Source: a virus | IMG/VR virus record: IMGVR_UViG_3300030451_005783 | Reading direction: 5' to 3' (one strand) | Length of the DNA: 64,000 bases | In this document: piece after piece, positions 1 to 64,000 of the stretch | How the letters are laid out: each line of letters begins with the position of its first letter | Position numbering within the stretch: the stretch's first letter is position 1 | Made by a program: the position numbers and the translations under genes | The notes under the pieces: generated by a model | Database searches by the model: none | Told to the model about the DNA's origin: nothing | Seen by the model: only the letters and a program-made list of their open reading frames with translations

Positions 1-1
1 C

Positions 2-442
2 GATACTGGTCTTGTAAGGCTTGGTAATATGTTATATAAAGCAGATCCAAGCGGAGATTTTAATCTAGGATTAAATAGAGATAGAATAAACAAAGGCTTA
101 CACATTAAGCAACAGACCAGAGTTACAGAAACACATACGGGGTCTGTTATTGTTGAAACAGACGATGTCCGTTCTGCTAAAATCGACATAGATGTTGAGG
201 AGATACAATCAACTAGCAGGCTGAAGCCTCAACTTGATGTTGGTCTGCCTGAAGCATTTCATCCCACAGTAATCAATACAACGTTTTTAGTTAATACGTT
301 GACTGATGCTGAACTATATTTTCCACAATTTAATAATATTGGTTATCGTACTACATTTCCTGAATTTTACTACACAATTCATGGTACCGGTAATTTTACA
401 GCACCTGCCTATGTAACTAATTGGAGAGATGATTATGAGTAG
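2..442 (+). CDS. Hypothetical protein, probably 5'-truncated by the window edge
   Basis: Track ORF 29..442; the frame is also open from base 2 (DTGLVRLGN-M); stop overlaps the next gene start. Confidence 0.6.
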   Translation, partial: DTGLVRLGNMLYKADPSGDFNLGLNRDRINKGLHIKQQTRVTETHTGSVIVETDDVRSAKIDIDVEEIQSTSRLKPQLDVGLPEAFHPTVINTTFLVNTLTDAELYFPQFNNIGYRTTFPEFYYTIHGTGNFTAPAYVTNWRDDYE

Positions 443-2081
443 AGTTAGAGAGAGATTTGAAACAATCGTACCTAATGCTCAACAAAAATTAGATCTAATA
501 GTTGAACAAAGCTTTTGTGGGATTCCTGCCACTGTCCCTGATATTATACAAGAACAAAGTTTTTGTGGTGTCGGCCAAACTAATATTTCCAGACCTATCC
601 CCGCAGGAACAAAGAATCAATTTGATCAGGACTTTCCTAATTTCCCTCTGCCTCCACTTCCAACTAAACCCGATCCTCCAGACCCCACCACACCGAATAA
701 ACCAACGGTACCGCAAAATCCCAATCCTCCTACAGACAAACCATTTCTACCACCAAGTCCTGATCCTGATCCTAACGACACATGCGGATTGTTTACCCCC
801 AGTGACTCTGGGTGTTTAAAATTTGATATGGATGCTATTAGAACTATACAGATGAAGTCTACTGATATTTTAGCACACTATGTTGATTTAGGTGGGCCAA
901 CTGACCCTATGGTAGACTCAATGACTGCTCAGTGCGGAGACCGTCATCCTTCTGGAATAGCTTCAGACGACGCATGTTTATTCACTCTTGGGGTAGCTAA
1001 AAATTTTCAAATTGACATGGCTGTTAGTAGTAGTGGAGACTGTGCGACTAGAGATGCTGCTGATCAAAGCTCTATACAAAAATACGTTGATGCTGGTGGA
1101 TCTCTTGTTGACACACAGATTAATAGTGTTACTGTAACAACTACTACCGGCGACGGAAACGCTAACTGTATAGGTGACTTAAAGAAGGTGTTGGACTATG
1201 AGGTAGAGGTTACAATACCAGAAGGTTTTTATGTATCGCATGATGGTCCTTTAGGTTTTGCTGGCAGACCCCAGAAAAAAAGCTTATCATATGGCTGGAT
1301 TAAAGCAGGATCATATTTCTTAGATAGCCCAGCTTTTAAAACAAAAAATTCTACAAGAGTACACGAATATCTAACTAACTTAAAATTAGGCAGGGCTGTT
1401 GAAGGATTTCATGGAGCTGGAGAATTTAGATATGATCACCGTCATCCTAATTACTATTTGATTGCTGGTGGCAGAGGTATAAATACCTATAGTATTGACG
1501 GTACCACAGTTTATTATAGCGGATCTCCCTTATCGGACGAAAATCCATATGATGGATATGTTGTTGAGGGGTTGGGTACAGCATCATCTCCTTTAAAAGT
1601 TAATTGGGTTCCCTTTAGCCATAGAAAAACTCTTGATCCACGCATCTTTGCTAATGTGTATGGTCCCGCTAGGGGTGTTACTCTACGAGATATCAGAAAG
1701 TATGATACTCGCAACCAGCATAACATGCTCCATAAATTTACTGTTAGTCAAAAGGGTACGCTGATCGTTAGAATAAAAAGTCTAGTTGGCCCTAATAAAA
1801 CTATGACGGCGTTTAAGAGTCGGATCGGTGATAGGGGTAAGGATTCAACACGCAACTATGGATTAAATGTAACTAGTAGTGCATCGAAAGAATACTTTCA
1901 AGGAGAATATAAGTCTATACCTTTTGATTTTAGCTACACGATGGACTACGTCCCAGGATCTTCAAACACGAGTGGTGCAGTGTTTGGTGGTGGCTCTATG
2001 ATATTCGATTCCTATTTTTGTGACCCTATAGCAATATCAGGGTATGAAGTATATGGCTCACCTACTTATTATGGTTATTAA
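435..2081 (+). CDS. Hypothetical protein with duplicated EQSFCG motif and Pro-rich linker; possibly virion-associated
   Basis: 550 aa ORF (track start 429); GGAG at 423-426 fits ATG 435; Pro-rich stretch PPLPTKPDPPDPTTPNKP. Confidence 0.7.
   Translation: MSRVRERFETIVPNAQQKLDLIVEQSFCGIPATVPDIIQEQSFCGVGQTNISRPIPAGTKNQFDQDFPNFPLPPLPTKPDPPDPTTPNKPTVPQNPNPPTDKPFLPPSPDPDPNDTCGLFTPSDSGCLKFDMDAIRTIQMKSTDILAHYVDLGGPTDPMVDSMTAQCGDRHPSGIASDDACLFTLGVAKNFQIDMAVSSSGDCATRDAADQSSIQKYVDAGGSLVDTQINSVTVTTTTGDGNANCIGDLKKVLDYEVEVTIPEGFYVSHDGPLGFAGRPQKKSLSYGWIKAGSYFLDSPAFKTKNSTRVHEYLTNLKLGRAVEGFHGAGEFRYDHRHPNYYLIAGGRGINTYSIDGTTVYYSGSPLSDENPYDGYVVEGLGTASSPLKVNWVPFSHRKTLDPRIFANVYGPARGVTLRDIRKYDTRNQHNMLHKFTVSQKGTLIVRIKSLVGPNKTMTAFKSRIGDRGKDSTRNYGLNVTSSASKEYFQGEYKSIPFDFSYTMDYVPGSSNTSGAVFGGGSMIFDSYFCDPIAISGYEVYGSPTYYGY
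504..568 (+). repeat. Two 17-nt direct repeats, 48-nt period, encoding EQSFCG
   Basis: GAACAAAGCTTTTGTGG (504-520) and GAACAAAGTTTTTGTGG (552-568). Confidence 0.7.
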
Positions 2082-2768
2082 ATGGCTAAATTAATAAAAC
2101 AAATAAATGATCGTATAAATATAGACAAAATTACATACGTTGATAATTTTGAATATAAGCAGTCGCACTATGCATCTATGGATTTTCCAGAACTAGGCAA
2201 GATAGACCTATTCAATATAGTCAGCGATCCTGCAAAAAACTCTAGTCAAACTACTAAAAATGAATTATTATATTTGCAGAGACTGACTAAAAATCTAAGC
2301 AAGTCTGATGTAGATTTAGTTTACAAAGTAGATGATGATCCTATGTATTTATTTAAAGAGTTTGTTTTTGATAACAAACTAGAATTTCCTACACAATTTT
2401 TTACGGTGATGTATTATACTTGTGTAATAGCAGTCGTAGATCATTTAAAATACTTCTATAATAGAGCAAGGCCATATCAATTGGCTGACTATTATAATAT
2501 AAAAATAAATAGAATAGTTACAAAAACACACGGTACTCCAGCTTATCCTAGTGGCCACACTATGTATGCAGGTTTAATAGCTGAAATACTTGCAGACAAA
2601 TATCCGAAACACTCAAACAAATTAAATACATTTGTTGATATGTGCGGCAAAGCTAGAGAACTTCAAGGTGTACACTACCCTTCTGATAATGAAGCATCTA
2701 AAAAAATCATAAAAACAATTTACCCTCAACTTAAAAAATATTACACAGGAGTAGGCTATGAGTTATAA
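2082..2768 (+). CDS. PAP2 / vanadium-haloperoxidase-superfamily phosphatase
   Basis: All three PAP2 motifs present: KYFYNRARP, YPSGH, ARELQGVHYPSD. Confidence 0.85.
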   Translation: MAKLIKQINDRINIDKITYVDNFEYKQSHYASMDFPELGKIDLFNIVSDPAKNSSQTTKNELLYLQRLTKNLSKSDVDLVYKVDDDPMYLFKEFVFDNKLEFPTQFFTVMYYTCVIAVVDHLKYFYNRARPYQLADYYNIKINRIVTKTHGTPAYPSGHTMYAGLIAEILADKYPKHSNKLNTFVDMCGKARELQGVHYPSDNEASKKIIKTIYPQLKKYYTGVGYEL

Positions 2769-3159
2769 AGATATTCTTTCCGGCGTTGAACAAGAACTGA
2801 AATCCAAGTCTAAAGCAGAAAAAACTGATGATCTGTTTTCTGTAAATGTTAAAGCATTAGAGTCTATCGTAGCTAATGCTCAAATTTTACTTGATTCCAT
2901 CGAAGAACCTTCTGTAAAACAGCACTTGACAGCTAGCTGGTTACAGGGTAAAATTGCTATAACAGAAGACTACATGGAAACAATCCATGATTTTGTAAAG
3001 TATAGTGCTTCTGCTGACGATAAAGAAGATATGGCTCCTGCAAGTTTGTGGGAGAACATAAGAAAGAAAAAGCTTCGTGAAGGTAAAAAGTATCGACCAG
3101 CAAAGCCCGGCGATAAAGACAGACCTAACAAGGAGGCTTGGAAAAGAGCACAAGGTTAA
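2758..3159 (+). CDS. Hypothetical protein with basic C-terminus
   Basis: 133 aa ORF overlapping the upstream stop; WLQGKIAITEDY and LWENIRKKK segments resemble modules I recall from small phage proteins. Confidence 0.65.
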   Translation: MSYKDILSGVEQELKSKSKAEKTDDLFSVNVKALESIVANAQILLDSIEEPSVKQHLTASWLQGKIAITEDYMETIHDFVKYSASADDKEDMAPASLWENIRKKKLREGKKYRPAKPGDKDRPNKEAWKRAQG

Positions 3160-3181
3160 TTTTTAAACAAAGGAACTATAA

Positions 3182-3757
3182 ATGGATAATGTTGAATTTG
3201 ACGATTTGAAGGTATATTTAAACTTGGCTAAAAAAACTATCAATAAATTTGGTGGTTCCTTAGCTAAAGAAATGTTGAAAAGCGAAGACGCCATTTCTGA
3301 TGTAGCCAGCGCAATCATGCAAGGTGATTGGAAGTGGGACGCAAATAGAACAGGTAAAACTGGACAGAAAAAAACTAGATATTCATACAGAAATCAATGT
3401 GCTATCTGGGCCATACAAACCTATGCTACTAAAAAGTATAAGGCTCCCAAAAAGTCTTCGCTGGATTTTGCCAAAGATGATGATTCTGCCAACATGAAAG
3501 ACAGGATACCATCAAAAGAGAAAGATCCATGCAGTATTCTCATAGAAAAAGAATCTGAAAATATTTTTCACAGAGATATAATTGACATATTAAATTCAGA
3601 TTTAGTTACAGACAATCAAAGAGAATACATCAAGCTGTATTATTTTGAAGGCTATACTCTTGAAAAAATAGGAAAACGCTTTAATATAACAAGAGAGGCC
3701 GTTAGACAAAATATACATAAAGCACTAAGAAACATTAAAAACCTAGTAGATGTTTAA
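3182..3757 (+). CDS. Phage sigma-70-like RNA polymerase sigma factor
   Basis: Region-4 HTH YYFEGYTLEKIGKRFNITREAVRQNIHKAL; region-2-like RYSYRNQCAIWAI; SD AAGGA upstream. Confidence 0.8.
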   Translation: MDNVEFDDLKVYLNLAKKTINKFGGSLAKEMLKSEDAISDVASAIMQGDWKWDANRTGKTGQKKTRYSYRNQCAIWAIQTYATKKYKAPKKSSLDFAKDDDSANMKDRIPSKEKDPCSILIEKESENIFHRDIIDILNSDLVTDNQREYIKLYYFEGYTLEKIGKRFNITREAVRQNIHKALRNIKNLVDV

Positions 3758-4106
3758 TTTCTTTAAAAAAAAACCGAAGCTAGAACTAGAAGACCAATCT
3801 GTTATTAATATTCGCTTTAGGGTGGATCCATTTGGTGAAGTGGATATTGATATAGATTGGGTTAGTTCTGAACCAGCAATAGCAATGCTGTTAGCTAATT
3901 TACTAAATAATATAAATAATGGTTATTATAGTACCAATATAGTAGAAATACTATCAGATGCTATGCAGGATGATGAAAGTATAAAGCCTTTTATAACCGA
4001 GGCTTTAAATAATTGGAAAAATATCACTCTGCTAGAATCTGCGAAACAAATACCTATAGTCAGACCTTCAGACTTTAGCCAAACTATTAATAAAAATGAA
4101 CAATAA
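3750..4106 (+). CDS. Hypothetical protein
   Basis: 118 aa ORF overlapping both neighbours. Confidence 0.65.
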   Translation: MFNFFKKKPKLELEDQSVINIRFRVDPFGEVDIDIDWVSSEPAIAMLLANLLNNINNGYYSTNIVEILSDAMQDDESIKPFITEALNNWKNITLLESAKQIPIVRPSDFSQTINKNEQ

Positions 4107-4515
4107 AATAATATGGGAAAAATGGGTAGACCCGTATCTACCAGAAAACGTAGAAAGTCAGTGGCCAGATTATGAAGAATCACAAGATAGGCAGGAAGAT
4201 GCAGAAGATGCAGAAGATAATGATAATGAACCAGAGATAAAAAGGCATTTAATGTATGCTATATCTTCGCCCATGGGAATAATTCCATATAATGAATATA
4301 GTGCTCCTAGTAAAGTATTCAATTTTTGGGTAGGTCATACAAATTTTAATATCACTCAACCTGTAGCAAATATTATAGAAAGTACAGAAGGCATAGAAAT
4401 TTTAGATATTTTTACCAGATATAGATTCAGGATAGCTATAGGTAAAAATTTCAAAGACAGGAACGTAATGAATACTGTCAATAAACTTATAGGAATTTAT
4501 TTGCATGAACAATGA
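4096..4515 (+). CDS. Hypothetical protein with acidic tract
   Basis: 139 aa ORF, EDAEDAEDNDNE, coupled to clpP. Confidence 0.65.
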   Translation: MNNKIIWEKWVDPYLPENVESQWPDYEESQDRQEDAEDAEDNDNEPEIKRHLMYAISSPMGIIPYNEYSAPSKVFNFWVGHTNFNITQPVANIIESTEGIEILDIFTRYRFRIAIGKNFKDRNVMNTVNKLIGIYLHEQ

Positions 4516-5176
4516 ACAAAACGATCTCCTGTACGACCTGCATAATTATTCTGCAAGTTTAAAAACCAGAGAAATATTTTTACATAATCATTTTTCTTCT
4601 GACGATAGCAATCCGGGAGTAGAGTATCGGATGGCTAATACTTTTATAAAAAACATTAATGCTTTAGATAACCATAATCATAACCATATTTTGATTCACA
4701 TGCAAAGTGTCGGTGGAGAGTGGCCCGATGGTATGGCTATTTATGATGCCATTACTCACTGCCAATCTTATGTTACTATTATAGCTTATGGGCAAGCAGA
4801 AAGTATGAGTAGTATCATTTTACAGGCGGCTGATTCTAGAATTGTGACACCTAACTCATATTTTATGTGTCACTATGGATCTAGTGATGCTACTGGAGAA
4901 TATTTAAATGTACAGAATTGGATGGCTTATGAAAAACACATTTGTAATATTATGTTAGATATTTATGCGGGACAGTGTGTAAATGGTAAATTTTTTAAAG
5001 ATAAGTATGGAGATAAATTAACAATAACAAAAGTTAAAAACTTTTTAAATACAAAGTTAAAACAAGGCGATTGGTATATTAATGCTGAGGATACTGTGCA
5101 TTATGGGTTTGCAGATGGTGTATTAGGAAGTAGAAATTATTCTAATATTAAGCAAGTTAAAAATATATCGTCATGA
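4505..5176 (+). CDS. clpP: ClpP-family serine protease
   Basis: HMQSVGGEWPDGMAIYDAI, GQAESMSSIILQAA (catalytic Ser), YFMCH (His), WYINAEDTVHYGFAD. Confidence 0.85.
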   Translation: MNNEQNDLLYDLHNYSASLKTREIFLHNHFSSDDSNPGVEYRMANTFIKNINALDNHNHNHILIHMQSVGGEWPDGMAIYDAITHCQSYVTIIAYGQAESMSSIILQAADSRIVTPNSYFMCHYGSSDATGEYLNVQNWMAYEKHICNIMLDIYAGQCVNGKFFKDKYGDKLTITKVKNFLNTKLKQGDWYINAEDTVHYGFADGVLGSRNYSNIKQVKNISS

Positions 5177-5832
5177 AAATTTTAGAGTATGGATACTACG
5201 ACATATCATCAAATGATACAGAAGTAAAAGAAAACATAACCAAAGCTGTTGCCTTATCTACTGATGTTGTATCTGTACTACCGGGATATCTAAGAGTCGC
5301 AAAAAATATTCTAAAAAATACAGACACTATTCTATCCACAGTAATAGATTATCCTTTTGGTACATCTTGTTTGCAAGCAAGAAAAGAAGAAACAGAAAAT
5401 GCCCTTAAATGTGGTGCTAAAATCATAGAATTAGTAGCGCCCAATCATTCGCTTTGCAATAAAAAATACGACAGATTTAGAAAAGATATTAATGAACAAA
5501 AGACTTTGTGTGATAGATATGATGCAGAGCTTAGGTATATAGTAGATTATAGAACATATACAGAATATATGCTTTTTAAAATTTGCTCTATGGTTGCTGC
5601 ACATCAGGTAGATACTATATATCCCTCAAACAACTATATGCTGGACAATATAGTGGACAATTTAATAGCGTCTATGATGATTGCTAAAAAAATACCTTAT
5701 ATTAACGTAATTGTTAATGGTAATGCTTGGAATGAAAAACAGATAAATTTGATATTAAACACCGATAAAATTTACGGATATAAGACAAATAATATATTAA
5801 CCCTGGAAAATTTAAGCAAAAATTGTGTATAG
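5173..5832 (+). CDS. DeoC (deoxyribose-phosphate aldolase)-like TIM barrel, catalytic lysines apparently lost
   Basis: STVIDYPFG and ALKCGAKIIELV match DeoC; RYIVDY and DTIYPSNN replace KVIxE and FxKTSTG. Confidence 0.65.
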   Translation: MKILEYGYYDISSNDTEVKENITKAVALSTDVVSVLPGYLRVAKNILKNTDTILSTVIDYPFGTSCLQARKEETENALKCGAKIIELVAPNHSLCNKKYDRFRKDINEQKTLCDRYDAELRYIVDYRTYTEYMLFKICSMVAAHQVDTIYPSNNYMLDNIVDNLIASMMIAKKIPYINVIVNGNAWNEKQINLILNTDKIYGYKTNNILTLENLSKNCV

Positions 5833-5835
5833 TAA
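5823..5835 (+). promoter_or_regulatory. Putative phage promoter motif, copy 1 (TTGTGTATAGTAA)
   Basis: Matches T-K-G-K-GTATANTAA, as at 8902 and 10921; 32 nt before ATG 5868. Confidence 0.45.
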
Positions 5836-5867
5836 GGTAAGATAAACTTTTACCAAAAAGGCACAAT

Positions 5868-6320
5868 ATGGCTACTTTTTCATTAGGATATAATAACTAC
5901 ACCCTCAGTTCTTTTACAAATCATACAACAGCACATTCTATAAATAATACTGTCAACAAAGCTGTCAATAGTGAGCCTAAATACAATGTTGGTAGTGGTA
6001 TTTTCAGTGATGGAGGAAATCCACCGGTTGTTGTAACGAATTTTGCTGCTGCTCCTAGTGGCACTTTTAATTTTAGAGGAGGAAATCTATCTCAAGCAGC
6101 AGGTAGAGATAATCGCAAGGCAGATCTTTCATCTCGATCTACAATCAGTTATGCTGGAAGCGTTGTAAGAGACGGTTCTGTACTAGATCAAAGTACTACT
6201 AGAACTATGGTAAATCCTGTTCGTAAAGACAATTATCCTGGATATAATGTTTTTGGAACAGAATCTAATATTCAATATATTTATGCCGCAAATTTTCGCG
6301 GATATGTATCATACTATTAA
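5868..6320 (+). CDS. Hypothetical Ser/Thr/Gly/Asn-rich protein, possibly virion
   Basis: 150 aa ORF with AAGG upstream. Confidence 0.65.
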   Translation: MATFSLGYNNYTLSSFTNHTTAHSINNTVNKAVNSEPKYNVGSGIFSDGGNPPVVVTNFAAAPSGTFNFRGGNLSQAAGRDNRKADLSSRSTISYAGSVVRDGSVLDQSTTRTMVNPVRKDNYPGYNVFGTESNIQYIYAANFRGYVSYY

Positions 6321-6350
6321 ATCATTGCATGAAAGGCTCTAGGTTTTAAA

Positions 6351-8216
6351 ATGGCTTTTAACCAAACTCAATGCGATCACTATTCTAGATACTTAAAACA
6401 GGAAATAGACAAAGTAGTAGCCCAAGACGCTATTATAAAATCTTTAACCGATCAGTACGCAGAGGCAGGGTGTGAAGATAACTGGGTTTTCGATGCCGAC
6501 TGTGATTCAATAAAGAAGCAGATTACGAGCGCTGAAAGAACCCGGCAGAAGGCCGAATACAATAGAAAAAAATTCCAAAATGAATGGATAGCGGGTGGCT
6601 GTATACCAGAATCAAGCGGCTGTAGGTTGGAATATTGGAATCCTATGTCTTGCATTAATGACATTGATCTTACTTATAGTTGTGATACTGCTAGTCATGA
6701 ATTTCAACAAAAGTGTTGCAAAGCCACATTCGACGTAACTTATTATTCAGGTTTGGTAGACGCATACGATGCTCGCAGATTGCAAATTGAAGCCAGCCTG
6801 TCTGAAGTTGCTCAAGCGATACAGGAAATAGAAACTTTGAAAAGTAGTAAAAAAGTTCAGGCCGGGTCCAATATTCAATACCCAGGAATAAACGCTGACC
6901 TGCTCTATACTACATTTAAAAACAATGCTATAGAAGCAGCTTCTGGTTTAGCAACTAATACAGGAGATTCTACCTCGGTCGTTTTTACTCTTGCTAGTGG
7001 TGTTACAGCAGAAGAGTTACAAGATAAATTGACTAGAAAAATTATGAGTTTTAGTGTTCTTGATCAGATTCTAGACATTAATTTCCCTACACCTGGCTCT
7101 TTTGGCTCTACCACACCATTGCCTACTGACCCATCAGGAACTAATGATTACTGCAAGAATCCTCCTCCTAGCACCATTGATATGGGCACCTATTTTACTT
7201 ATACAAAAGGCGACAAAGAAGCAATTGATGCTGGAATAGCTCAATATAATGATCAGGTTAAAAGAATACTTTCTTCTGACGGGGGTGAGCAGCTGTGGCG
7301 ACAGACACAGAACAGCTTTTTTCCAATCAATGAGTATGGAAAAATTGTATTTAACAGAGAGTATATAACAGGCAAAAAAGCCCAAGGATTTTGGAATAAC
7401 TTTAATAGTATTGTAGATCAATCTATTGATTTTGTCTTAAGCGTATATGGCACTAACGACAGTCTGACGGCAGATCAAGGCGCAATGGGCAGACTACAAA
7501 GTGATTTAAATAAAATCATGACAGAAAAAGAGAATGCTAGACAGAAATTTGCCAGTGCTGTACAATTCAAAGCTGAAGAAGTAGACAAGGTGATAGACAC
7601 CTACAATGCCCCGTCGAGTTACCTGCGACTTGTTGATGATCTAGGAAATGACATAACAAAAACGAATCTTGAGGAAATGATTCAAGATGGTCTTATAGGT
7701 TTAATAGCTGGTCGCATTGATAGTATCACTTATTTTACTTATCAAGGCTGCGGCACTCAATCGACCATAACATATGTTGATACTTTTCCAGCAACTTCAA
7801 GAAATAAAGCTTTTGGCACTCCACAGCCTAGTGGTGATTTCGCTAGGATGGGTATGCTAAAATTTGCTCAAGATTTTCATCCAGCGGTTCATATAGATGA
7901 AGGACAGGTTAGAGCACTATATAGTCGTGAAAATTCATGTTGTCTAGCAGACACAGCCGCAGTACTCGCCCAAGGGGGGCGGGAAAACTATGAAGATTGG
8001 TCTGAAAATAACGGAAAGTTTGCATATCCAATAACCATCTCATGTAAGGTTAAAGTACATATTGATCAAGCAACAAAAGATAGGATACGCAACTCTAAAA
8101 GCCTGGGACGAATACTTTCTACTGGTGTAATAGAAAATATAATAAATAATTTATCTGATGCAAATAATTGTGGCACCACACTAACCTACTGTATTGGAGA
8201 TTCGTTCGCAAGCTAA
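6351..8216 (+). CDS. Hypothetical protein with Cys-rich coiled-coil N-terminus
   Basis: 621 aa ORF; AAAGG upstream. Confidence 0.75.
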   Translation: MAFNQTQCDHYSRYLKQEIDKVVAQDAIIKSLTDQYAEAGCEDNWVFDADCDSIKKQITSAERTRQKAEYNRKKFQNEWIAGGCIPESSGCRLEYWNPMSCINDIDLTYSCDTASHEFQQKCCKATFDVTYYSGLVDAYDARRLQIEASLSEVAQAIQEIETLKSSKKVQAGSNIQYPGINADLLYTTFKNNAIEAASGLATNTGDSTSVVFTLASGVTAEELQDKLTRKIMSFSVLDQILDINFPTPGSFGSTTPLPTDPSGTNDYCKNPPPSTIDMGTYFTYTKGDKEAIDAGIAQYNDQVKRILSSDGGEQLWRQTQNSFFPINEYGKIVFNREYITGKKAQGFWNNFNSIVDQSIDFVLSVYGTNDSLTADQGAMGRLQSDLNKIMTEKENARQKFASAVQFKAEEVDKVIDTYNAPSSYLRLVDDLGNDITKTNLEEMIQDGLIGLIAGRIDSITYFTYQGCGTQSTITYVDTFPATSRNKAFGTPQPSGDFARMGMLKFAQDFHPAVHIDEGQVRALYSRENSCCLADTAAVLAQGGRENYEDWSENNGKFAYPITISCKVKVHIDQATKDRIRNSKSLGRILSTGVIENIINNLSDANNCGTTLTYCIGDSFAS

Positions 8217-8240
8217 CACTTGAAAAAGAGAGAGAGAATT

Positions 8241-8876
8241 ATGCCATTAGAAAATTTCGGTCCAAAACCATCGCCATCAGAAACATTATTATTTGGCAAC
8301 ACCGTACCTATATATGGATTTGATATTCCTATAAGTGGGAATGAAGCAACCTGCGAAGTTAGCCACTGTGGAACATGCGGAGAGTGTAGAAGAAAACTTT
8401 GGGTAGAGAATGGTAGCGAAAGTGTTCCAAATGATGGTGCTGGTAACCCTGGACTTAATCCATATAAAGCAAATGGTAGTTATATAATTGTAGAAGATCC
8501 TGATCCGTCAGCAAGTTCTTTTGTAGAGTATTATGGAGAATCCTTTAAATCACTAGCTGCTTTTAATGCTGTTTGCGATCAAGATACTGGCAGCAGAGTT
8601 ACAGACGCACCCGGTGGACCCGGTGGTACTGGGGTGATTAACCATACTGGATGTTATGATCCTTTGATTAGTTTTGACACAAATGTACCCAGCTTTGTAT
8701 ATGTCCCCACGCATCACAGAACCCAAACTGAATGCCTAGCATTTGCTGCTTCATTACCTAGTGGAGAGTCGGTCGCTTGGTATACCACCTATAACACCAG
8801 TACACCTTACTTATACAAAGGTATTGGTCTAGACGGAAATGCTGGATATAAGAACCCAAATGGCCCGACTGAATAA
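8241..8876 (+). CDS. Hypothetical protein with CxxCxxC motif
   Basis: Track start TTG 8220; ATG 8241 follows AGAGAG; CEVSHCGTCGEC. Confidence 0.65.
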   Translation: MPLENFGPKPSPSETLLFGNTVPIYGFDIPISGNEATCEVSHCGTCGECRRKLWVENGSESVPNDGAGNPGLNPYKANGSYIIVEDPDPSASSFVEYYGESFKSLAAFNAVCDQDTGSRVTDAPGGPGGTGVINHTGCYDPLISFDTNVPSFVYVPTHHRTQTECLAFAASLPSGESVAWYTTYNTSTPYLYKGIGLDGNAGYKNPNGPTE

Positions 8877-8901
8877 ATAAATAAATAGATATCAACCATT
8901 T

Positions 8902-8914
8902 TGGGGTATAATAA
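8902..8914 (+). promoter_or_regulatory. Putative phage promoter motif, copy 2 (TGGGGTATAATAA)
   Basis: Intergenic; contains TATAAT; 37 nt before ATG 8952. Confidence 0.5.
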
Positions 8915-8951
8915 TACTGCATATATGCCTATTTAACCATGGAGATTAATA

Positions 8952-9476
8952 ATGAGTACAAGAAAAGCACATAGCTCGGTTACCACTGAGGTAAATAATG
9001 GTGGTGCTGCTATCAACGTCGGAACACTAGCTTCAGATAGCCCTTTGAGTAAATCACTCAAATCGTCAGACGACACAGTAACCGTATTTGGTTCTACGGT
9101 TTCTACAGTTTCTGCTGATGTTAGAGGTATAACTGCTGGTGGAGCAGTTTTAAACACTGTTGCCAGCATTGGTGAACTTTATGAAACACCCGTTCAACCT
9201 GTTAAAAACTCTGTACACAAGCTGGTAAGTCAGAAAATAGCTGATACCACCACACAAATTCGTGCAGGTAAATTTAACAGCTTTGGTATTTCAGCACAAA
9301 CCAGTAATTTTAGCGTAGTTCCTAGTGGAGTTACTACAGCTTTCAACGAAACTACTTCTGGTGACACTCCTATCGACCAAGCTGTTGATGGCGGTGCTAA
9401 TGGTACTGGCGAATTAACCTTTAATCTTGGTGGTGCTAAACCTAGTGGTGTAGACTATGCTGCAAAGACTACATAA
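8952..9476 (+). CDS. Hypothetical Thr/Ser/Gly/Val-rich protein, possibly virion decoration
   Basis: 174 aa ORF, SD GGAG upstream, followed by a terminator-like hairpin. Confidence 0.7.
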   Translation: MSTRKAHSSVTTEVNNGGAAINVGTLASDSPLSKSLKSSDDTVTVFGSTVSTVSADVRGITAGGAVLNTVASIGELYETPVQPVKNSVHKLVSQKIADTTTQIRAGKFNSFGISAQTSNFSVVPSGVTTAFNETTSGDTPIDQAVDGGANGTGELTFNLGGAKPSGVDYAAKTT

Positions 9477-9496
9477 TTTAGTATTTTGAGTTAAAG

Positions 9497-9533
9497 ATAG
9501 GCCGATGGTGTAAAAACTATTGGTCTATTTTTA
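9497..9533 (+). terminator. Intrinsic terminator-like hairpin
   Basis: ATAGGCCGATGG-TGTAAAAA-CTATTGGTCTAT forms a 12-bp RNA stem (3 G-U pairs) followed by TTTT. Confidence 0.6.
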
Positions 9534-9552
9534 TATTTACTTGGAGAATATA

Positions 9553-9873
9553 ATGTCAGATCCGAATACTTTAGGTCACTTTTTTGAAAATTTTACTACA
9601 TCTATGCTTAGCATAGTGATTGCTTTGGTGGGATTTTGGACAACATTTATTAAAAATTTGGTCACAAGAAAGGACGTAGAGAACATGCTTGCAACACATC
9701 TAGAGTCTAGCCAGTATGCCAAAGACAGGCAATTTATTATGGAAAGATTAAACACTCATAAAGAAGATACAAGTATTTTATTTAGAGCGTTGGAAAAGAA
9801 TACAGAAGTTATGAATGATCTTAAAATACAAATAGCTACGTTAGCCAAAGCCATAGAAACACTCGAAAACTAA
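9553..9873 (+). CDS. Single-TM plus coiled-coil protein (holin/XhlA-like?)
   Basis: GGAG 9543-9546 then ATG 9553; hydrophobic SMLSIVIALVGFWTTFI; heptad-like C-terminus. Confidence 0.55.
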   Translation: MSDPNTLGHFFENFTTSMLSIVIALVGFWTTFIKNLVTRKDVENMLATHLESSQYAKDRQFIMERLNTHKEDTSILFRALEKNTEVMNDLKIQIATLAKAIETLEN

Positions 9874-9886
9874 ATGGATAATAATT

Positions 9887-10702
9887 ATGACTAGAATATT
9901 TTTAAGAAGAGGTACCGCGTCAGATTTAAGTACTGTAGTATTAGCCACGGGTGAAGCTGCATATGCAACAGATACTAAAACTTTAAAGCTGGGTGATGGC
10001 ACCACGGCCTTTGCTAGTCTAAGTGGTTTAACAGGAGGTGCTGGTGGAGGAGCTTCTGCTTTTACAGCACTGTCAGACACTCCTGCTAACTTTACCTCTG
10101 CTGGAGGCAAATTTGTTAAAGTTAATTCTGGTGCTAGTGCTTTAGAGTTCGTAGCTAGCAGTAGTGGTGGTAGTGGTATTAGTGAAGTTGTTGAAGATAC
10201 AACTCCACAGCTAGGCGGTAATTTAGATCTTAATAGTAAGGATCTTACCGGCACTGGTGATATTAATATTACAGGGTCTGGTATTTTCTCAGGCAAAATA
10301 CAGGCTGGTAGCATTGTCAAAACAGGTGGCTCATCATCTCAATTCTTAAAGGGTGATGGTAGCGTTGACTCAACTACTTATCTAAGTTCTCATCCAACTA
10401 TAGCTAATGCTGCGTCAAGTTCTGATAACAGTGGCAGAACATATATTCAAGATATTATTTTAGATAGTCATGGACATGTAACAGGTGTAGCAACAGCAAC
10501 AGAAACTGTAACAGACACAAACACAACATATACTGCTGGCAGTGGCTTAGAACTATCTGGAACCACTTTTAATGCTACACTGGTTAGTGATACTGGTGTT
10601 GCTGGTGGTGGTAGTGCTGTGATGAATATAGTTACTATAGGATCAGGAGCCTACACTGCCCTAAGTAGTAAAAATGCTAATACCCTATACTTTATAACAT
10701 AA
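9887..10702 (+). CDS. Tail fibre / receptor-binding-like mosaic protein (Mtd N-terminal-like domain)
   Basis: RIFLRRGT...LATGEAAYATDTKTLKLGDG; EDTTPQLGGNLD; SQFLKGDGS; TTYTAGSGL; KNANTLYFIT. Confidence 0.6.
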   Translation: MTRIFLRRGTASDLSTVVLATGEAAYATDTKTLKLGDGTTAFASLSGLTGGAGGGASAFTALSDTPANFTSAGGKFVKVNSGASALEFVASSSGGSGISEVVEDTTPQLGGNLDLNSKDLTGTGDINITGSGIFSGKIQAGSIVKTGGSSSQFLKGDGSVDSTTYLSSHPTIANAASSSDNSGRTYIQDIILDSHGHVTGVATATETVTDTNTTYTAGSGLELSGTTFNATLVSDTGVAGGGSAVMNIVTIGSGAYTALSSKNANTLYFIT

Positions 10703-10707
10703 TTATT

Positions 10708-10917
10708 ATGAGTAGTAAAGATTTATTTAAAAAAATATTTTGGAAAACAAAAAAGGAAATAGACACAAAAGTACAGTCTGTTGATGAAGACGTTACATAT
10801 AAAACAGCAGCATACCCAGAATTAGGCACTACAGACGTAACCAAAGTCTATATAGGAAGTACTCAAGTAAAACAAATCAAACTAGGAACAACGCCCGTTT
10901 ATGATGTGAATGATTAG
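10708..10917 (+). CDS. Small fibre-associated protein
   Basis: 69 aa; KVYIGSTQVKQIKLGTTPVY resembles short genes that follow phage fibres. Confidence 0.5.
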   Translation: MSSKDLFKKIFWKTKKEIDTKVQSVDEDVTYKTAAYPELGTTDVTKVYIGSTQVKQIKLGTTPVYDVND

Positions 10918-10920
10918 TAT

Positions 10921-10933
10921 TGGTGTATATTAA
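10921..10933 (+). promoter_or_regulatory. Putative phage promoter motif, copy 3 (TGGTGTATATTAA)
   Basis: Intergenic; 41 nt before ATG 10975. Confidence 0.5.
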
Positions 10934-10974
10934 AATAGCTTTTAAATATTAACCATTTTACTGAGGCATTCACT

Positions 10975-11196
10975 ATGGCAACTTCTGATGTTTTAAGAGA
11001 CAATACAATACGACAAGGATCAATAGTCACACAGCCTAGCCATTCAGCTGCTTTTTCTGCGGTTAAAGCTAATAGAACACGCAATGACTTTCCTTTAACC
11101 CAACCAGTAGCCACAACTATTGAAACAAAATACACAGACAGATTTGATGATAAAGGTTATTATTTTAGTCCAGATGTTATAGACGGTAATCCATAA
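10975..11196 (+). CDS. Hypothetical protein
   Basis: 73 aa; GAGG upstream; TAATG overlap with the next gene. Confidence 0.6.
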   Translation: MATSDVLRDNTIRQGSIVTQPSHSAAFSAVKANRTRNDFPLTQPVATTIETKYTDRFDDKGYYFSPDVIDGNP

Positions 11197-11657
11197 TGAA
11201 AACTCCAGGATATAAGACTAGTGAATTTTGGTTCACCTTAGTTAGTTTTATATTTAGTGGTTTATTTTTGTTTGGTATTATTACAGACAGCGATACAAAA
11301 GATACACTTATAACAGTTGTAACACATGCTGTAGAATCTATTATTTTAATTGGTGGACAAACCGCTATATTTTATAGATACATACAGGGTAGGAATAGAG
11401 AAAAGGCTTCGCGTGAACACCGTAGAGAATTAGAAGATTATATAGGTGTTGACAAAGAATATAGTACGATTAATATAAATACAGCTACCTTGGGTGAATT
11501 AATCCAACTACCACACATTGGGCCTTCTACTGCTGAAAAAATTATACAGTATAGAAGAGAAAATGGTGGTTTTGAATATGTTGAACAACTGATAGATATA
11601 AACGGTATTGGTGGAGCTACATATAAAGATATACAACCATACATCACATTATACTAA
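11196..11657 (+). CDS. Two-TM (holin-like) domain fused to ComEA-type helix-hairpin-helix domain
   Basis: KTPGYKTSEFW plus two hydrophobic helices; ININTATLGELIQLPHIGPSTAEKIIQYRRENGGF...INGIG. Confidence 0.75.
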   Translation: MKTPGYKTSEFWFTLVSFIFSGLFLFGIITDSDTKDTLITVVTHAVESIILIGGQTAIFYRYIQGRNREKASREHRRELEDYIGVDKEYSTININTATLGELIQLPHIGPSTAEKIIQYRRENGGFEYVEQLIDINGIGGATYKDIQPYITLY

Positions 11658-11666
11658 GGGATAATA

Positions 11667-12056
11667 ATGAGTGAAGAAAAAGAATTGATTCATGGCGAAG
11701 TAGATGAGTTAACAGATAAGCTAAAAGAAGGTTTAGATGATGTCAAAAGGTTTGCTGTTAGTGAAGCTTGGAAAATTCTACAACTAGCCACAGCAAATAT
11801 TATTCAAATTATCGAAAAAATTGGCACAGACCTGAGTGGTCCAGAAAAAAAGAAAGTGGCCTTAAATGCTATTTCTATTTTTTATGACAAGGTATTTACA
11901 TCAGTAGACATACCTATGATTCCTAATTTTTTAGAACCACTATTCCATAAGTCTGTTAAAGCATTTTTGATGATATTGGTAGGATCGACCATTGATGCGT
12001 TAGTTACCACATTTAGAGAAACCGGAATATTTATTAAGAAAAAAGTAGAGGGGTGA
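11667..12056 (+). CDS. Hypothetical protein, weakly LL-H-holin-like
   Basis: LSGPEKKKVAL motif; hydrophobic C-terminal helix. Confidence 0.45.
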   Translation: MSEEKELIHGEVDELTDKLKEGLDDVKRFAVSEAWKILQLATANIIQIIEKIGTDLSGPEKKKVALNAISIFYDKVFTSVDIPMIPNFLEPLFHKSVKAFLMILVGSTIDALVTTFRETGIFIKKKVEG

Positions 12057-12057
12057 T

Positions 12058-12426
12058 ATGAATTTTACAGAAAGTTTTAATGAGTTTAGTTCTAAATTAA
12101 GCACAATGGATTTGGCTTTATATGCTGGGGCTGGTATTATTATATGGGTTTTATTTAAGGACAAACTTAGCCCTGTACAAAAAGTAATTATGGATTTGAT
12201 TGATAAGATTAAAAGTAAAACTGGTTCTTCTACGGTAGTGGTCAAAGTACCACCTGTAGTTAAAAATTCTAAGACAGAAAATTTGTTTTTCGATTTAGTA
12301 GTTTCTTGGAAGCAAACTAGAGACTTAGCAGAAAAAAGTGGATGTAAAAAAGCTGTAGAGGTAGCAGACACCATGTTTCCTTATCTAAGCCCAACAGTAT
12401 GCGGAGATGAAACAGATGCAGAATAA
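12058..12426 (+). CDS. Membrane-anchored hypothetical protein
   Basis: TM LALYAGAGIIIWVLF; GAGGG upstream. Confidence 0.6.
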   Translation: MNFTESFNEFSSKLSTMDLALYAGAGIIIWVLFKDKLSPVQKVIMDLIDKIKSKTGSSTVVVKVPPVVKNSKTENLFFDLVVSWKQTRDLAEKSGCKKAVEVADTMFPYLSPTVCGDETDAE

Positions 12427-12916
12427 AATACTACTAGCTATTGGAGCAATATTAGTCTTGTTGGGTATTTTCCAGCCAGATCTAGGCAATTTAGTAAAGC
12501 CTGTTCCTTCTGTCGTAGGTGTGGAATCGTATGTTACTGATGCTCCTTCTGATACAACACTGCTAGAAAAAGCCAGAGTCGTAAGTGATATATTGCAAGA
12601 TTCAGATGATTCTACCAGAAATAGTGATGCCTTAAAGCTATCTTGCCTGTATGCAGACATGGCCACACTTATTGAATTAGATGGAGAAGATCAGGTTATC
12701 AAAAACACTAACGCTATTAGAGAAGTCAATTCTATAGCTGGTAAAATGCTTAGGCTGGATATTAAGGATAAATACCCTAATCTAGCAGAGGCCGCACAAG
12801 AACTCGTTGTTGCTGCTGTAGGCAATGATGATGTGGTTCTTGATGATAGTCTTAGAAGTAAATCTGCTGAAGCATTCAGGGCTTTAAGTTGGGCTTTTTA
12901 TCAAGGTAGTAAATAA
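12416..12916 (+). CDS. Signal-anchor hypothetical protein
   Basis: GGAG 12403-12406 favours ATG 12416; ILLAIGAILVLLGIF. Confidence 0.6.
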   Translation: MQNKILLAIGAILVLLGIFQPDLGNLVKPVPSVVGVESYVTDAPSDTTLLEKARVVSDILQDSDDSTRNSDALKLSCLYADMATLIELDGEDQVIKNTNAIREVNSIAGKMLRLDIKDKYPNLAEAAQELVVAAVGNDDVVLDDSLRSKSAEAFRALSWAFYQGSK

Positions 12917-13842
12917 TGGCAAGAATGACACCTGAACAGTTATATAATGAATATAGAAAAGGATTTTCTGGTTGCTTGTGGGAGCAACATGTTTATGATG
13001 ATTTAATTGCAACTTCTAAGTATGCATATTTTAAAGAGGGTGCTAAAAAAATTAAGGACAGCGGTAAAGGCAAACTGTCCATTCCATTTAGGTCAGTTTT
13101 AAAATTTGATAAAAACGCATATATAGAACGACAGACTACAGGTGACTGCGTATCACATGCCACTAGAAATGCTTGCGATTTAACAAGAGCAGTAGAAATA
13201 GACGTTAAGGGTGATAGAGAAAGCTGGATAGCCAGAGGTGCAACAGAAGCTATATATGGCGCTAGAGGTCATACTGGTCAAGGTATGAGTTGCAGTCGTG
13301 CTGCTACATTTGTTAGTCAAACCGGCGGCGTATTAGTTCGCAAAAATTATCCCGGTGTTGCGGACTTTAGTAGATATAACAGTAAGATAGGTACGAATTG
13401 GGGTGGCCGTGGAGTACCAGATAAAGTCTTAGACAAAGCAGATGATCATCAAATTAAAACCACATCTCTAATTCGTACTGTAGAGGAAGCTAGAGATGCG
13501 TTAGCTAATGGGTATGGTTTAAGTGTATGCTCTAATTATGGATTTTCTAATAAGCGTAGTAGTACGGGATTTGCTCGTAAAAGTGGGTCTTGGGCTCACG
13601 CAATGGCATGGATAGCTTGTGACGACACAGGCAAAGAACCAGCCTTTCTTGTGCAAAATAGCTGGGGTAAATGGAACTCTGGCGGCCATCCAGAATGGGG
13701 ACCTATCCCAGACGGGTCTTTTTTAATACATGCAGATGTAGCGGCTGGTATGTTGAGGCAAAATGGAGCTTATGCCTTTAGTGACTTTAACGGATTTCCT
13801 CCACAAAAACTTCCGGACTACGGTTTCGTAGATTACTTATGA
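12916..13842 (+). CDS. Papain-like (C1A) cysteine peptidase
   Basis: QTTGDCVSHA (oxyanion Gln, catalytic Cys), WAHAMAWI (His), VQNSWG (Asn). Confidence 0.8.
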   Translation: MARMTPEQLYNEYRKGFSGCLWEQHVYDDLIATSKYAYFKEGAKKIKDSGKGKLSIPFRSVLKFDKNAYIERQTTGDCVSHATRNACDLTRAVEIDVKGDRESWIARGATEAIYGARGHTGQGMSCSRAATFVSQTGGVLVRKNYPGVADFSRYNSKIGTNWGGRGVPDKVLDKADDHQIKTTSLIRTVEEARDALANGYGLSVCSNYGFSNKRSSTGFARKSGSWAHAMAWIACDDTGKEPAFLVQNSWGKWNSGGHPEWGPIPDGSFLIHADVAAGMLRQNGAYAFSDFNGFPPQKLPDYGFVDYL

Positions 13843-14021
13843 CAGACAATAAAAAAGACGATGGTTATAAAGGATTTCTAGACATGCTGGCTATTAATCA
13901 GCTAGTGCGTATATTAACCGATTTTATTTTAGCTATTATAAAACTATTTAATCCTCATATAAAAGTAGAGGAACCTAAAAAGAGACCATTAAAAGATTTG
14001 TTAGACAGGTGGTTTAAATGA
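13839..14021 (+). CDS. Small hypothetical membrane protein
   Basis: 60 aa; ATGA overlaps on both sides. Confidence 0.5.
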   Translation: MTDNKKDDGYKGFLDMLAINQLVRILTDFILAIIKLFNPHIKVEEPKKRPLKDLLDRWFK

Positions 14022-14284
14022 ATAAAGTATTGCTTGCTACTGTTGCTGCTGCTTTAGTGTTTTCAACCACACCTAACTATAGCACTACGTCTGTTGTTAC
14101 TCTTTCAGGAGCAATTATTAAAGCCTCTAGTGCTAGTGTAGTTAAAAAACATAAACGCAAGGATTGTCCTGTTTGTAAAGGTAAAGGATGGTATATCAGT
14201 GGTGATGGCATTAAAAAGATTGACTGCCAATATTGTGAACCAGAAGAATCAGAAAAACAAATCAGTAATATAATCTATAGATAA
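14018..14284 (+). CDS. Signal-peptide protein with DnaJ-type zinc-finger repeat
   Basis: Hydrophobic N-terminus; CPVCKGKG...CQYC. Confidence 0.6.
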   Translation: MNKVLLATVAAALVFSTTPNYSTTSVVTLSGAIIKASSASVVKKHKRKDCPVCKGKGWYISGDGIKKIDCQYCEPEESEKQISNIIYR

Positions 14285-14286
14285 TC

Positions 14287-15099
14287 ATGTTACGCTGCAT
14301 AAGCTACTATTTTAATCCTAATAATTCTGAAAAGATTAGGCAGGATTTTAAAAATTTTAAAGATAACTTTAATGGACCACTCATTGTAGCTGAGGTTGCA
14401 TTTGAGGATCAATCTTTCTGGATAGATGATTCTATTAGAATACAAGCCAACGATAGTAATCGTATGTGGCAAGGTCACAGGCTGATAAACATTGCACTAC
14501 AATCATTGCCCACTAATATAGATAAAGTGGCTTGGGTCAATCCTAATATTATTATGGAAAATTTTGCTTGGGCTAGGAATACTTCTGAGCTTTTGGATTT
14601 TTTCCCAGTAACACAATTATGCTCTTATGTAGATGATGACAATCTAGCATATGTAATTAAATCTAAACAACATGCAGACTATGATATTAAAGTAAATAAT
14701 CAAGCCGAAAGAATAGGTAGATACGATGTAGGCTGGGCTGCACAAAGAAGTCAATTACCTCAAGGCGTATTTGACTTTGGTATTGAAGGATCGTGTGATA
14801 TATATCAACTATTAAGTTGGCAGGGTGCTTGGGATAATAGGTATTTTATGAGATTGGACCCTGAAGTAAGAATGCAAATTATGCAAAAAACTATGGACGA
14901 TTTTATGGTAGTCAAAAATAATATTGGATTTATTGATGGAAACATTAATACACTAAGTGAATCTAGAACAAACCATTACGATATATTAAATCAACACAAT
15001 TTTAATATTGAGCAGGATATACAATTAGACGAAAACGGCCTGTGGCAATGGGCTAGTGATAAAACAGATTTTCATAAGGATATTGCTGACATTCTGTAG
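14287..15099 (+). CDS. GT-A-like protein, paralog of the next gene, lacking DxD
   Basis: Aligns by eye with 15107..15952; VAWVNPNII in place of VVWVDGDII. Confidence 0.6.
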   Translation: MLRCISYYFNPNNSEKIRQDFKNFKDNFNGPLIVAEVAFEDQSFWIDDSIRIQANDSNRMWQGHRLINIALQSLPTNIDKVAWVNPNIIMENFAWARNTSELLDFFPVTQLCSYVDDDNLAYVIKSKQHADYDIKVNNQAERIGRYDVGWAAQRSQLPQGVFDFGIEGSCDIYQLLSWQGAWDNRYFMRLDPEVRMQIMQKTMDDFMVVKNNIGFIDGNINTLSESRTNHYDILNQHNFNIEQDIQLDENGLWQWASDKTDFHKDIADIL

Positions 15100-15106
15100 G
15101 TGATGT

Positions 15107-15952
15107 GTGAGTATAGAGTTTATTACCACATACTTTAATTTTACAAACTCTGCTAGAATTAAAGATAATTACATTAAGTTTCGTCAAAATTTCCCCTACA
15201 AAATTCACACCGCTGAAGTAGCTTTAGACAATCAGAAGTTTTTTATAGACGACAGTGTTAAATTTCAAGCAAATGCTAATAATATAGCTTGGCAGAAAGA
15301 GCGTCTTTTAAATGTATTGATAGATGATTTACCTAACGCGACAGATATAGTAGTGTGGGTTGATGGCGATATTATATTTAATAATAATAACTTACTAAAA
15401 GATATAGATATAGTTTTAAACGAATACCCTGTAGCACAATCCTTTGAAAATGTGTTTGAGCATAGTAACAATAGCACACATAATAATATGTCTTTTGCTA
15501 AAGATTATTTAAATACTGACAAACAAGATTGGCCAGCCGTAGGATTTAGTTGGTCAATCAGAAAAGAGGTTATAGATAATGGATTGTTCGATAGTGACAT
15601 ATTAGGTAATAATGATTCTTTACAACTAATAGCATGGCTGGGTTGGTGGGATCATCAACAGGTATTAGTTTTACCACCATATTTGCGAAAACAGTATCTA
15701 CTATGGGCAATCAATAACAATAAAAATGTTCAAGGCAAGATTGGGTGTATTAAAGGAAGTATAGAGCATTTATATCATGGAAATGCCGCGAATAGACAAT
15801 ATTGGAACAAGAATAAAATTCTACAAAAACATTCATATAATCCTTATACAGACATAAGTATTAAACGAGGACTAATAGAACTACTGCCCAATAAACCAGA
15901 ATTACACAAAGATATATATAAATATTTTATAGACAGAAAAGACGATGAGTAA
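15107..15952 (+). CDS. GT-A-fold glycosyltransferase-like protein
   Basis: GTG start; WQKERLLN; IVVWVDGDIIF (DxD); IEHLYHG. Confidence 0.65.
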   Translation: MSIEFITTYFNFTNSARIKDNYIKFRQNFPYKIHTAEVALDNQKFFIDDSVKFQANANNIAWQKERLLNVLIDDLPNATDIVVWVDGDIIFNNNNLLKDIDIVLNEYPVAQSFENVFEHSNNSTHNNMSFAKDYLNTDKQDWPAVGFSWSIRKEVIDNGLFDSDILGNNDSLQLIAWLGWWDHQQVLVLPPYLRKQYLLWAINNNKNVQGKIGCIKGSIEHLYHGNAANRQYWNKNKILQKHSYNPYTDISIKRGLIELLPNKPELHKDIYKYFIDRKDDE

Positions 15953-16178
15953 CGAAGAATTATATAATGAAATTTTAAATGCAACAGAAAATAATATTGA
16001 TATGGATATAGTGTATAATACTGCAGGGTATGCTCCTGTTGCTGGTACTAATACTGGGGGCTATCCTCCAACAGTAGTGGGTGGCGGTCCTGCCGTTAAA
16101 GCAAAAGCAAAAATTGCAGGTGATGGCACGCTTAATACTCAGGTTAGAGGTGGTAAATTTTATATTAGAATCACTTAG
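15945..16178 (+). CDS. Small Gly/Pro-rich hypothetical protein
   Basis: 77 aa, overlaps the upstream stop. Confidence 0.5.
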   Translation: MSNEELYNEILNATENNIDMDIVYNTAGYAPVAGTNTGGYPPTVVGGGPAVKAKAKIAGDGTLNTQVRGGKFYIRIT

Positions 16179-16188
16179 AGGTGTTGCT

Positions 16189-16575
16189 ATGAATGAACTA
16201 GAAAAACTTGCAGAACAAATTGCTGTAGATTCTGACATAGACCCCCAAGCTAAGTTTGGTAGCGTAATAGCTGTAATCATGCTCATTGGGGTGTTTCTTA
16301 CTTTAATTAGGGTTATCCAAGATTGCAATAAGTCAGAATTAAAAGTCTTAGATAATGAAGAACAAAAATGTACAGCTTATGCTAGTCATATTAAAAACCT
16401 AAGTATTAGACGAGGGTGGTTTACTAAAATGAGACTAAAGAAAATTTTAAGACAAAATATGCCCATGGAAGATTACAGAAAACATGGAGGTGTTTTGTGT
16501 GAAAAAATATTGGATGCTGCAACTAATTTGAATCATAACCAAGTTCATTCTTTAATAGAGGTAAGTAATGTTTAG
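16189..16575 (+). CDS. Hypothetical membrane protein
   Basis: GAGGTG then ATG 16189 (track start 16081 overlaps the upstream gene); TM SVIAVIMLIGVFLTLI. Confidence 0.6.
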   Translation: MNELEKLAEQIAVDSDIDPQAKFGSVIAVIMLIGVFLTLIRVIQDCNKSELKVLDNEEQKCTAYASHIKNLSIRRGWFTKMRLKKILRQNMPMEDYRKHGGVLCEKILDAATNLNHNQVHSLIEVSNV

Positions 16576-16816
16576 TTTATTAATATGGTGTGTTTATGGT
16601 GTTTTTGTAGGCTCTATAGCTAAAAGCATAGTTCCTGGCGAAGAAAGACTAGGGTTTTTTCAAACTATAGCCTTGGGCGTAGCAGGCTCATACTGTGGTG
16701 GAGCCGCGTCTTATTTACTGGGTTTTCATAGTGCGTTAGAGCCAGCAGGAATTTTTATGGGGATAGGTGGTGGCATTGTTGCTCTTTTAGTTTATAATAA
16801 ACTAACTAAGAGTTAA
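16568..16816 (+). CDS. GlsB/YeaQ/YmgE (transglycosylase-associated) membrane protein
   Basis: 82 aa, three hydrophobic helices, GSIAKSIVPG...TIALGVAGSYCGG. Confidence 0.75.
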   Translation: MFSLLIWCVYGVFVGSIAKSIVPGEERLGFFQTIALGVAGSYCGGAASYLLGFHSALEPAGIFMGIGGGIVALLVYNKLTKS

Positions 16817-16838
16817 CTCGCCTCCATACAGGATTATA

Positions 16839-17744
16839 ATGTCAAGACCAATAGCTGTATATGCATATAATCGTCCAGATTATTTAAAGCAAGTGTTAGA
16901 ATCATTAAAACCTCAAGTCAAGGATGCTGAGGTTTTTTTGTTTCAAGACGGCCCAAGGATTATGACCGACGACAAACTTAAAGTTAAAGAGAGTGTCTCT
17001 GTATTCCAAGAATACTTTCCAGACCAAACAGTTTTGGAAAGCGAATGCAATCTGGGCGTAGCTTTTAATCAAAAACGTGCTAGAAATTTTATGTTAGATA
17101 GGCATGAGTCTGCTATTTTTATAGAAGATGATATTTTTATTAATGAGTATTATATTGAACAATTAAATTTATTAATGGATAAATTTCAAGACGAAAAAGA
17201 TGTAGCTGTTATTTCTTGTTTTGGCGAAAGTAATAGACATCCAGACATATTTCCTAGAATGAATCATCTAACAAAATATGACGATTGGAATAAATGTCAA
17301 GAACGCAATAAGCACAAATTTATGCAAGCTGAACATCTCTGGGCTTACGGTCTAACAAGACATGCATGGCATACAATTAGACCTGTTATGGAGGGCTATT
17401 ATGCTATGTTACCAGATGACTATAGAGGTAGACCACATCAACAAATTTTACAATACATAGACCAGTATGATATAGACCCCAACAAAACCGTAACAAGTCA
17501 AGACAGTGTTACTTGCGCATTCTTAATGCTGCATGATTTTATGAAGGTGTCTACATTTACCATGAACGCTAAATATATTGGTGTGTGGGGAGAACATAGC
17601 AACGCAGACCATTATGCTCAGAACTGGAAAGATATACAGCCTTACAATCAGTGGGTGTCGGAATTCACATGGGATTCAGAGATTAAAAAATCTATTAAAA
17701 ATTATTGCAAATCAAGATATTTAAAGGGTGAGTTTAATGATTGA
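16839..17744 (+). CDS. GT-A glycosyltransferase, GnT-I (GT13)/GT2-like
   Basis: IAVYAYNRPDYL, VFLFQDG, AIFIEDDIF. Confidence 0.7.
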   Translation: MSRPIAVYAYNRPDYLKQVLESLKPQVKDAEVFLFQDGPRIMTDDKLKVKESVSVFQEYFPDQTVLESECNLGVAFNQKRARNFMLDRHESAIFIEDDIFINEYYIEQLNLLMDKFQDEKDVAVISCFGESNRHPDIFPRMNHLTKYDDWNKCQERNKHKFMQAEHLWAYGLTRHAWHTIRPVMEGYYAMLPDDYRGRPHQQILQYIDQYDIDPNKTVTSQDSVTCAFLMLHDFMKVSTFTMNAKYIGVWGEHSNADHYAQNWKDIQPYNQWVSEFTWDSEIKKSIKNYCKSRYLKGEFND

Positions 17745-18282
17745 AGTTAGAAATACTGTTCAGTCTTTATTGGATAAATTTGATTTTGTTAATTGTATAG
17801 AAACTGGAACAATCAGAAGTTATGAGGAAAAACACGAAAGCACTAGACACATATCAGAAGTATTGCAAAATAAAGGACACTTAAAGTCTATTGACAATAG
17901 TGAAAAAAGCCTAGCTATTTCCAAGGACATATGCAAAAACGCTCCCAATGTAGAGTGGATTTTATCGGATTCTTTAGAATATTTAAAGCAAGACAAAGAC
18001 ATTTATCATTTTGTATTTTTAGATAGTGTGAATGACGCCAATCATATTTTAGAAGAGTTTAAATTAATTATAGATCGTATTCATGATGGTGGCATTTTAA
18101 TTATTGATGATTCAGGAATAAATATGCATCCCTTGGAACCTGCACAAAAAGGTATTGCTGTAGGTAATTTTTTGTATAATGCTAAAATAGAGTTTGGATT
18201 GCTTCAAGCTTCTCACTGTACACAACTGATACTACCAATCACTAAAGACACACAAGACAGAATTAAACAAGCACTACAATGA
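17737..18282 (+). CDS. Class I SAM-dependent methyltransferase
   Basis: IETGT, SIDNS, SDSLEYL, FVFLDS, GGILIIDD; ATG 17737 after AAGGG. Confidence 0.7.
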   Translation: MIEVRNTVQSLLDKFDFVNCIETGTIRSYEEKHESTRHISEVLQNKGHLKSIDNSEKSLAISKDICKNAPNVEWILSDSLEYLKQDKDIYHFVFLDSVNDANHILEEFKLIIDRIHDGGILIIDDSGINMHPLEPAQKGIAVGNFLYNAKIEFGLLQASHCTQLILPITKDTQDRIKQALQ

Positions 18283-19013
18283 AAACAGCACTGTGTTTTG
18301 CCGGTACAGGTAGATCTATTGAATATACGTTTGATAATCTAAGATCTAAAATTATCGATGACTTAAAAAATAATACCAAACACTGCGATATATTTGTATA
18401 CATTACTGACACACCAAAAGCGGAAATTGCTAAAAAATATTTTGAGCCTATTACTGAATATATTGATATAGTTAAAGAAGATTTTACAGATCCACACGGG
18501 TCTGGATTTGTTTTTGAAAGTGATTGGCCTCCATCAACAAGACATCATCCAGAAGGCTATGAGAAGGGAAGAGATATATATCTCAAAATGGTAAGGTCCA
18601 GAAAGCATCTTGTGACCATGATGGATAATACAAATGTAAAATACGAAAGGGTAATTTTTTCCAGAATGGATGTAGCATATCAGGATGGTATCTTTAGTAA
18701 AATTCAACCGCTAAATATGGACTTTCTTTGGCTACCAAGTTTTCATCATTGGAAAGGTGGATATAACGACCGATTTGCTATTTCTAATTTGTTTTACATG
18801 AAGACCTATTTATCTCAATGGGATTACATGAATCAATATAAAAACGAAGGTTTTGTTTTTCAAGCAGAAAGAGCACTAAAGAATCATCTACATAGATTTG
18901 GAATCACCCCAAAAATATTTAGATATAACTTTAAAAGAATTAGACCTGATGGTAAAGAACACGAAACATGGGATCAAGTTGAAAACAGAGAGGCCATGCC
19001 ATGCGATATTTAA
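18279..19013 (+). CDS. Putative glycosyltransferase-like protein
   Basis: KTALCFAG, YERVIFSRMD, YNDRFAIS: a pattern I recall from viral glycosylation clusters. Confidence 0.5.
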   Translation: MKTALCFAGTGRSIEYTFDNLRSKIIDDLKNNTKHCDIFVYITDTPKAEIAKKYFEPITEYIDIVKEDFTDPHGSGFVFESDWPPSTRHHPEGYEKGRDIYLKMVRSRKHLVTMMDNTNVKYERVIFSRMDVAYQDGIFSKIQPLNMDFLWLPSFHHWKGGYNDRFAISNLFYMKTYLSQWDYMNQYKNEGFVFQAERALKNHLHRFGITPKIFRYNFKRIRPDGKEHETWDQVENREAMPCDI

Positions 19014-19810
19014 TATTAGGGTCTAGTGGACAGGTTGGGAATGCCTTAAAGAATTTTTATGGCAATAGTGCTGTTGGTTGTGATATGGTTGAGTCAGAAA
19101 ACGAAGATTTGCGATATCACACAACACAAATAGAGAAAAAAATTTCACAAGCAGACTTTATACATTTTATGGCATTTGATGTAGGTGGTTCGAGATACTT
19201 ACAAAAATATCAAAATACTTTTGAGTTTATTGATAATAATATGAGAATCATGCAAAATACTTTTAGCCTTATTAAAAAACACAATAAGCCTTTTATTTTT
19301 GCTTCTAGTCAAATGTCTAATATGGACTATTCTTCATATGGAACTTTAAAAAGAGTGGGTGAATGGTATACTAAAATATTGGGTGGCATCACTGTAAAGT
19401 TTTGGAATGTATATGGTATTGAGCATGATTTAGAAAAGTCTCATGTAATTACTGACTTTATAATCAAGGCAAAAGATAGTGGTGTTATTGATATGATGAC
19501 AGACGGTACAGAGGAAAGACAGTTTTTGTATAGCGAAGATTGTTGCGAGGCTTTAGATGTTCTTAAAACCAATTATGATACTATAGACAGAAATCGTGAA
19601 TTACATATTACTAATCATAAATGGAGCACAATATTAGATGTGGCTAATGAAGTTGTCAAACATTTTCCGGCAAAAGTCATACCAAATTCTAAGAAAGATA
19701 TGGTGCAACAAAACAAAAGAAACGAACCAGATCCATACATATTAGAATATTGGCAACCAAAAACCTCTTTAGCTGATGGTATTAAAAAAATATGTGAACA
19801 TTATGTATGA
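19001..19810 (+). CDS. NAD-dependent epimerase/dehydratase
   Basis: ILGSSGQVG, FASS, YGTLK, FWNVYG, RQFLYSED. Confidence 0.8.
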   Translation: MRYLILGSSGQVGNALKNFYGNSAVGCDMVESENEDLRYHTTQIEKKISQADFIHFMAFDVGGSRYLQKYQNTFEFIDNNMRIMQNTFSLIKKHNKPFIFASSQMSNMDYSSYGTLKRVGEWYTKILGGITVKFWNVYGIEHDLEKSHVITDFIIKAKDSGVIDMMTDGTEERQFLYSEDCCEALDVLKTNYDTIDRNRELHITNHKWSTILDVANEVVKHFPAKVIPNSKKDMVQQNKRNEPDPYILEYWQPKTSLADGIKKICEHYV

Positions 19811-20528
19811 TTTATCTATACCAGAAAATATTAAAAAGCTTATTTTTGGAAAAAGTGTGGCGATTGTCGGTCCTGCTGGATATCTACAGGATAAAGGTAG
19901 CGGACACATCATTGATAATCACGAAATTATTATTAGGCCAAATTATTTTTCTCTACCCAAAAACACCCATAAAGACTATGGATCAAGAACAGACATCATG
20001 TACCATAATATGGCATCTTGTTATTTGGATGGATTAAAAGAACAAATTAATAATAATCCTAAAGATTTTTGTAATCTAAAAGCTGTGATAGGGTCATCTA
20101 TAAAAGCCAGTAATGCAGATTCAAACTATATGCAATGGCCCGATGATCATATAAGTGAATGTGCTAATAATTTTAGTCTCTTAAACACACCCTGTTCGCA
20201 TATTGATTACTGGTGGGTTGGTGTGGCTAATTACAAAAAGGTTTATCATCGTGTTGGCGGAGAGCCATACACAGGTATTAATGCTATATTTATTACAATG
20301 TGTTGCCAACCATCATCTGTTTATTTGACGGGTTTTGATTTTTATACAGGAGATTTGCTTTATGTTGATGGTAGCTTGGCTAACGTAGACAAGAATCAAG
20401 AAAAAAGAAATAGGGGTGGCTCTCATGGTTTTCATGCCACAAACAAAAATAAACAGTATGTTAAAAACTGGTACAATACACACACATTTGTTAGTGTAGA
20501 CGATACTCTTAAAAATATATTAGCATGA
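19803..20528 (+). CDS. GT29 (eukaryote-type sialyltransferase)-like protein
   Basis: Sialylmotif L-like VAIVGPAGYLQDKGSGHIIDNHEIIIRPN...DYGSRTD; sialylmotif S-like PYTGINAIFITMCCQPSSVYLTGFDF. Confidence 0.75.
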   Translation: MYDLSIPENIKKLIFGKSVAIVGPAGYLQDKGSGHIIDNHEIIIRPNYFSLPKNTHKDYGSRTDIMYHNMASCYLDGLKEQINNNPKDFCNLKAVIGSSIKASNADSNYMQWPDDHISECANNFSLLNTPCSHIDYWWVGVANYKKVYHRVGGEPYTGINAIFITMCCQPSSVYLTGFDFYTGDLLYVDGSLANVDKNQEKRNRGGSHGFHATNKNKQYVKNWYNTHTFVSVDDTLKNILA

Positions 20529-21277
20529 TGTTATATTTACGGCCAAAAACCTGCATCTTTCTTACCGTTAGAACAGGATCTTCTCGTCTACCCAATAAAT
20601 CTATTTTAAATCTATGTGGTCAACCAACCATAAAATACTTGATAGACAATTTAAAAAAATCTAAACAATCCAATGGGCTAGTTCTTTGCACCACAACAAA
20701 TAAAGAAGATGACATTCTTTGTAATATAGCTAACGATTGTAATATAAAATATTTTAGAGGTAGTTCCGATGATAAACTTTATCGTTGGCTAGGAGCGTGT
20801 CAGAAATTTGATGTTGATTTTTTTGCTAATGTTGATGGAGATGATTTGTTTTTTGATTATGAATTAGCAGATCATATTTTGTTACAGAGCAAAAACAGTG
20901 CTGTAGATTTTATAGACGGTCAAGGATATTTATATAATGATGCATATGGAATTTCGCATCAAGCACTCAAAAAAGTATGTAATATTAAAACTACAGAAGA
21001 TACAGAATATATTAAGCCACATTTTATTAAAGCTAATTTAAATATAGAATTAGTAAAAAACTATAATGATAAGTGGAAAAAGGGCAAAGCAAGAATGACT
21101 TTAGATTATCCGGAAGATTTTACCTTTTTTGAAACGGTTATATCTGCAATAAAACCACAAGAAATATCCTTTGACAATGTTCTAAAATACTTGCATGACA
21201 ATCCAAATACAGTTAATATAAACTACGCACAAGAAGCAAAATGGTCACAAAATCAAAAGAGGCAGTTTAAATTATGA
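20525..21277 (+). CDS. SpsF/NeuA-like CMP-nonulosonate cytidylyltransferase
   Basis: VRTGSSRLPNK, CTTTNKEDD, YFRGSSDD, NVDGD, RMTLDYPEDF. Confidence 0.85.
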   Translation: MMLYLRPKTCIFLTVRTGSSRLPNKSILNLCGQPTIKYLIDNLKKSKQSNGLVLCTTTNKEDDILCNIANDCNIKYFRGSSDDKLYRWLGACQKFDVDFFANVDGDDLFFDYELADHILLQSKNSAVDFIDGQGYLYNDAYGISHQALKKVCNIKTTEDTEYIKPHFIKANLNIELVKNYNDKWKKGKARMTLDYPEDFTFFETVISAIKPQEISFDNVLKYLHDNPNTVNINYAQEAKWSQNQKRQFKL

Positions 21278-22443
21278 AATCTTGGAGATTTCAAACCAAT
21301 GAATTATTATATGTGTCAGAAGTTTTAAAGAGTGGTTTCGGTGCTTCTGAAACAGGTACATTTTGCGAAAAGCTGGAAAAGGCTTTTGCAGAAGAACATA
21401 AACAAAATTATGCAATAGGGTTTAATTCAGGAACCTCAACCCTTCATGCTGCGTTGGAATCTTTTGGTGTCAAGGAAGGCGATGAAGTTATCATTCCAGC
21501 ATTAACTGTTGCCATGTGTGGTTACGCTGTTACTCATGCCAATGCTACACCTGTATACGCAGATGTATGTAAAGATACGTTTTTGATTGACCCTGTAGAT
21601 ATACAGCGTAAAATTACCACAAAAACAAAAGCTATAATGCCTGTTCATCTATATGGACTAGTATGCAATATGGAAGAAATACAGCGGATTGCACAGGAGT
21701 ATGGTCTTTATATAATAGAAGACTGTGCTCAATGTTTCTTAGGAACAGATGGTAGAGGCAGACTAGCTGGTACTATGGGTGATGTCGGAAGCTGGAGTTT
21801 TGAAAATTCCAAACATCTTTCCTGTGGAGATGGCGGAATTGTTACAACCAATAATGAAACTCTAGCAGAATTTATGAGACAGTATGGTGGGGTAGGCTTT
21901 AAAAACATTACTGCGTCTAGCGGAAAGGTAAGAATATCTAGAGATAAATTCCAAAACCCTAATTGGAAAAGACACAATATATTGGCTTATAATTATAGAC
22001 TGCCTGAGATATGTGCGGCAGTAGCCCTGTCTCAAGTTGAAAAAATACATGAGTTGTGCGAAAAAAGAAGACTAATGGGAAAAGCATATCTAGAAATTAT
22101 TAATTCAAGCAATTCGAACATTTTAATTCCACAATATACCCCTCAAGACTATACACATGCGTATTACACTTTTGCTGCATTATTTAATGGAGAGCAATAT
22201 AATATAACATGGCAAGACTTTAGAGAAAAATATATTGAATTTGGTGGAGACGGTATTTATGCTGCATGGCAGCTTGTATATAATGAACCGTGTTTTAAAA
22301 ATCAAAAAATAGGTTGGGGTAGAGCACCAATTGCAGAAAAATTACAAAAAAATATGATGCAATTTACTTGTAATCAAGCAAATGAAACAGAAAGAGAATT
22401 ACAAAAAGACTGTTTGTATAAAACTCTTGAGTATTTTACATGA
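21274..22443 (+). CDS. DegT/DnrJ PLP-dependent sugar aminotransferase
   Basis: NSGTSTLH, PVHLYG, IIEDCAQ, SFENSKHLSCGDGG, YNYRLPEI. Confidence 0.9.
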   Translation: MKSWRFQTNELLYVSEVLKSGFGASETGTFCEKLEKAFAEEHKQNYAIGFNSGTSTLHAALESFGVKEGDEVIIPALTVAMCGYAVTHANATPVYADVCKDTFLIDPVDIQRKITTKTKAIMPVHLYGLVCNMEEIQRIAQEYGLYIIEDCAQCFLGTDGRGRLAGTMGDVGSWSFENSKHLSCGDGGIVTTNNETLAEFMRQYGGVGFKNITASSGKVRISRDKFQNPNWKRHNILAYNYRLPEICAAVALSQVEKIHELCEKRRLMGKAYLEIINSSNSNILIPQYTPQDYTHAYYTFAALFNGEQYNITWQDFREKYIEFGGDGIYAAWQLVYNEPCFKNQKIGWGRAPIAEKLQKNMMQFTCNQANETERELQKDCLYKTLEYFT

Positions 22444-23117
22444 ATAGAAAAATAGTTATTACTGGTAGCGAGGGCTTGATAGGACAGCATTTAAAGTCCC
22501 ATCTAAAACAATATGAGATTATACCTCTTGATATTGCTTTGGGGCATGATTTGACTGACACTAAGTTTGTAGAAGATTTTTTTAAACAAAACAAGCAAAT
22601 ATATTCAACCATAATATTACATGCTTACAATCCACTACCCCTAAAAGACAGCAAGAAAATAGAACCTGTTGATTTCTCTATATCTGAAATAAAAGAATAT
22701 ATGGATGTAAATGTATTGAGTGCTTTTGATGTCTGTCGTAATTACATAAAAAATAACGAGCAGGGACGTATTATTAATGTGTCTTCTTTATACGGAGAAG
22801 TTTCTCCAAAACATCATATTTATAACAATTTTACCAAACATATTGGATATAGTTTATCTAAAGGTTCTATCATAATGCTAACAAAATATTTAGCAACATA
22901 CTACCCTAGATTTAATATCAATACAGTAATACTGGGTGGGATTTATCAAAAAGAATTTGATGAATCTTTTGTACGAAAATATAGTCGGCACACACCTAAA
23001 AAAAGAATGATGGGTCTGTCTGAAATGATCCCTTGTTTTGAGTTTTTGCTTAATGAAAAATCTACATATGTAACAGGAACCGAAATTAAAGTTGATGGAG
23101 GTTGGACAGCATGGTAG
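22440..23117 (+). CDS. SDR oxidoreductase, PtmA-like
   Basis: ITGSEGLIG, NVSSLYG, YSLSK (YxxxK), VDGGWTAW. Confidence 0.8.
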   Translation: MNRKIVITGSEGLIGQHLKSHLKQYEIIPLDIALGHDLTDTKFVEDFFKQNKQIYSTIILHAYNPLPLKDSKKIEPVDFSISEIKEYMDVNVLSAFDVCRNYIKNNEQGRIINVSSLYGEVSPKHHIYNNFTKHIGYSLSKGSIIMLTKYLATYYPRFNINTVILGGIYQKEFDESFVRKYSRHTPKKRMMGLSEMIPCFEFLLNEKSTYVTGTEIKVDGGWTAW

Positions 23118-23956
23118 ATTTCACAACTAAGGATCTTTATCTGATAGGCGAAATAGGTATTAATCATAATGGAGATATACAAATAGCTAAAAGGCTAATA
23201 GATGCTGTTCATGCTTGTGGTTGGAACTGTGCTAAATTTCAAAAACGAAATCCTGATGTTTGTGTACCAGAACATCAAAAGTCTGTTATTAAAGATACTC
23301 CTTGGGGACAGATGACGTATCTTGATTATAAACATAAAATAGAATTTAGCCAAAAACAATATGGGTTAATTGATCAATATTGTAAGAGCAAACCTATTGA
23401 TTGGACAGCTTCGGTATGGGACTTAGATAGTCTTGAGTTTCTTATGGAATACGAACCTCCTTTTATTAAAATAGCGTCTGCATTAGTAACTAATATAGAA
23501 CTATTGACAGAAGTATGTAAAACAAACATACCTATAATGTTTTCAACCGGTATGTGTGAATTATCAGAAGTTGATACAGCTGTTGATTTAATCTCTAAGC
23601 ATACAGATAACTTTGCTTTAATGCACACCAATTCTAGCTATCCAACACCAGTTGAAGAATTAAATCTACAACTAATCCCCTTTTACAAAAATAGATATAA
23701 ATGTACTGTGGGATATTCTGGACATGAATATGATATGGAGCCTACTGTGATTGCTTGTTATTTAGGGGCGAATATTATTGAAAGACATATTACTTTGTCT
23801 CACGACATGTGGGGAACAGATCAAAAAGCAAGTTTAGAAATTAAGGCAATGGATATGTTATATGGCAGACTTAAAGATGTGCCACTAATGATGGGCTCAT
23901 GCAATAAAACAGTTACTCCTAGTGAAATTAATATAAGAAAAAAATTAAGGGGATAG
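23111..23956 (+). CDS. neuB: Nonulosonate (NeuB-family) synthase without the C-terminal antifreeze-like domain
   Basis: EIGINHNGD, AKFQKR, FSTGM, HTNSSYP, GYSGHE, IIERHITL. Confidence 0.9.
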   Translation: MVDFTTKDLYLIGEIGINHNGDIQIAKRLIDAVHACGWNCAKFQKRNPDVCVPEHQKSVIKDTPWGQMTYLDYKHKIEFSQKQYGLIDQYCKSKPIDWTASVWDLDSLEFLMEYEPPFIKIASALVTNIELLTEVCKTNIPIMFSTGMCELSEVDTAVDLISKHTDNFALMHTNSSYPTPVEELNLQLIPFYKNRYKCTVGYSGHEYDMEPTVIACYLGANIIERHITLSHDMWGTDQKASLEIKAMDMLYGRLKDVPLMMGSCNKTVTPSEINIRKKLRG

Positions 23957-23958
23957 TT

Positions 23959-24861
23959 ATGGAATTAATAGTATTTATTAAATGCTCCGGGCCTAACGTA
24001 AATACAGACAATTTAAAAGACACACTACTATCTTTTCATCAAAAGAACAAGGATGTCGATTATAAATTTTATCTTGTTATAGACGCTCAGTTACTAAATT
24101 TTGTAAATAATTTACTATTGAATGAAATAGGTTGGGACAAAGTATTAAAAATTGAACTCGCTGGCAGTAATACATGGCCTCAAGATTTTAATATTTTTTT
24201 TGAGCAATACAAGGATGCTGCTGAATGGCTTTTAATTTCACATGACGACACACTATATATTACAGATAACTGGTTTAAAGAAATGATAAAACCAGTTTTG
24301 CATATACAAGAGTCTATAGGATGGATGACCTCAACAAATGAAGCTCCGACACTACAGGGTAGGCCAGATTATGGACCAAGACCCGGACATCACAAAGATC
24401 ATGAAAACTGGCCTTGGATGTTCGATCTTCACAATCAGTCTTTAGAGAATCGAGATCTGCCTAAAAAATCAGTAATGGTGCATGGTGTTTTTTCTTGTGT
24501 AATGTTAATCCCTATGAAATCAATGAAAATAGTAGGACCGTGTGAAAACTGGTCATTGTATACTATGCTTATTGACGAAGATTGGTCGTTACGAGCATTG
24601 CAGAATAATTTAAAAAATGTTTGGGTTCCTAACGTAAAACATTTACATTGGCTACGCCCACAAAGCAGGAAAGTTCTCAATAGATATGAACAAGAATGTC
24701 ATCAAAAGTTTGAAAATAAATGGGGATATAAAACAGGTAAAAAACAAGGGCCACAAGGTTGTTCTATAGATATAAACGACTTTAGAGAACAATACAAAGA
24801 CACCCTTATACCTTGGTCATCATACAGAAATAGTTACGATTGGGATTATATTGATGAATGA
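23959..24861 (+). CDS. GT2-like glycosyltransferase
   Basis: LLISHDD, LIDEDWSLRA, NVKHLH. Confidence 0.65.
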   Translation: MELIVFIKCSGPNVNTDNLKDTLLSFHQKNKDVDYKFYLVIDAQLLNFVNNLLLNEIGWDKVLKIELAGSNTWPQDFNIFFEQYKDAAEWLLISHDDTLYITDNWFKEMIKPVLHIQESIGWMTSTNEAPTLQGRPDYGPRPGHHKDHENWPWMFDLHNQSLENRDLPKKSVMVHGVFSCVMLIPMKSMKIVGPCENWSLYTMLIDEDWSLRALQNNLKNVWVPNVKHLHWLRPQSRKVLNRYEQECHQKFENKWGYKTGKKQGPQGCSIDINDFREQYKDTLIPWSSYRNSYDWDYIDE

Positions 24862-25441
24862 TTTTTGGAAAAATGTATGGGACAGCAAAGGTCTGAGTGA
24901 TAATGACGACTTGCTATTTCTTAATGGCTATGAACATTTAAAAGTAGATATTAGCAGTAAATTCATAGCTGATGATATTGCAGATCTGTTAAATCTTGAG
25001 GTTGGAGACTCTATTCTAGAAGTGGGTTGTGGTGCTGGTTTTTTGTCTAGAGAGTTTGTAACAAAATACAATTACTATGGCGTAGATTATTCTAAACCAT
25101 TGATTGAAAAACATAAAAGGCTTTTTACAAATCATAACGTAAGCCATGCAGAAGCTAATGCTATACCATTCAAGAATCGACAATTTGATCATTGTTTTTG
25201 TTTTGGTGTTTTTCAGTATCTTCCAAATTTAGAGTATGCTAAATGTATGATTTCAGAAATGAAGCGTATTGTTTCAAAAAACATATTACTCGGAGATCTT
25301 AAAGAAAAACCCACTAGACCAAACCATCTACCATGCCCAAAAAATATGATAGAAAAATTAGGATTCACCATATTAAATATTAGACATTTAAATGACAGCA
25401 ATAGATATCATGGCGTTTTACATACAGAGGATACACAATGA
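24854..25441 (+). CDS. Class I SAM-dependent methyltransferase
   Basis: ILEVGCGAG, YGVDYS, AEANAIPF...FD. Confidence 0.85.
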   Translation: MNDFWKNVWDSKGLSDNDDLLFLNGYEHLKVDISSKFIADDIADLLNLEVGDSILEVGCGAGFLSREFVTKYNYYGVDYSKPLIEKHKRLFTNHNVSHAEANAIPFKNRQFDHCFCFGVFQYLPNLEYAKCMISEMKRIVSKNILLGDLKEKPTRPNHLPCPKNMIEKLGFTILNIRHLNDSNRYHGVLHTEDTQ

Positions 25442-25995
25442 TATGGAATGAAATAGTATGTTTGGGAGATTCTATAACCTATGGAGCTAGAGACGAATAT
25501 GGTCGTTCTCCATCAATAGAATTGTCTAAGATAATGAAGAATCAGACAAATGAAATTTATGTTTGTCACAACTATGGCATTAGTGGAGAAACTAGCGTAG
25601 ACCTTTTAAAAAGAACATGGTCATGCGTAAGTAAACATAAGGCAGCTAAGATAGCAACCTTAATGATTGGAACCAACGACACACAACAAGCTATTCCTGC
25701 ACACATTTACGAAGACAATCTAAGACAAATTATTGATATATGTAAAATAAATGGATTGTTTATAATTATGTCTACTTTACCTAAATTACATTTTACTCCA
25801 TTATACTTTAAAAATTCTAAACTTATTGAAAAATACAATGGCATTATACATAAACTTGCTAAAGAATTGAATTTAGACTTAACAGATATGTCAGGTATAG
25901 AAAAGTATTATGTGGACGGTGTTCATTTCAATAATTACGGACATATAGAAATTGCTAGAAGATGGTCACAAACAATATTAAACGCTCAAACTTAA
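25438..25995 (+). CDS. SGNH/GDSL hydrolase (esterase or O-acyltransferase)
   Basis: LGDSIT, GISGETS, IGTND, DGVH. Confidence 0.85.
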   Translation: MIWNEIVCLGDSITYGARDEYGRSPSIELSKIMKNQTNEIYVCHNYGISGETSVDLLKRTWSCVSKHKAAKIATLMIGTNDTQQAIPAHIYEDNLRQIIDICKINGLFIIMSTLPKLHFTPLYFKNSKLIEKYNGIIHKLAKELNLDLTDMSGIEKYYVDGVHFNNYGHIEIARRWSQTILNAQT

Positions 25996-26912
25996 AAACA
26001 ATAGTGATTGGTTGTACTCCTTTAGCACAAAAAATCACACACACCCTAAAAGAAATATCGAATCTGGTAGGTGTTGTAAATTTAGAGCCATCAGCTGCTA
26101 TAAATAAGTGCAACTATTGCAGCACAATAGGCCATAATGAATTAACTCATTGGACTCAAGACATAAATAGTAAACAAACAAAATGTTGGATACAGAGCCT
26201 ATCTCCAGATATTATAATACAATGTGGTTGGTCACAAATTTTTAATCAAGACATTTTACAAATACCAAAAAAATACTGTTTGGGCATTCATCCTTCTCCG
26301 TTACCAATGGGCAGGGGTGCTGCAATATTAAATTGGAAGATTATTGAAAGCAATGGTAAAAATATAGATTGGGGGAATAGCATTTTTGTAATGGAGAAAC
26401 AAACAGACGTAGGTGATATTATTGCCCTTAAAAACTTTACCATCGAAACAAGAGATAACATACAGACGGTATATGATAAAGTATGTTCTACTAGTGTAGA
26501 TATGATAAAAGAAGTTATAAAAGATATAGATAACAATACAGAATTGTTAATTAAACAAGACGACGACCTTGCTGACAGATATTATAAAAGAAAACCTGAA
26601 GACGGCATGATAGATATTAATTGGAGTTCTATAAAAATAAATGATTATATTAGAGCGTTGACACACCCTTTTCCTGGAGCTTTTTTAAATAGTAGTATAG
26701 GAAAATTGACTTTTTGGAAATCTAAGATATTATCTAGTAATGAGATAGCGGAGCCCGGCACCATAATGTCTATTTCTTCAAAAGGCTTGAGATTAAAGTG
26801 TGGTAATAATACCGACATATTAATTCAAAGAGTATCTATAGACAATATAGAATATTGGGCAGATGAATTTATGTCAGTATCAAAATTAAAAATAGGTCAA
26901 AATATTTTATAG
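25962..26912 (+). CDS. Fmt-like sugar N-formyltransferase
   Basis: GIHPSPLPMGRGAA, DVGDII, IRALTHPFPGA; start uncertain (overlaps upstream gene by 34 nt). Confidence 0.8.
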   Translation: MVTNNIKRSNLKTIVIGCTPLAQKITHTLKEISNLVGVVNLEPSAAINKCNYCSTIGHNELTHWTQDINSKQTKCWIQSLSPDIIIQCGWSQIFNQDILQIPKKYCLGIHPSPLPMGRGAAILNWKIIESNGKNIDWGNSIFVMEKQTDVGDIIALKNFTIETRDNIQTVYDKVCSTSVDMIKEVIKDIDNNTELLIKQDDDLADRYYKRKPEDGMIDINWSSIKINDYIRALTHPFPGAFLNSSIGKLTFWKSKILSSNEIAEPGTIMSISSKGLRLKCGNNTDILIQRVSIDNIEYWADEFMSVSKLKIGQNIL

Positions 26913-26920
26913 GTTTATTA

Positions 26921-27868
26921 ATGAATATATTAGTCACAGGATCTGAAGGTGTTGTTGGGTCTAAAGTATCTGAAATATTAAACAAACGAGGTCATGATGT
27001 ATTTGGTGTGGATCTCTATCACACCCCTAAAAGATATGGTCATGGTCTAGGTACTGTTGATAACGAAAATTATTTCAGATGCGATATTGCTGAATATAGA
27101 CAAATACAAGACGTAATAGAACACACATCTCCCGATCTGATATATAACTGTGCGGCAGAATTTGGTAGATGGAACGGAGAATACTTTTATGAAAAAGTTT
27201 GGAAAAGTAATGCAATAGGCACAAAAAATATTATTAGACTTCAAGAAAAAAGAGGATTTAAATTAATACACACCTCCTCATCAGAAGTATATGGGGATTA
27301 TGGTGATGTAATGTACGAAGATGTAGTATCCAATGTAGCTATACATCAAATGAATGATTATGCAATGTCTAAAAGAGTAAACGAAATGCAGATAGCTAAC
27401 TCTAAAACTATGTATAATACTTCTAGTGTAATTGTTAGATTATTCAACACATATGGGCCCGGAGAATGGTATCATCCCTTTAGAAGTGTTAATTGTATTT
27501 TTGTATATAATCTTTTACACAATTTACCCATCACTGTTTATAAAGGACACACCAGAACAAGTACATATGTTTATGACTGCGCTGAGACTCTGTGTAATAT
27601 TGCAGATAATTTTAATGAAGGACAAACATATAACATAGCTAGCGATCAGCATCATTCTATAGAAGAATTGGTAGAGCATATATTGAAACATACTGGAGCC
27701 TCTAGCACATTGGTTAATTATAAAGACGAATTAGAAATTTTAACCACAAAAGATAAAACAGTAAATGCTGCAAAAAGTAAAAGTGATTTAAAACACACGG
27801 ACTCTATATCTTTAGAAGAGGGTGTGAGACTTACTGTAGAATGGATGAAGGATTACTATAGGCTATAA
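26921..27868 (+). CDS. NAD-dependent epimerase/dehydratase
   Basis: VTGSEGVVG, SSSEVYG, YAMSK, RLFNTYGPG. Confidence 0.85.
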   Translation: MNILVTGSEGVVGSKVSEILNKRGHDVFGVDLYHTPKRYGHGLGTVDNENYFRCDIAEYRQIQDVIEHTSPDLIYNCAAEFGRWNGEYFYEKVWKSNAIGTKNIIRLQEKRGFKLIHTSSSEVYGDYGDVMYEDVVSNVAIHQMNDYAMSKRVNEMQIANSKTMYNTSSVIVRLFNTYGPGEWYHPFRSVNCIFVYNLLHNLPITVYKGHTRTSTYVYDCAETLCNIADNFNEGQTYNIASDQHHSIEELVEHILKHTGASSTLVNYKDELEILTTKDKTVNAAKSKSDLKHTDSISLEEGVRLTVEWMKDYYRL

Positions 27869-27871
27869 AAA

Positions 27872-28948
27872 ATGATAATACATGTAATAGGAGCAAGACC
27901 CAACTATCCTAAAGCGGCTCCATTGATACGGGCTTTGCAAGATCAAAAACAGTTGGTTGTTCATACATCGCAACACTATGATGCCAATATGTGTCAAGAT
28001 ATGTTAAAGGGTCTGGGTATGTCTGATCCAGACATATATTTAGAAAAATTTAATCAATCCGCAAATGATTATTATTTTTATAAAACCAACAGAATGTCAT
28101 ACATGACCAATGAGTTATATAAAATATTTATGCGATATAAACCATCAATGGTTTTTGTTTATGGAGATATAGACTCTACACTTGCAGCAGCTATGGCAGC
28201 TAAAACAAGTAACTGCAAAGTGGCTCATATAGAATCAGGTTTGAGAAGTTTTGATGACGAAATGCCTGAAGAAATTAATAGAAAAATTGTTGACAGTATA
28301 TCAGATTTTTGTTTTGTTACTGAACAAAGTGGTATTGATAATCTCAAAGGTTGTAGAAATAAAATATTTTTTGTTGGCAATACCATGATTGATAGTTTGG
28401 TGTGGATGCAAAAAGAAGGATTGCTAGTAAAAGAAAACAATAATAAAAAATATATAGTATTAACCGCACATAGACCCTCTAATGTTGACGACCCAAGTCA
28501 GTTAAAGAATATTGTAAGCCTTTGCGAAAATATTACTTCTCGTCATGTAGATATAGTATGGCCAGTACACCCAAGAACAAAAACCAATTTGAAAAAATAC
28601 AATTTGTGGGATTTAATTGTAGATAATAAAAAAATTGAAACATTAGGTCCTATGAACTATATTGAATTTATACAGCTGGTATACAATAGTTATGCGGTGG
28701 TTACAGACTCTGGGGGTATACAAGAGGAAACTAGCTTTATGGGAATCCCATGTTATACTATTAGAAAAAATACAGAAAGACCAGTAACGATTGATGAAGG
28801 CACGAATCGCCTTGTTAAATTACAAAATAATAGTTTGTCAAACTTTATTACAGATGAGATCAACAACATTAGAAAAAAAACTACCATACCTTTGTGGGAT
28901 GGTAAAGCTTCAGATAGAATCAGAAAAATAATCCTTAAAAATATGTAA
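27872..28948 (+). CDS. wecB: UDP-GlcNAc 2-epimerase, non-hydrolysing type
   Basis: GARPN, HTSQHYD, HIESGLRSFD, MPEEINR, TDSGGIQEE, TERP. Confidence 0.9.
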   Translation: MIIHVIGARPNYPKAAPLIRALQDQKQLVVHTSQHYDANMCQDMLKGLGMSDPDIYLEKFNQSANDYYFYKTNRMSYMTNELYKIFMRYKPSMVFVYGDIDSTLAAAMAAKTSNCKVAHIESGLRSFDDEMPEEINRKIVDSISDFCFVTEQSGIDNLKGCRNKIFFVGNTMIDSLVWMQKEGLLVKENNNKKYIVLTAHRPSNVDDPSQLKNIVSLCENITSRHVDIVWPVHPRTKTNLKKYNLWDLIVDNKKIETLGPMNYIEFIQLVYNSYAVVTDSGGIQEETSFMGIPCYTIRKNTERPVTIDEGTNRLVKLQNNSLSNFITDEINNIRKKTTIPLWDGKASDRIRKIILKNM

Positions 28949-28958
28949 AGAAAATAAA

Positions 28959-29768
28959 ATGTTATACAATATAGGTATTATAGGTCGCGGCTTTGTTGGA
29001 TCAGCATTAAACAAATATTTGTCTCAAAAGTTTAATACATTGACATACGACATTGCTGATAGCATAGACATGGTAGAAGGATACGATAATGTTGTTAATA
29101 ATAGTGATATTATTTATGTGTGCGTACCTACACCTAGTAGTGAGGATGGATCATGCGATATATCTTATTTAGAAAAAACATTAAGTTTAATTAATGAGGT
29201 CGCTAATGCAAAATGTTTGGTGCTTATAAAATCTACTGTTGTTCCTAACACAACACAAAGACTAAGAAAAAAATATGAGAAATGTAATATTGTATTTAAT
29301 CCGGAGTTTCTAACAGAAAGAACAGCATACGAAGATGTCGCCAACGCCACTAGTCATGTAATAGGTGTCGAGGATGATAAGACAGCAGAATATCTTGTAG
29401 AGTATCATCGTGCTGCTTGGCCTGATCCCAATTGTAAATACTTTGTAACAGAGACATCTATTGCTGAAATGGTCAAATATGCGACCAATACCTTTTTTGG
29501 AATTAAAGTATCTTTTGCTAATGTTTTGTACGACATTTGTAAAAGTCTTAATATAGACTATAATAAAATGTCTCAACATATGCAAGACATAGACCCAAGA
29601 GTAGGAACAGTACACTGGCAAGTTCCTGGGCCAGATGGCTTAAGAGGTTTTGGCGGTAAGTGTCTACCCAAAGAACTGTCAGGTATGATAGATATATGCA
29701 ACAAACATAATGTAAATTGTGATCTACTATCAACAACCAAGGAATACAATAAACAGATCAGAGGATAA
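28959..29768 (+). CDS. UDP-glucose/GDP-mannose dehydrogenase family, short form lacking the C-terminal domain
   Basis: GIIGRGFVG, IKSTV, FNPEFL, GFGGKCLPK. Confidence 0.85.
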   Translation: MLYNIGIIGRGFVGSALNKYLSQKFNTLTYDIADSIDMVEGYDNVVNNSDIIYVCVPTPSSEDGSCDISYLEKTLSLINEVANAKCLVLIKSTVVPNTTQRLRKKYEKCNIVFNPEFLTERTAYEDVANATSHVIGVEDDKTAEYLVEYHRAAWPDPNCKYFVTETSIAEMVKYATNTFFGIKVSFANVLYDICKSLNIDYNKMSQHMQDIDPRVGTVHWQVPGPDGLRGFGGKCLPKELSGMIDICNKHNVNCDLLSTTKEYNKQIRG

Positions 29769-29769
29769 A

Positions 29770-30537
29770 ATGATTGTTTGCGAGATAGGATTAAATCATT
29801 TGGGATCTGAAGAATATTCAGATTATTATTTAGATATACTTCTATCCACACAATGTGACGCTATTACTTATCAGATTAGAGAACCAGACTTTTATAAAAA
29901 GCTTAATAATAGAGATAATTTTAGACCACTTCCTATTGATGCATATAAAAAAATTATTAATAGAATACAAAGCAAAAACAAAAAAGCTGGCATTGCACTA
30001 GCTGATCACACCTTGTTGGATAAATTTAATGAATTAGGTGCGGATTTTTATAAAGTGTTAAGCTGGGATTTATCAAACTACGATTTTATAGACAAAATAT
30101 TGGATTGCCATAAGCCAGTATACATATCAACAGGCATGAGTAATATAGAAGAGATTAAGGACTTATGTAACAGATATCAAAACCATCCGTTTAAAAATCT
30201 AATTACCCTAATACATACGCAACTTAGCTACTATATTTCAGACACCAACCTAAAAGCTATAAATTATTTAAAAAGAATATGCAAAACACCTATAGCATTC
30301 GGAAATCATTGTGAAAATATAAATGTCATATATACATCTGTCGCTATGGAGCCTTCAGATTATTTTATTTACGTTAAAGGCAATACAGCACCTAAACATC
30401 CAGACGAACATCACGCTATAAATATAAATAGTATCTCTAAGGTTGTAGACAACATATTATGTATGAATACAGCTCTAGGTACTGAAATTAAACTTAAGAT
30501 GACCAACAAAATAGATGAGGAGAATCTTACAATATGA
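29770..30537 (+). CDS. Second, divergent NeuB-like protein
   Basis: GAGGA then ATG 29770; EIGLNHLG, ISTGMS, FGNH; KFQ becomes TYQ and the IExH His is missing. Confidence 0.7.
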   Translation: MIVCEIGLNHLGSEEYSDYYLDILLSTQCDAITYQIREPDFYKKLNNRDNFRPLPIDAYKKIINRIQSKNKKAGIALADHTLLDKFNELGADFYKVLSWDLSNYDFIDKILDCHKPVYISTGMSNIEEIKDLCNRYQNHPFKNLITLIHTQLSYYISDTNLKAINYLKRICKTPIAFGNHCENINVIYTSVAMEPSDYFIYVKGNTAPKHPDEHHAININSISKVVDNILCMNTALGTEIKLKMTNKIDEENLTI

Positions 30538-31178
30538 AATCTATTATTTTAGCTGGATCTCGGGGCATAGGTAAAGGTATAGCAGATCAACTTAGCTCTA
30601 TTAGTTCTGAAATAGTAATTACTTCATCTAAATCTTTGGATACTTCTAATATAGAAAATGTACAAGACTTTGTTAAAGAGCATAAAGAAACCGATGTGTT
30701 GGTTTTAAATACAGCAGGCCCACCAGCTAAGAACTTTTATGATATTACAGAAAATGAATGGCTCCAATATTACTATCAATTGTTCTATAGTTTTGTTTAT
30801 ATCTTGCAAAATTTAAAAATAAACAACAACGGATATATTTTTCTTATATCTTCTTTTAATATTAAAGAACCAGACCCAAAACTTATTCTGTCTAATTCTT
30901 ATCGAATAGCTTTTACAAGCATTCTTAAATCGTTAACCAAACAATATGCACAAAATAATATTAGTTGTATTAATATTGCTCCTGGACCTATAGATACAGA
31001 TAGGCTAAGAGGACTTGTGGATGATGTTGAAGCTTTAGGCAAAACCCTTCCAATGAAAAGAGTTGGTCATGTTGATGAAATTGGTCTTTTCGTTAAATCT
31101 ATTATAGATAATAATATTAAATATTTAACTGGAGTAACTATTAATTTTGATGGCGGACACTCTAACTATGTGTTATAA
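30534..31178 (+). CDS. SDR oxidoreductase (atypical; SNSYR at the YxxxK site)
   Basis: LAGSRGIG, NTAGPP, IAPGPIDTDR, FDGG. Confidence 0.75.
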   Translation: MKSIILAGSRGIGKGIADQLSSISSEIVITSSKSLDTSNIENVQDFVKEHKETDVLVLNTAGPPAKNFYDITENEWLQYYYQLFYSFVYILQNLKINNNGYIFLISSFNIKEPDPKLILSNSYRIAFTSILKSLTKQYAQNNISCINIAPGPIDTDRLRGLVDDVEALGKTLPMKRVGHVDEIGLFVKSIIDNNIKYLTGVTINFDGGHSNYVL

Positions 31179-31184
31179 TAAATT

Positions 31185-31481
31185 ATGATCATATATGTAG
31201 ATATAGACGAAACTATTTGTGCAACTCCTGATGACAGAGATTACAACAAATCCAAACCTCTGTATGATAGAATAGCAAAAATCAATGATTTGTACAACAA
31301 AGGACACACTATAATATATTGGACTGCTCGTGGCACTACCACAGGTATAGATTGGCGTAAGTTAACAGAACAACAATTAAACAAGTGGCTTGTTAAATAC
31401 CATGAATTACATCTTGGTAAACCTGTATACGATTTATTTATAGACGATAAGAATATTAACAGTGAAAGGTTTTTTCAATGA
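31185..31481 (+). CDS. Small HAD-family phosphatase (capsule-biosynthesis type)
   Basis: VDIDETI, YWTARG, GKP, FIDDK. Confidence 0.8.
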   Translation: MIIYVDIDETICATPDDRDYNKSKPLYDRIAKINDLYNKGHTIIYWTARGTTTGIDWRKLTEQQLNKWLVKYHELHLGKPVYDLFIDDKNINSERFFQ

Positions 31482-32467
31482 AAACAGCATTAGTATGTGG
31501 AGCAGGTGGTTTTATAGGATCACACCTTGTTAAAAGATTAAAGGCAGATGGTTACTGGGTTAGGGGTGCTGATGTAAAATTTCCGGAATTTTCTAAAACA
31601 GAAGCAGACGACTTTCTAATCGGTGACTTATGTAATTTTAGAAATGCTGAACATGCAATGACTGTAGGCAACAATCAAGCTTTTGATGAGGTATATCAAT
31701 TGGCAGCAGACATGGGTGGTGCCGGATATATTTTTACTGGAGAAAATGATGCAAGTATTATGCACAATTCTGCACAGATCAATCTTAATATAGGATCTAT
31801 CGCCGTTGGTAAAAAGGTGGGTAAATTATTTTATAGTAGCAGCGCTTGCATGTATCCTGCATACAATCAAGAAGATCCTGATAATCCAAAATGTAGCGAG
31901 GATTCCGCATATCCAGCCGCACCAGACAGTGAATATGGATGGGAAAAATTATTTAGTGAAAGATTTTATTTAGCCTTGCAAAGAAATCATGGATTAGACG
32001 TAAGTATTGCTAGGTATCATAATATATTTGGTCCAGAAGGCACTTGGGATGGAGGCAGAGAGAAAGCTCCCGCTGCACTGTGTAGAAAAGTCATTAGAGC
32101 AGAAGAAGGTGGGATTATTGATATTTGGGGAACAGGTAAGCAAACCCGATCTTTTCTTTATATTGATGAATGTGTAGAAGGCACTCTGCGATTGATGAGA
32201 TCAGATTTCTCTGGCCCTGTCAACATTGGTAGTGAGGAAATGGTTAGTATTAATGAATTTGCAGAAATGATTATAGAAATTTCTGGCAAAGATGTTAAAT
32301 ATCAAAATGTAGACGGGCCGATGGGTGTTAACGGTCGAAACTCAGATAACAAGTTGTTACAGGAAAACTTGGGCTGGCAACCATCCATGACACTTATGAA
32401 TGGACTATATAAAACATATAAGTGGATTGAAGAACAAAATGCCAAATCATCAGAAAATACTAAATGA
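31478..32467 (+). CDS. GDP-mannose 3,5-epimerase (GME)-like
   Basis: CGAGGFIGSH, QLAADMGG, SSSACMYP, YGWEK, REKAPAALCRK, MGVNGRNSDN. Confidence 0.85.
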   Translation: MKTALVCGAGGFIGSHLVKRLKADGYWVRGADVKFPEFSKTEADDFLIGDLCNFRNAEHAMTVGNNQAFDEVYQLAADMGGAGYIFTGENDASIMHNSAQINLNIGSIAVGKKVGKLFYSSSACMYPAYNQEDPDNPKCSEDSAYPAAPDSEYGWEKLFSERFYLALQRNHGLDVSIARYHNIFGPEGTWDGGREKAPAALCRKVIRAEEGGIIDIWGTGKQTRSFLYIDECVEGTLRLMRSDFSGPVNIGSEEMVSINEFAEMIIEISGKDVKYQNVDGPMGVNGRNSDNKLLQENLGWQPSMTLMNGLYKTYKWIEEQNAKSSENTK

Positions 32468-33620
32468 TTTTTTAGAAACAGGCGATCCACACCCGTTTGC
32501 TAAATATTTTTTAGAGTATGATTATTGTAATAAAAAAACAAAGCTAGATAAATGGGTTGTTAAATCTATACTAGTGGTTTGTCAAAAAGCCAAGTTAGAT
32601 ATACTGTATAATTTTATATTACAATTATATAAAAATGATTATAATCTTTCTGATTTTGAACTATCTGATATATATCCTATAGATACGAAATATCTCAAGT
32701 CTGTCACCAATTGTTATACAAAAAAATTTAGTGGTGGTATAGGTGATTTTTTAAGAGGCTCTATTCATTTGTATGAAACGCTGGGTGTTCCTGTAAGCCT
32801 TGATTTTAAACAGCACCCTATCGGTAGGTTTATTTTAACAACATGTCCCAAATCGCCTAAATACGCCATAGATTTAGAAAGCAAGGCTGAAGAAAATAGA
32901 GCAACAGCCAATTGGTCATTGCACATGAAAAAAACTTTGAATCAAATTATAAGCACTTGCACACAACCATCTATATCTTCTTTTTACCACGATGTTTTGA
33001 TTGTTCCTTACTATGAAAATAACGCCAAATGTTTTTTACAAGATTACCAATTAAGCAATAAATGTAGAGAATATTTTAAAGAACATATATATTTCCATAA
33101 AAGCATAGAACAATTATATAACAATCTTAATATATCAGATTATCATGTGTTACATTTCCGTCTTGGCGATAGACAAAGTGTAACTAATTTAGATCAAGAA
33201 ATATCTAAGCTGCCAGATTTTATTAAACAAAATAAAAACTATGACAAACACGAACACGACTACGATCACTATTATAGTATGGCAACTAAATATCTAAAAG
33301 AACACAAGTGTAAAAATCTTATTATTATGTCAGACTGCAATGATCTAAAATCATACATAACTAAGATTAACAAAAACCCCAATATACATATTGTACATCA
33401 TAAAAGCACCCACACATCTTATGCACCATCAACACTCACACTAACAGATTTTGAAAATACAGACATAGAAGACGAAAAGCTAATGTATACAGCATTAGAT
33501 GTAAAGATTCTTTCCCAAAGCAAAAATAATACGTCTTACAGTGTTTATAATTGGGGGTCTGGTTTTGTCTACTGGATTAGTAAAATTTTTGATGTGCCTT
33601 GTAGGATTAATACATTATGA
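32439..33620 (+). CDS. NodZ/GT23-like fucosyltransferase-fold protein
   Basis: GGIGDFL, HFRLGD, IMSD, ALDVKILSQS...SGF; ATG 32439 preferred. Confidence 0.6.
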   Translation: MPNHQKILNDFLETGDPHPFAKYFLEYDYCNKKTKLDKWVVKSILVVCQKAKLDILYNFILQLYKNDYNLSDFELSDIYPIDTKYLKSVTNCYTKKFSGGIGDFLRGSIHLYETLGVPVSLDFKQHPIGRFILTTCPKSPKYAIDLESKAEENRATANWSLHMKKTLNQIISTCTQPSISSFYHDVLIVPYYENNAKCFLQDYQLSNKCREYFKEHIYFHKSIEQLYNNLNISDYHVLHFRLGDRQSVTNLDQEISKLPDFIKQNKNYDKHEHDYDHYYSMATKYLKEHKCKNLIIMSDCNDLKSYITKINKNPNIHIVHHKSTHTSYAPSTLTLTDFENTDIEDEKLMYTALDVKILSQSKNNTSYSVYNWGSGFVYWISKIFDVPCRINTL

Positions 33621-35284
33621 GTGATATATCTATAGAAGAATTTTATGAAAAAAATAATGTTCATGAAGACTTTGATGAGGTTTTTTATAGTCAAAGATAT
33701 GCTGAATTGAAAGATTTTTATCAGCCTCATTGTAGAGAAAATTTTATTAGTGAAAAAAAACGTTTGTATTTTCACTTTATGACATACGGTAAACAAATGG
33801 GTTGGCTGGCGCATGAGATAAATCCTATTAAAAAATATGAGCAATTCGATAAAGATATTTTAAATGAACCTATATCTGTGGTTGTAAGCTGTCAAGACAG
33901 GGCAGATATGCTTAACATAAGTGTAAGATCATGGTTATTGCACGAGCAAATAAAACAAATTATTATCATCGATTGGTCGTCTGTAAAACCAATTAAATAT
34001 TTTGAAAATATAGATCCAAGAATTAAAGTAATCCGAGTAGACGGACAGCTTCATTATAATGCAAGCAAACCTATCAATCTGGCCATTAAAGAAGCCACGC
34101 ATGAGAAAATTCTAAAAATGGATGTGGACTATATACTAAATCCATATTTACCTCTAGCTAGTTTAATTGATATCAAGGATAATGAATTTGTTGCAGGTGA
34201 TTGGAGACAAAAACATCTAGATAATAATTTAGGATTTATAGAAAATCTTAATGGAATTTTATGTTGTCATAAGTCTTTATTATTAAAAGCTGGATTATAC
34301 AATGAGGATATAGACAACTATGGTAGAGAAGACTGTGAAATGTTCGAACGTCTTGAAAAAACTGGTGGAGTTAGAAAGCATATAGAGTTTGTTAAAAATC
34401 ACGTTCCAGTATATCATAATCCACATAGTAATCAAGTTAGAAGTATCAATAGAAAAGACCCTGACACACCTAGCACACTAGATTATTTTTCTAAAAAATT
34501 TGGAACAAAGAATTTTGAGTTAGTAATTAATCTTTATAGAGACAATTACGAACCAAGAAGAAACGAAATCTTGGAATGTCTCAAACTAAATTGTGATAAC
34601 AAGTATATAGATCATATTCATGTTTTTTTAGAAGACTATAAAGATTTTCCAGAATTTGAAAATATATCAAAACAATATGCTGATAAAATTATAGTTATCA
34701 ATACAGATAGCAGGATGTCTTTTAAAGAAATATTTAGCTATATAAACACCAAAGTATTAAATAAACAATGTATAGTAGCAAACAACGACATATCATTTAA
34801 TGATGATCTTGCTAAAATTAGAAATTTAGGACCTCGTGATTTTTTTGCTATCACTAGACATGAGGGTGATAAAATAGCCCAAAACAAAAATAAAGAAGCT
34901 ATATGTTCTCACGACGCTTGGATTTTTTGCAGTCCAATGATTAGTGATTTTGAAAAATTAGAAAAAGATATCATTGTAGGTACATATTATTCTGATACGG
35001 TACTTACTTATTTGTTATATAAATCAAAGGAATATGATTGTTGGAATCCATGTTATAGTATAAAAATACAACACATGCACAATACGACACCACACGATTC
35101 TAAAATCAGAACAAAAGATAAAATAGAGTCTGACAAATTAACGTACTACTATTGCAATAAATTTCAAGATGATGAATTTGTAAGATTGATTTGTCCTACA
35201 GACATAGAAGATTATTATCTTAAAAAGAATTGTAATAGATTTATTAGCTGGCACGAATTCGAATTAAATAATTATAAATACTAA
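33617..35284 (+). CDS. Multidomain glycosyltransferase (FDxxxY module, GT2/GT7C domain, second GT-A-like domain)
   Basis: FDEVFY...HFMTYG; KMDVD; GLYNEDIDNYGRED; IVANNDI; SHDAWIF. Confidence 0.7.
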   Translation: MSDISIEEFYEKNNVHEDFDEVFYSQRYAELKDFYQPHCRENFISEKKRLYFHFMTYGKQMGWLAHEINPIKKYEQFDKDILNEPISVVVSCQDRADMLNISVRSWLLHEQIKQIIIIDWSSVKPIKYFENIDPRIKVIRVDGQLHYNASKPINLAIKEATHEKILKMDVDYILNPYLPLASLIDIKDNEFVAGDWRQKHLDNNLGFIENLNGILCCHKSLLLKAGLYNEDIDNYGREDCEMFERLEKTGGVRKHIEFVKNHVPVYHNPHSNQVRSINRKDPDTPSTLDYFSKKFGTKNFELVINLYRDNYEPRRNEILECLKLNCDNKYIDHIHVFLEDYKDFPEFENISKQYADKIIVINTDSRMSFKEIFSYINTKVLNKQCIVANNDISFNDDLAKIRNLGPRDFFAITRHEGDKIAQNKNKEAICSHDAWIFCSPMISDFEKLEKDIIVGTYYSDTVLTYLLYKSKEYDCWNPCYSIKIQHMHNTTPHDSKIRTKDKIESDKLTYYYCNKFQDDEFVRLICPTDIEDYYLKKNCNRFISWHEFELNNYKY

Positions 35285-35953
35285 ATGCTTATATCAAACA
35301 GCTGTAAATTTATATATGTAAAAGCAGGCAAAGTCGCAGGTACTTCAGTAGAAGTATTATTTGAGCCATTTTGCCAAGGCGATAATGATTTTATAGGCTG
35401 GAGAGGAAAATGTCTACCAGATAGTCATTCTGAGTCGTATAGTCATACTGTAGCAAAAAAAATCAATAAACTATTGCAACAACACCAACATAGTTGGAAT
35501 GATTATTATACTTTCGGTTGTATTAGAAATCCTTGGGACAGAATGGTTTCTTTATATTTCTTTCTTAAGCAACAGGCTAAAACATTTCATGAAATTACAG
35601 ACGAGCAAAAACAATATAAATCATACAAAACACTTTTGCGTCGTCACGAATTATCCTTTTTGCCTTTCGATAAATTTGTTGAAGTAACCCCATATCCTGT
35701 GCCACTTTGTAAAGTTTACGATATTGAAAATTTGAAATACGATTATTTTATTAGATTTGAAAATTTAAAAACAGACATTATAAAAGTATGTAATGATTTA
35801 AGTTTATCTTGCGAAATATCACAACTAAAGCATATTAATAAAAATAGTCAAAGAAAACATTACACAGAATATTTTGATAATAGAACAAAAGCTATTATTG
35901 CAGAAAAATACGAAAAAGACATAAAATATTTTCAATATAAATATGGCGATTAA
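35285..35953 (+). CDS. Sulfotransferase (Sulfotransfer_2 / CHST-like)
   Basis: 5'-PSB-like KAGKVAGTS; 3'-PB IRNPWDRMVSLY; YDYFIRFENL. Confidence 0.8.
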   Translation: MLISNSCKFIYVKAGKVAGTSVEVLFEPFCQGDNDFIGWRGKCLPDSHSESYSHTVAKKINKLLQQHQHSWNDYYTFGCIRNPWDRMVSLYFFLKQQAKTFHEITDEQKQYKSYKTLLRRHELSFLPFDKFVEVTPYPVPLCKVYDIENLKYDYFIRFENLKTDIIKVCNDLSLSCEISQLKHINKNSQRKHYTEYFDNRTKAIIAEKYEKDIKYFQYKYGD

Positions 35954-36646
35954 ATGATTATATCTCATAGAAAAAAATATATATTTATACATTTTGAAAA
36001 AACTGGCGGGACCGCTATTGTTCACCATTTTAGAAAACATAAAGAGTTTTGTGTTGATACAATAGGTCATTGGGGACCCACTGTTTGTATAAATATTTGG
36101 AATGACCACAAACACATAATGAGCGGAGCATTGCCCCAACATTCAGAACCCATTACTGTCAAAGCATATTTTGATCTTATGGGATGGAATTGGGATGAAT
36201 ATTATAAGTTTGTTTTTATTCGTAACCCTTGGGATAGAATTGTTTCTTCGTATGAATGGAGACGTAGTGTAGCAAATACCCCTGAATGCAATTTATATGA
36301 ATCACCCCACCTAAAACATTTAGAAGAACAGGCAAACGTACCTTTCAATAAATTTGCCATTGATTTTTTTGCTAAACCCTGGCGCATGCAATATGATAGG
36401 TTGTTAATTGATGGTAAACCATTTTTTGATTATGTTGGCAGATTTGAAAATTTTAACAAAGACATTTCAAACATTATCGAAACTATAATTCCTGATGCTT
36501 CAGAAGAATTAAAGACGATTAAGAAAATTAACGACAGTAAAAGAAAAAGGGATTATCGCACATATTACACAGCTGATTTAAAAAAACAATTAGATTCTAT
36601 TGATTGTTTTAGAAATGAATATAAAATATTAAGATATGAATTTTAA
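35954..36646 (+). CDS. Sulfotransferase (Sulfotransfer_2 / CHST-like), second copy
   Basis: FIHFEKTGGT; IRNPWDRIVSSY; DYVGRFEN. Confidence 0.8.
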   Translation: MIISHRKKYIFIHFEKTGGTAIVHHFRKHKEFCVDTIGHWGPTVCINIWNDHKHIMSGALPQHSEPITVKAYFDLMGWNWDEYYKFVFIRNPWDRIVSSYEWRRSVANTPECNLYESPHLKHLEEQANVPFNKFAIDFFAKPWRMQYDRLLIDGKPFFDYVGRFENFNKDISNIIETIIPDASEELKTIKKINDSKRKRDYRTYYTADLKKQLDSIDCFRNEYKILRYEF

Positions 36647-36662
36647 AATTTAAGGAGATAAG

Positions 36663-37130
36663 ATGAGACCAGATTGGACAGATTATTTTTTAGGGTTAGC
36701 TAAGGTTGCATCACAACGTAGTCATGATATTCATACGCAGCATGGTTGTGTTATTACGGATCAACACAATAGAATACTGGGTGTAGGGTACAACGGTTTT
36801 CCTAAAGGTATGGATGACGCCACACTACCAACAACACGCCCAGAAAAATATGATTGGATGATTCATGCTGAACGAAATGCTTTGTCTAATTGTGTTGTTC
36901 GTCCAGACAACGGTATCGCATACGTTACAGGTCAGTGTTGCAATGATTGTATTTTGGCTCTACACCAAGAAGGAATAAAAAAAGTAATAATGTGGGATGG
37001 ACATGGAACAAAATTATTCGACGAAAAAGAACAAAATAAATTTGACCTTTTTGTTAAACAGAGTAAGATGGAAATTATAAAAATAAAACCAAATGTTTCT
37101 TGGTTGCGGAATCTGTCCGGTGTACTATAA
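36663..37130 (+). CDS. dCMP deaminase
   Basis: GVGYNG, HAERNA, CCNDC zinc site; SD AAGGAG. Confidence 0.9.
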   Translation: MRPDWTDYFLGLAKVASQRSHDIHTQHGCVITDQHNRILGVGYNGFPKGMDDATLPTTRPEKYDWMIHAERNALSNCVVRPDNGIAYVTGQCCNDCILALHQEGIKKVIMWDGHGTKLFDEKEQNKFDLFVKQSKMEIIKIKPNVSWLRNLSGVL

Positions 37131-37235
37131 TATTACCATGAGTCAAAAAGTTTTTATCAATTACACAGCTGATGGCATTTATAATATTTCTTCTTATCGC
37201 CATCCTTGTACCCTAAGTTATTCTAAGGAGAAGAT

Positions 37236-39431
37236 ATGTCTGCGCTTCAAGAACTTCAAAACTATACTTTCGTCTCCAAATACGCTAGATGGTTAGAGGA
37301 TAAGAACCGCAGAGAAACATGGAAAGAAGCTGTTGATCGTGTCAAAGGCATGATGCATACCCAATATGCTGAGAAAGACATCTCTGAGCAAATAGATTGG
37401 GCTTACGACCTCATGTTTAAAAAGAAAGTACTGGGTAGTCAAAGAGCTTTACAATTTGGTGGAGAGCCCATTTTAAAGCGTCATGCAAAGATATATAATT
37501 GCACCAGTGCATATTGTGACAGATTAAGATTTTTCCAAGAATGTTTCTGGTTATTGCTTTGTGGTAGTGGTACAGGATTCAGTGTTCAAAAACATCATGT
37601 AGCCAAATTGCCTAGTCTATCTCAGAAAAAGAAACCCAAAAAAGGGTGTAAATATATTATAGAAGATAGTATTGAAGGTTGGGCAGATGCTTTAGGTGTA
37701 TTGCTAAGTTCTTATTTTGTAAAGCCTGCTGAAAATAAATTCAAAGAATATAAAGATCAATACATTGTTTTTGACTATAGCAATATTAGAGAAAAGGGAG
37801 CCACACTATCATCCGGAGTTGGTAAGGCACCGGGATTCGAGCCCTTGCAAAATGGTCTTGAAAAAATTAGAGAACTGCTAGATAAATGTGTTAAAGATGG
37901 ACAAAAAAAACTTAGACCAATTGATGCTTATGATATTATTATGCATAGCAGTGATGCTGTGCTATCAGGTGGTGTTCGCAGAAGCGCATCTCTTGCTTTA
38001 TTCAGCCCAGATGATGAAGATATGGCAAAAGCTAAAACTGGCAACTGGTATGTAGATAATCCACAAAGAGCAAGAAGTAATAACTCAGCATTATTATTAA
38101 AAGATAATACTACATATGAACAATTTAAAACATTAATGGAGTCTGTCAAAGAATTTGGTGAACCGGGTTTTATTTGGAGCGACTCTACGGAGATGACTTT
38201 TAATCCTTGTGTAGAAGTAGGCATGTGGCCTGTAGACGAAAAATCTGGTAAATCTGGATGGCAAGGATGCAATCTATCAACAATAAATTGTTCTTCTTTA
38301 TCTGATGAAGAAGATTTTTATGAGAGATGTAAGGCTGCTGCAATTATTGGTACTTTGCAGGCTGGTTTTACTCGCTTAGATTATTTAGGAAAGACTAGTA
38401 AAGATATCTTTGATAGAGAGGCTTTGCTTGGCGTTTCTCTAACAGGTATTATGGAAAAACATGAATTAGTATTAACAGAAAAAGTTTTAAAGAAAGGTGC
38501 AAAAATTGCTGTTGACACCAACAAAGCATTAGCTAAACAAATTGGTATTAATCAAGCAGCAAGAGTTACATGCTTAAAGCCAGAGGGTACTAGCAGTAGT
38601 ATGCTTGGTACAAGTTCTGGTATTCATCCCCACCATGCTAAAAGATATATTAGGCATGTACAGGCTAATACTTTAGAAGCACCCTTTCAGCATTTTAAAA
38701 GCTACAACCCACAGGCTTGTGAGAAATCATCTTGGTCTGCTAACGATACAGACGAAGTAGTTAAGTTTCCTATAGAGGTTCCAGATGGATCAAAACTTAA
38801 GAACCAGCTGCCTGCTGTAGAAATGTTGGGTGTAGTTAAAGACGCTCAAAAAAACTGGGTTCACTCTGGCAAAAACAGATCTTTGTGTACTCAAGACTTC
38901 TTAAGTCATAATGTAAGCAACACGGTAACTGTACATCCTGAAGAATGGGAATCTGTCACAAAATTTATTTACAATAATAGAAAGTTTTTTGCAGGGATTA
39001 GTCTTATACCACAAAGCGGTGATAAAGATTATCCTCAAGCCCCGTTTACAACAGTCTATACTCCCAAAGAGATAGCCAAAGAATATGGCGATGCTTCGCT
39101 ATGGTGTTCTGGTTTAATTGAGTTAGGTCTGAATGCTTTTGATAATAATCTATGGGCTGCATGTGACTATATGACTTTAGAACAAGCATCTGACAAAGAC
39201 ACTGATGATAAAAAATTATTTGCAATGAAAATGCAAAGATTTGCTAAAAAATATTTTGATGATGACTTAAAGCGTTTAACATACTGTATGAAGGATGTAT
39301 ATAATTGGAAAAGGTATACAGATTTGTTTAACAGTTTCAGTAAAGTTGATTATACACAGCTTTTGGAAACAGAGGATAATACCACGGGGATAGAAGAAAT
39401 TAGCTGTGCTGGTGGCGCATGTCTGATTTAG
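37236..39431 (+). CDS. nrdJ: Class II (adenosylcobalamin) ribonucleotide reductase, monomeric RTPR type
   Basis: RRETW, YNC, NPCVE, CNL, KPEGTSS, C-terminal CAGGAC; SD AAGGAG. Confidence 0.9.
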   Translation: MSALQELQNYTFVSKYARWLEDKNRRETWKEAVDRVKGMMHTQYAEKDISEQIDWAYDLMFKKKVLGSQRALQFGGEPILKRHAKIYNCTSAYCDRLRFFQECFWLLLCGSGTGFSVQKHHVAKLPSLSQKKKPKKGCKYIIEDSIEGWADALGVLLSSYFVKPAENKFKEYKDQYIVFDYSNIREKGATLSSGVGKAPGFEPLQNGLEKIRELLDKCVKDGQKKLRPIDAYDIIMHSSDAVLSGGVRRSASLALFSPDDEDMAKAKTGNWYVDNPQRARSNNSALLLKDNTTYEQFKTLMESVKEFGEPGFIWSDSTEMTFNPCVEVGMWPVDEKSGKSGWQGCNLSTINCSSLSDEEDFYERCKAAAIIGTLQAGFTRLDYLGKTSKDIFDREALLGVSLTGIMEKHELVLTEKVLKKGAKIAVDTNKALAKQIGINQAARVTCLKPEGTSSSMLGTSSGIHPHHAKRYIRHVQANTLEAPFQHFKSYNPQACEKSSWSANDTDEVVKFPIEVPDGSKLKNQLPAVEMLGVVKDAQKNWVHSGKNRSLCTQDFLSHNVSNTVTVHPEEWESVTKFIYNNRKFFAGISLIPQSGDKDYPQAPFTTVYTPKEIAKEYGDASLWCSGLIELGLNAFDNNLWAACDYMTLEQASDKDTDDKKLFAMKMQRFAKKYFDDDLKRLTYCMKDVYNWKRYTDLFNSFSKVDYTQLLETEDNTTGIEEISCAGGACLI

Positions 39432-39457
39432 TCCTACTCCCCTAGAGAGGTACAACT

Positions 39458-40144
39458 TTGAGAAAGCGAAAAATTAAAAAGGCTGCCGACAGGCTAGCCC
39501 CTGAAGAACATATAGTTGGTTTTAAAAATAGACTCAAACCTAGATCTATAAATCAAAAAGAATACATTAGAACCGTAGCAGAAAATACTATTACTTTCTG
39601 TCAGGGTGTTCCTGGTAGTGGTAAAACACATATTGCTGTTGGTATGGCTTTAGAATATCTTTTAGATTTTAAAGTTAAAAAAATAGTTATCACTAGACCT
39701 GTTGTAGAGGCTGGAGAAAAACTAGGTTTTTTACCGGGTAGTGCAGAAGAAAAACTACACCCATATCTATTACCATTATTTGATGAGGTAAATCACTTTT
39801 TAAAAATGGAACATTTCCATAAACTTAAGTCTGGTAGACAAATAGAAATTGTTCCTTTAGGCTTAATGAGAGGTAGAAGTTTTCATGATGCGTTTATCGT
39901 AGCAGACGAGTGCCAAAATGCTTCTTACGACCAATTAAAAATGTTACTAACTAGAATTGGTATGAATAGTAAAATGGTTTTAACTGGTGATTTAGATCAA
40001 TCAGACCTACATACTGCCCAAAAGGGAGGTTTTGGTAGCATAATAGAAAGGCTGCAAGGGGCTAATGGTGTTGGTTTTTCTCAACTAGAAATATCTGATA
40101 TCGTTAGAAACCCGATAATAGCAGAGATAGTCCACAGGCTTTAA
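39458..40144 (+). CDS. phoH: PhoH-family ATPase
   Basis: TTG start after GAGAGG; GVPGSGKT, GFLPG, MRGRSF, DECQN, LTRIG, GDLDQSD. Confidence 0.92.
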   Translation: MRKRKIKKAADRLAPEEHIVGFKNRLKPRSINQKEYIRTVAENTITFCQGVPGSGKTHIAVGMALEYLLDFKVKKIVITRPVVEAGEKLGFLPGSAEEKLHPYLLPLFDEVNHFLKMEHFHKLKSGRQIEIVPLGLMRGRSFHDAFIVADECQNASYDQLKMLLTRIGMNSKMVLTGDLDQSDLHTAQKGGFGSIIERLQGANGVGFSQLEISDIVRNPIIAEIVHRL

Positions 40145-40156
40145 TACAAAATATGC

Positions 40157-40184
40157 TTGCAAATTGATTTCTAAGTTATACAAT
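40157..40184 (+). promoter_or_regulatory. Sigma70-type promoter
   Basis: TTGCAA-N16-TACAAT in the intergenic gap before 40205. Confidence 0.55.
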
Positions 40185-40204
40185 AAAGTAACTGAGGAAA
40201 AAAT

Positions 40205-40549
40205 ATGCCGACATATACATATTTCTGTGAGAGTTGCAATAATTCTTTTGATTTATTTGCTACAATCACTAATTATAAAGAAACAGCAAAATGTCCAGCA
40301 TGCCAAGTGTCTTGTTCAAGAGATTACGGAGACATGCTGACATTAAATAGTTCTGTAAAAAAAAGTGATTCTGAGTTAAAGACATTAGGAGACTTAGCAC
40401 AAAGAAATACAGAAAGATTTAGTGACGACTATAAAGCAGAGTTGCAGAGAAAGCATTATGATTATAAAGGTAAGGAAGATCCAAACACAGCCTTGCCTGA
40501 TGGTATGTCAAGAATAGAAAGGGGTCCAAAAACTATTTGGCCAAAATAA
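40205..40549 (+). CDS. FmdB-family zinc-ribbon protein
   Basis: MPTYTYFCESC...CPAC; SD GAGGA. Confidence 0.8.
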   Translation: MPTYTYFCESCNNSFDLFATITNYKETAKCPACQVSCSRDYGDMLTLNSSVKKSDSELKTLGDLAQRNTERFSDDYKAELQRKHYDYKGKEDPNTALPDGMSRIERGPKTIWPK

Positions 40550-40550
40550 T

Positions 40551-40922
40551 ATGAGTATAAGACAAATAAAAGAAAGCCAACCTGAAAACAAACACTATGA
40601 ATACTATACGATATTTGGTGAACATGAATATCTGGACGAAAACAATTTTCCTAAACTAAAAGACGGTACTAAAGATGTACTAGCAAAAAGTATTACTATA
40701 GATGATAATACTAGATATTTTATTAAGCTAGGATCTCATGGTAAAATATATAATCCTATCGGTATGTTTTCTGAAGGAACATCTAATAAATTTCTATCTA
40801 AGATAGGTAAGAAGGCATGGGAGTTTAAGTCTGTGTCACCAAGGGTATTTGATTTGTATATTAAATTTCTAAAAACAAAAAATATAGCATGGCTAAGGAA
40901 TGCAGAAAGAGAGATGGAATAA
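40551..40922 (+). CDS. Hypothetical protein
   Basis: 123 aa ORF, tightly packed. Confidence 0.65.
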   Translation: MSIRQIKESQPENKHYEYYTIFGEHEYLDENNFPKLKDGTKDVLAKSITIDDNTRYFIKLGSHGKIYNPIGMFSEGTSNKFLSKIGKKAWEFKSVSPRVFDLYIKFLKTKNIAWLRNAEREME

Positions 40923-41236
40923 TGGCAAAAGTATCAAAGGTTAAAGAATATGCCACAAGATATCTACAAGAAGTTATTGGCATGGAAGAAAAACAAATTG
41001 CTAAAGAATTAAAACTAACGCAAGAAACAGTGAAGGATATTCTAGGTACAGAAAGTCCACATAAGGCTAATATTAAAACGGCTACAAGTAAAACGGACTC
41101 GTTTATTAGAGAAACTGCTGTCAAGAGAACCAAGAATGTTACTATAATGACGGAAGCTGCATCACAGACTACCGACAATCAGCAAAACAAAATCAACCCC
41201 AAATACAGCAACTCTATAAACAAAGCTCGTGGATAA
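40922..41236 (+). CDS. Hypothetical protein, possible HTH
   Basis: TAATG overlap gives start 40922; MEEKQIAKELKLTQETVKDIL. Confidence 0.6.
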   Translation: MAKVSKVKEYATRYLQEVIGMEEKQIAKELKLTQETVKDILGTESPHKANIKTATSKTDSFIRETAVKRTKNVTIMTEAASQTTDNQQNKINPKYSNSINKARG

Positions 41237-41642
41237 ATATATTTCCAAATATTCGAACGGCAAGTCAGTATCTGCTGCTCAATATATTACGGAATTAATC
41301 TGCGAGAACAAAGCAAGAATTGATAAAAAAGATTTACATTACAGATTTTGGAACAACAAGGAGTGGGCATCATTCTATAAAAGTCAAATCTTTACGGCAC
41401 ATCGTCTACTTAAAAAGCATAGTGCTAAAGCTATCATATTAGCAATTAAAGACAAAAAATGCTATAGGGTTTATTCTCTAAGGTCTAAGTTTTTGACTCC
41501 TGTCATAAAAAATTATGAAAAGACCTTGTCTAAACAGAACAAAGATGTTACAATAGATCTAGATAGAACAAAATCTACCTACAAACAACACAAGAACACA
41601 AAAAATATTTTATCAAAATTAAGGGACTTAGAAGATGAGTAA
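41229..41642 (+). CDS. Hypothetical protein
   Basis: GTG start, 137 aa, overlaps the recA start. Confidence 0.6.
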   Translation: MDKYISKYSNGKSVSAAQYITELICENKARIDKKDLHYRFWNNKEWASFYKSQIFTAHRLLKKHSAKAIILAIKDKKCYRVYSLRSKFLTPVIKNYEKTLSKQNKDVTIDLDRTKSTYKQHKNTKNILSKLRDLEDE

Positions 41643-42678
41643 GGCTAAAACTAAAACAAAAAGCAAGAGTAAAATTCAAGAAGGGGTAAAAAAACAATTT
41701 GGTGATGGCATAATGTTGTCAGCAAATTCTGTAGTAGATCAAAACCTAGTAACAATACCAGTGTCGCCTTGCTTGGATCTTGTTTTAAATGGTGGAGTGC
41801 CAGAAGGTAGTTTTATGATTTTTACCGGACATCCTAAATGTGGTAAGACAACCACATCGTTGGACTTCGCGGCAACCGCACAAAGACTAGAATATGCACA
41901 TAGTTCTTTTGCTGATGGCAGAGATGTGTATTACCTAAATATAGAAGGTAGATTGAAAAAAAGGGACTTAGAAGGTATACCCGGATTGAATTTAGATAAG
42001 TTTCATGTGATAGGATCACAGCAAGGTAAGATACTACATGCTGAAGAATATTTATCTATTGGTGAAAGAATTATTAATGAAGAACCGGGATCTGTTGTAA
42101 TCATAGACTCTTACTCTGCTCTATGTACAGAAGCAGAAATTACAGCAGATATGGGCAAAATGCAAAGAGCAGATGGTGCAAAGCTATTAGCTAAATTTTG
42201 CAGAAAAGTAGCTAACGTAATTCCTGTCAATAAAAATGTTGTTATAGGTATTACTCACCTTATGGGAAATCCCGGTCATGGTAATGTAGAATTTAAAGAA
42301 AAGTCTGGTCAATCTATTGCCTATCAAACAGACGTTAAACTAAGGGCTACTTATTTTGAACCTTGGAGAGTAGGTAAAGACGACACCCAAATAGGACAAA
42401 AAATACATTGGATCGTCAACTGCTCTGCATTGGGTCCTCCCGGCGGTAAGATTACCAGTTTTTTACGATACGGAGAAGGTATAGACAGAGCAATGGAAGT
42501 ATTTAATCTAGCTAAAGATATTGGTCTTGTAGATCAAGCTGGAGCGTGGTATACTATTTCTTGTGTTAAAGATACCCCAAAGTTTCAGGGGGAAGAAAAA
42601 GCTAGAAATTATATTGCTTCTAATCCAGATGTATATGAAAGTATTTGGAATCAGGTAAAAGAAACGATGGGTATATGA
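41635..42678 (+). CDS. recA: RecA/UvsX-like recombinase
   Basis: LDLVLNGG, GHPKCGKTT (Walker A), VIIDSYSAL (Walker B), GAWY. Confidence 0.85.
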   Translation: MSKAKTKTKSKSKIQEGVKKQFGDGIMLSANSVVDQNLVTIPVSPCLDLVLNGGVPEGSFMIFTGHPKCGKTTTSLDFAATAQRLEYAHSSFADGRDVYYLNIEGRLKKRDLEGIPGLNLDKFHVIGSQQGKILHAEEYLSIGERIINEEPGSVVIIDSYSALCTEAEITADMGKMQRADGAKLLAKFCRKVANVIPVNKNVVIGITHLMGNPGHGNVEFKEKSGQSIAYQTDVKLRATYFEPWRVGKDDTQIGQKIHWIVNCSALGPPGGKITSFLRYGEGIDRAMEVFNLAKDIGLVDQAGAWYTISCVKDTPKFQGEEKARNYIASNPDVYESIWNQVKETMGI

Positions 42679-42682
42679 TGGT

Positions 42683-43093
42683 ATGGATATTATTGATTTA
42701 GATGGTAAAGTACAGAAATGGCAATTAACAGGACATATAGCTAAGGGTAGTAGACAAAATAAATCTGAATTACATTTACAAGCTAGAGAAATTATAAGAA
42801 ATATTTTTCCTACTTATCAGATTTTAGAGGAAGTTCCGATACCTTTAAGAAGAACCGAAACTTTGTACCTTGACTTTTACCTGCCACTTGCTAAAATTTG
42901 TATAGAGGTTCATGGTGAACAGCACTATAAATATATTCCGTTTTTTCATCAGAACAAGTTAAATTTTTTGAAACATAAAAAAAGAGATAGAGAAAAAAAG
43001 AATTGGTGTGATATTAATGAAATTGGTTTTGTAGAATTGCCTTATAATAAAATGTCAGAATGGGAAGATATTATAAATGACCAAAACAACTAA
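42683..43093 (+). CDS. DUF559/Vsr-like endonuclease
   Basis: LDFYLP...IEVHGEQHY...RD. Confidence 0.7.
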   Translation: MDIIDLDGKVQKWQLTGHIAKGSRQNKSELHLQAREIIRNIFPTYQILEEVPIPLRRTETLYLDFYLPLAKICIEVHGEQHYKYIPFFHQNKLNFLKHKKRDREKKNWCDINEIGFVELPYNKMSEWEDIINDQNN

Positions 43094-43568
43094 AGAAGAA
43101 ATATCTCATTGGGATAGTATCTTAGACGATTACGAAAAGGGTATTGGCTTACCAGCATATGCTGGAGACAGTTTGCCAGAAGACGAACTACAACAATATT
43201 TGACAATGAATAGGGATGTTCTAGAAAAGTTTACCGTAACAGAATGTGGTGAGATTGCATATAGAATTGGTCAATTTGGTTTTCATATACAAAGAAGTCT
43301 CAATAGAGAAGTGGCTAGATATAATTGGGCAGATGAAACTATTAAAGATACTATTGCTGATGAAATTAATAACTATAAAGGATATGGCTATGTAGAAAAA
43401 TCCTTACAAGCAATTAAACACAACGAAAGAGCTTACAAATTAAATCAAATTAAAAAATATGCTAAACAAAGATCAGACAGATTGACATATCTATCAAGTA
43501 CTCTTAAAAATTTGTCCGACATTCTAATTTCTATACAAAGAGCAAAGGGGATGATTAAAAATGGATGA
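43077..43568 (+). CDS. Helical hypothetical protein, possibly UvsY-like mediator
   Basis: 163 aa, apparently all-helical, next to RecA; family call weak. Confidence 0.4.
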   Translation: MTKTTKEEISHWDSILDDYEKGIGLPAYAGDSLPEDELQQYLTMNRDVLEKFTVTECGEIAYRIGQFGFHIQRSLNREVARYNWADETIKDTIADEINNYKGYGYVEKSLQAIKHNERAYKLNQIKKYAKQRSDRLTYLSSTLKNLSDILISIQRAKGMIKNG

Positions 43569-43935
43569 TAGCTTAAGTCCCAAACAAATTAAACAAATGA
43601 TTAAAATGCTTGCGGCAATGTTGCCACAAGAAGAAGACGAGGTCGTAGAACCTCAGCAACCAGAAAGCTATAATTCTGCCATAAAATCTAAGAACCTAGA
43701 TACAAAAAGTAAAAGGGTAAACAGGTTTGAAGACATGGCCGAGTTTACTATGCATAAAGAAGATGTTGAATTTGACAAGAAGGTGGCCAAACAACCACCT
43801 GTACCTAGAACAAGAAGGTACATTCCTGTAAATGTTATTTGCAGGGTGTGTGGTAAAAAAGAAGCAGTTAACCCTGCATTGATAGATTCAGTAGACAGAT
43901 ATAAGTGTAATAAATGTTCCGCAATGGCTGGGTAA
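43561..43935 (+). CDS. Hypothetical protein with C-terminal zinc ribbon
   Basis: CRVCG...CNKC. Confidence 0.6.
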   Translation: MDDSLSPKQIKQMIKMLAAMLPQEEDEVVEPQQPESYNSAIKSKNLDTKSKRVNRFEDMAEFTMHKEDVEFDKKVAKQPPVPRTRRYIPVNVICRVCGKKEAVNPALIDSVDRYKCNKCSAMAG

Positions 43936-43936
43936 A

Positions 43937-45385
43937 ATGAAATTATCAGATGCGTCCGCAGAACGTGCTGTTCTGTCAGGTATATACAACTATGGTGAAG
44001 ATGCTTACTTTGATGTAGCAGACCTGCTGCAAGAAAGCTCATTTACTATTGATAGTAATATAGTTTTATACAAATGTTTTAAACATATTTTTGAAAAACA
44101 ACCAAATACCAAGCTAGACATAGCAACAATTTTCTCCGCTGCTGAAGAATTACATTTGTCTTCTTTAATTACTAAAAAAGAAGAAGTACAACATCTACAA
44201 GCTATTACGAATTTTCCTGTTGAACTAGATAATGTTAGAAAATTTGCTGCTAAAGTCAGAAAGCTAGAAATAGCCAGACTACTAGAAGAACAATTAGACA
44301 AAGCTAAAGGCAAGGTATCTGAAGTTAAAGGTACGGAACCTGTTGGTAGCATAGTTGGTATTGCTGAAGATGTGATATTTAATTTTTCTTCTTTACTCAA
44401 TGATACAGAAAATCATCCCACAACAGTAGGAGAAAACTTAGAAGAGTATCTTCAAGAACTTATCGACAATCCTATTGATCAAATTGGTATCCCTACAGGA
44501 TTTCCTATTTACGACGAAGCTATTGGTGGAGGCTTGCGTAGAGGTACAGTAAATGTAATTGCTGCCAGACCAAAGACAGGCAAAACATTATTATCTGACA
44601 ATATTGGATTTAACATTGCGTCTAAATCAAAAGTACCAATATTGAATTTAGATACTGAGATGATGAAAGAAGATCATATAAATAGAATTTTAGCAATGAT
44701 GACTGAGATTGATATCAACAGTATTGAAACTGGTAAATTTGCTCAGTCTCCCAATAAGAAAAACAAAATACAAAAAGCAGCTAAAGACCTAAAAGAAATG
44801 GGTATCTACCACAAGTCGATTGCTGGACAGCCTTTTGAAGATCAAATCTCATTGATGAGAAGATGGTTAATTAAAGAGGTGGGATTAAATGAAGATGGTA
44901 CAGCTAAAGACTGTGTAATATTCTACGACTATTTAAAATTGATGGATAGTCAGGGTATGAGTCAAGATATGAAAGAGTATCAGGTTCTTGGTTTCATGAT
45001 GACTTCTTTACATAATTTTGCCACTAGATACAAAGTACCTATTGTAGCATTCGTACAGCTAAATAGAGATGGCATTACAAAAGAAAGTACAGATACCGCT
45101 AGTGGTTCTGATAGGATTATTTGGCTGTGTAGTAATTTTACTATCTTTAAAAGAAAGACAGATGAAGAAATAGCAGAGGATGGACCAGATAACGGAAATA
45201 GAAAACTACTACCTCTAGTAAGTAGACATGGTGGGGGTTTGGACGATAATGATTACATCAACTGTAACATGAAAGGTTGGTGTGCTAAAATTAGCGAAGG
45301 TAAAACCAGATTGGAACTAATGCAAAAGCCTGATAGTATTGAGGAGTTTGATGAAAACAGTGAAGAAGCAATCCCATTCGAATAA
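43937..45385 (+). CDS. dnaB: Replicative DNA helicase
   Basis: AERAVL, IPTGF, AARPKTGKT, FYDYLKL, QLNR. Confidence 0.9.
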   Translation: MKLSDASAERAVLSGIYNYGEDAYFDVADLLQESSFTIDSNIVLYKCFKHIFEKQPNTKLDIATIFSAAEELHLSSLITKKEEVQHLQAITNFPVELDNVRKFAAKVRKLEIARLLEEQLDKAKGKVSEVKGTEPVGSIVGIAEDVIFNFSSLLNDTENHPTTVGENLEEYLQELIDNPIDQIGIPTGFPIYDEAIGGGLRRGTVNVIAARPKTGKTLLSDNIGFNIASKSKVPILNLDTEMMKEDHINRILAMMTEIDINSIETGKFAQSPNKKNKIQKAAKDLKEMGIYHKSIAGQPFEDQISLMRRWLIKEVGLNEDGTAKDCVIFYDYLKLMDSQGMSQDMKEYQVLGFMMTSLHNFATRYKVPIVAFVQLNRDGITKESTDTASGSDRIIWLCSNFTIFKRKTDEEIAEDGPDNGNRKLLPLVSRHGGGLDDNDYINCNMKGWCAKISEGKTRLELMQKPDSIEEFDENSEEAIPFE

Positions 45386-46511
45386 AAATCAACAACAAAA
45401 ATTAAAAATACTCTGCGATAATTTATGTGACAAAGCAGAAGATTTGTTTGATTATTTCGAAATTGACTATAAGGACAATGGTAGATTTTATAGCATGTGT
45501 TGTCCTATTCATGGTGGAGATAATCCATCAGCAATTAATATATATCCAGAAGGGGAATCGTACAGAGGTAATTGGAAATGTAGAACACATAATTGTGAAG
45601 AGGTTTTTCAGCCATCTATCATAGGTTTTGTGAGAGGTCTGCTGTCTAATAAAAAGTACAATTGGTGCAAACCTGGGGATCAAGCCTGTACATTTAAGGA
45701 AACTTTACAATTCTGTGAAGAGTTTACAAATACAAAACTGCAAAATATTAGAATAAATAGAAACCAACAGAGCAAACATAAATTCAATATTGCTATGAAG
45801 TCTATGCAAAAAATAGACAATACAGATAAGCCTGTGGTAACTAGAGAAATGGTTAGAAGCAGCCTGTCTATACCTGCAGATTATTATATCGACAGAGGAT
45901 ATAGTCAGCAGATAATGAATAAATATGATGTGGGTCTATGTTCTAACCCTAAAAGAGAAATGTATAATAGGGTAGTTGTTCCTATTTATGACATGAATTA
46001 TGAAACTATGGTGGGGTGTACCGGCAGGAGCATATACGAAAAATGCGATAAGTGTGGTGGCTTTCATAACCCATCGAACGACTGTCCTTCTGCTGAAAAT
46101 CTATGGAAGTACTCTAAGTGGAAACATAATAGTGGCTTTAAAACACAAGAGTATTTATATAACTTTTGGTTTGCTAAAGAACATATTAAAAAAGACATGT
46201 ATGTTATATTGGTAGAAAGTCCGGGCAACGTATGGAAATTAGAAGAAAATGGTATACATAACAGCGTAGCCATATTCGGCACAAATCTAAGTAATCAACA
46301 AAAGCTACTATTAGATTCTAGTGGTGCAATGTGCATATTTACTATTATGGATAATGATGATGCTGGACAAAAAGCAGCTCAAAATATTTATAAGAATTGC
46401 AATCGTACTTACAATGTTTATAATATAGAAATATCTGCTAATGATATTGCTGATATGTCGCCCGATCAAATTGATGTGCAAATAAAAAAGACTATACAGG
46501 AGTATTTATGA
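45351..46511 (+). CDS. dnaG: DnaG-type primase with CHC2 zinc finger and an extra CCHC insert
   Basis: CPIHGGDNP...CRTHNC; VVVPI; ILVESPGN; MDNDDAG; GAGGAG before ATG 45351. Confidence 0.8.
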   Translation: MKTVKKQSHSNKNQQQKLKILCDNLCDKAEDLFDYFEIDYKDNGRFYSMCCPIHGGDNPSAINIYPEGESYRGNWKCRTHNCEEVFQPSIIGFVRGLLSNKKYNWCKPGDQACTFKETLQFCEEFTNTKLQNIRINRNQQSKHKFNIAMKSMQKIDNTDKPVVTREMVRSSLSIPADYYIDRGYSQQIMNKYDVGLCSNPKREMYNRVVVPIYDMNYETMVGCTGRSIYEKCDKCGGFHNPSNDCPSAENLWKYSKWKHNSGFKTQEYLYNFWFAKEHIKKDMYVILVESPGNVWKLEENGIHNSVAIFGTNLSNQQKLLLDSSGAMCIFTIMDNDDAGQKAAQNIYKNCNRTYNVYNIEISANDIADMSPDQIDVQIKKTIQEYL

Positions 46512-47137
46512 TTATTGCGTTTGCTGGTAAAAAACAATCTGGTAAAACTACATCTTGTGAATTTGTTAAAAATTTGTTTGATGAGCACACACCTCTAGGA
46601 TGCTCACAGATATACAATTTTGCAGATCCTTTAAAACAACTTTGTATAAACATATTGGGCTTAACAGAAAAACAATGTTACGGTACAGACGATAACAAAA
46701 ATGAGCTTGTAGACTGCTATTGGCCCGGTATTGATGCACAAATGACAGCCAGAGAAGTACTCCAGTATGTTGGAACGGATGTTTTTAGGAGAATGCAGCA
46801 CGATGTCTGGGCAGCAGCTACTATCAGATTAATTCAAAAACACGGGAGAGGATTATCCTTAATTGCTGATTGTCGATTTCCGAATGAGGTTGAGGCTGTT
46901 AAAAATGCTGGTGGTCTAGTAGTCAAACTTAATAGAAACCTCTATAGCTCTACACACGCAAGCGAAACAGCACTAGACGAGGATCAATACGATCAAAGTA
47001 ATTTTGATTTAGTTATAGACAATCCTGACATATCTATTGATGACAGAAATAAATTAATTATTGAGTTTCTAAAAAAACATATAACCTCACCCAAGAACCA
47101 AAAATATCTAGTTCATACAAAAAATAAGGCAACATAA
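46508..47137 (+). CDS. Deoxynucleoside monophosphate kinase
   Basis: AGKKQSGKT, NFADPLK, REVLQYVGT, DCRFPNE, HASE. Confidence 0.85.
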   Translation: MIIAFAGKKQSGKTTSCEFVKNLFDEHTPLGCSQIYNFADPLKQLCINILGLTEKQCYGTDDNKNELVDCYWPGIDAQMTAREVLQYVGTDVFRRMQHDVWAAATIRLIQKHGRGLSLIADCRFPNEVEAVKNAGGLVVKLNRNLYSSTHASETALDEDQYDQSNFDLVIDNPDISIDDRNKLIIEFLKKHITSPKNQKYLVHTKNKAT

Positions 47138-48168
47138 TGATAATTACTTATTTCCGCAGTTCATCATATAATACCCATTGTATGTGTGAGCAACAATACT
47201 TTTTCGACTATGTATTAGGATATAGGTCTCCATCAAATAAGAAAGCTGACAAAGGCACAATAGTACATAAAATATTAGAGATATTGGCTTTTATTAAGTT
47301 TACCCAACAAAAACAAAAAGAAACATTTGTAGACGATATAGTAGGAGAAGTAGATGTTAATGATTATGACTTAACAGAACTTAGCACACAAGTGTATGAT
47401 TATTATACATCCAGCTTTAATCATCATGAATGGTCTGAAAAAGATAAAAAAGACTGTTTTAAATGGGCACACAAAGCTATCACTTATGCTGATGGTATGT
47501 TTGATCCTAGAAATAGGGATATACTTTATCCAGAACAACAATTTGATATTACCATAGACAAACCATGGGCAAAATATAATTATGGTGACTTAAAAGGTAC
47601 ACTTTCCATTAAGGGTACTATAGATTTAATTACTAAAGTTAATGAAGACACACTAGAAATTATTGATTGGAAAACAGGCAGAAGGTTAAATTGGGCAACT
47701 GGCGAAGAAAAGACACAGGAAAAATTAGAACAAGATCCACAGCTTATGATCTACTTCTATGCTGCACAAAAATTATATCCAGAACTTAAACACTGTATTG
47801 TAACTATCTACTTTATTAATGATGGTGGGCCGTTCAGTATGACCTTTGATCGCTCGGATATTATAAAAACAGAAAATTTATTGAGAACAAAATTTGAAAA
47901 GATAAAAAAATGTAATAAGCCTAAACTAAGCAAAAGTTGGAAGTGTACAAAATTATGTCATTACGGCAAAAACAACTTTAGTGGTACTGATGTAAAGCCA
48001 ATGATTGAATATCGTGAAGGTAAGATATGTCAACAAGGTGATTTTATGACTATGTGTGAACAGGTAAAACACGACATAGAAATGAATGGAATGAAATCTG
48101 TAGTTGACGAATACACTGTTCCCGGTTATAATGTAGGATATTACAAAGCTCCTGGAAGTACCGAATGA
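47137..48168 (+). CDS. PD-(D/E)XK nuclease (Cas4/AddB-like)
   Basis: CMCEQQY, KGTIVH, GTIDL, IDWKTG, QLMIY, C-terminal CTKLC. Confidence 0.8.
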   Translation: MIITYFRSSSYNTHCMCEQQYFFDYVLGYRSPSNKKADKGTIVHKILEILAFIKFTQQKQKETFVDDIVGEVDVNDYDLTELSTQVYDYYTSSFNHHEWSEKDKKDCFKWAHKAITYADGMFDPRNRDILYPEQQFDITIDKPWAKYNYGDLKGTLSIKGTIDLITKVNEDTLEIIDWKTGRRLNWATGEEKTQEKLEQDPQLMIYFYAAQKLYPELKHCIVTIYFINDGGPFSMTFDRSDIIKTENLLRTKFEKIKKCNKPKLSKSWKCTKLCHYGKNNFSGTDVKPMIEYREGKICQQGDFMTMCEQVKHDIEMNGMKSVVDEYTVPGYNVGYYKAPGSTE

Positions 48169-50015
48169 AAAATTATACGCCTTTGCATTTACACACGCAC
48201 TATTCTTTATTGGACGGATTATCTAAACCTGAAGATGTAGCAAAACGCTGCAATAAACTTAATATGTCAAGCTGTGCCATAACAGATCATGGCTCAATCT
48301 CTGGATGTATAAAGTTTTTCCAAACCATGAAACATAACAACATCAAACCTATACTTGGTGTTGAACTATACATATCAGACAAAGATAGTGGGATAAAAGA
48401 AAAAGAAAACAGAAAATTATCTCACATGCTTTTGCTGTCGAAAAATTTACAAGGATGGAAAAATTTAATTGAAATAGTTTCTGAGTCTAACAAGCCAGAA
48501 AACTACTACTATAAACCTAGACTAGATATTGATAAATTAAAAGACAAGCTGTCTCAAGGCAATATTATTGGCATGAGTGGTCATCCGGGCTCCTATCTAG
48601 CAAACAAGATCTATAAAGAAGACAAGTTTGTATCAGACTCTAAAATAGTAAAAGAGATTGGTGAACTATCTGAAATTTTTGGTAAAGATAATTTTTTTGT
48701 AGAAGTACAACTTATGGACAAAGAAAATGAATACCAACAAATTATCGGCAATAAACTACGGGATATTTGCAATATAAATAAGATAGCTAAAATATCTAGT
48801 ATAGATGCTCATTATTGTGAAAGATATGATGCTGTAGATCAAAGAATTTTACTGTGTAGCAATCTAAAAATGACTTTACCCCAAGTCGCAAGCAAGCTAT
48901 CTTCTGGAGAGAGTTTTGGTCTAGACTCCTTTTTTAAATCCGATAGTTATCATGTTTTGTCGCATGAAGAAATGAATGAAGTAAATACAGAAGACGAAAT
49001 AGAAAATACCAACTTGGTAGACTCATTGTGTGAAGATTATGATATATTAGAGAAACCACACCTACCAGACTTTAAGTGTCCAGAAGGATATGACCCAGCA
49101 GAATATCTTAGACAGCTTTGTAGAGATGGCTGGAAAGATAAAATAGCAACCGATGTAGACAAATCATTACATCAGCAATATGTAGATAGAATTAAATATG
49201 AGCTAGATGTTCTTCAAGGTGCAGACCTATCTAGTTACTTTTTAATTGTGCAAGACATAGTGAATCATGTGCGTAATCAAGGATGGCTACCGGGTCCGGG
49301 TAGAGGTAGTGCTGCTGGATGTCTTGTTTCTTACCTAATTGGCATTACCGCTATAGACCCAATCAAGTATGAATTAATTTTTGAAAGATTTTATAACGCT
49401 GGTAGAAATACTAAGGGTAGAGTATCTATGCCAGATATTGATGTTGATGTTCCTATGGACCAAAGAGAGAATATCATTGACTATATTAAAGACACATATG
49501 GACAAGATAAAGTTTCTCAAATGATTACCTATAACACATTGAAGGGTAGGGGTTCTTTAAAAGAAGTTTTAAGGGTATATAGTAATATTTCTTTTGAAGA
49601 AATGAATCAAATTACCAAGCATATACCAGACGAAGCTAAGATTGCTGATGAACTACAAGAAATGAAAGATTCTTCTATTATTAAATGGGCTTTAGAAAAT
49701 AACCAGAAACCACTTAAGGATTGGTGCTATTTAAAAGACGATAAATTAGCTGGCCCACTTGCAAAAAGGTTTGAACAGGCTATTAGATTAGAAGGGACTA
49801 AATGCAATCAATCTAAACATGCAGCGGGTATAGCTATATCACAAAGCAGTCTATCGTCTATATGTCCAATGATATATGACACAAAAACTAAAAAAAATAT
49901 TGCTGGCTTAGAGATGAATGATTTAGAGTCTATTGGTGTAGTAAAATTTGATATCTTAGGTATCGGTTTATTAGATAAAATGATGGGCGTACAATCACTT
50001 TTACAAGAGGTATAA
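48165..50015 (+). CDS. dnaE: DNA polymerase III alpha, N-terminal half (PHP, palm, thumb)
   Basis: HLHTHYSLLDG, TDHG, GPGRGSAAG, FERF, SMPDIDVD, HAAG, KFDILG; ends shortly afterwards. Confidence 0.92.
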   Translation: MKNYTPLHLHTHYSLLDGLSKPEDVAKRCNKLNMSSCAITDHGSISGCIKFFQTMKHNNIKPILGVELYISDKDSGIKEKENRKLSHMLLLSKNLQGWKNLIEIVSESNKPENYYYKPRLDIDKLKDKLSQGNIIGMSGHPGSYLANKIYKEDKFVSDSKIVKEIGELSEIFGKDNFFVEVQLMDKENEYQQIIGNKLRDICNINKIAKISSIDAHYCERYDAVDQRILLCSNLKMTLPQVASKLSSGESFGLDSFFKSDSYHVLSHEEMNEVNTEDEIENTNLVDSLCEDYDILEKPHLPDFKCPEGYDPAEYLRQLCRDGWKDKIATDVDKSLHQQYVDRIKYELDVLQGADLSSYFLIVQDIVNHVRNQGWLPGPGRGSAAGCLVSYLIGITAIDPIKYELIFERFYNAGRNTKGRVSMPDIDVDVPMDQRENIIDYIKDTYGQDKVSQMITYNTLKGRGSLKEVLRVYSNISFEEMNQITKHIPDEAKIADELQEMKDSSIIKWALENNQKPLKDWCYLKDDKLAGPLAKRFEQAIRLEGTKCNQSKHAAGIAISQSSLSSICPMIYDTKTKKNIAGLEMNDLESIGVVKFDILGIGLLDKMMGVQSLLQEV

Positions 50016-50017
50016 TC

Positions 50018-50206
50018 ATGACTAAATTCGGCAGACTAGCTGTTGGCACTAAGTTTACACTAGATGGCCAAGAATGCGAAAAGGTTGATCCGGTTAAAAA
50101 AAGCTGTTGTCAGCTAAAAAGAAATGCCCGGATTATTGAAGGTGATGAGGATTTAATTATTGATGGAAATAAGGAAGTCGAAGTTATAGAGAATGAACAA
50201 GAATAA
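50018..50206 (+). CDS. Small beta-rich hypothetical protein inside the split dnaE locus
   Basis: 62 aa ORF filling the gap; GAGG upstream; overlaps the next gene. Confidence 0.6.
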   Translation: MTKFGRLAVGTKFTLDGQECEKVDPVKKSCCQLKRNARIIEGDEDLIIDGNKEVEVIENEQE

Positions 50207-50912
50207 GATATGTGTATTTGATTTCGAAACCGATGGGGCCAATCCCAACGTGTGCAGTCCTGTACAACTGGCTGCTGTTATGGTTGACCCCTACAGGTTA
50301 GAAATTATTAAGGATTCTGAATTTAATATTAATCTTAAACCAGAAAAGTTAGAAAAGGCTAAAGGGGTAACTATTGATAATCACCCCTATACCGATTCTG
50401 ATATTTTAGATTGGCATGGTAAAGTTCGTGGGGTAGATAAAAGCCAAATACTTAATGATTGGCTACAATATCCAGAACAAAAACATTCATGGCAACAGTT
50501 TATGGGATATCTAGAAAACTACCATCTGGTAGGATCTGGCAAAAGTAAAAAAAGTAAATTTACAGCGCCCGTGGCATGTGGATATAATATAAATAGATTT
50601 GATATGAAAATTATAGACAGACTTAGTGAAAAGTATGATAACTTTGACACTAAAGAAAGAAACACATCTATATTTCATCCTAGAGATAGAATTGACTTAA
50701 TGTATGTTGTAGGATTGTGGCTGATGTATGTACCAGAGATTAAATCTATTTCATTAGACTCTATTAGAACATACATGGGAATAAATTCTGATAATGCGCA
50801 CGACGCCTTGAAAGATGTTACAGACTGTGCTAATATACTAATAAGATTTTTAAGACTACACAAGAACCTTGCTCAAAGAATACAGTTTAAGAATTGTTTT
50901 GCAGATGAATAG
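50193..50912 (+). CDS. dnaQ: DEDDh 3'-5' exonuclease (DnaQ/epsilon-like)
   Basis: FDFETDG (ExoI), GYNINRFD (ExoII), HDALKD (ExoIII). Confidence 0.85.
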   Translation: MNKNKICVFDFETDGANPNVCSPVQLAAVMVDPYRLEIIKDSEFNINLKPEKLEKAKGVTIDNHPYTDSDILDWHGKVRGVDKSQILNDWLQYPEQKHSWQQFMGYLENYHLVGSGKSKKSKFTAPVACGYNINRFDMKIIDRLSEKYDNFDTKERNTSIFHPRDRIDLMYVVGLWLMYVPEIKSISLDSIRTYMGINSDNAHDALKDVTDCANILIRFLRLHKNLAQRIQFKNCFADE

Positions 50913-52479
50913 AAAATGTGATTGTAAATTTAAAAAAGTTGGTAAAAAAGTAAATTTGGATTTAAGGCTAGAAACTTTAGATCTAAATTGTAAAACTACT
51001 TGGGATTTAATTAGTAGTGGGAATACTAAGGGTTGTTTTCAATTAGAGTCTAGACTAGGCCAAACAATGGCCAAAAAGCTCAAGCCCACAAATATAGAAC
51101 AGCTATCAGCACTAATTAGTATTCTCAGGCCCGGATGCTTAGAGGCGTACAGAGATGGTAAAAATGTATCTAACCATTATATAGACAAAAAGAATGGATT
51201 AGAAACAGTAGACCATTATCATGATGCTCTTAAAGATATTCTATCTACCACATATGGTGAAATGATTTATCAAGAGCAAGCTATGCAAATTGCTCAAAAA
51301 ATCGCAGGCTTTAATCTGCAAGATGCCGATGTTCTGCGTAAGGCTATTGGTAAAAAGAAAGCTGACCTGATGGCCGAAGTTAAGAAACAGTTTATTGATG
51401 GGGCAAAAAAGGCAAACATTGTTAATACTGAAGAGGCTGAAGAAATCTTTGGTTGGATTGAAAAGAGTCAAAGATATAGCTTTAATAAAAGTCATGCTAT
51501 TAGTTATGCTATGAACGCATATTTGTCGGCGTATGTAAAAGCACATTTCCCATCTAGGTTTTTTGTATCATACCTAAAGTTCGCTAAAGATAAAATAGAT
51601 CCACTACAAGAGATATATGAATTAGTTAGTAATTGTAGAGAAATGGCTATTGATGTATGTAATCCTAATTTTAAATTATTAAATAAAGATTTTGTTTTAA
51701 AAGATAAATGTATTTATTTTGGTTTGACAAACATCAAAGGGGTTGGAGAGTCTGTATTTAAAAAGCTACAAGACATTAAGATAGATATAGAACAAGCATC
51801 TTATCTACAAATACTATTTATAGTTTTAGACAACATAAATAAAACAGCAGCCAAGAATATGATATCTGTAGGTTGCTTTGATTACTTTAATGTTGACAGA
51901 AAGCAAATGTTGTTTGATTTTGATATTATTACAAACTTAACAAAAAAAGAAAAAGAGTTTGTCATAATGAATATTGCAGGATATGATAATATATCGCAAT
52001 GTGTTGAGGGTGTTCTTACTAAAGTAAATGCTAGAAGACGCAAGTCTGTGGAATCTATATTTCACTCACTAAAAAATCCTGCATATAGTCTATCCGATAC
52101 AATATCGTGGATAGCAGACACAGAAAGTCAACTATTAGGAATCAGTGTATCTTGTTCAAAAATAGATGAATGTGATTTGAATTTTGTAAATACTGACTGT
52201 AGAACCCTAAAAGACTCAAAAACATCTTCTAAGAATATAATGATAGGTATAGAAATAAAAGACGTTAATATTATAAAAACAAAAAGAGGAGCAAATCCAG
52301 GACAGGAAATGGCTTTTGTAAAGGTTACTGATAGCACTGGTTCTCTAGATGCTGTAATTTTTCCAGAAGAATTTAAAACCTTTAAACATCTTTTGTCTAT
52401 TGATAATACTGCTGTAATGAAATTAGAGCAGTCAAAGAAAAAAGACGGAATGATAATTAAAAAGGTATGGCAAGTCTAG
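50905..52479 (+). CDS. dnaE: DNA polymerase III alpha, C-terminal half (fingers, HhH, OB fold)
   Basis: GCFQLES, LRPG, IYQEQ, ADVLRKAIGKK, YSFNKSHA, FGLTNIKGVG, EMAFVKVTDSTG; ATG 50905. Confidence 0.92.
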   Translation: MNRKCDCKFKKVGKKVNLDLRLETLDLNCKTTWDLISSGNTKGCFQLESRLGQTMAKKLKPTNIEQLSALISILRPGCLEAYRDGKNVSNHYIDKKNGLETVDHYHDALKDILSTTYGEMIYQEQAMQIAQKIAGFNLQDADVLRKAIGKKKADLMAEVKKQFIDGAKKANIVNTEEAEEIFGWIEKSQRYSFNKSHAISYAMNAYLSAYVKAHFPSRFFVSYLKFAKDKIDPLQEIYELVSNCREMAIDVCNPNFKLLNKDFVLKDKCIYFGLTNIKGVGESVFKKLQDIKIDIEQASYLQILFIVLDNINKTAAKNMISVGCFDYFNVDRKQMLFDFDIITNLTKKEKEFVIMNIAGYDNISQCVEGVLTKVNARRRKSVESIFHSLKNPAYSLSDTISWIADTESQLLGISVSCSKIDECDLNFVNTDCRTLKDSKTSSKNIMIGIEIKDVNIIKTKRGANPGQEMAFVKVTDSTGSLDAVIFPEEFKTFKHLLSIDNTAVMKLEQSKKKDGMIIKKVWQV

Positions 52480-52480
52480 C

Positions 52481-52508
52481 TTGACATTATATCTGCGTTT
52501 GATATAAT
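52481..52508 (+). promoter_or_regulatory. Consensus sigma70 promoter with extended -10
   Basis: TTGACA (52481-52486)-N16-TATAAT (52503-52508), with TG at 52500-52501. Confidence 0.75.
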
Positions 52509-52546
52509 AGCTTATTGTGTTACTTTCTTTTGAATAAGGAGAAACT

Positions 52547-52939
52547 ATGAATTTAGTTTTGTTGAAGGGCAATCTGGCCAGGGATCCAGAATTGCGTACT
52601 ATTAATACTGCCAATGGCAAGTCTACATCTGTAGTTAATTTTACAGTAGCCGTGTCTAGGGAGTATACCAAGGCCGATGGTAAGACTGATCAGGTCACTA
52701 CTTTTGTTCCGTGTGAGGCTTGGGACACAGGGGCAGAGAATATCAACTCATCTTTTAGTAAGGGTGATCTGGTGATGCTTGAAGGGTCTCTCAGAAAGGA
52801 TAGCTGGGAAAAAGAGCTAGAGTCTGGAGAGAAAATTAAGCAGTCCACTATGAAGATTCGTGTCAGCAATTTTGCAAAGATTACTAGAACTGCTGCTAGT
52901 AAGAAAAGCAAGGCTGAAAAAGAATCTTTGGCATTTTAG
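52547..52939 (+). CDS. ssb: Single-stranded DNA-binding protein
   Basis: NLVLLKGNLARDPELR, NFTVAV, KGDLVMLEGSL; SD AAGGAG. Confidence 0.9.
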   Translation: MNLVLLKGNLARDPELRTINTANGKSTSVVNFTVAVSREYTKADGKTDQVTTFVPCEAWDTGAENINSSFSKGDLVMLEGSLRKDSWEKELESGEKIKQSTMKIRVSNFAKITRTAASKKSKAEKESLAF

Positions 52940-52963
52940 ACTTAAATCCATAAGGACTATTAA

Positions 52964-54598
52964 ATGGGCAAAAAAAGAATATTTATGTGTGCAGAGTCTA
53001 GTCATGTAGATTCAGGCTTTGGTAATTATACCAGAAATGTTCTTTCAAGACTGTACCAGACAGGTAAGTATGAAATTGCTGAACTGTCTGCGTACAGAAG
53101 CCCTGCCATGAAAAAAGATTTTCCTTGGAAAATATATCCTGTCGTACCTCCAGAATCAGACAAAGAAATATTTAAAACGTACTCATCTGCACCACACCAC
53201 GCTTTTGGCGCTTGGGCATTTGAAGTTGCGATACAAGACTTTAAGCCAGATATTGTATTTGATGTCAGAGACTACTGGATGTTAAACTTCCCAGAGTCAT
53301 CTCCATATAGACCTTACTTTCACTGGATGGTAGCGCCAACAATTGATTCAGCACCACAAAGAAAAGAGTGGCTACAAACTTTTGCAAACGCAGATACAAT
53401 TTCAGGACATACAAAATGGGGTATAGATTATCTTAGATCTACTAAAATACCCATGAACTTTGTCGATCCTGTAAACGATGCAGTAAACACCGATGTTTTT
53501 AGACCAAGTAGCCAACCTAAAGAAATACTTAAATCACAACTGGGTATTGATCCTAATCATTTTATTATAGGGTCTGTGATGCGTAATCAAAAACGCAAAC
53601 TTATACCTAATTTAATTAAGATCATCAAACAAGTAGCACAAAGAATACCTAATGCTAAATTGTATTTACATACCAGCTATCCTGATATGAATGCGTGGGA
53701 TATACCATCGTTACTTATGGAGCATGATGCTGTAGATTTAGTATATTTTTCTTTTAAATGCGCAAGTTGCGGCAAGCATTTTTCTAGAAAGTATAGCGAG
53801 ACACCATCACATTGTCCACATTGCAAAAAACAAGCAGCTTCTTTTTGTAGCGTAGCTAATGGATTGTCAGAACCAGAATTATCTTCTATATTTAATGTAT
53901 TTGATTTATATGTCCAATATGCTATTTGTGAAGGTTTTGGTATTCCTCCAGTAGAAGCAGCTTCTTGCGGAGTGCCTGTAGTGACTATTGCTCATGGGGC
54001 GATGGAAGAAATAGGCCAAAATATTGGAGCAGATATTGTACCTCTATCTTGTACCTTTAGGGAGTTAGAAACTAATGCAGATAGAGTGTACCCTGATGAC
54101 AAAAAATGTGAAGATATACTTGTTGAGAAATGCAAGCAAATACAAAACATGAATTTTATTGAAAAAATGAAATCATCAGAAAATGTTAGAAAAGAATCTA
54201 TACAACATTACGATTGGGACAAAACAGCTAAAACTTTTGAAAATATATTTGATAACATTAAACTTACTGGACTTCAAGGTAAATGGGATTCACCAGAAAA
54301 TATGCCAAGACCTGATATTAAGGTGCCTCCATTACCAACACACAGAAAAACTATTGAATTTATAGTTAATAATATTATAAGAAGTCCACACATGATGCCA
54401 ACAGCTGCTGTACAACAAATTATTAGAAATCTAGACTTAGGATATCAACAAGAGGGTCAAAAGGTGTCTCCGTTTTCTTTTGAACAAGGAATGAAAGTTC
54501 TAGAGGCTAATATGAATAACAAGACTTTGTGGGAGTCCGTAAGAATGGGTAAGACTCCAGTTCCAGAATCATTAGAATATATTATAAATTACTCGTGA
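52964..54598 (+). CDS. GT4-like (GT-B) glycosyltransferase with an inserted zinc ribbon
   Basis: SGFGN, RNQKRK, CASC...CPHC, EGFGIPPVEA. Confidence 0.8.
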   Translation: MGKKRIFMCAESSHVDSGFGNYTRNVLSRLYQTGKYEIAELSAYRSPAMKKDFPWKIYPVVPPESDKEIFKTYSSAPHHAFGAWAFEVAIQDFKPDIVFDVRDYWMLNFPESSPYRPYFHWMVAPTIDSAPQRKEWLQTFANADTISGHTKWGIDYLRSTKIPMNFVDPVNDAVNTDVFRPSSQPKEILKSQLGIDPNHFIIGSVMRNQKRKLIPNLIKIIKQVAQRIPNAKLYLHTSYPDMNAWDIPSLLMEHDAVDLVYFSFKCASCGKHFSRKYSETPSHCPHCKKQAASFCSVANGLSEPELSSIFNVFDLYVQYAICEGFGIPPVEAASCGVPVVTIAHGAMEEIGQNIGADIVPLSCTFRELETNADRVYPDDKKCEDILVEKCKQIQNMNFIEKMKSSENVRKESIQHYDWDKTAKTFENIFDNIKLTGLQGKWDSPENMPRPDIKVPPLPTHRKTIEFIVNNIIRSPHMMPTAAVQQIIRNLDLGYQQEGQKVSPFSFEQGMKVLEANMNNKTLWESVRMGKTPVPESLEYIINYS

Positions 54599-55662
54599 AT
54601 GTTTTATATCTCGGTCATTACAGAGAAGATTCTGCTTTAGGTTACTCTTCTAGAAGGTATGTATCCGCACTACAAAACATACCAAATATAGAACTATCTA
54701 TTAGACCGGTATATTTACAAACAAAAACTTTTAATTATATATCCGAATCTATATTAGAGGCCGAAAGTAATACCTCTGACTCTTATGTTGCCGTAATCCA
54801 AGACACCATGCCAGAATATTATGAATATAATGCTAGCTTTGGTAAAAATATATGTGTGCCTAAGATTATTTCTAGAAAATTAAATCACACAGGATGGATC
54901 GAAAAGATAAACATGATGGACGAAGTTTGGGTAAACTCATTCTTTGCAGAAAAATCACTCAGAGAATCAGGTGTTGATAAACTTATAAAGGTATTACCAG
55001 AGCCTTTTGATTTAGATATAGATGTAAAAGAAAAATTATCTACAGACAAAGAATTTAATTTTTACACCATGTCATCTAGTTCGGATAAAGATAATCTTAT
55101 AGCATTATTGATAGCATATATATCAGAGTTTGACAAAACAGACAGAACAAGACTTATTATAAAAACGAACGGTGAAGATGAAGCAGAAATTAAAACATTA
55201 ATGTACAGTGCATACAGGATAGTTAAAAAAACTAGCGAAAATATTAATGAGCCGATAATTATTATGGGGGATTTAGACGAAGGTAAAATAAAAGAACTAT
55301 TGAATAATACAGACTGTTATATTGATGTGTCTAAAGGTTCTTATACAACATCTTCATGTATAGAGGCTTTAATATATAAAAGGATATGTATTGTTACAGA
55401 AGGTACAGCCAATGCTTCATATGTAACTAATGCCAATGGTTTTGTTGTAGACAGTAAAGAAGAAAACATAATGTCTGCATGTAAATATTCTACACATAAT
55501 ATTTCTAACATATATGAAACTTGGAATAATCCTAATATACAATCTATTAGATCTAAAATGAGAGAAGCTTATTATCTATCTAATGACGAAAGAAAAAACA
55601 AAATTGATAAAATTGATGCTGAGATTTTTAACAACAAAAAATTTAGCAGGTACATAGCATGA
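54595..55662 (+). CDS. GT4-like protein with degenerate donor-binding motifs
   Basis: GTG start; LGYSSRRYVSAL; DEVWVNS; DCYIDVSKGSYTTSSCIEAL in place of EGFGxxxxEA. Confidence 0.6.
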   Translation: MNVLYLGHYREDSALGYSSRRYVSALQNIPNIELSIRPVYLQTKTFNYISESILEAESNTSDSYVAVIQDTMPEYYEYNASFGKNICVPKIISRKLNHTGWIEKINMMDEVWVNSFFAEKSLRESGVDKLIKVLPEPFDLDIDVKEKLSTDKEFNFYTMSSSSDKDNLIALLIAYISEFDKTDRTRLIIKTNGEDEAEIKTLMYSAYRIVKKTSENINEPIIIMGDLDEGKIKELLNNTDCYIDVSKGSYTTSSCIEALIYKRICIVTEGTANASYVTNANGFVVDSKEENIMSACKYSTHNISNIYETWNNPNIQSIRSKMREAYYLSNDERKNKIDKIDAEIFNNKKFSRYIA

Positions 55663-56105
55663 TATCTAGCTTACTATCCAGAGAAATTAATAAAATTACA
55701 AATGTATTATGGATACCTAGCGATGACAAAAACTTTGAAAAATTTTTTAGAACCCTACAAGTATCTGTATTTACTTTAGACCAAATATATATAGGTAGCT
55801 TAGTTCCAGATATAATAATATCTAATGATAAAACTAAACATATAGATAAAATTATTAAACTTACTAAGTACCATCAGTGCCCTATTATATTTATTGACCA
55901 CGAAGAAAAATCTGATATGATAGATATAAGCAAGTTCCAGCAAAAGATTGCAGAATTACCTATTGTAAAGTTTGTGGCATTTTCTGAATCAATTAAAAAC
56001 TCTTGGGAAAACACCCATGACTTAGTATTAAATGACAATTCAGACAAAGACGAATGGCAACAACTTATTAATCAAACAAAGAAAATAATATATAAATATG
56101 AATAA
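55659..56105 (+). CDS. Hypothetical protein, GT-B N-domain-like
   Basis: 148 aa; PDIIISN, PIIFIDHE. Confidence 0.5.
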   Translation: MISSLLSREINKITNVLWIPSDDKNFEKFFRTLQVSVFTLDQIYIGSLVPDIIISNDKTKHIDKIIKLTKYHQCPIIFIDHEEKSDMIDISKFQQKIAELPIVKFVAFSESIKNSWENTHDLVLNDNSDKDEWQQLINQTKKIIYKYE

Positions 56106-56514
56106 TATCAGTTTATACCATAAAGAACAGATAGATGTTCCAAATAGTAAAAATGTATATTTTCAAGACATCAAGGAAATAGAAGATAGTTCTGTAGATA
56201 ATATTTATTTACACGACTGTTTAGACTTTGTTATTGTAGATCAACATTCAGAAATGCTCCAAATACTTTTTGCTAAACTAAAACCACAAGGCTTATTACA
56301 TATACAAGCACCAGACTTAAAACAACTAGCGATTGCTATTACGTTTGACAAGATTAAAATAGACATAGCACAACTAATATTATACAAAAGCAGACTGTTT
56401 CTGCACACAAGCCAAAACATCAAAGATATATTAGAGCATAATAATTATATTGTTATGAAACAAAAATATGTAAACATTTTCGAATACTTATTTATATGTA
56501 GCAAGAGCTCATGA
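56098..56514 (+). CDS. Truncated methyltransferase-like protein
   Basis: SSVDNIY, LKPQGLLHIQAPD; no GxGxG motif I. Confidence 0.5.
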   Translation: MNNISLYHKEQIDVPNSKNVYFQDIKEIEDSSVDNIYLHDCLDFVIVDQHSEMLQILFAKLKPQGLLHIQAPDLKQLAIAITFDKIKIDIAQLILYKSRLFLHTSQNIKDILEHNNYIVMKQKYVNIFEYLFICSKSS

Positions 56515-57191
56515 ATTTATCCGTAATAATTATAGCATCTATGCCCACTAAAGGCATGAAGTCTATGGGTAATATAAGTCTATTACCAATTACAAAAAAA
56601 CAATCAATTATAGAAAAACACATTAATAATATACACGCCGCTTTTCCTACTGCAGAAATAGTGGTTGTTGGTGGTTTTGAAAATAAAAAAATGCAAAAAC
56701 TTTTACAAAAAAACGAAAATGTAAAGTATATATCCCACGATATAGAGAATTACTCCAATGAAACACAAAGTTTATACTACGGACTAAAACAATGCAAAAA
56801 CACAAAGTGCATAATATTTAACGCTAATTGTATTGCCACTAAAAATTTTTGGTCTAAAATAAAATATAGGGCTAAAAAGTCTATAGCTGTAATTAATTCA
56901 AACAAAAGATTTAATTCAACAATAGGCTCTACATTGAAAGGCAAAGAAATTAATTATATATTCTTCGGACTGCCTCATAAAATAGCTAACGTATATTTAT
57001 TGCAACAGCCTCACATAGAATATTTTTTAGAAAATTATCAAGAGTCTTGGGGATCTAAATATTTGTTTGAAACGATTAATATATTATCTAAATACCAGCC
57101 ATTTTTTTATGAAGAAATAAACAACAATATCGTGATAATTAACAGCATGAAAGATTATCAACAAATCACCAAAAAGGAAGCTTATGTATAA
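56511..57191 (+). CDS. Nucleotidyltransferase-like protein (NTP_transf/LicC fold), degenerate
   Basis: SVIIIAS...LLPI...IIEKHI...EIVVVGG; GxGxR and PK motifs altered. Confidence 0.5.
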   Translation: MNLSVIIIASMPTKGMKSMGNISLLPITKKQSIIEKHINNIHAAFPTAEIVVVGGFENKKMQKLLQKNENVKYISHDIENYSNETQSLYYGLKQCKNTKCIIFNANCIATKNFWSKIKYRAKKSIAVINSNKRFNSTIGSTLKGKEINYIFFGLPHKIANVYLLQQPHIEYFLENYQESWGSKYLFETINILSKYQPFFYEEINNNIVIINSMKDYQQITKKEAYV

Positions 57192-57591
57192 TTTATCTTT
57201 ATATTCCGCAGTGTTGCATCAACAAACAAGCATACTAGCTCTTTATTCAGCATTAATAGATAATAATTTAGTTTTAGAACCTAGAATATTCTTTGACAAA
57301 AGAATTATAGAAATTAAAAATAGTATACCTCTCTTGCATGCTTGGCATCTGTGTGGAGCGCAAGAATTGGTTTTAACAGATAATACCGTATATGATATTG
57401 CCAAAATTTTTCCTTCTAACAAATTTATATGCGTAGATATTCCGTGTAGACATAGTGCAGAAAATGTGGATCATTACAGTATAGAGCCTTTTGCTAAATC
57501 TAAAGACGCTCAAATAACCATTAATCTAATATTAGATATTTTAAACAAAAAGGACTATGAAGAATATGCCAAAGTACAACAAACTGTCTGA
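57184..57591 (+). CDS. Hypothetical protein
   Basis: 135 aa ORF in a coupled cluster. Confidence 0.55.
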   Translation: MYNLSLYSAVLHQQTSILALYSALIDNNLVLEPRIFFDKRIIEIKNSIPLLHAWHLCGAQELVLTDNTVYDIAKIFPSNKFICVDIPCRHSAENVDHYSIEPFAKSKDAQITINLILDILNKKDYEEYAKVQQTV

Positions 57592-58351
57592 AGCAGAACA
57601 AAAAAAGATAATTCAAAAAATGTACACTAAAGAAAAATTAAGCTTTGCTGCAATAGCTAAAAAGTTGGACACTTATGCCAACAAGATTAGAAGAGATGCT
57701 GGCAAGTTCAAGATACCTATTAGAGACAAAAGCCAAGCACAAAGCAATGCTTTAAAAAAGGGTGTACATAAACATCCAACAAAAGGCAAGCAAAGAACAG
57801 AAGAAGAAAAAAGTAAGATAGGATTAGGTATCCATCAATCATGGCAGAATCTTACAGAAGCAGAATTAAAAGACAGAAAAGTAAAAGCTAAAGAATCATG
57901 GGATAAATTGTCTGATAATAAAAAAGCAAATATATTAAACTCTGCTCTTGCTGCCGTAAGAGAAAGTAGTAAGACAGGATCTAAGTTAGAAAAATTTTTA
58001 CTACAATGTTTGATTGATAACGGCTATAAAGTAGAATTTCATAAGGAACAAGTACTAGCCAATACTAAACTACAAATTGACATTTATCTTCCAGAGCTTA
58101 CTACAGCAATAGAGGTAGATGGCCCTTCTCACTTTGAGCCAGTGTGGGGACAAGATACTCTTGCCAGAAATCAACAATACGACAAGAAAAAAACGGGGTT
58201 GATTATAGGCAAAGGAATGCGGCTCATTAGGATTCAACAGCAAAAAGATTTTACTCCCACAAGAGCAAAATTAATTTTTAATAACTTACAAGTTGTATTA
58301 GATAATTTAAAGAAGACCAAGGATAAAACTTTTACTATAAAGGATGAATAA
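57566..58351 (+). CDS. HTH/NUMOD3-like DNA-binding region plus DUF559/Vsr-like endonuclease
   Basis: KGKQRTEEEKSKI; IDIYLP...IEVDGPSH; AAGGA favours ATG 57566. Confidence 0.65.
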   Translation: MPKYNKLSEAEQKKIIQKMYTKEKLSFAAIAKKLDTYANKIRRDAGKFKIPIRDKSQAQSNALKKGVHKHPTKGKQRTEEEKSKIGLGIHQSWQNLTEAELKDRKVKAKESWDKLSDNKKANILNSALAAVRESSKTGSKLEKFLLQCLIDNGYKVEFHKEQVLANTKLQIDIYLPELTTAIEVDGPSHFEPVWGQDTLARNQQYDKKKTGLIIGKGMRLIRIQQQKDFTPTRAKLIFNNLQVVLDNLKKTKDKTFTIKDE

Positions 58352-59046
58352 TGCCAAGAGCTAAAAAACAAGTTGCAGAAGAACAAGTTACTATTAATGA
58401 TTTAGGTTGGACAGAATATGTTCTAGAATTATTGTCAGATGATGAAAAAATCAAAGGCAACCCAACCACAGATGGTTTGCGTAGAATTTTTGAAATTGCT
58501 CTCAACTGCACAGTTATTAACTCAGAATCAACAGTAGAGCAAACTCCAGATCTAAATAATGGCAATAGAGGCACTGTGGTCCATTCTCTGACCTATGTTT
58601 TAAAAGATAAGGATGTTCCAGCAGAAATTAAAACCAGGACCGTAAACGGGGCCGCAGACGTATATTGGGGAAATTGTGACAAAATTTTTAGAAATCACCC
58701 CATAGCCGTTGCTGAAACTAGAGCAGAAGGTAGGGCTTTGCGTAGAGGTCTAAGGCTGCGTAAGGTAGTTGCCGCAGAAGAATTAGCTAGTGAAATAGAA
58801 GACGATATTGACGGTACAACTGTTGGTAAAATTAGTGATAATCAGATTAATTTTGTAGATGTGCTATGTAAACGCTTAGATATTAATGCCTTAACACTAG
58901 CAGAGCATATGGAATTGAATAATGCGAATATGAGAGACTTGACTCATAAAGAGGGTGTATCTATTATAAGACAGCTATCAGGATATCAACAAGACACTGA
59001 TAGTGTTCCTGAATTTATTAAAGGTTACACAGAGGAGTGGCGATGA
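58351..59046 (+). CDS. Possible Rad52/Sak-like single-strand annealing protein
   Basis: AVAETRAEGRALRRGL; C-terminal ISDNQINF; family call moderate. Confidence 0.45.
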   Translation: MPRAKKQVAEEQVTINDLGWTEYVLELLSDDEKIKGNPTTDGLRRIFEIALNCTVINSESTVEQTPDLNNGNRGTVVHSLTYVLKDKDVPAEIKTRTVNGAADVYWGNCDKIFRNHPIAVAETRAEGRALRRGLRLRKVVAAEELASEIEDDIDGTTVGKISDNQINFVDVLCKRLDINALTLAEHMELNNANMRDLTHKEGVSIIRQLSGYQQDTDSVPEFIKGYTEEWR

Positions 59047-59375
59047 AAGCAAAATATAAGGTAGGCGACAAACTTGAATTTGAATTAGACGGAGCTGGCC
59101 AAAAAGAACTTTTTAAAGAAATAGCAAATATCCAAGAAATTTTTGGAGAAGCTAAGTGTGGCGTATGTGGGTCTGAAAACATTAGGTTTGTAGTTAGAGT
59201 TGTAGACGACAACGAATATTACGAACTACGCTGTATGGACTGTGGAGCCGTTCTTGGCTTCGGACAACACAAAAAGGGTGGCACACTATTCCCTAAGCGT
59301 AAAGATGCTGACGGTAACTGGCTAGAAAATAGAGGATGGTACAAGTACAAGCCTCCTACTAAGACTAAGAAATAA
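59043..59375 (+). CDS. Zinc-ribbon hypothetical protein
   Basis: GAGGAG then ATG 59043; CGVCG...CMDCG. Confidence 0.65.
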   Translation: MKAKYKVGDKLEFELDGAGQKELFKEIANIQEIFGEAKCGVCGSENIRFVVRVVDDNEYYELRCMDCGAVLGFGQHKKGGTLFPKRKDADGNWLENRGWYKYKPPTKTKK

Positions 59376-59817
59376 AAGTTTTTCTTGCGTCAGATATAGC
59401 CTTCTTAACTATAGTAAGCATTTGTCTGTAGGTAAAATTTAAATCATTATCTACAGCAAATGTTTGCATCATAACTATTAGTTTATGTTTATTAGTATGA
59501 CACCACTCATGTCCTCTAGCGTCTAGCTGGTCAAAGTTTTTTTGCATAGATGAGCAATCTACATCTGGATAATATTTATTTATCATATTTTTTAATTGAT
59601 ATCCCACAGCGCCTTTAGGGGTATTAATAGACATTAATCTAAGATCACTATCAAAAACTTCTCTTACTTCTTCTTTGTGTTCTATTATTTGATTGTACAT
59701 ACTATCTGATATTAACTCACGACGACTAAATTCAATATCGTCATCAGTAAAAGTTACTTTACAACCTATAGCCTGTAGTATTAAAACTAATATTTTTGCT
59801 TTTCTTTCTTTAGTCAT
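59365..59817 (-). CDS. Hypothetical protein
   Basis: 150 aa, coupled to the large upstream minus-strand gene. Confidence 0.6.
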   Translation of the reverse strand: MTKERKAKILVLILQAIGCKVTFTDDDIEFSRRELISDSMYNQIIEHKEEVREVFDSDLRLMSINTPKGAVGYQLKNMINKYYPDVDCSSMQKNFDQLDARGHEWCHTNKHKLIVMMQTFAVDNDLNFTYRQMLTIVKKAISDARKTFIS

Positions 59818-62800
59818 TATGGATATACTTTCTTTGGTCCCATGAGACAGTTTGAATTCATCGCATTACAATTACTACCATCCTCACCCTCAGCTAAAAA
59901 GCTCAAATAACAATCTCCTACTAGATATATAAAGCCGTCAAATCCAGCACTAGTCATACCTACACTAATTTTATTTCCTTGCTCATTACACGGCATTTCT
60001 GTCCAAGGCCCCCATTCTTCGTGAGCAGTAAATCCTATAGGCACATTTAAACAACTCTCCAATCCTCCATTCGGACCATTAGGGTTGTATTTATTGCAAT
60101 CACTACCCACATAATATGTTCCATTGCTTAATGGGTCTGGTAAATCATCTACAGAATTGTATACTGTAGCAGACCCTAAAAGACCAAGATTCTCCGATGT
60201 AACTGTGTAGCACTTTGTGGCGTCTCCAGGACCAAGGCAATCGTTTTGACCAAAGCTAGTCACACCCGCTGGTGCAGACGAAGCTTCATGACACACTACA
60301 TCTCCAACACTTAAAAATGCTCCATTGAGAGCACCTGCTCTTAAAAAGAATCTTACAAATATAGAATGTTTACCATCATCTTTTTTACTAGCATAAAATT
60401 GTACTTCTCCATTAAAATTACCATCCCAAAAACCATCTCCATTACCATATTGCGGCGTAACGTCGTAGCTTGTGCCATTTACTGTACCTTTCCAATTATA
60501 TCCATCTTTTCCATCTGCTGTAACATAATAAGCACGACCGTCGTAATCTCCGTTGTTTTCAGTATCATTAAATATCGGAAAGCCGTCATTAAAAAATCCA
60601 TAATACCAAACAGGACAATAGGTATCAGCGGGTAAATAACAACAATCTATTAGTTCTAAATTTACTCCGTTTAATACTCTTTCATTATCTATTGTATAAG
60701 CGCCTCCATTTTGTATGCCTTGAGCTAAAGCTGGTACCTTTCCAAAATCTGCCAGATAAGGAACTTGAAGTATACTGCCAGCCCCATCAGTAATGCCATC
60801 TCCAAAGTCAGGAGCACCCGGAGCTAAATTCTGACCTCTATAAGCAATAGAGGTCCCAGCATCACCAACAGTATATGTAGCACAATTATCTGACCTGCTA
60901 TCAAACTGAGGTCTATATAACGTTACTCTGAAGCCAAATGAGGCTGTTGTATCATGTCCATATTTTTTAGCTGTTTGAAGCTTTAACGCGTCATATATAT
61001 GACCATAAGCATATCCTGGAGCCATACTGCCTCCAGTATTAGTATGAGTCCATTGTTCTGCAAAACCAAAGCTATCATAATCTCCATCAGGGCAAGCACA
61101 ACCAGGGTTTTGATCACAACATCTGCGACCAGCCCAAATGCTTAAATAATCCTCCCAAGGATCAGCAAGTAGATATCTATCAAAAGATTTAGGTCCAGGA
61201 AAACTCTTCACGCACTCTCCATCATTTAAAACTTTTTCAGGAGCGTTATAGCAATAATAGTTTGAGCCAGGGCCGTCGAGACTTGAAGCACCACAATCGT
61301 TATAAGGACCGCCCACAGCAAAACTACCTATATTATGATTAACATGATATTGTTTTTTCTCTTTTAGTATATATCCATCAAGCTGACTATCATCAAAAAA
61401 TGAACTAACAGCCCCTATTAATGACAATTCTGAAACTGTATCAAAGTCTTTAGTGCTTTGTTGATGATGCAAAACCAACTTATTTGTAATTATCGTACCA
61501 CTGACATCAATCTGTGGAGGTCGTAGATTGCCAGCGGTACCTATATAGTCAACAACACCATTAATATATTTTGGTGTCCATAAATCAGGAAAAGAATTTT
61601 TATTTGTGTCTGTATTATTGCCACTAGTAAGTGGAGTATGATCCATACCTACATTAATGTGAAGATTGTTTAAAGTGGTGGTTGCTGTTATATATCCTAA
61701 ACTTAAAGGAACGGTTTCTGTATGACAAACCTTAGCCTCTTCAGCCTCTTCTGCTGTAAGCGCCCTATATCCATATGAGTATAGGACATCGTCCACTCCT
61801 TGAATAAAACCATATTGTGATTGACTTAATATCTCTGCATTAATAAAAGGACCTGGGTATGTTTTACTACATGAACCTGAGGTATGATCTAGAGCATTAA
61901 CAGGTGGTTTAAGAAGTTGATGTTCAATAATACCAACCTCACCCGCTAAAGTAACAAGGAAATTTACAAAACCATCAGAAGTATAAACATAAAACGGATC
62001 ATTACTAGTTGGGGCATCTCTGGCTGATGCATCAGGATGCGGAGAAGCAAAACCGCTAAAGTCTTCGTGATATCCACCAACAGTTTTTGGCATCCTTGTC
62101 ATATGTGTGCGTTGAATTAAATCCGACACAGGGTTAACAGGACCAGAATATGAAACTGCAGGGAATCTTCCCTTATCATTATCAGGACCAGGTCTACTAC
62201 GTTCTTGAAAAGTTATAACAGGATTACCCTCATCATCAGTAGATGTTACAAATGCTCCACCCGAACCACCGCCTCTTACATGAGGGGCATCATCCGAATT
62301 CGCATTAATTGCATCATCTTCGCTATCTTGAGGTTCTAGAAATCTAGAATTAATGGTACCATTCCACGCAGGCACCAAAGCAGTATCAATTAAAGTAAAT
62401 CCATTGTAAAGATTATTTCCTTCATAATCTAAAATATCTTCAGCAAGACACGGACCATCGGATGCCTTGCCTGATGGCCCGTTATTAGTATTAAAAGATT
62501 GACAAGCCCCACACGGATCAAAAAAGTTATAACCTGCACCAAAACAATCAAAGCCATTTGGGGCACCGGGACAATCAATAGTGTTAAAATCATTATATGG
62601 ATACAATCCTAAACAATCTCTATCGCTAACACTAGGAGCATATTCGTTGGTGGCCTGATCTTGTACCATATGGCAAGTTTGCGCTCTTTTAGTCTCAACA
62701 GCACTAAGAGACACTGGCCTATAGAGTGGATTCCAACCACTAGTTGTCCATCCTGTTCTGCCATAACTTTGACTTGGCCACAAAGTATTAATTTTATATC

Positions 62801-63998
62801 TAGGATAGATAACACGATTGCCACCTAAACCTATCCACGATTCATAATATTCAAACGCAATAAAAAGTGTTATTACACCCTGAGGAGTATTAATACCATA
62901 AGCATAAAGCACAGCCTTATTACACCTTAAAGGATATTTGATATCTAGGTTATTATCCTCATTAAGCATATTGGCGTTAAAGAATTTATAATTAAAATAT
63001 TTTCTATCATTAAATATAGCACTTTCTGGATATAGCAAGCGTTGATCTACAAGATGTATATTCATCTTAATGTACGGTCCACAATTATCGGCACCGTTGG
63101 TATGAACACTTTCTACTATAGCTCCCGCTGGCATATATGGCCCCTGTATTCTCATCAGGGGTTGTATATCACTAATGCTTGTACCCGGTGCGAAAGAATT
63201 TGGCAAGAATGTTATATGGCTACTGTCTAAAGCAAAGCTCGGACCTTCGGCATCACAACTCGGATACAAGTCTTCCAGCTGTCCTACACAATTTGTAAAA
63301 GCAGCAGGAGGAACACCATCTTCTCCTGGATAATATCCGGGACATCTAAAAGTCGCTGAGGTGCCACCGAAAAATGACATACCTCCTAAGGCAGTAATCT
63401 TACCAGGAATTACAACAGCAGAACCCATAAACCAATCAACAGCACCAAACTCAGGATCATTACGACCGATCTCGTCTACATCTATAATTTTAAAAGCACC
63501 CTTAGCTTTTTGTGTAGCATTTAAATTAGTTTTTAAATAAGCATGACCAGCACTATGATCCCATTCTCTATTTTCTACTATAAGACTAGTGATGTATCCA
63601 TCATATGTTGTCAACCCAGCTCTAGCTCTACTTCCTACGGTTACGCTACCATCACTTGGAACATTGGGAGAACTACTGATAAAAATAGGATCAAGATCAC
63701 CATCTAAAAACATTCTTATAGGACCAGTAACACCATGACTAAAAGCAGAAACCATAGTCTTACTATATTCCATTTGCAAAGCGCCATAGTCACTTTGAAA
63801 TGTTGTGCCAACGGTATAAAAATTACTTCTAATATCTACTAGACTAATATTTCTGTAAGAAGCACCAGAAGATTCACACAATTTAGTATTGTATTCGTCG
63901 GTTATATGCACTCCTGTTAAACTACTACAATGTATATTTTGTAAACCAGCGTACTCTCCAGTTATATAAATATCAACACGTTCTGCAGGCCATCTTGT
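59817..63998 (-). CDS. Very large Cys/Gly/Asp-rich hypothetical protein, 5' end outside the window
   Basis: Track ORF 1364 aa from GTG 63911; I read no in-frame stop between 63912 and 63998, so the gene is >1390 aa. Confidence 0.8.
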   Translation of the reverse strand, partial: TRWPAERVDIYITGEYAGLQNIHCSSLTGVHITDEYNTKLCESSGASYRNISLVDIRSNFYTVGTTFQSDYGALQMEYSKTMVSAFSHGVTGPIRMFLDGDLDPIFISSSPNVPSDGSVTVGSRARAGLTTYDGYITSLIVENREWDHSAGHAYLKTNLNATQKAKGAFKIIDVDEIGRNDPEFGAVDWFMGSAVVIPGKITALGGMSFFGGTSATFRCPGYYPGEDGVPPAAFTNCVGQLEDLYPSCDAEGPSFALDSSHITFLPNSFAPGTSISDIQPLMRIQGPYMPAGAIVESVHTNGADNCGPYIKMNIHLVDQRLLYPESAIFNDRKYFNYKFFNANMLNEDNNLDIKYPLRCNKAVLYAYGINTPQGVITLFIAFEYYESWIGLGGNRVIYPRYKINTLWPSQSYGRTGWTTSGWNPLYRPVSLSAVETKRAQTCHMVQDQATNEYAPSVSDRDCLGLYPYNDFNTIDCPGAPNGFDCFGAGYNFFDPCGACQSFNTNNGPSGKASDGPCLAEDILDYEGNNLYNGFTLIDTALVPAWNGTINSRFLEPQDSEDDAINANSDDAPHVRGGGSGGAFVTSTDDEGNPVITFQERSRPGPDNDKGRFPAVSYSGPVNPVSDLIQRTHMTRMPKTVGGYHEDFSGFASPHPDASARDAPTSNDPFYVYTSDGFVNFLVTLAGEVGIIEHQLLKPPVNALDHTSGSCSKTYPGPFINAEILSQSQYGFIQGVDDVLYSYGYRALTAEEAEEAKVCHTETVPLSLGYITATTTLNNLHINVGMDHTPLTSGNNTDTNKNSFPDLWTPKYINGVVDYIGTAGNLRPPQIDVSGTIITNKLVLHHQQSTKDFDTVSELSLIGAVSSFFDDSQLDGYILKEKKQYHVNHNIGSFAVGGPYNDCGASSLDGPGSNYYCYNAPEKVLNDGECVKSFPGPKSFDRYLLADPWEDYLSIWAGRRCCDQNPGCACPDGDYDSFGFAEQWTHTNTGGSMAPGYAYGHIYDALKLQTAKKYGHDTTASFGFRVTLYRPQFDSRSDNCATYTVGDAGTSIAYRGQNLAPGAPDFGDGITDGAGSILQVPYLADFGKVPALAQGIQNGGAYTIDNERVLNGVNLELIDCCYLPADTYCPVWYYGFFNDGFPIFNDTENNGDYDGRAYYVTADGKDGYNWKGTVNGTSYDVTPQYGNGDGFWDGNFNGEVQFYASKKDDGKHSIFVRFFLRAGALNGAFLSVGDVVCHEASSAPAGVTSFGQNDCLGPGDATKCYTVTSENLGLLGSATVYNSVDDLPDPLSNGTYYVGSDCNKYNPNGPNGGLESCLNVPIGFTAHEEWGPWTEMPCNEQGNKISVGMTSAGFDGFIYLVGDCYLSFLAEGEDGSNCNAMNSNCLMGPKKVYP

Positions 63999-64000
63999 GC

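What the first reader, a model, noticed from the sequence alone, without database searches (positions are those of the whole stretch)
20525..31481. Near-complete nonulosonate pathway with formyl and methyl tailoring but no recognisable hydrolase step
Seen: dehydratase-type SDRs, DegT, a PtmA-like SDR, NeuB, an SpsF-like enzyme, an N-formyltransferase, a methyltransferase, an SGNH protein and a HAD phosphatase. Established: Leg/Pse routes run dehydratase, aminotransferase, N-acyltransferase, nucleotide hydrolase, NeuB, CMP-transferase, while KDN and 9-phosphate routes use NeuB plus a HAD. The 2-epimerase here has non-hydrolysing WecB motifs, and I see no PseG/NeuC-type hydrolase or acetyltransferase. 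Inference: an unusual, possibly N-formylated nonulosonate made by a variant route.
Basis: partly seen in the sequence, partly recalled or inferred. Interest (0 to 1): 0.65.

Follow-up and report, generated by a model that had tools for sequence, protein, structure and literature searches.

The report
Composite phage sialic-acid-like sugar island
A large marine phage carries two interleaved sugar gene sets: a widespread but untested cassette that probably makes an amino-substituted sialic-acid-like sugar from a sugar phosphate, so it needs no hydrolase, and a separate mobile UDP-sugar set that holds the formyltransferase-like gene.

Summary
The genes are real, intact and tightly packed, on a Tara Oceans phage contig. 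They are not one Leg/Pse-type pathway with a missing hydrolase.

Module A:
- It comprises a CMP-transferase, DegT, a classical SDR, a SAF-less NeuB and a 98-aa HAD phosphatase, plus a NeuB2-SDR2 accessory pair.
- The set recurs as one overlapping operon in related phages, with the HAD abutting NeuB.
- In bacteria the same short NeuB clade sits beside a KdsC/KDN-9-P-phosphatase-type HAD in 60 of 80 loci, and never beside a 2-epimerase.
- The aminotransferase slot is filled by three different PLP families: DegT, class IV and class III.
- This points to a phospho-sugar (KDN-9-P-like) route with an added oxidation and transamination step. Such a route needs no nucleotide hydrolase.

Module B:
- It comprises a GT-A transferase, a methyltransferase, SGNH, a formyltransferase-like gene, a UDP-GlcA-decarboxylase-like SDR, a non-hydrolysing WecB and a truncated UGDH-like gene.
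- It is a separately mobile unit that also occurs without DegT or NeuB1.
- The formyl tailoring therefore more likely belongs to a UDP-sugar, though N-formylation of the nonulosonate is not excluded.
- The "dehydratase" is UXS-like, and the unassigned ORF is a glycosyltransferase, not a hidden hydrolase.

The scan has already flagged the core cassette on other DNA. No paper I could search describes it.

The parts
19776..20528 (+). GT29 (sialyltransferase)-like gene. Its stop overlaps the start of the CMP-transferase. It is the likely transferase for the CMP-sugar. It lies just outside the finding.
   Evidence: Pfam PF00777 at 7e-9, 35.9 bits against a cut-off of 23. Homologues lie next to the cassette in L110, L174, L191 and L199.
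20525..21277 (+). Module A: CMP-ulosonate cytidylyltransferase.
   Evidence: PF02348 at 4e-14. Only weak KdsB/PseF similarity, far below the curated cut-offs. It is 37-55% identical and syntenic in L002, L003, L004, L010 and L105.
21274..22443 (+). Module A: DegT-family PLP aminotransferase.
   Evidence: PF01041 at 6e-79. LegC scores 195 and PseC 181 bits against cut-offs above 420. It is 79% identical to the DegT of L105, which has no module B within 10 kb. The PLP lysine motif is present.
22440..23117 (+). Module A: classical SDR (PRK09186/PtmA-like; related to gluconate-5-dehydrogenase).
   Evidence: The TGxxxGxG and YxxxK motifs are present. It abuts NeuB in 24 viral and 38 cellular loci.
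23102..23956 (+). Module A: SAF-less NeuB-family synthase (NeuB1).
   Evidence: PF03102 at 1.5e-65. All NeuB motifs are kept. It falls in the short-NeuB clade, with SH-like support 98.
23959..24861 (+). Module B: GT-A fold glycosyltransferase with an invariant HDD motif.
   Evidence: No Pfam hit. The AlphaFold model has pLDDT 93. Foldseek finds SpsA, TarP, WrtF and hyaluronan synthase.
24851..25441 (+). Module B: class I SAM methyltransferase.
   Evidence: It travels as GTA-MT-SGNH in L191, L199 and L208.
25438..25995 (+). Module B: SGNH hydrolase. It could be an esterase, or a de-N-acetylase ahead of the formyltransferase.
   Evidence: PF13472 at 2e-20, with the catalytic blocks intact. It is 64-74% identical in L177, L180, L183 and L184.
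25962..26912 (+). Module B: Fmt/ArnA-type formyltransferase-like protein (N and C domains). The catalytic Asn is replaced by Gly.
   Evidence: The top PDB hits are ArnA formyltransferase domains at 2.6e-25. A GIH motif replaces NxH.
26921..27868 (+). Module B: extended SDR of the UDP-glucuronate decarboxylase (UXS) type.
   Evidence: It matches Mth373 (8w3u/9ar1) at 1e-84. See PMC12820599.
27872..28948 (+). Module B: non-hydrolysing UDP-GlcNAc 2-epimerase (WecB).
   Evidence: TIGR00236 scores 264 bits against a cut-off of 210. NeuC scores 63 bits against 236.
28959..29768 (+). UGDH-like dehydrogenase. It has the NAD motif and the catalytic Cys but no UDP-binding C-terminal domain.
   Evidence: The short form is conserved in L003 and L008. 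The complete phage G003 has no PF03720 domain anywhere.
29770..30537 (+). Module A accessory: divergent NeuB-like TIM barrel (NeuB2). It lacks the KFQ lysine and the ERH histidine.
   Evidence: In L105 it sits inside the overlapping core operon. Atlas clusters of this family are mostly viral.
30534..31178 (+). Module A accessory: second classical SDR, always paired with NeuB2.
   Evidence: The pair is found in L100, L105, L132, L191, L195, L208 and in the SAR11 locus L025.
31185..31481 (+). Module A: minimal C0-type HAD sugar-phosphate phosphatase.
   Evidence: The DxDxT, T, K and DD motifs are present. It matches 9iqw, the phage HY126 D-arabinose-1,5-bisphosphate phosphatase AfhF, at 9e-13. 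Further fold matches are GmhB, KdsC and KDN-9-P phosphatase. It abuts NeuB1 in 18 of 83 viral loci.
31478..32467 (+). Extended SDR, GDP-fucose-synthase-like, overlapping the HAD stop. It travels with the cassette in some relatives.
   Evidence: It is 61-63% identical in L002 and L010.

Best explanation
The stretch holds two nested gene sets.

Module A consists of the CMP-transferase, DegT, SDR, SAF-less NeuB1 and mini-HAD, with NeuB2-SDR2 as accessories. It most likely makes a CMP-activated, amino-substituted KDN-like nonulosonate in these steps:
1. NeuB1 condenses PEP with a hexose 6-phosphate.
2. The HAD removes the terminal (9-) phosphate.
3. The SDR oxidises one hydroxyl and DegT transaminates the resulting carbonyl. 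This happens either on the free ulosonate, as in Kdo8N synthesis, or earlier on the hexose phosphate, as in NtdC/NtdA.
4. The cytidylyltransferase activates the product for the adjacent GT29-like transferase.

Because the precursor is a sugar phosphate, no NDP-sugar hydrolase or hydrolysing 2-epimerase is needed.

Module B consists of the GT-A, methyltransferase, SGNH, formyltransferase-like gene, UXS-like decarboxylase and WecB, with or without the truncated UGDH-like gene. It is a separately mobile unit inserted between NeuB1 and NeuB2-SDR2-HAD. It most likely builds and transfers a second, UDP-linked, modified amino sugar.

Shown here: gene identities, synteny, co-occurrence and motifs. Inferred: the substrates, the order of steps and the position of the amino group.
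For: Evidence that module A is one unit:
- In the closest phage relatives the order is CTP-aminotransferase-SDR-NeuB1-miniHAD and the genes are contiguous.
- In L105 seven genes overlap end to end: CTP-DegT-NeuB2-SDR2-SDR-miniHAD-NeuB1.
- The aminotransferase slot between CTP and SDR is filled by three families. It holds DegT here, a class IV aminotransferase in the complete 186-kb phage G003 (Pfam 1e-39), and a class III aminotransferase in bacteria.
- Across loci, an SDR and an aminotransferase occur together near NeuB in 15 viral and 21 cellular loci.

Evidence for the phospho-sugar route:
- 60 of 80 cellular loci of this short-NeuB clade have a KdsC-family HAD within 4 kb on the same strand, and 0 of 80 have a WecB/NeuC homologue.
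- That HAD scores above the TIGR01670 cut-off. It scores 149 bits on the B. thetaiotaomicron KDN-9-P phosphatase model, which has a cut-off of 180.
- 30 of 86 viral loci have the mini-HAD within 4 kb, and in 18 it abuts NeuB1.
- Mini-HAD paralogues also follow KdsA and a PfkB heptose-kinase-like gene.
- The closest solved relative is a phage arabinose-1,5-bisphosphate phosphatase. GmhB, KdsC and KDN-9-P phosphatase are further fold matches.
- G003 has the cassette but no Epimerase_2 gene at all.
- NeuB1 lacks the SAF domain and lies across a 99-support branch from the SAF-bearing NeuBs of canonical modules.
- The KDN-9-P route from Man-6-P and PEP is established biochemistry (PMC6200933).

Evidence that module B is separate:
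- SDRe1-SGNH-FT-WecB recurs at 64-74% (SGNH), 65-73% (SDR) and 48-52% (FT) identity in other marine phage contigs. There it sits in a heptose-gene context, with no DegT or NeuB1 within 8 kb.
- It carries its own GT-A transferase.
- The DegT here is 79% identical to that of L105, which lacks module B.
Against: - No enzyme of this cassette has been assayed, so substrates are inferred from neighbourhood only.
- In this window the HAD lies 7.2 kb from NeuB1, next to NeuB2-SDR2.
- The mini-HAD family clearly serves several pathways, and its closest solved relative acts on a sugar 1,5-bisphosphate. Adjacency alone therefore does not fix its substrate.
- Module B lies within 10 kb of a NeuB in 14 of 21 loci and of a mini-HAD in 15 of 21. 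The two modules may therefore cooperate on one sugar or one glycan.
- A formyltransferase::CTP_transf_3 fusion exists among distant homologues (P0312).
- Other phage nonulosonate modules carry PIG-L plus a formyltransferase N-domain next to NeuB. N-formylated nonulosonates are thus plausible in these phages.
- Nine viral and 17 cellular loci have the SDR but no detected aminotransferase.
Confidence: 0.5

Rival explanations
1. There is one cooperative pathway. Module A makes an amino-nonulosonate by the phospho-sugar route. The formyltransferase-like enzyme of module B, and perhaps the methyltransferase and SGNH, then tailor that same sugar. The product would be an N-formylated, methylated nonulosonate.
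For: - The only aminotransferase in the island is the DegT of module A, and a formyltransferase needs an amine.
- Module B is inserted inside the nonulosonate gene set here. It lies near NeuB, mini-HAD and NeuB2 in L191, L194-196, L199 and L208.
- A distant homologue is fused to a CMP-transferase domain (P0312).
- CTP-PIG-L-formyltransferase-NeuB modules exist in related phages.
Against: - The loci where module B neighbours NeuB2/NeuB mostly lack the formyltransferase.
- The formyltransferase-containing form, SDRe1-SGNH-FT-WecB, occurs without DegT or NeuB1 within 8 kb.
- In a Melioribacter genome the formyltransferase follows a PIG-L deacetylase in an NDP-sugar operon. This suggests its amine comes from de-N-acetylation of a UDP-hexosamine.
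- The gene order FT then UXS-like SDR mirrors the ArnA domain order, which acts on UDP-sugars.
Confidence: 0.27
2. This is the first reader's reading: a Leg/Pse-like NDP-sugar route. It runs dehydratase, DegT, N-formyltransferase in place of an acetyltransferase, a missing hydrolase, NeuB, then CMP-transferase. The hydrolase would be supplied by the host or by a cryptic gene.
For: - DegT scores best against the LegC and PseC models, although far below their cut-offs.
- A UDP-GlcNAc 2-epimerase and extended SDRs are present.
Against: - The SDR is UXS-like, not a 4,6-dehydratase.
- WecB is of the non-hydrolysing type.
- NeuB1 lacks the SAF domain and is not in the clade of SAF-bearing synthases.
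- The only unassigned ORF is a GT-A transferase.
- The cassette works in a complete phage genome that has no Epimerase_2 gene.
- The aminotransferase slot is filled elsewhere by class III and class IV enzymes, which are not NDP-sugar aminotransferases.
Confidence: 0.07
3. Module A makes plain KDN (NeuB1, HAD, CMP-transferase). DegT and the SDR serve a different sugar, for example an Arn-like UDP-4-amino-pentose made together with the UXS-like SDR, the UGDH-like gene and the formyltransferase.
For: - The set UGDH-like, UXS-like decarboxylase, DegT (ArnB model, 169 bits) and ArnA-like formyltransferase matches the logic of the Ara4FN pathway.
- Many cellular loci have only KdsC-NeuB, with neither an SDR nor an aminotransferase.
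Against: - DegT and the SDR overlap NeuB1 and each other, and they keep that position in phages that lack the whole of module B.
- Three unrelated aminotransferase families occupy the same slot beside SDR-NeuB.
- Formyltransferase-containing module B copies elsewhere have no DegT nearby.
Confidence: 0.08

Closest known systems
CMP-KDN pathway of Bacteroides thetaiotaomicron (BT1714 synthase, BT1713 phosphatase, CMP-KDN synthetase) and Prymnesium parvum; animal NANS-NANP-CMAS (PMC6200933)
   Same: - A NeuB-family synthase is paired with a dedicated HAD phosphatase and a cytidylyltransferase.
- No UDP-GlcNAc hydrolysing epimerase is present.
- The cellular relatives of NeuB1 sit next to a KdsC/KDN-9-P-phosphatase-type HAD.
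   Different: - An SDR and an aminotransferase are integral parts of the cassette, so the product should carry an amino group.
- The phage phosphatase is a 98-aa mini-HAD of another subfamily (TIGR01689/AfhF-like).
- NeuB1 lacks the SAF domain.
- An extra NeuB2-SDR2 pair is present.
- The substrate has not been tested.
Kdo8N biosynthesis in Shewanella (KdnB oxidises Kdo at C8, KdnA transaminates; from my own knowledge, with KdnA structure 5k8b among the PDB hits)
   Same: - It uses the same logic of oxidising and then transaminating an already built 3-deoxy-ulosonic acid before CMP activation.
- KdnA is a DegT-family enzyme.
   Different: - The oxidoreductase here is a classical SDR, not a metal-dependent alcohol dehydrogenase.
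- KdnA is not the best DegT match.
- The sugar has nine carbons rather than eight.
- The position and timing of amination are unknown.
Canonical legionaminic and pseudaminic acid pathways (PseB/C/H/G/I/F; LegB/C/H/G/I/F)
   Same: A DegT aminotransferase, a NeuB-family synthase and a CMP-transferase lie in one gene cluster that serves a nonulosonate.
   Different: - There is no PseB/LegB-type 4,6-dehydratase.
- There is no N-acetyltransferase.
- There is no PseG/LegG hydrolase.
- The synthase has no SAF domain.
- All curated Pse/Leg models score far below their cut-offs.
ArnA/ArnB/Ugd route to UDP-4-formamido-L-arabinose, and UDP-xylose synthase Mth373 (PMC12820599), as comparators for module B
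   Same: - A formyltransferase-like gene is immediately followed by a UDP-GlcA-decarboxylase-type SDR, matching the ArnA domain order.
- A UGDH-like gene is nearby.
- The top solved matches are the ArnA formyltransferase domain and Mth373.
   Different: - The genes are separate, not fused.
- The catalytic Asn of the formyltransferase is replaced by Gly.
- The UGDH-like protein lacks its UDP-binding domain.
- No ArnB travels with the module in other phages.
- WecB and SGNH are constant partners instead.

Membership tests
Canonical Leg/Pse NDP-sugar nonulosonate pathway | PseB/LegB-type UDP/GDP-GlcNAc 4,6-dehydratase | tested here: not met
   The 26921-27868 product matches the UDP-GlcA decarboxylase Mth373 at 1e-84 and has SSE, not TDE. 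The LegB model scores 79 bits against a cut-off of 475.
Canonical Leg/Pse NDP-sugar nonulosonate pathway | Nucleotide-releasing hydrolase or hydrolysing 2-epimerase (PseG, LegG/NeuC) | tested here: not met
   - The only Epimerase_2 gene is a WecB equivalog: 264 bits against a cut-off of 210, with NeuC at 63 bits.
- The unassigned ORF is a GT-A transferase.
- No such gene appears among the other scanned ORFs.
- The complete relative G003 has none.
Canonical Leg/Pse NDP-sugar nonulosonate pathway | N-acetyltransferase (PseH/LegH) | tested here: not met
   No GNAT or hexapeptide-repeat acyltransferase hit in any scanned ORF.
Canonical Leg/Pse NDP-sugar nonulosonate pathway | PseI/LegI/NeuB synthase with C-terminal SAF domain, scoring above the curated cut-off | tested here: not met
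   The protein is 284 aa and has no SAF domain. NeuB_NnaB scores 220 against a cut-off of 400, and PseI scores 162 against 340. It lies in a separate clade.
Phospho-sugar (KDN-9-P / Neu5Ac-9-P type) nonulosonate route | Dedicated HAD phosphatase genetically coupled to the synthase | tested here: met
   - The mini-HAD abuts NeuB1 in 18 of 83 viral loci.
- A KdsC-type HAD lies within 4 kb in 60 of 80 cellular loci.
- In this window the HAD is 7.2 kb downstream, in the same gene run.
Phospho-sugar (KDN-9-P / Neu5Ac-9-P type) nonulosonate route | The synthase uses a hexose 6-phosphate and the phosphatase acts on the 9-phosphate product | not testable with these tools
   This needs enzyme assays. 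It is inferred only from neighbourhood and from the phosphatase fold matches.
Phospho-sugar (KDN-9-P / Neu5Ac-9-P type) nonulosonate route | The product is nitrogen-free KDN, with no amination enzymes in the unit | tested here: not met
   DegT and the SDR overlap NeuB1. The same slot is filled by class III or class IV aminotransferases in relatives.
Sugar N-formyltransferase (Fmt/PurN/ArnA superfamily) | Asn-His-Asp catalytic triad | tested here: inconclusive
   His110 and Asp149 are invariant. The Asn position is Gly108 in the window protein and in 10 of 11 aligned homologues. The position was assigned from the HxSLLP motif, from my own knowledge.
Sugar N-formyltransferase (Fmt/PurN/ArnA superfamily) | Formyl_trans_N plus C-terminal domain fold | tested here: met
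   PF00551 at 3e-14 and PF02911 at 7e-16. ArnA formyltransferase domains are the top PDB hits at 2.6e-25. Every curated NCBIfam formyltransferase model scores below its cut-off.
Non-hydrolysing UDP-GlcNAc 2-epimerase (WecB) | Score above the curated equivalog cut-off and well above the hydrolysing NeuC model | tested here: met
   TIGR00236 scores 264 bits against a cut-off of 210. TIGR03568 scores 63 bits against 236.
NeuB-family PEP-condensing synthase (for NeuB2, 29770-30537) | PEP-binding Lys of the KFQ motif and the second metal-binding His of the ERH motif | tested here: not met
   The window protein has TYQ and YFIYV in those places. The SAR11 homologue has the same losses.
UDP-sugar 6-dehydrogenase (for 28959-29768) | Three domains, including the UDP-binding C-terminal domain | tested here: not met
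   Only the N and central domains are present. The catalytic Cys is kept. The short form is conserved, and the complete phage G003 has no PF03720 domain.

The most novel reading that the evidence does not exclude
The conserved SDR plus aminotransferase convert a KDN-type sugar, built from mannose 6-phosphate, into an amino-nonulosonate at a late stage. One possible site is C5, which would give neuraminic acid with no hexosamine precursor. The phage then caps the amine with a formyl group from the Asn-less formyltransferase-like enzyme. The motif-depleted NeuB2 and its SDR would add a further, unknown transformation. This would be a new biosynthetic entry to sialic-acid-like sugars, widespread in marine phages and bacteria.
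Probability: 0.15. Interest if true: 0.8.

Novelty: new variant of a known kind. Interest (0 to 1): 0.55.

Why it matters
Nonulosonic acids decorate cell surfaces, flagella and possibly virions, and they shape phage-host and host-microbe recognition.

A phospho-sugar route with a built-in amination step would be a third logic for making amino-nonulosonates. The two known ones are the hexosamine route (Neu5Ac) and the NDP-sugar routes (Leg/Pse). This cassette is very common in marine metagenomes: thousands of NeuB1-like proteins at 65% identity or more. It is also present in many bacterial phyla.

The swap of three aminotransferase families in one slot makes the idea directly testable with five small soluble proteins.

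For this window, the practical lesson is that large phage glycan islands are mosaics of mobile modules. Reading adjacent genes as one pathway can mislead.

Tried and rejected
- Hidden hydrolase: the only unassigned ORF in the stretch (23959-24861) was modelled and is a GT-A glycosyltransferase. It is rejected as PseG or NeuC.
- Close relatives of NeuB2 and of the formyltransferase in IMG/VR: single-protein pattern scans found nothing. They were reached later through other routes.
- Whole-genome search of the window's own genome: no genome is held. The window's ENA contig is not held as a handle either.
- B. thetaiotaomicron BT1714 for a direct comparison or tree: the control genome gives a match, but no locus is returned. 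NeuB1 could therefore not be placed relative to a biochemically proven KDN-9-P synthase.
- Literature: ten searches found no paper on this cassette or on phage nonulosonate synthesis by a phospho route. Several 'neuB' hits were author names. The library is incomplete, so this does not prove absence.
- PtmA of Campylobacter as a guide to the SDR's role: the match is weak (67 bits against a cut-off of 350), and the paper found gives no mechanism.
- A split-off UDP-binding domain for the truncated UGDH-like gene: none was found in the complete relative.
- Base composition gives no sign that module B is a recent insertion. GC is 0.32-0.34 throughout.

Full report
**What the window is.** All long ORFs but one run on the + strand and are tightly packed. 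Beyond the sugar genes the window encodes a split DnaE, RecA, DnaB, a primase, a class II ribonucleotide reductase, PhoH and dCMP deaminase. No tRNA genes and no cellular genome are held for it. The same proteins lie on an 88-kb Tara Oceans contig. It is a large marine phage, with GC about 0.32 and no compositional break across the island.

**Checking the observation.** Fourteen ORFs fill 20525-31481, with overlaps or gaps of 10 nt or less. Pfam and NCBIfam confirm these genes:
- a CTP_transf_3 cytidylyltransferase;
- a DegT aminotransferase;
- a PRK09186/PtmA-like classical SDR;
- a NeuB domain protein without the SAF domain;
- a SAM methyltransferase;
- an SGNH hydrolase;
- an Fmt/ArnA-like formyltransferase with N and C domains;
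- an extended SDR;
- a WecB that passes the non-hydrolysing equivalog cut-off (264 against 210 bits) while NeuC scores 63;
- a 98-aa HAD with all four HAD motifs.

- A UGDH-like protein that keeps GxGxxG and the catalytic Cys but ends about 35 residues after it, so it has no UDP-binding domain.
- A second, weak NeuB-like protein, NeuB2.
- A second classical SDR.

The remaining unassigned 300-aa ORF has about 75 metagenomic homologues with an invariant HDD motif. It models with pLDDT 93 as a GT-A glycosyltransferase, with SpsA, TarP, WrtF and hyaluronan synthase as matches. It is a transferase, not a hidden PseG- or NeuC-like hydrolase. No acetyltransferase or hydrolysing epimerase appeared in about 50 scanned ORFs of the window.

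**The 'dehydratase' is a decarboxylase-type SDR.** The protein from 26921-27868 matches PDB 8w3u/9ar1 at 1e-84. These are Mth373 of Methanothermobacter, co-crystallised with UDP-xylose and assigned as a UDP-glucuronate decarboxylase (PMC12820599). The window protein shares its EFGRW, SSE and YxxxK signatures and lacks the TDE of 4,6-dehydratases. The formyltransferase-like gene sits directly upstream, and its best solved matches are ArnA formyltransferase domains. The pair therefore mirrors the ArnA domain order.

**Module A is a conserved cassette.**
- A T4-like marine virus (MH319754) and IMG/VR contigs carry SDR, cytidylyltransferase, DegT, NeuB and HAD side by side, with the HAD directly after NeuB.
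- Among 86 viral loci found with a NeuB1 profile, the closest relatives (56-69% identity) repeat the order CTP-aminotransferase-SDR-NeuB1-miniHAD.
- In L105 seven genes overlap end to end: CTP, DegT (79% identical to the window's), NeuB2, SDR2, SDR, miniHAD and NeuB1. NeuB2 and SDR2 therefore belong to this pathway, not to a separate one.
- In the complete, terminally redundant 186-kb phage G003, the slot between CTP and SDR holds a class IV aminotransferase instead of DegT.

In this window the mini-HAD is separated from NeuB1 by 7.2 kb that contain module B and NeuB2-SDR2.

**The same logic appears in cells.** A profile scan of one genome per species found more than 580 relatives of the short NeuB. 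They come from Ignavibacteria, Chloroflexi, Chlorobi, Actinobacteria, SAR11, Omnitrophica and a Methanoregula. The 80 best loci show the following:
- 60 have a KdsC-family HAD within 4 kb on the same strand, usually immediately upstream.
- None has a WecB/NeuC homologue there.
- In L054 the order is cytidylyltransferase, split transketolase, class III aminotransferase, PRK09186-like SDR, HAD, NeuB.
- That HAD passes the KdsC family cut-off. It scores 149 bits on the B. thetaiotaomicron KDN-9-P phosphatase model, which has a cut-off of 180.

So an ensemble of aminotransferase, SDR, HAD, short NeuB and cytidylyltransferase recurs, with non-orthologous replacement of both the aminotransferase (three PLP families) and the phosphatase (KdsC-type against mini-HAD).

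A FastTree of 207 NeuB-family proteins from these loci adds two points. It puts NeuB1 in a 13-member, mostly viral clade (support 98) inside the short-NeuB group. It separates the SAF-bearing NeuBs of canonical modules on the other side of a 99-support branch. NeuB2 joins that other side on long branches, so its placement is unsure.

**What the mini-HAD is.**
- Its closest solved relative (9e-13, 37% identity) is 9iqw, the phage HY126 D-arabinose-1,5-bisphosphate phosphatase AfhF.
- Fold matches continue with BT0820, GmhB, KdsC and KDN-9-P phosphatase.
- Paralogues follow KdsA in L016/L018.
- Paralogues also follow a PfkB heptose-kinase-like gene in L177, L180, L183 and L184.

The common denominator is removal of the terminal phosphate from a higher-carbon sugar. 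Next to NeuB, that substrate is a nonulosonate 9-phosphate. The established KDN route (Man-6-P plus PEP, then phosphatase, then CMP-synthetase; PMC6200933) needs no nucleotide hydrolase. This explains why none is found.

**What the SDR and aminotransferase do.** This part is inferred. An SDR that makes a carbonyl and an aminotransferase that converts it into an amine is the Kdo8N logic (KdnB/KdnA) and the kanosamine logic (NtdC/NtdA); both comparisons come from my own knowledge. KdnA and NtdA are among the DegT's solved relatives, but so are inosose and GDP-perosamine enzymes. Class III and class IV aminotransferases can fill the same slot, which argues against a nucleotide-sugar substrate. 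I cannot tell whether amination precedes or follows condensation, nor which carbon is aminated.

NeuB2 lacks the KFQ lysine and the ERH histidine, as does its SAR11 homologue. It always accompanies a motif-complete short NeuB. Its role is unknown.

**Module B is separately mobile.**
- Homologues of the window's formyltransferase-like protein (48-54% identity) lie in SDR-SGNH-FT-Epimerase_2 blocks of other marine phage contigs. Their neighbours are GT9, HldE-like, PfkB, mini-HAD and carbamoyltransferase genes, and no DegT or NeuB1 lies within 8 kb.
- A scan with the UXS-like SDR found 21 viral loci. Eight have SDRe1-SGNH-FT, with or without WecB. Seven have (GT-A)-MT-SGNH-(UGDH-like)-SDRe1-(WecB) without the formyltransferase, lying near NeuB, mini-HAD and NeuB2-SDR2.
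- In a Melioribacter genome the formyltransferase follows a PIG-L deacetylase in an Epimerase_2-SDR-FdtA-RmlD operon near flagellin.

The module thus has its own transferase and a UDP-GlcNAc entry point, and it often has no aminotransferase. The amine may come from de-N-acetylation, with SGNH in the place where cells have PIG-L. I therefore read it as a second, UDP-linked sugar.

The case is not closed, for four reasons:
- Module B neighbours a NeuB in 14 of 21 loci.
- A distant homologue is fused to a CMP-transferase (P0312).
- CTP-PIG-L-formyltransferase-NeuB modules exist in the same phage group.
- The whole formyltransferase-like family has Gly in place of the catalytic Asn, so even the chemistry is not certain.

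**Comparison with what is known.** Module A works like the KDN-9-P or animal sialic acid route with a Kdo8N-like amination added. It fails four of the defining features of the Leg/Pse routes. It also differs from the plain KDN route in that amination genes are integral. I found no paper describing it within the searchable library.

Earlier agents of this scan reached similar readings for the same cassette on other DNA (e1-5411253, e1-5390261, e1-1065211, e1-1151648). I treated those as leads, and the evidence above was produced independently here. What this window adds is the mosaic: module B inserted into module A, the NeuB2-SDR2 pair, the truncated UGDH-like gene and the Asn-less formyltransferase-like family.

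**Verdict.** The 'missing hydrolase' is explained by a phospho-sugar route rather than by a gap. The formyl tailoring more likely belongs to a second sugar. This is a new variant of a known kind, of moderate to good interest, and it can be tested directly with a handful of small enzymes.

Noticed in passing
window 28959-29768; L003:13323-14180; L008:13332-14147: A UDP-sugar-dehydrogenase-like protein keeps the NAD motif and the catalytic Cys (GGKCLPKE) but lacks the whole UDP-binding C-terminal domain. The short form is conserved in other phages. A complete 186-kb relative has no such domain anywhere, so this is not a split gene there. Its substrate may not be a nucleotide sugar.
   Followed up: partly
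window 29770-30537 and 30534-31178; L025:1347-2760; L105:7677-9043: A NeuB-like TIM barrel lacks the PEP-binding Lys and one metal-binding His. It is always followed by a classical SDR and always accompanied by a motif-complete short NeuB. The pair occurs in phages and in a SAR11 single-cell genome. Its function is unknown.
   Followed up: partly
window 25962-26912 and homologues P0197-P0311: The whole formyltransferase-like family has GIH where Fmt, PurN and ArnA have the catalytic NxH. His and Asp are kept. One distant member is fused to a CMP-transferase (P0312) and one to an epimerase-type SDR fragment (P0272).
   Followed up: partly
L016:10284-11074; L177:5782-6932; L180:3462-4564: Paralogues of the 98-aa mini-HAD follow KdsA in some phage contigs and a PfkB heptose-kinase-like gene in others. 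There they appear to stand in for KdsC and GmhB respectively.
   Followed up: partly
L025 (uncultured Pelagibacteraceae AG-349-F22), 1-15479: A SAR11 locus holds four NeuB-family genes, including NeuB2-SDR2 homologues (31% and 47% identity), a PhyH dioxygenase, two cytidylyltransferases, DegT and a pyruvyl transferase. Together with the 32% GC, this hints that the phage's host may be SAR11 or a similar low-GC marine bacterium.
   Followed up: no
L054:3446-5233; L100:4-1500; L103:4845-6400; L109:4283-6100: A split transketolase (N and C halves) travels with the aminotransferase-SDR-HAD-NeuB cassette in many bacteria and in some phages. It might supply a two-carbon (glycolyl-type) unit for acylating the amine.
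   Followed up: no
L105:10849-12129; L003:5833-7536; L016:14575-15759: Three unusual genes lie next to the cassette in relatives: a cytidylyltransferase::PEP-mutase fusion (phosphonate tailoring), a B12-binding radical SAM enzyme, and a RuBisCO-large-subunit-like ORF inside a phage glycan island.
   Followed up: no
window 35285-36646: Two adjacent Sulfotransfer_2 genes lie downstream of the sugar genes. This suggests that the glycan built by the island is sulfated.
   Followed up: no
L105:5015-5752; L123:10838-11803: In other phages, MptE/Maf-like genes (the family of flagellin nonulosonate transferases) take the position that the GT29-like gene holds in this window, next to the cytidylyltransferase or NeuB.
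   Followed up: no
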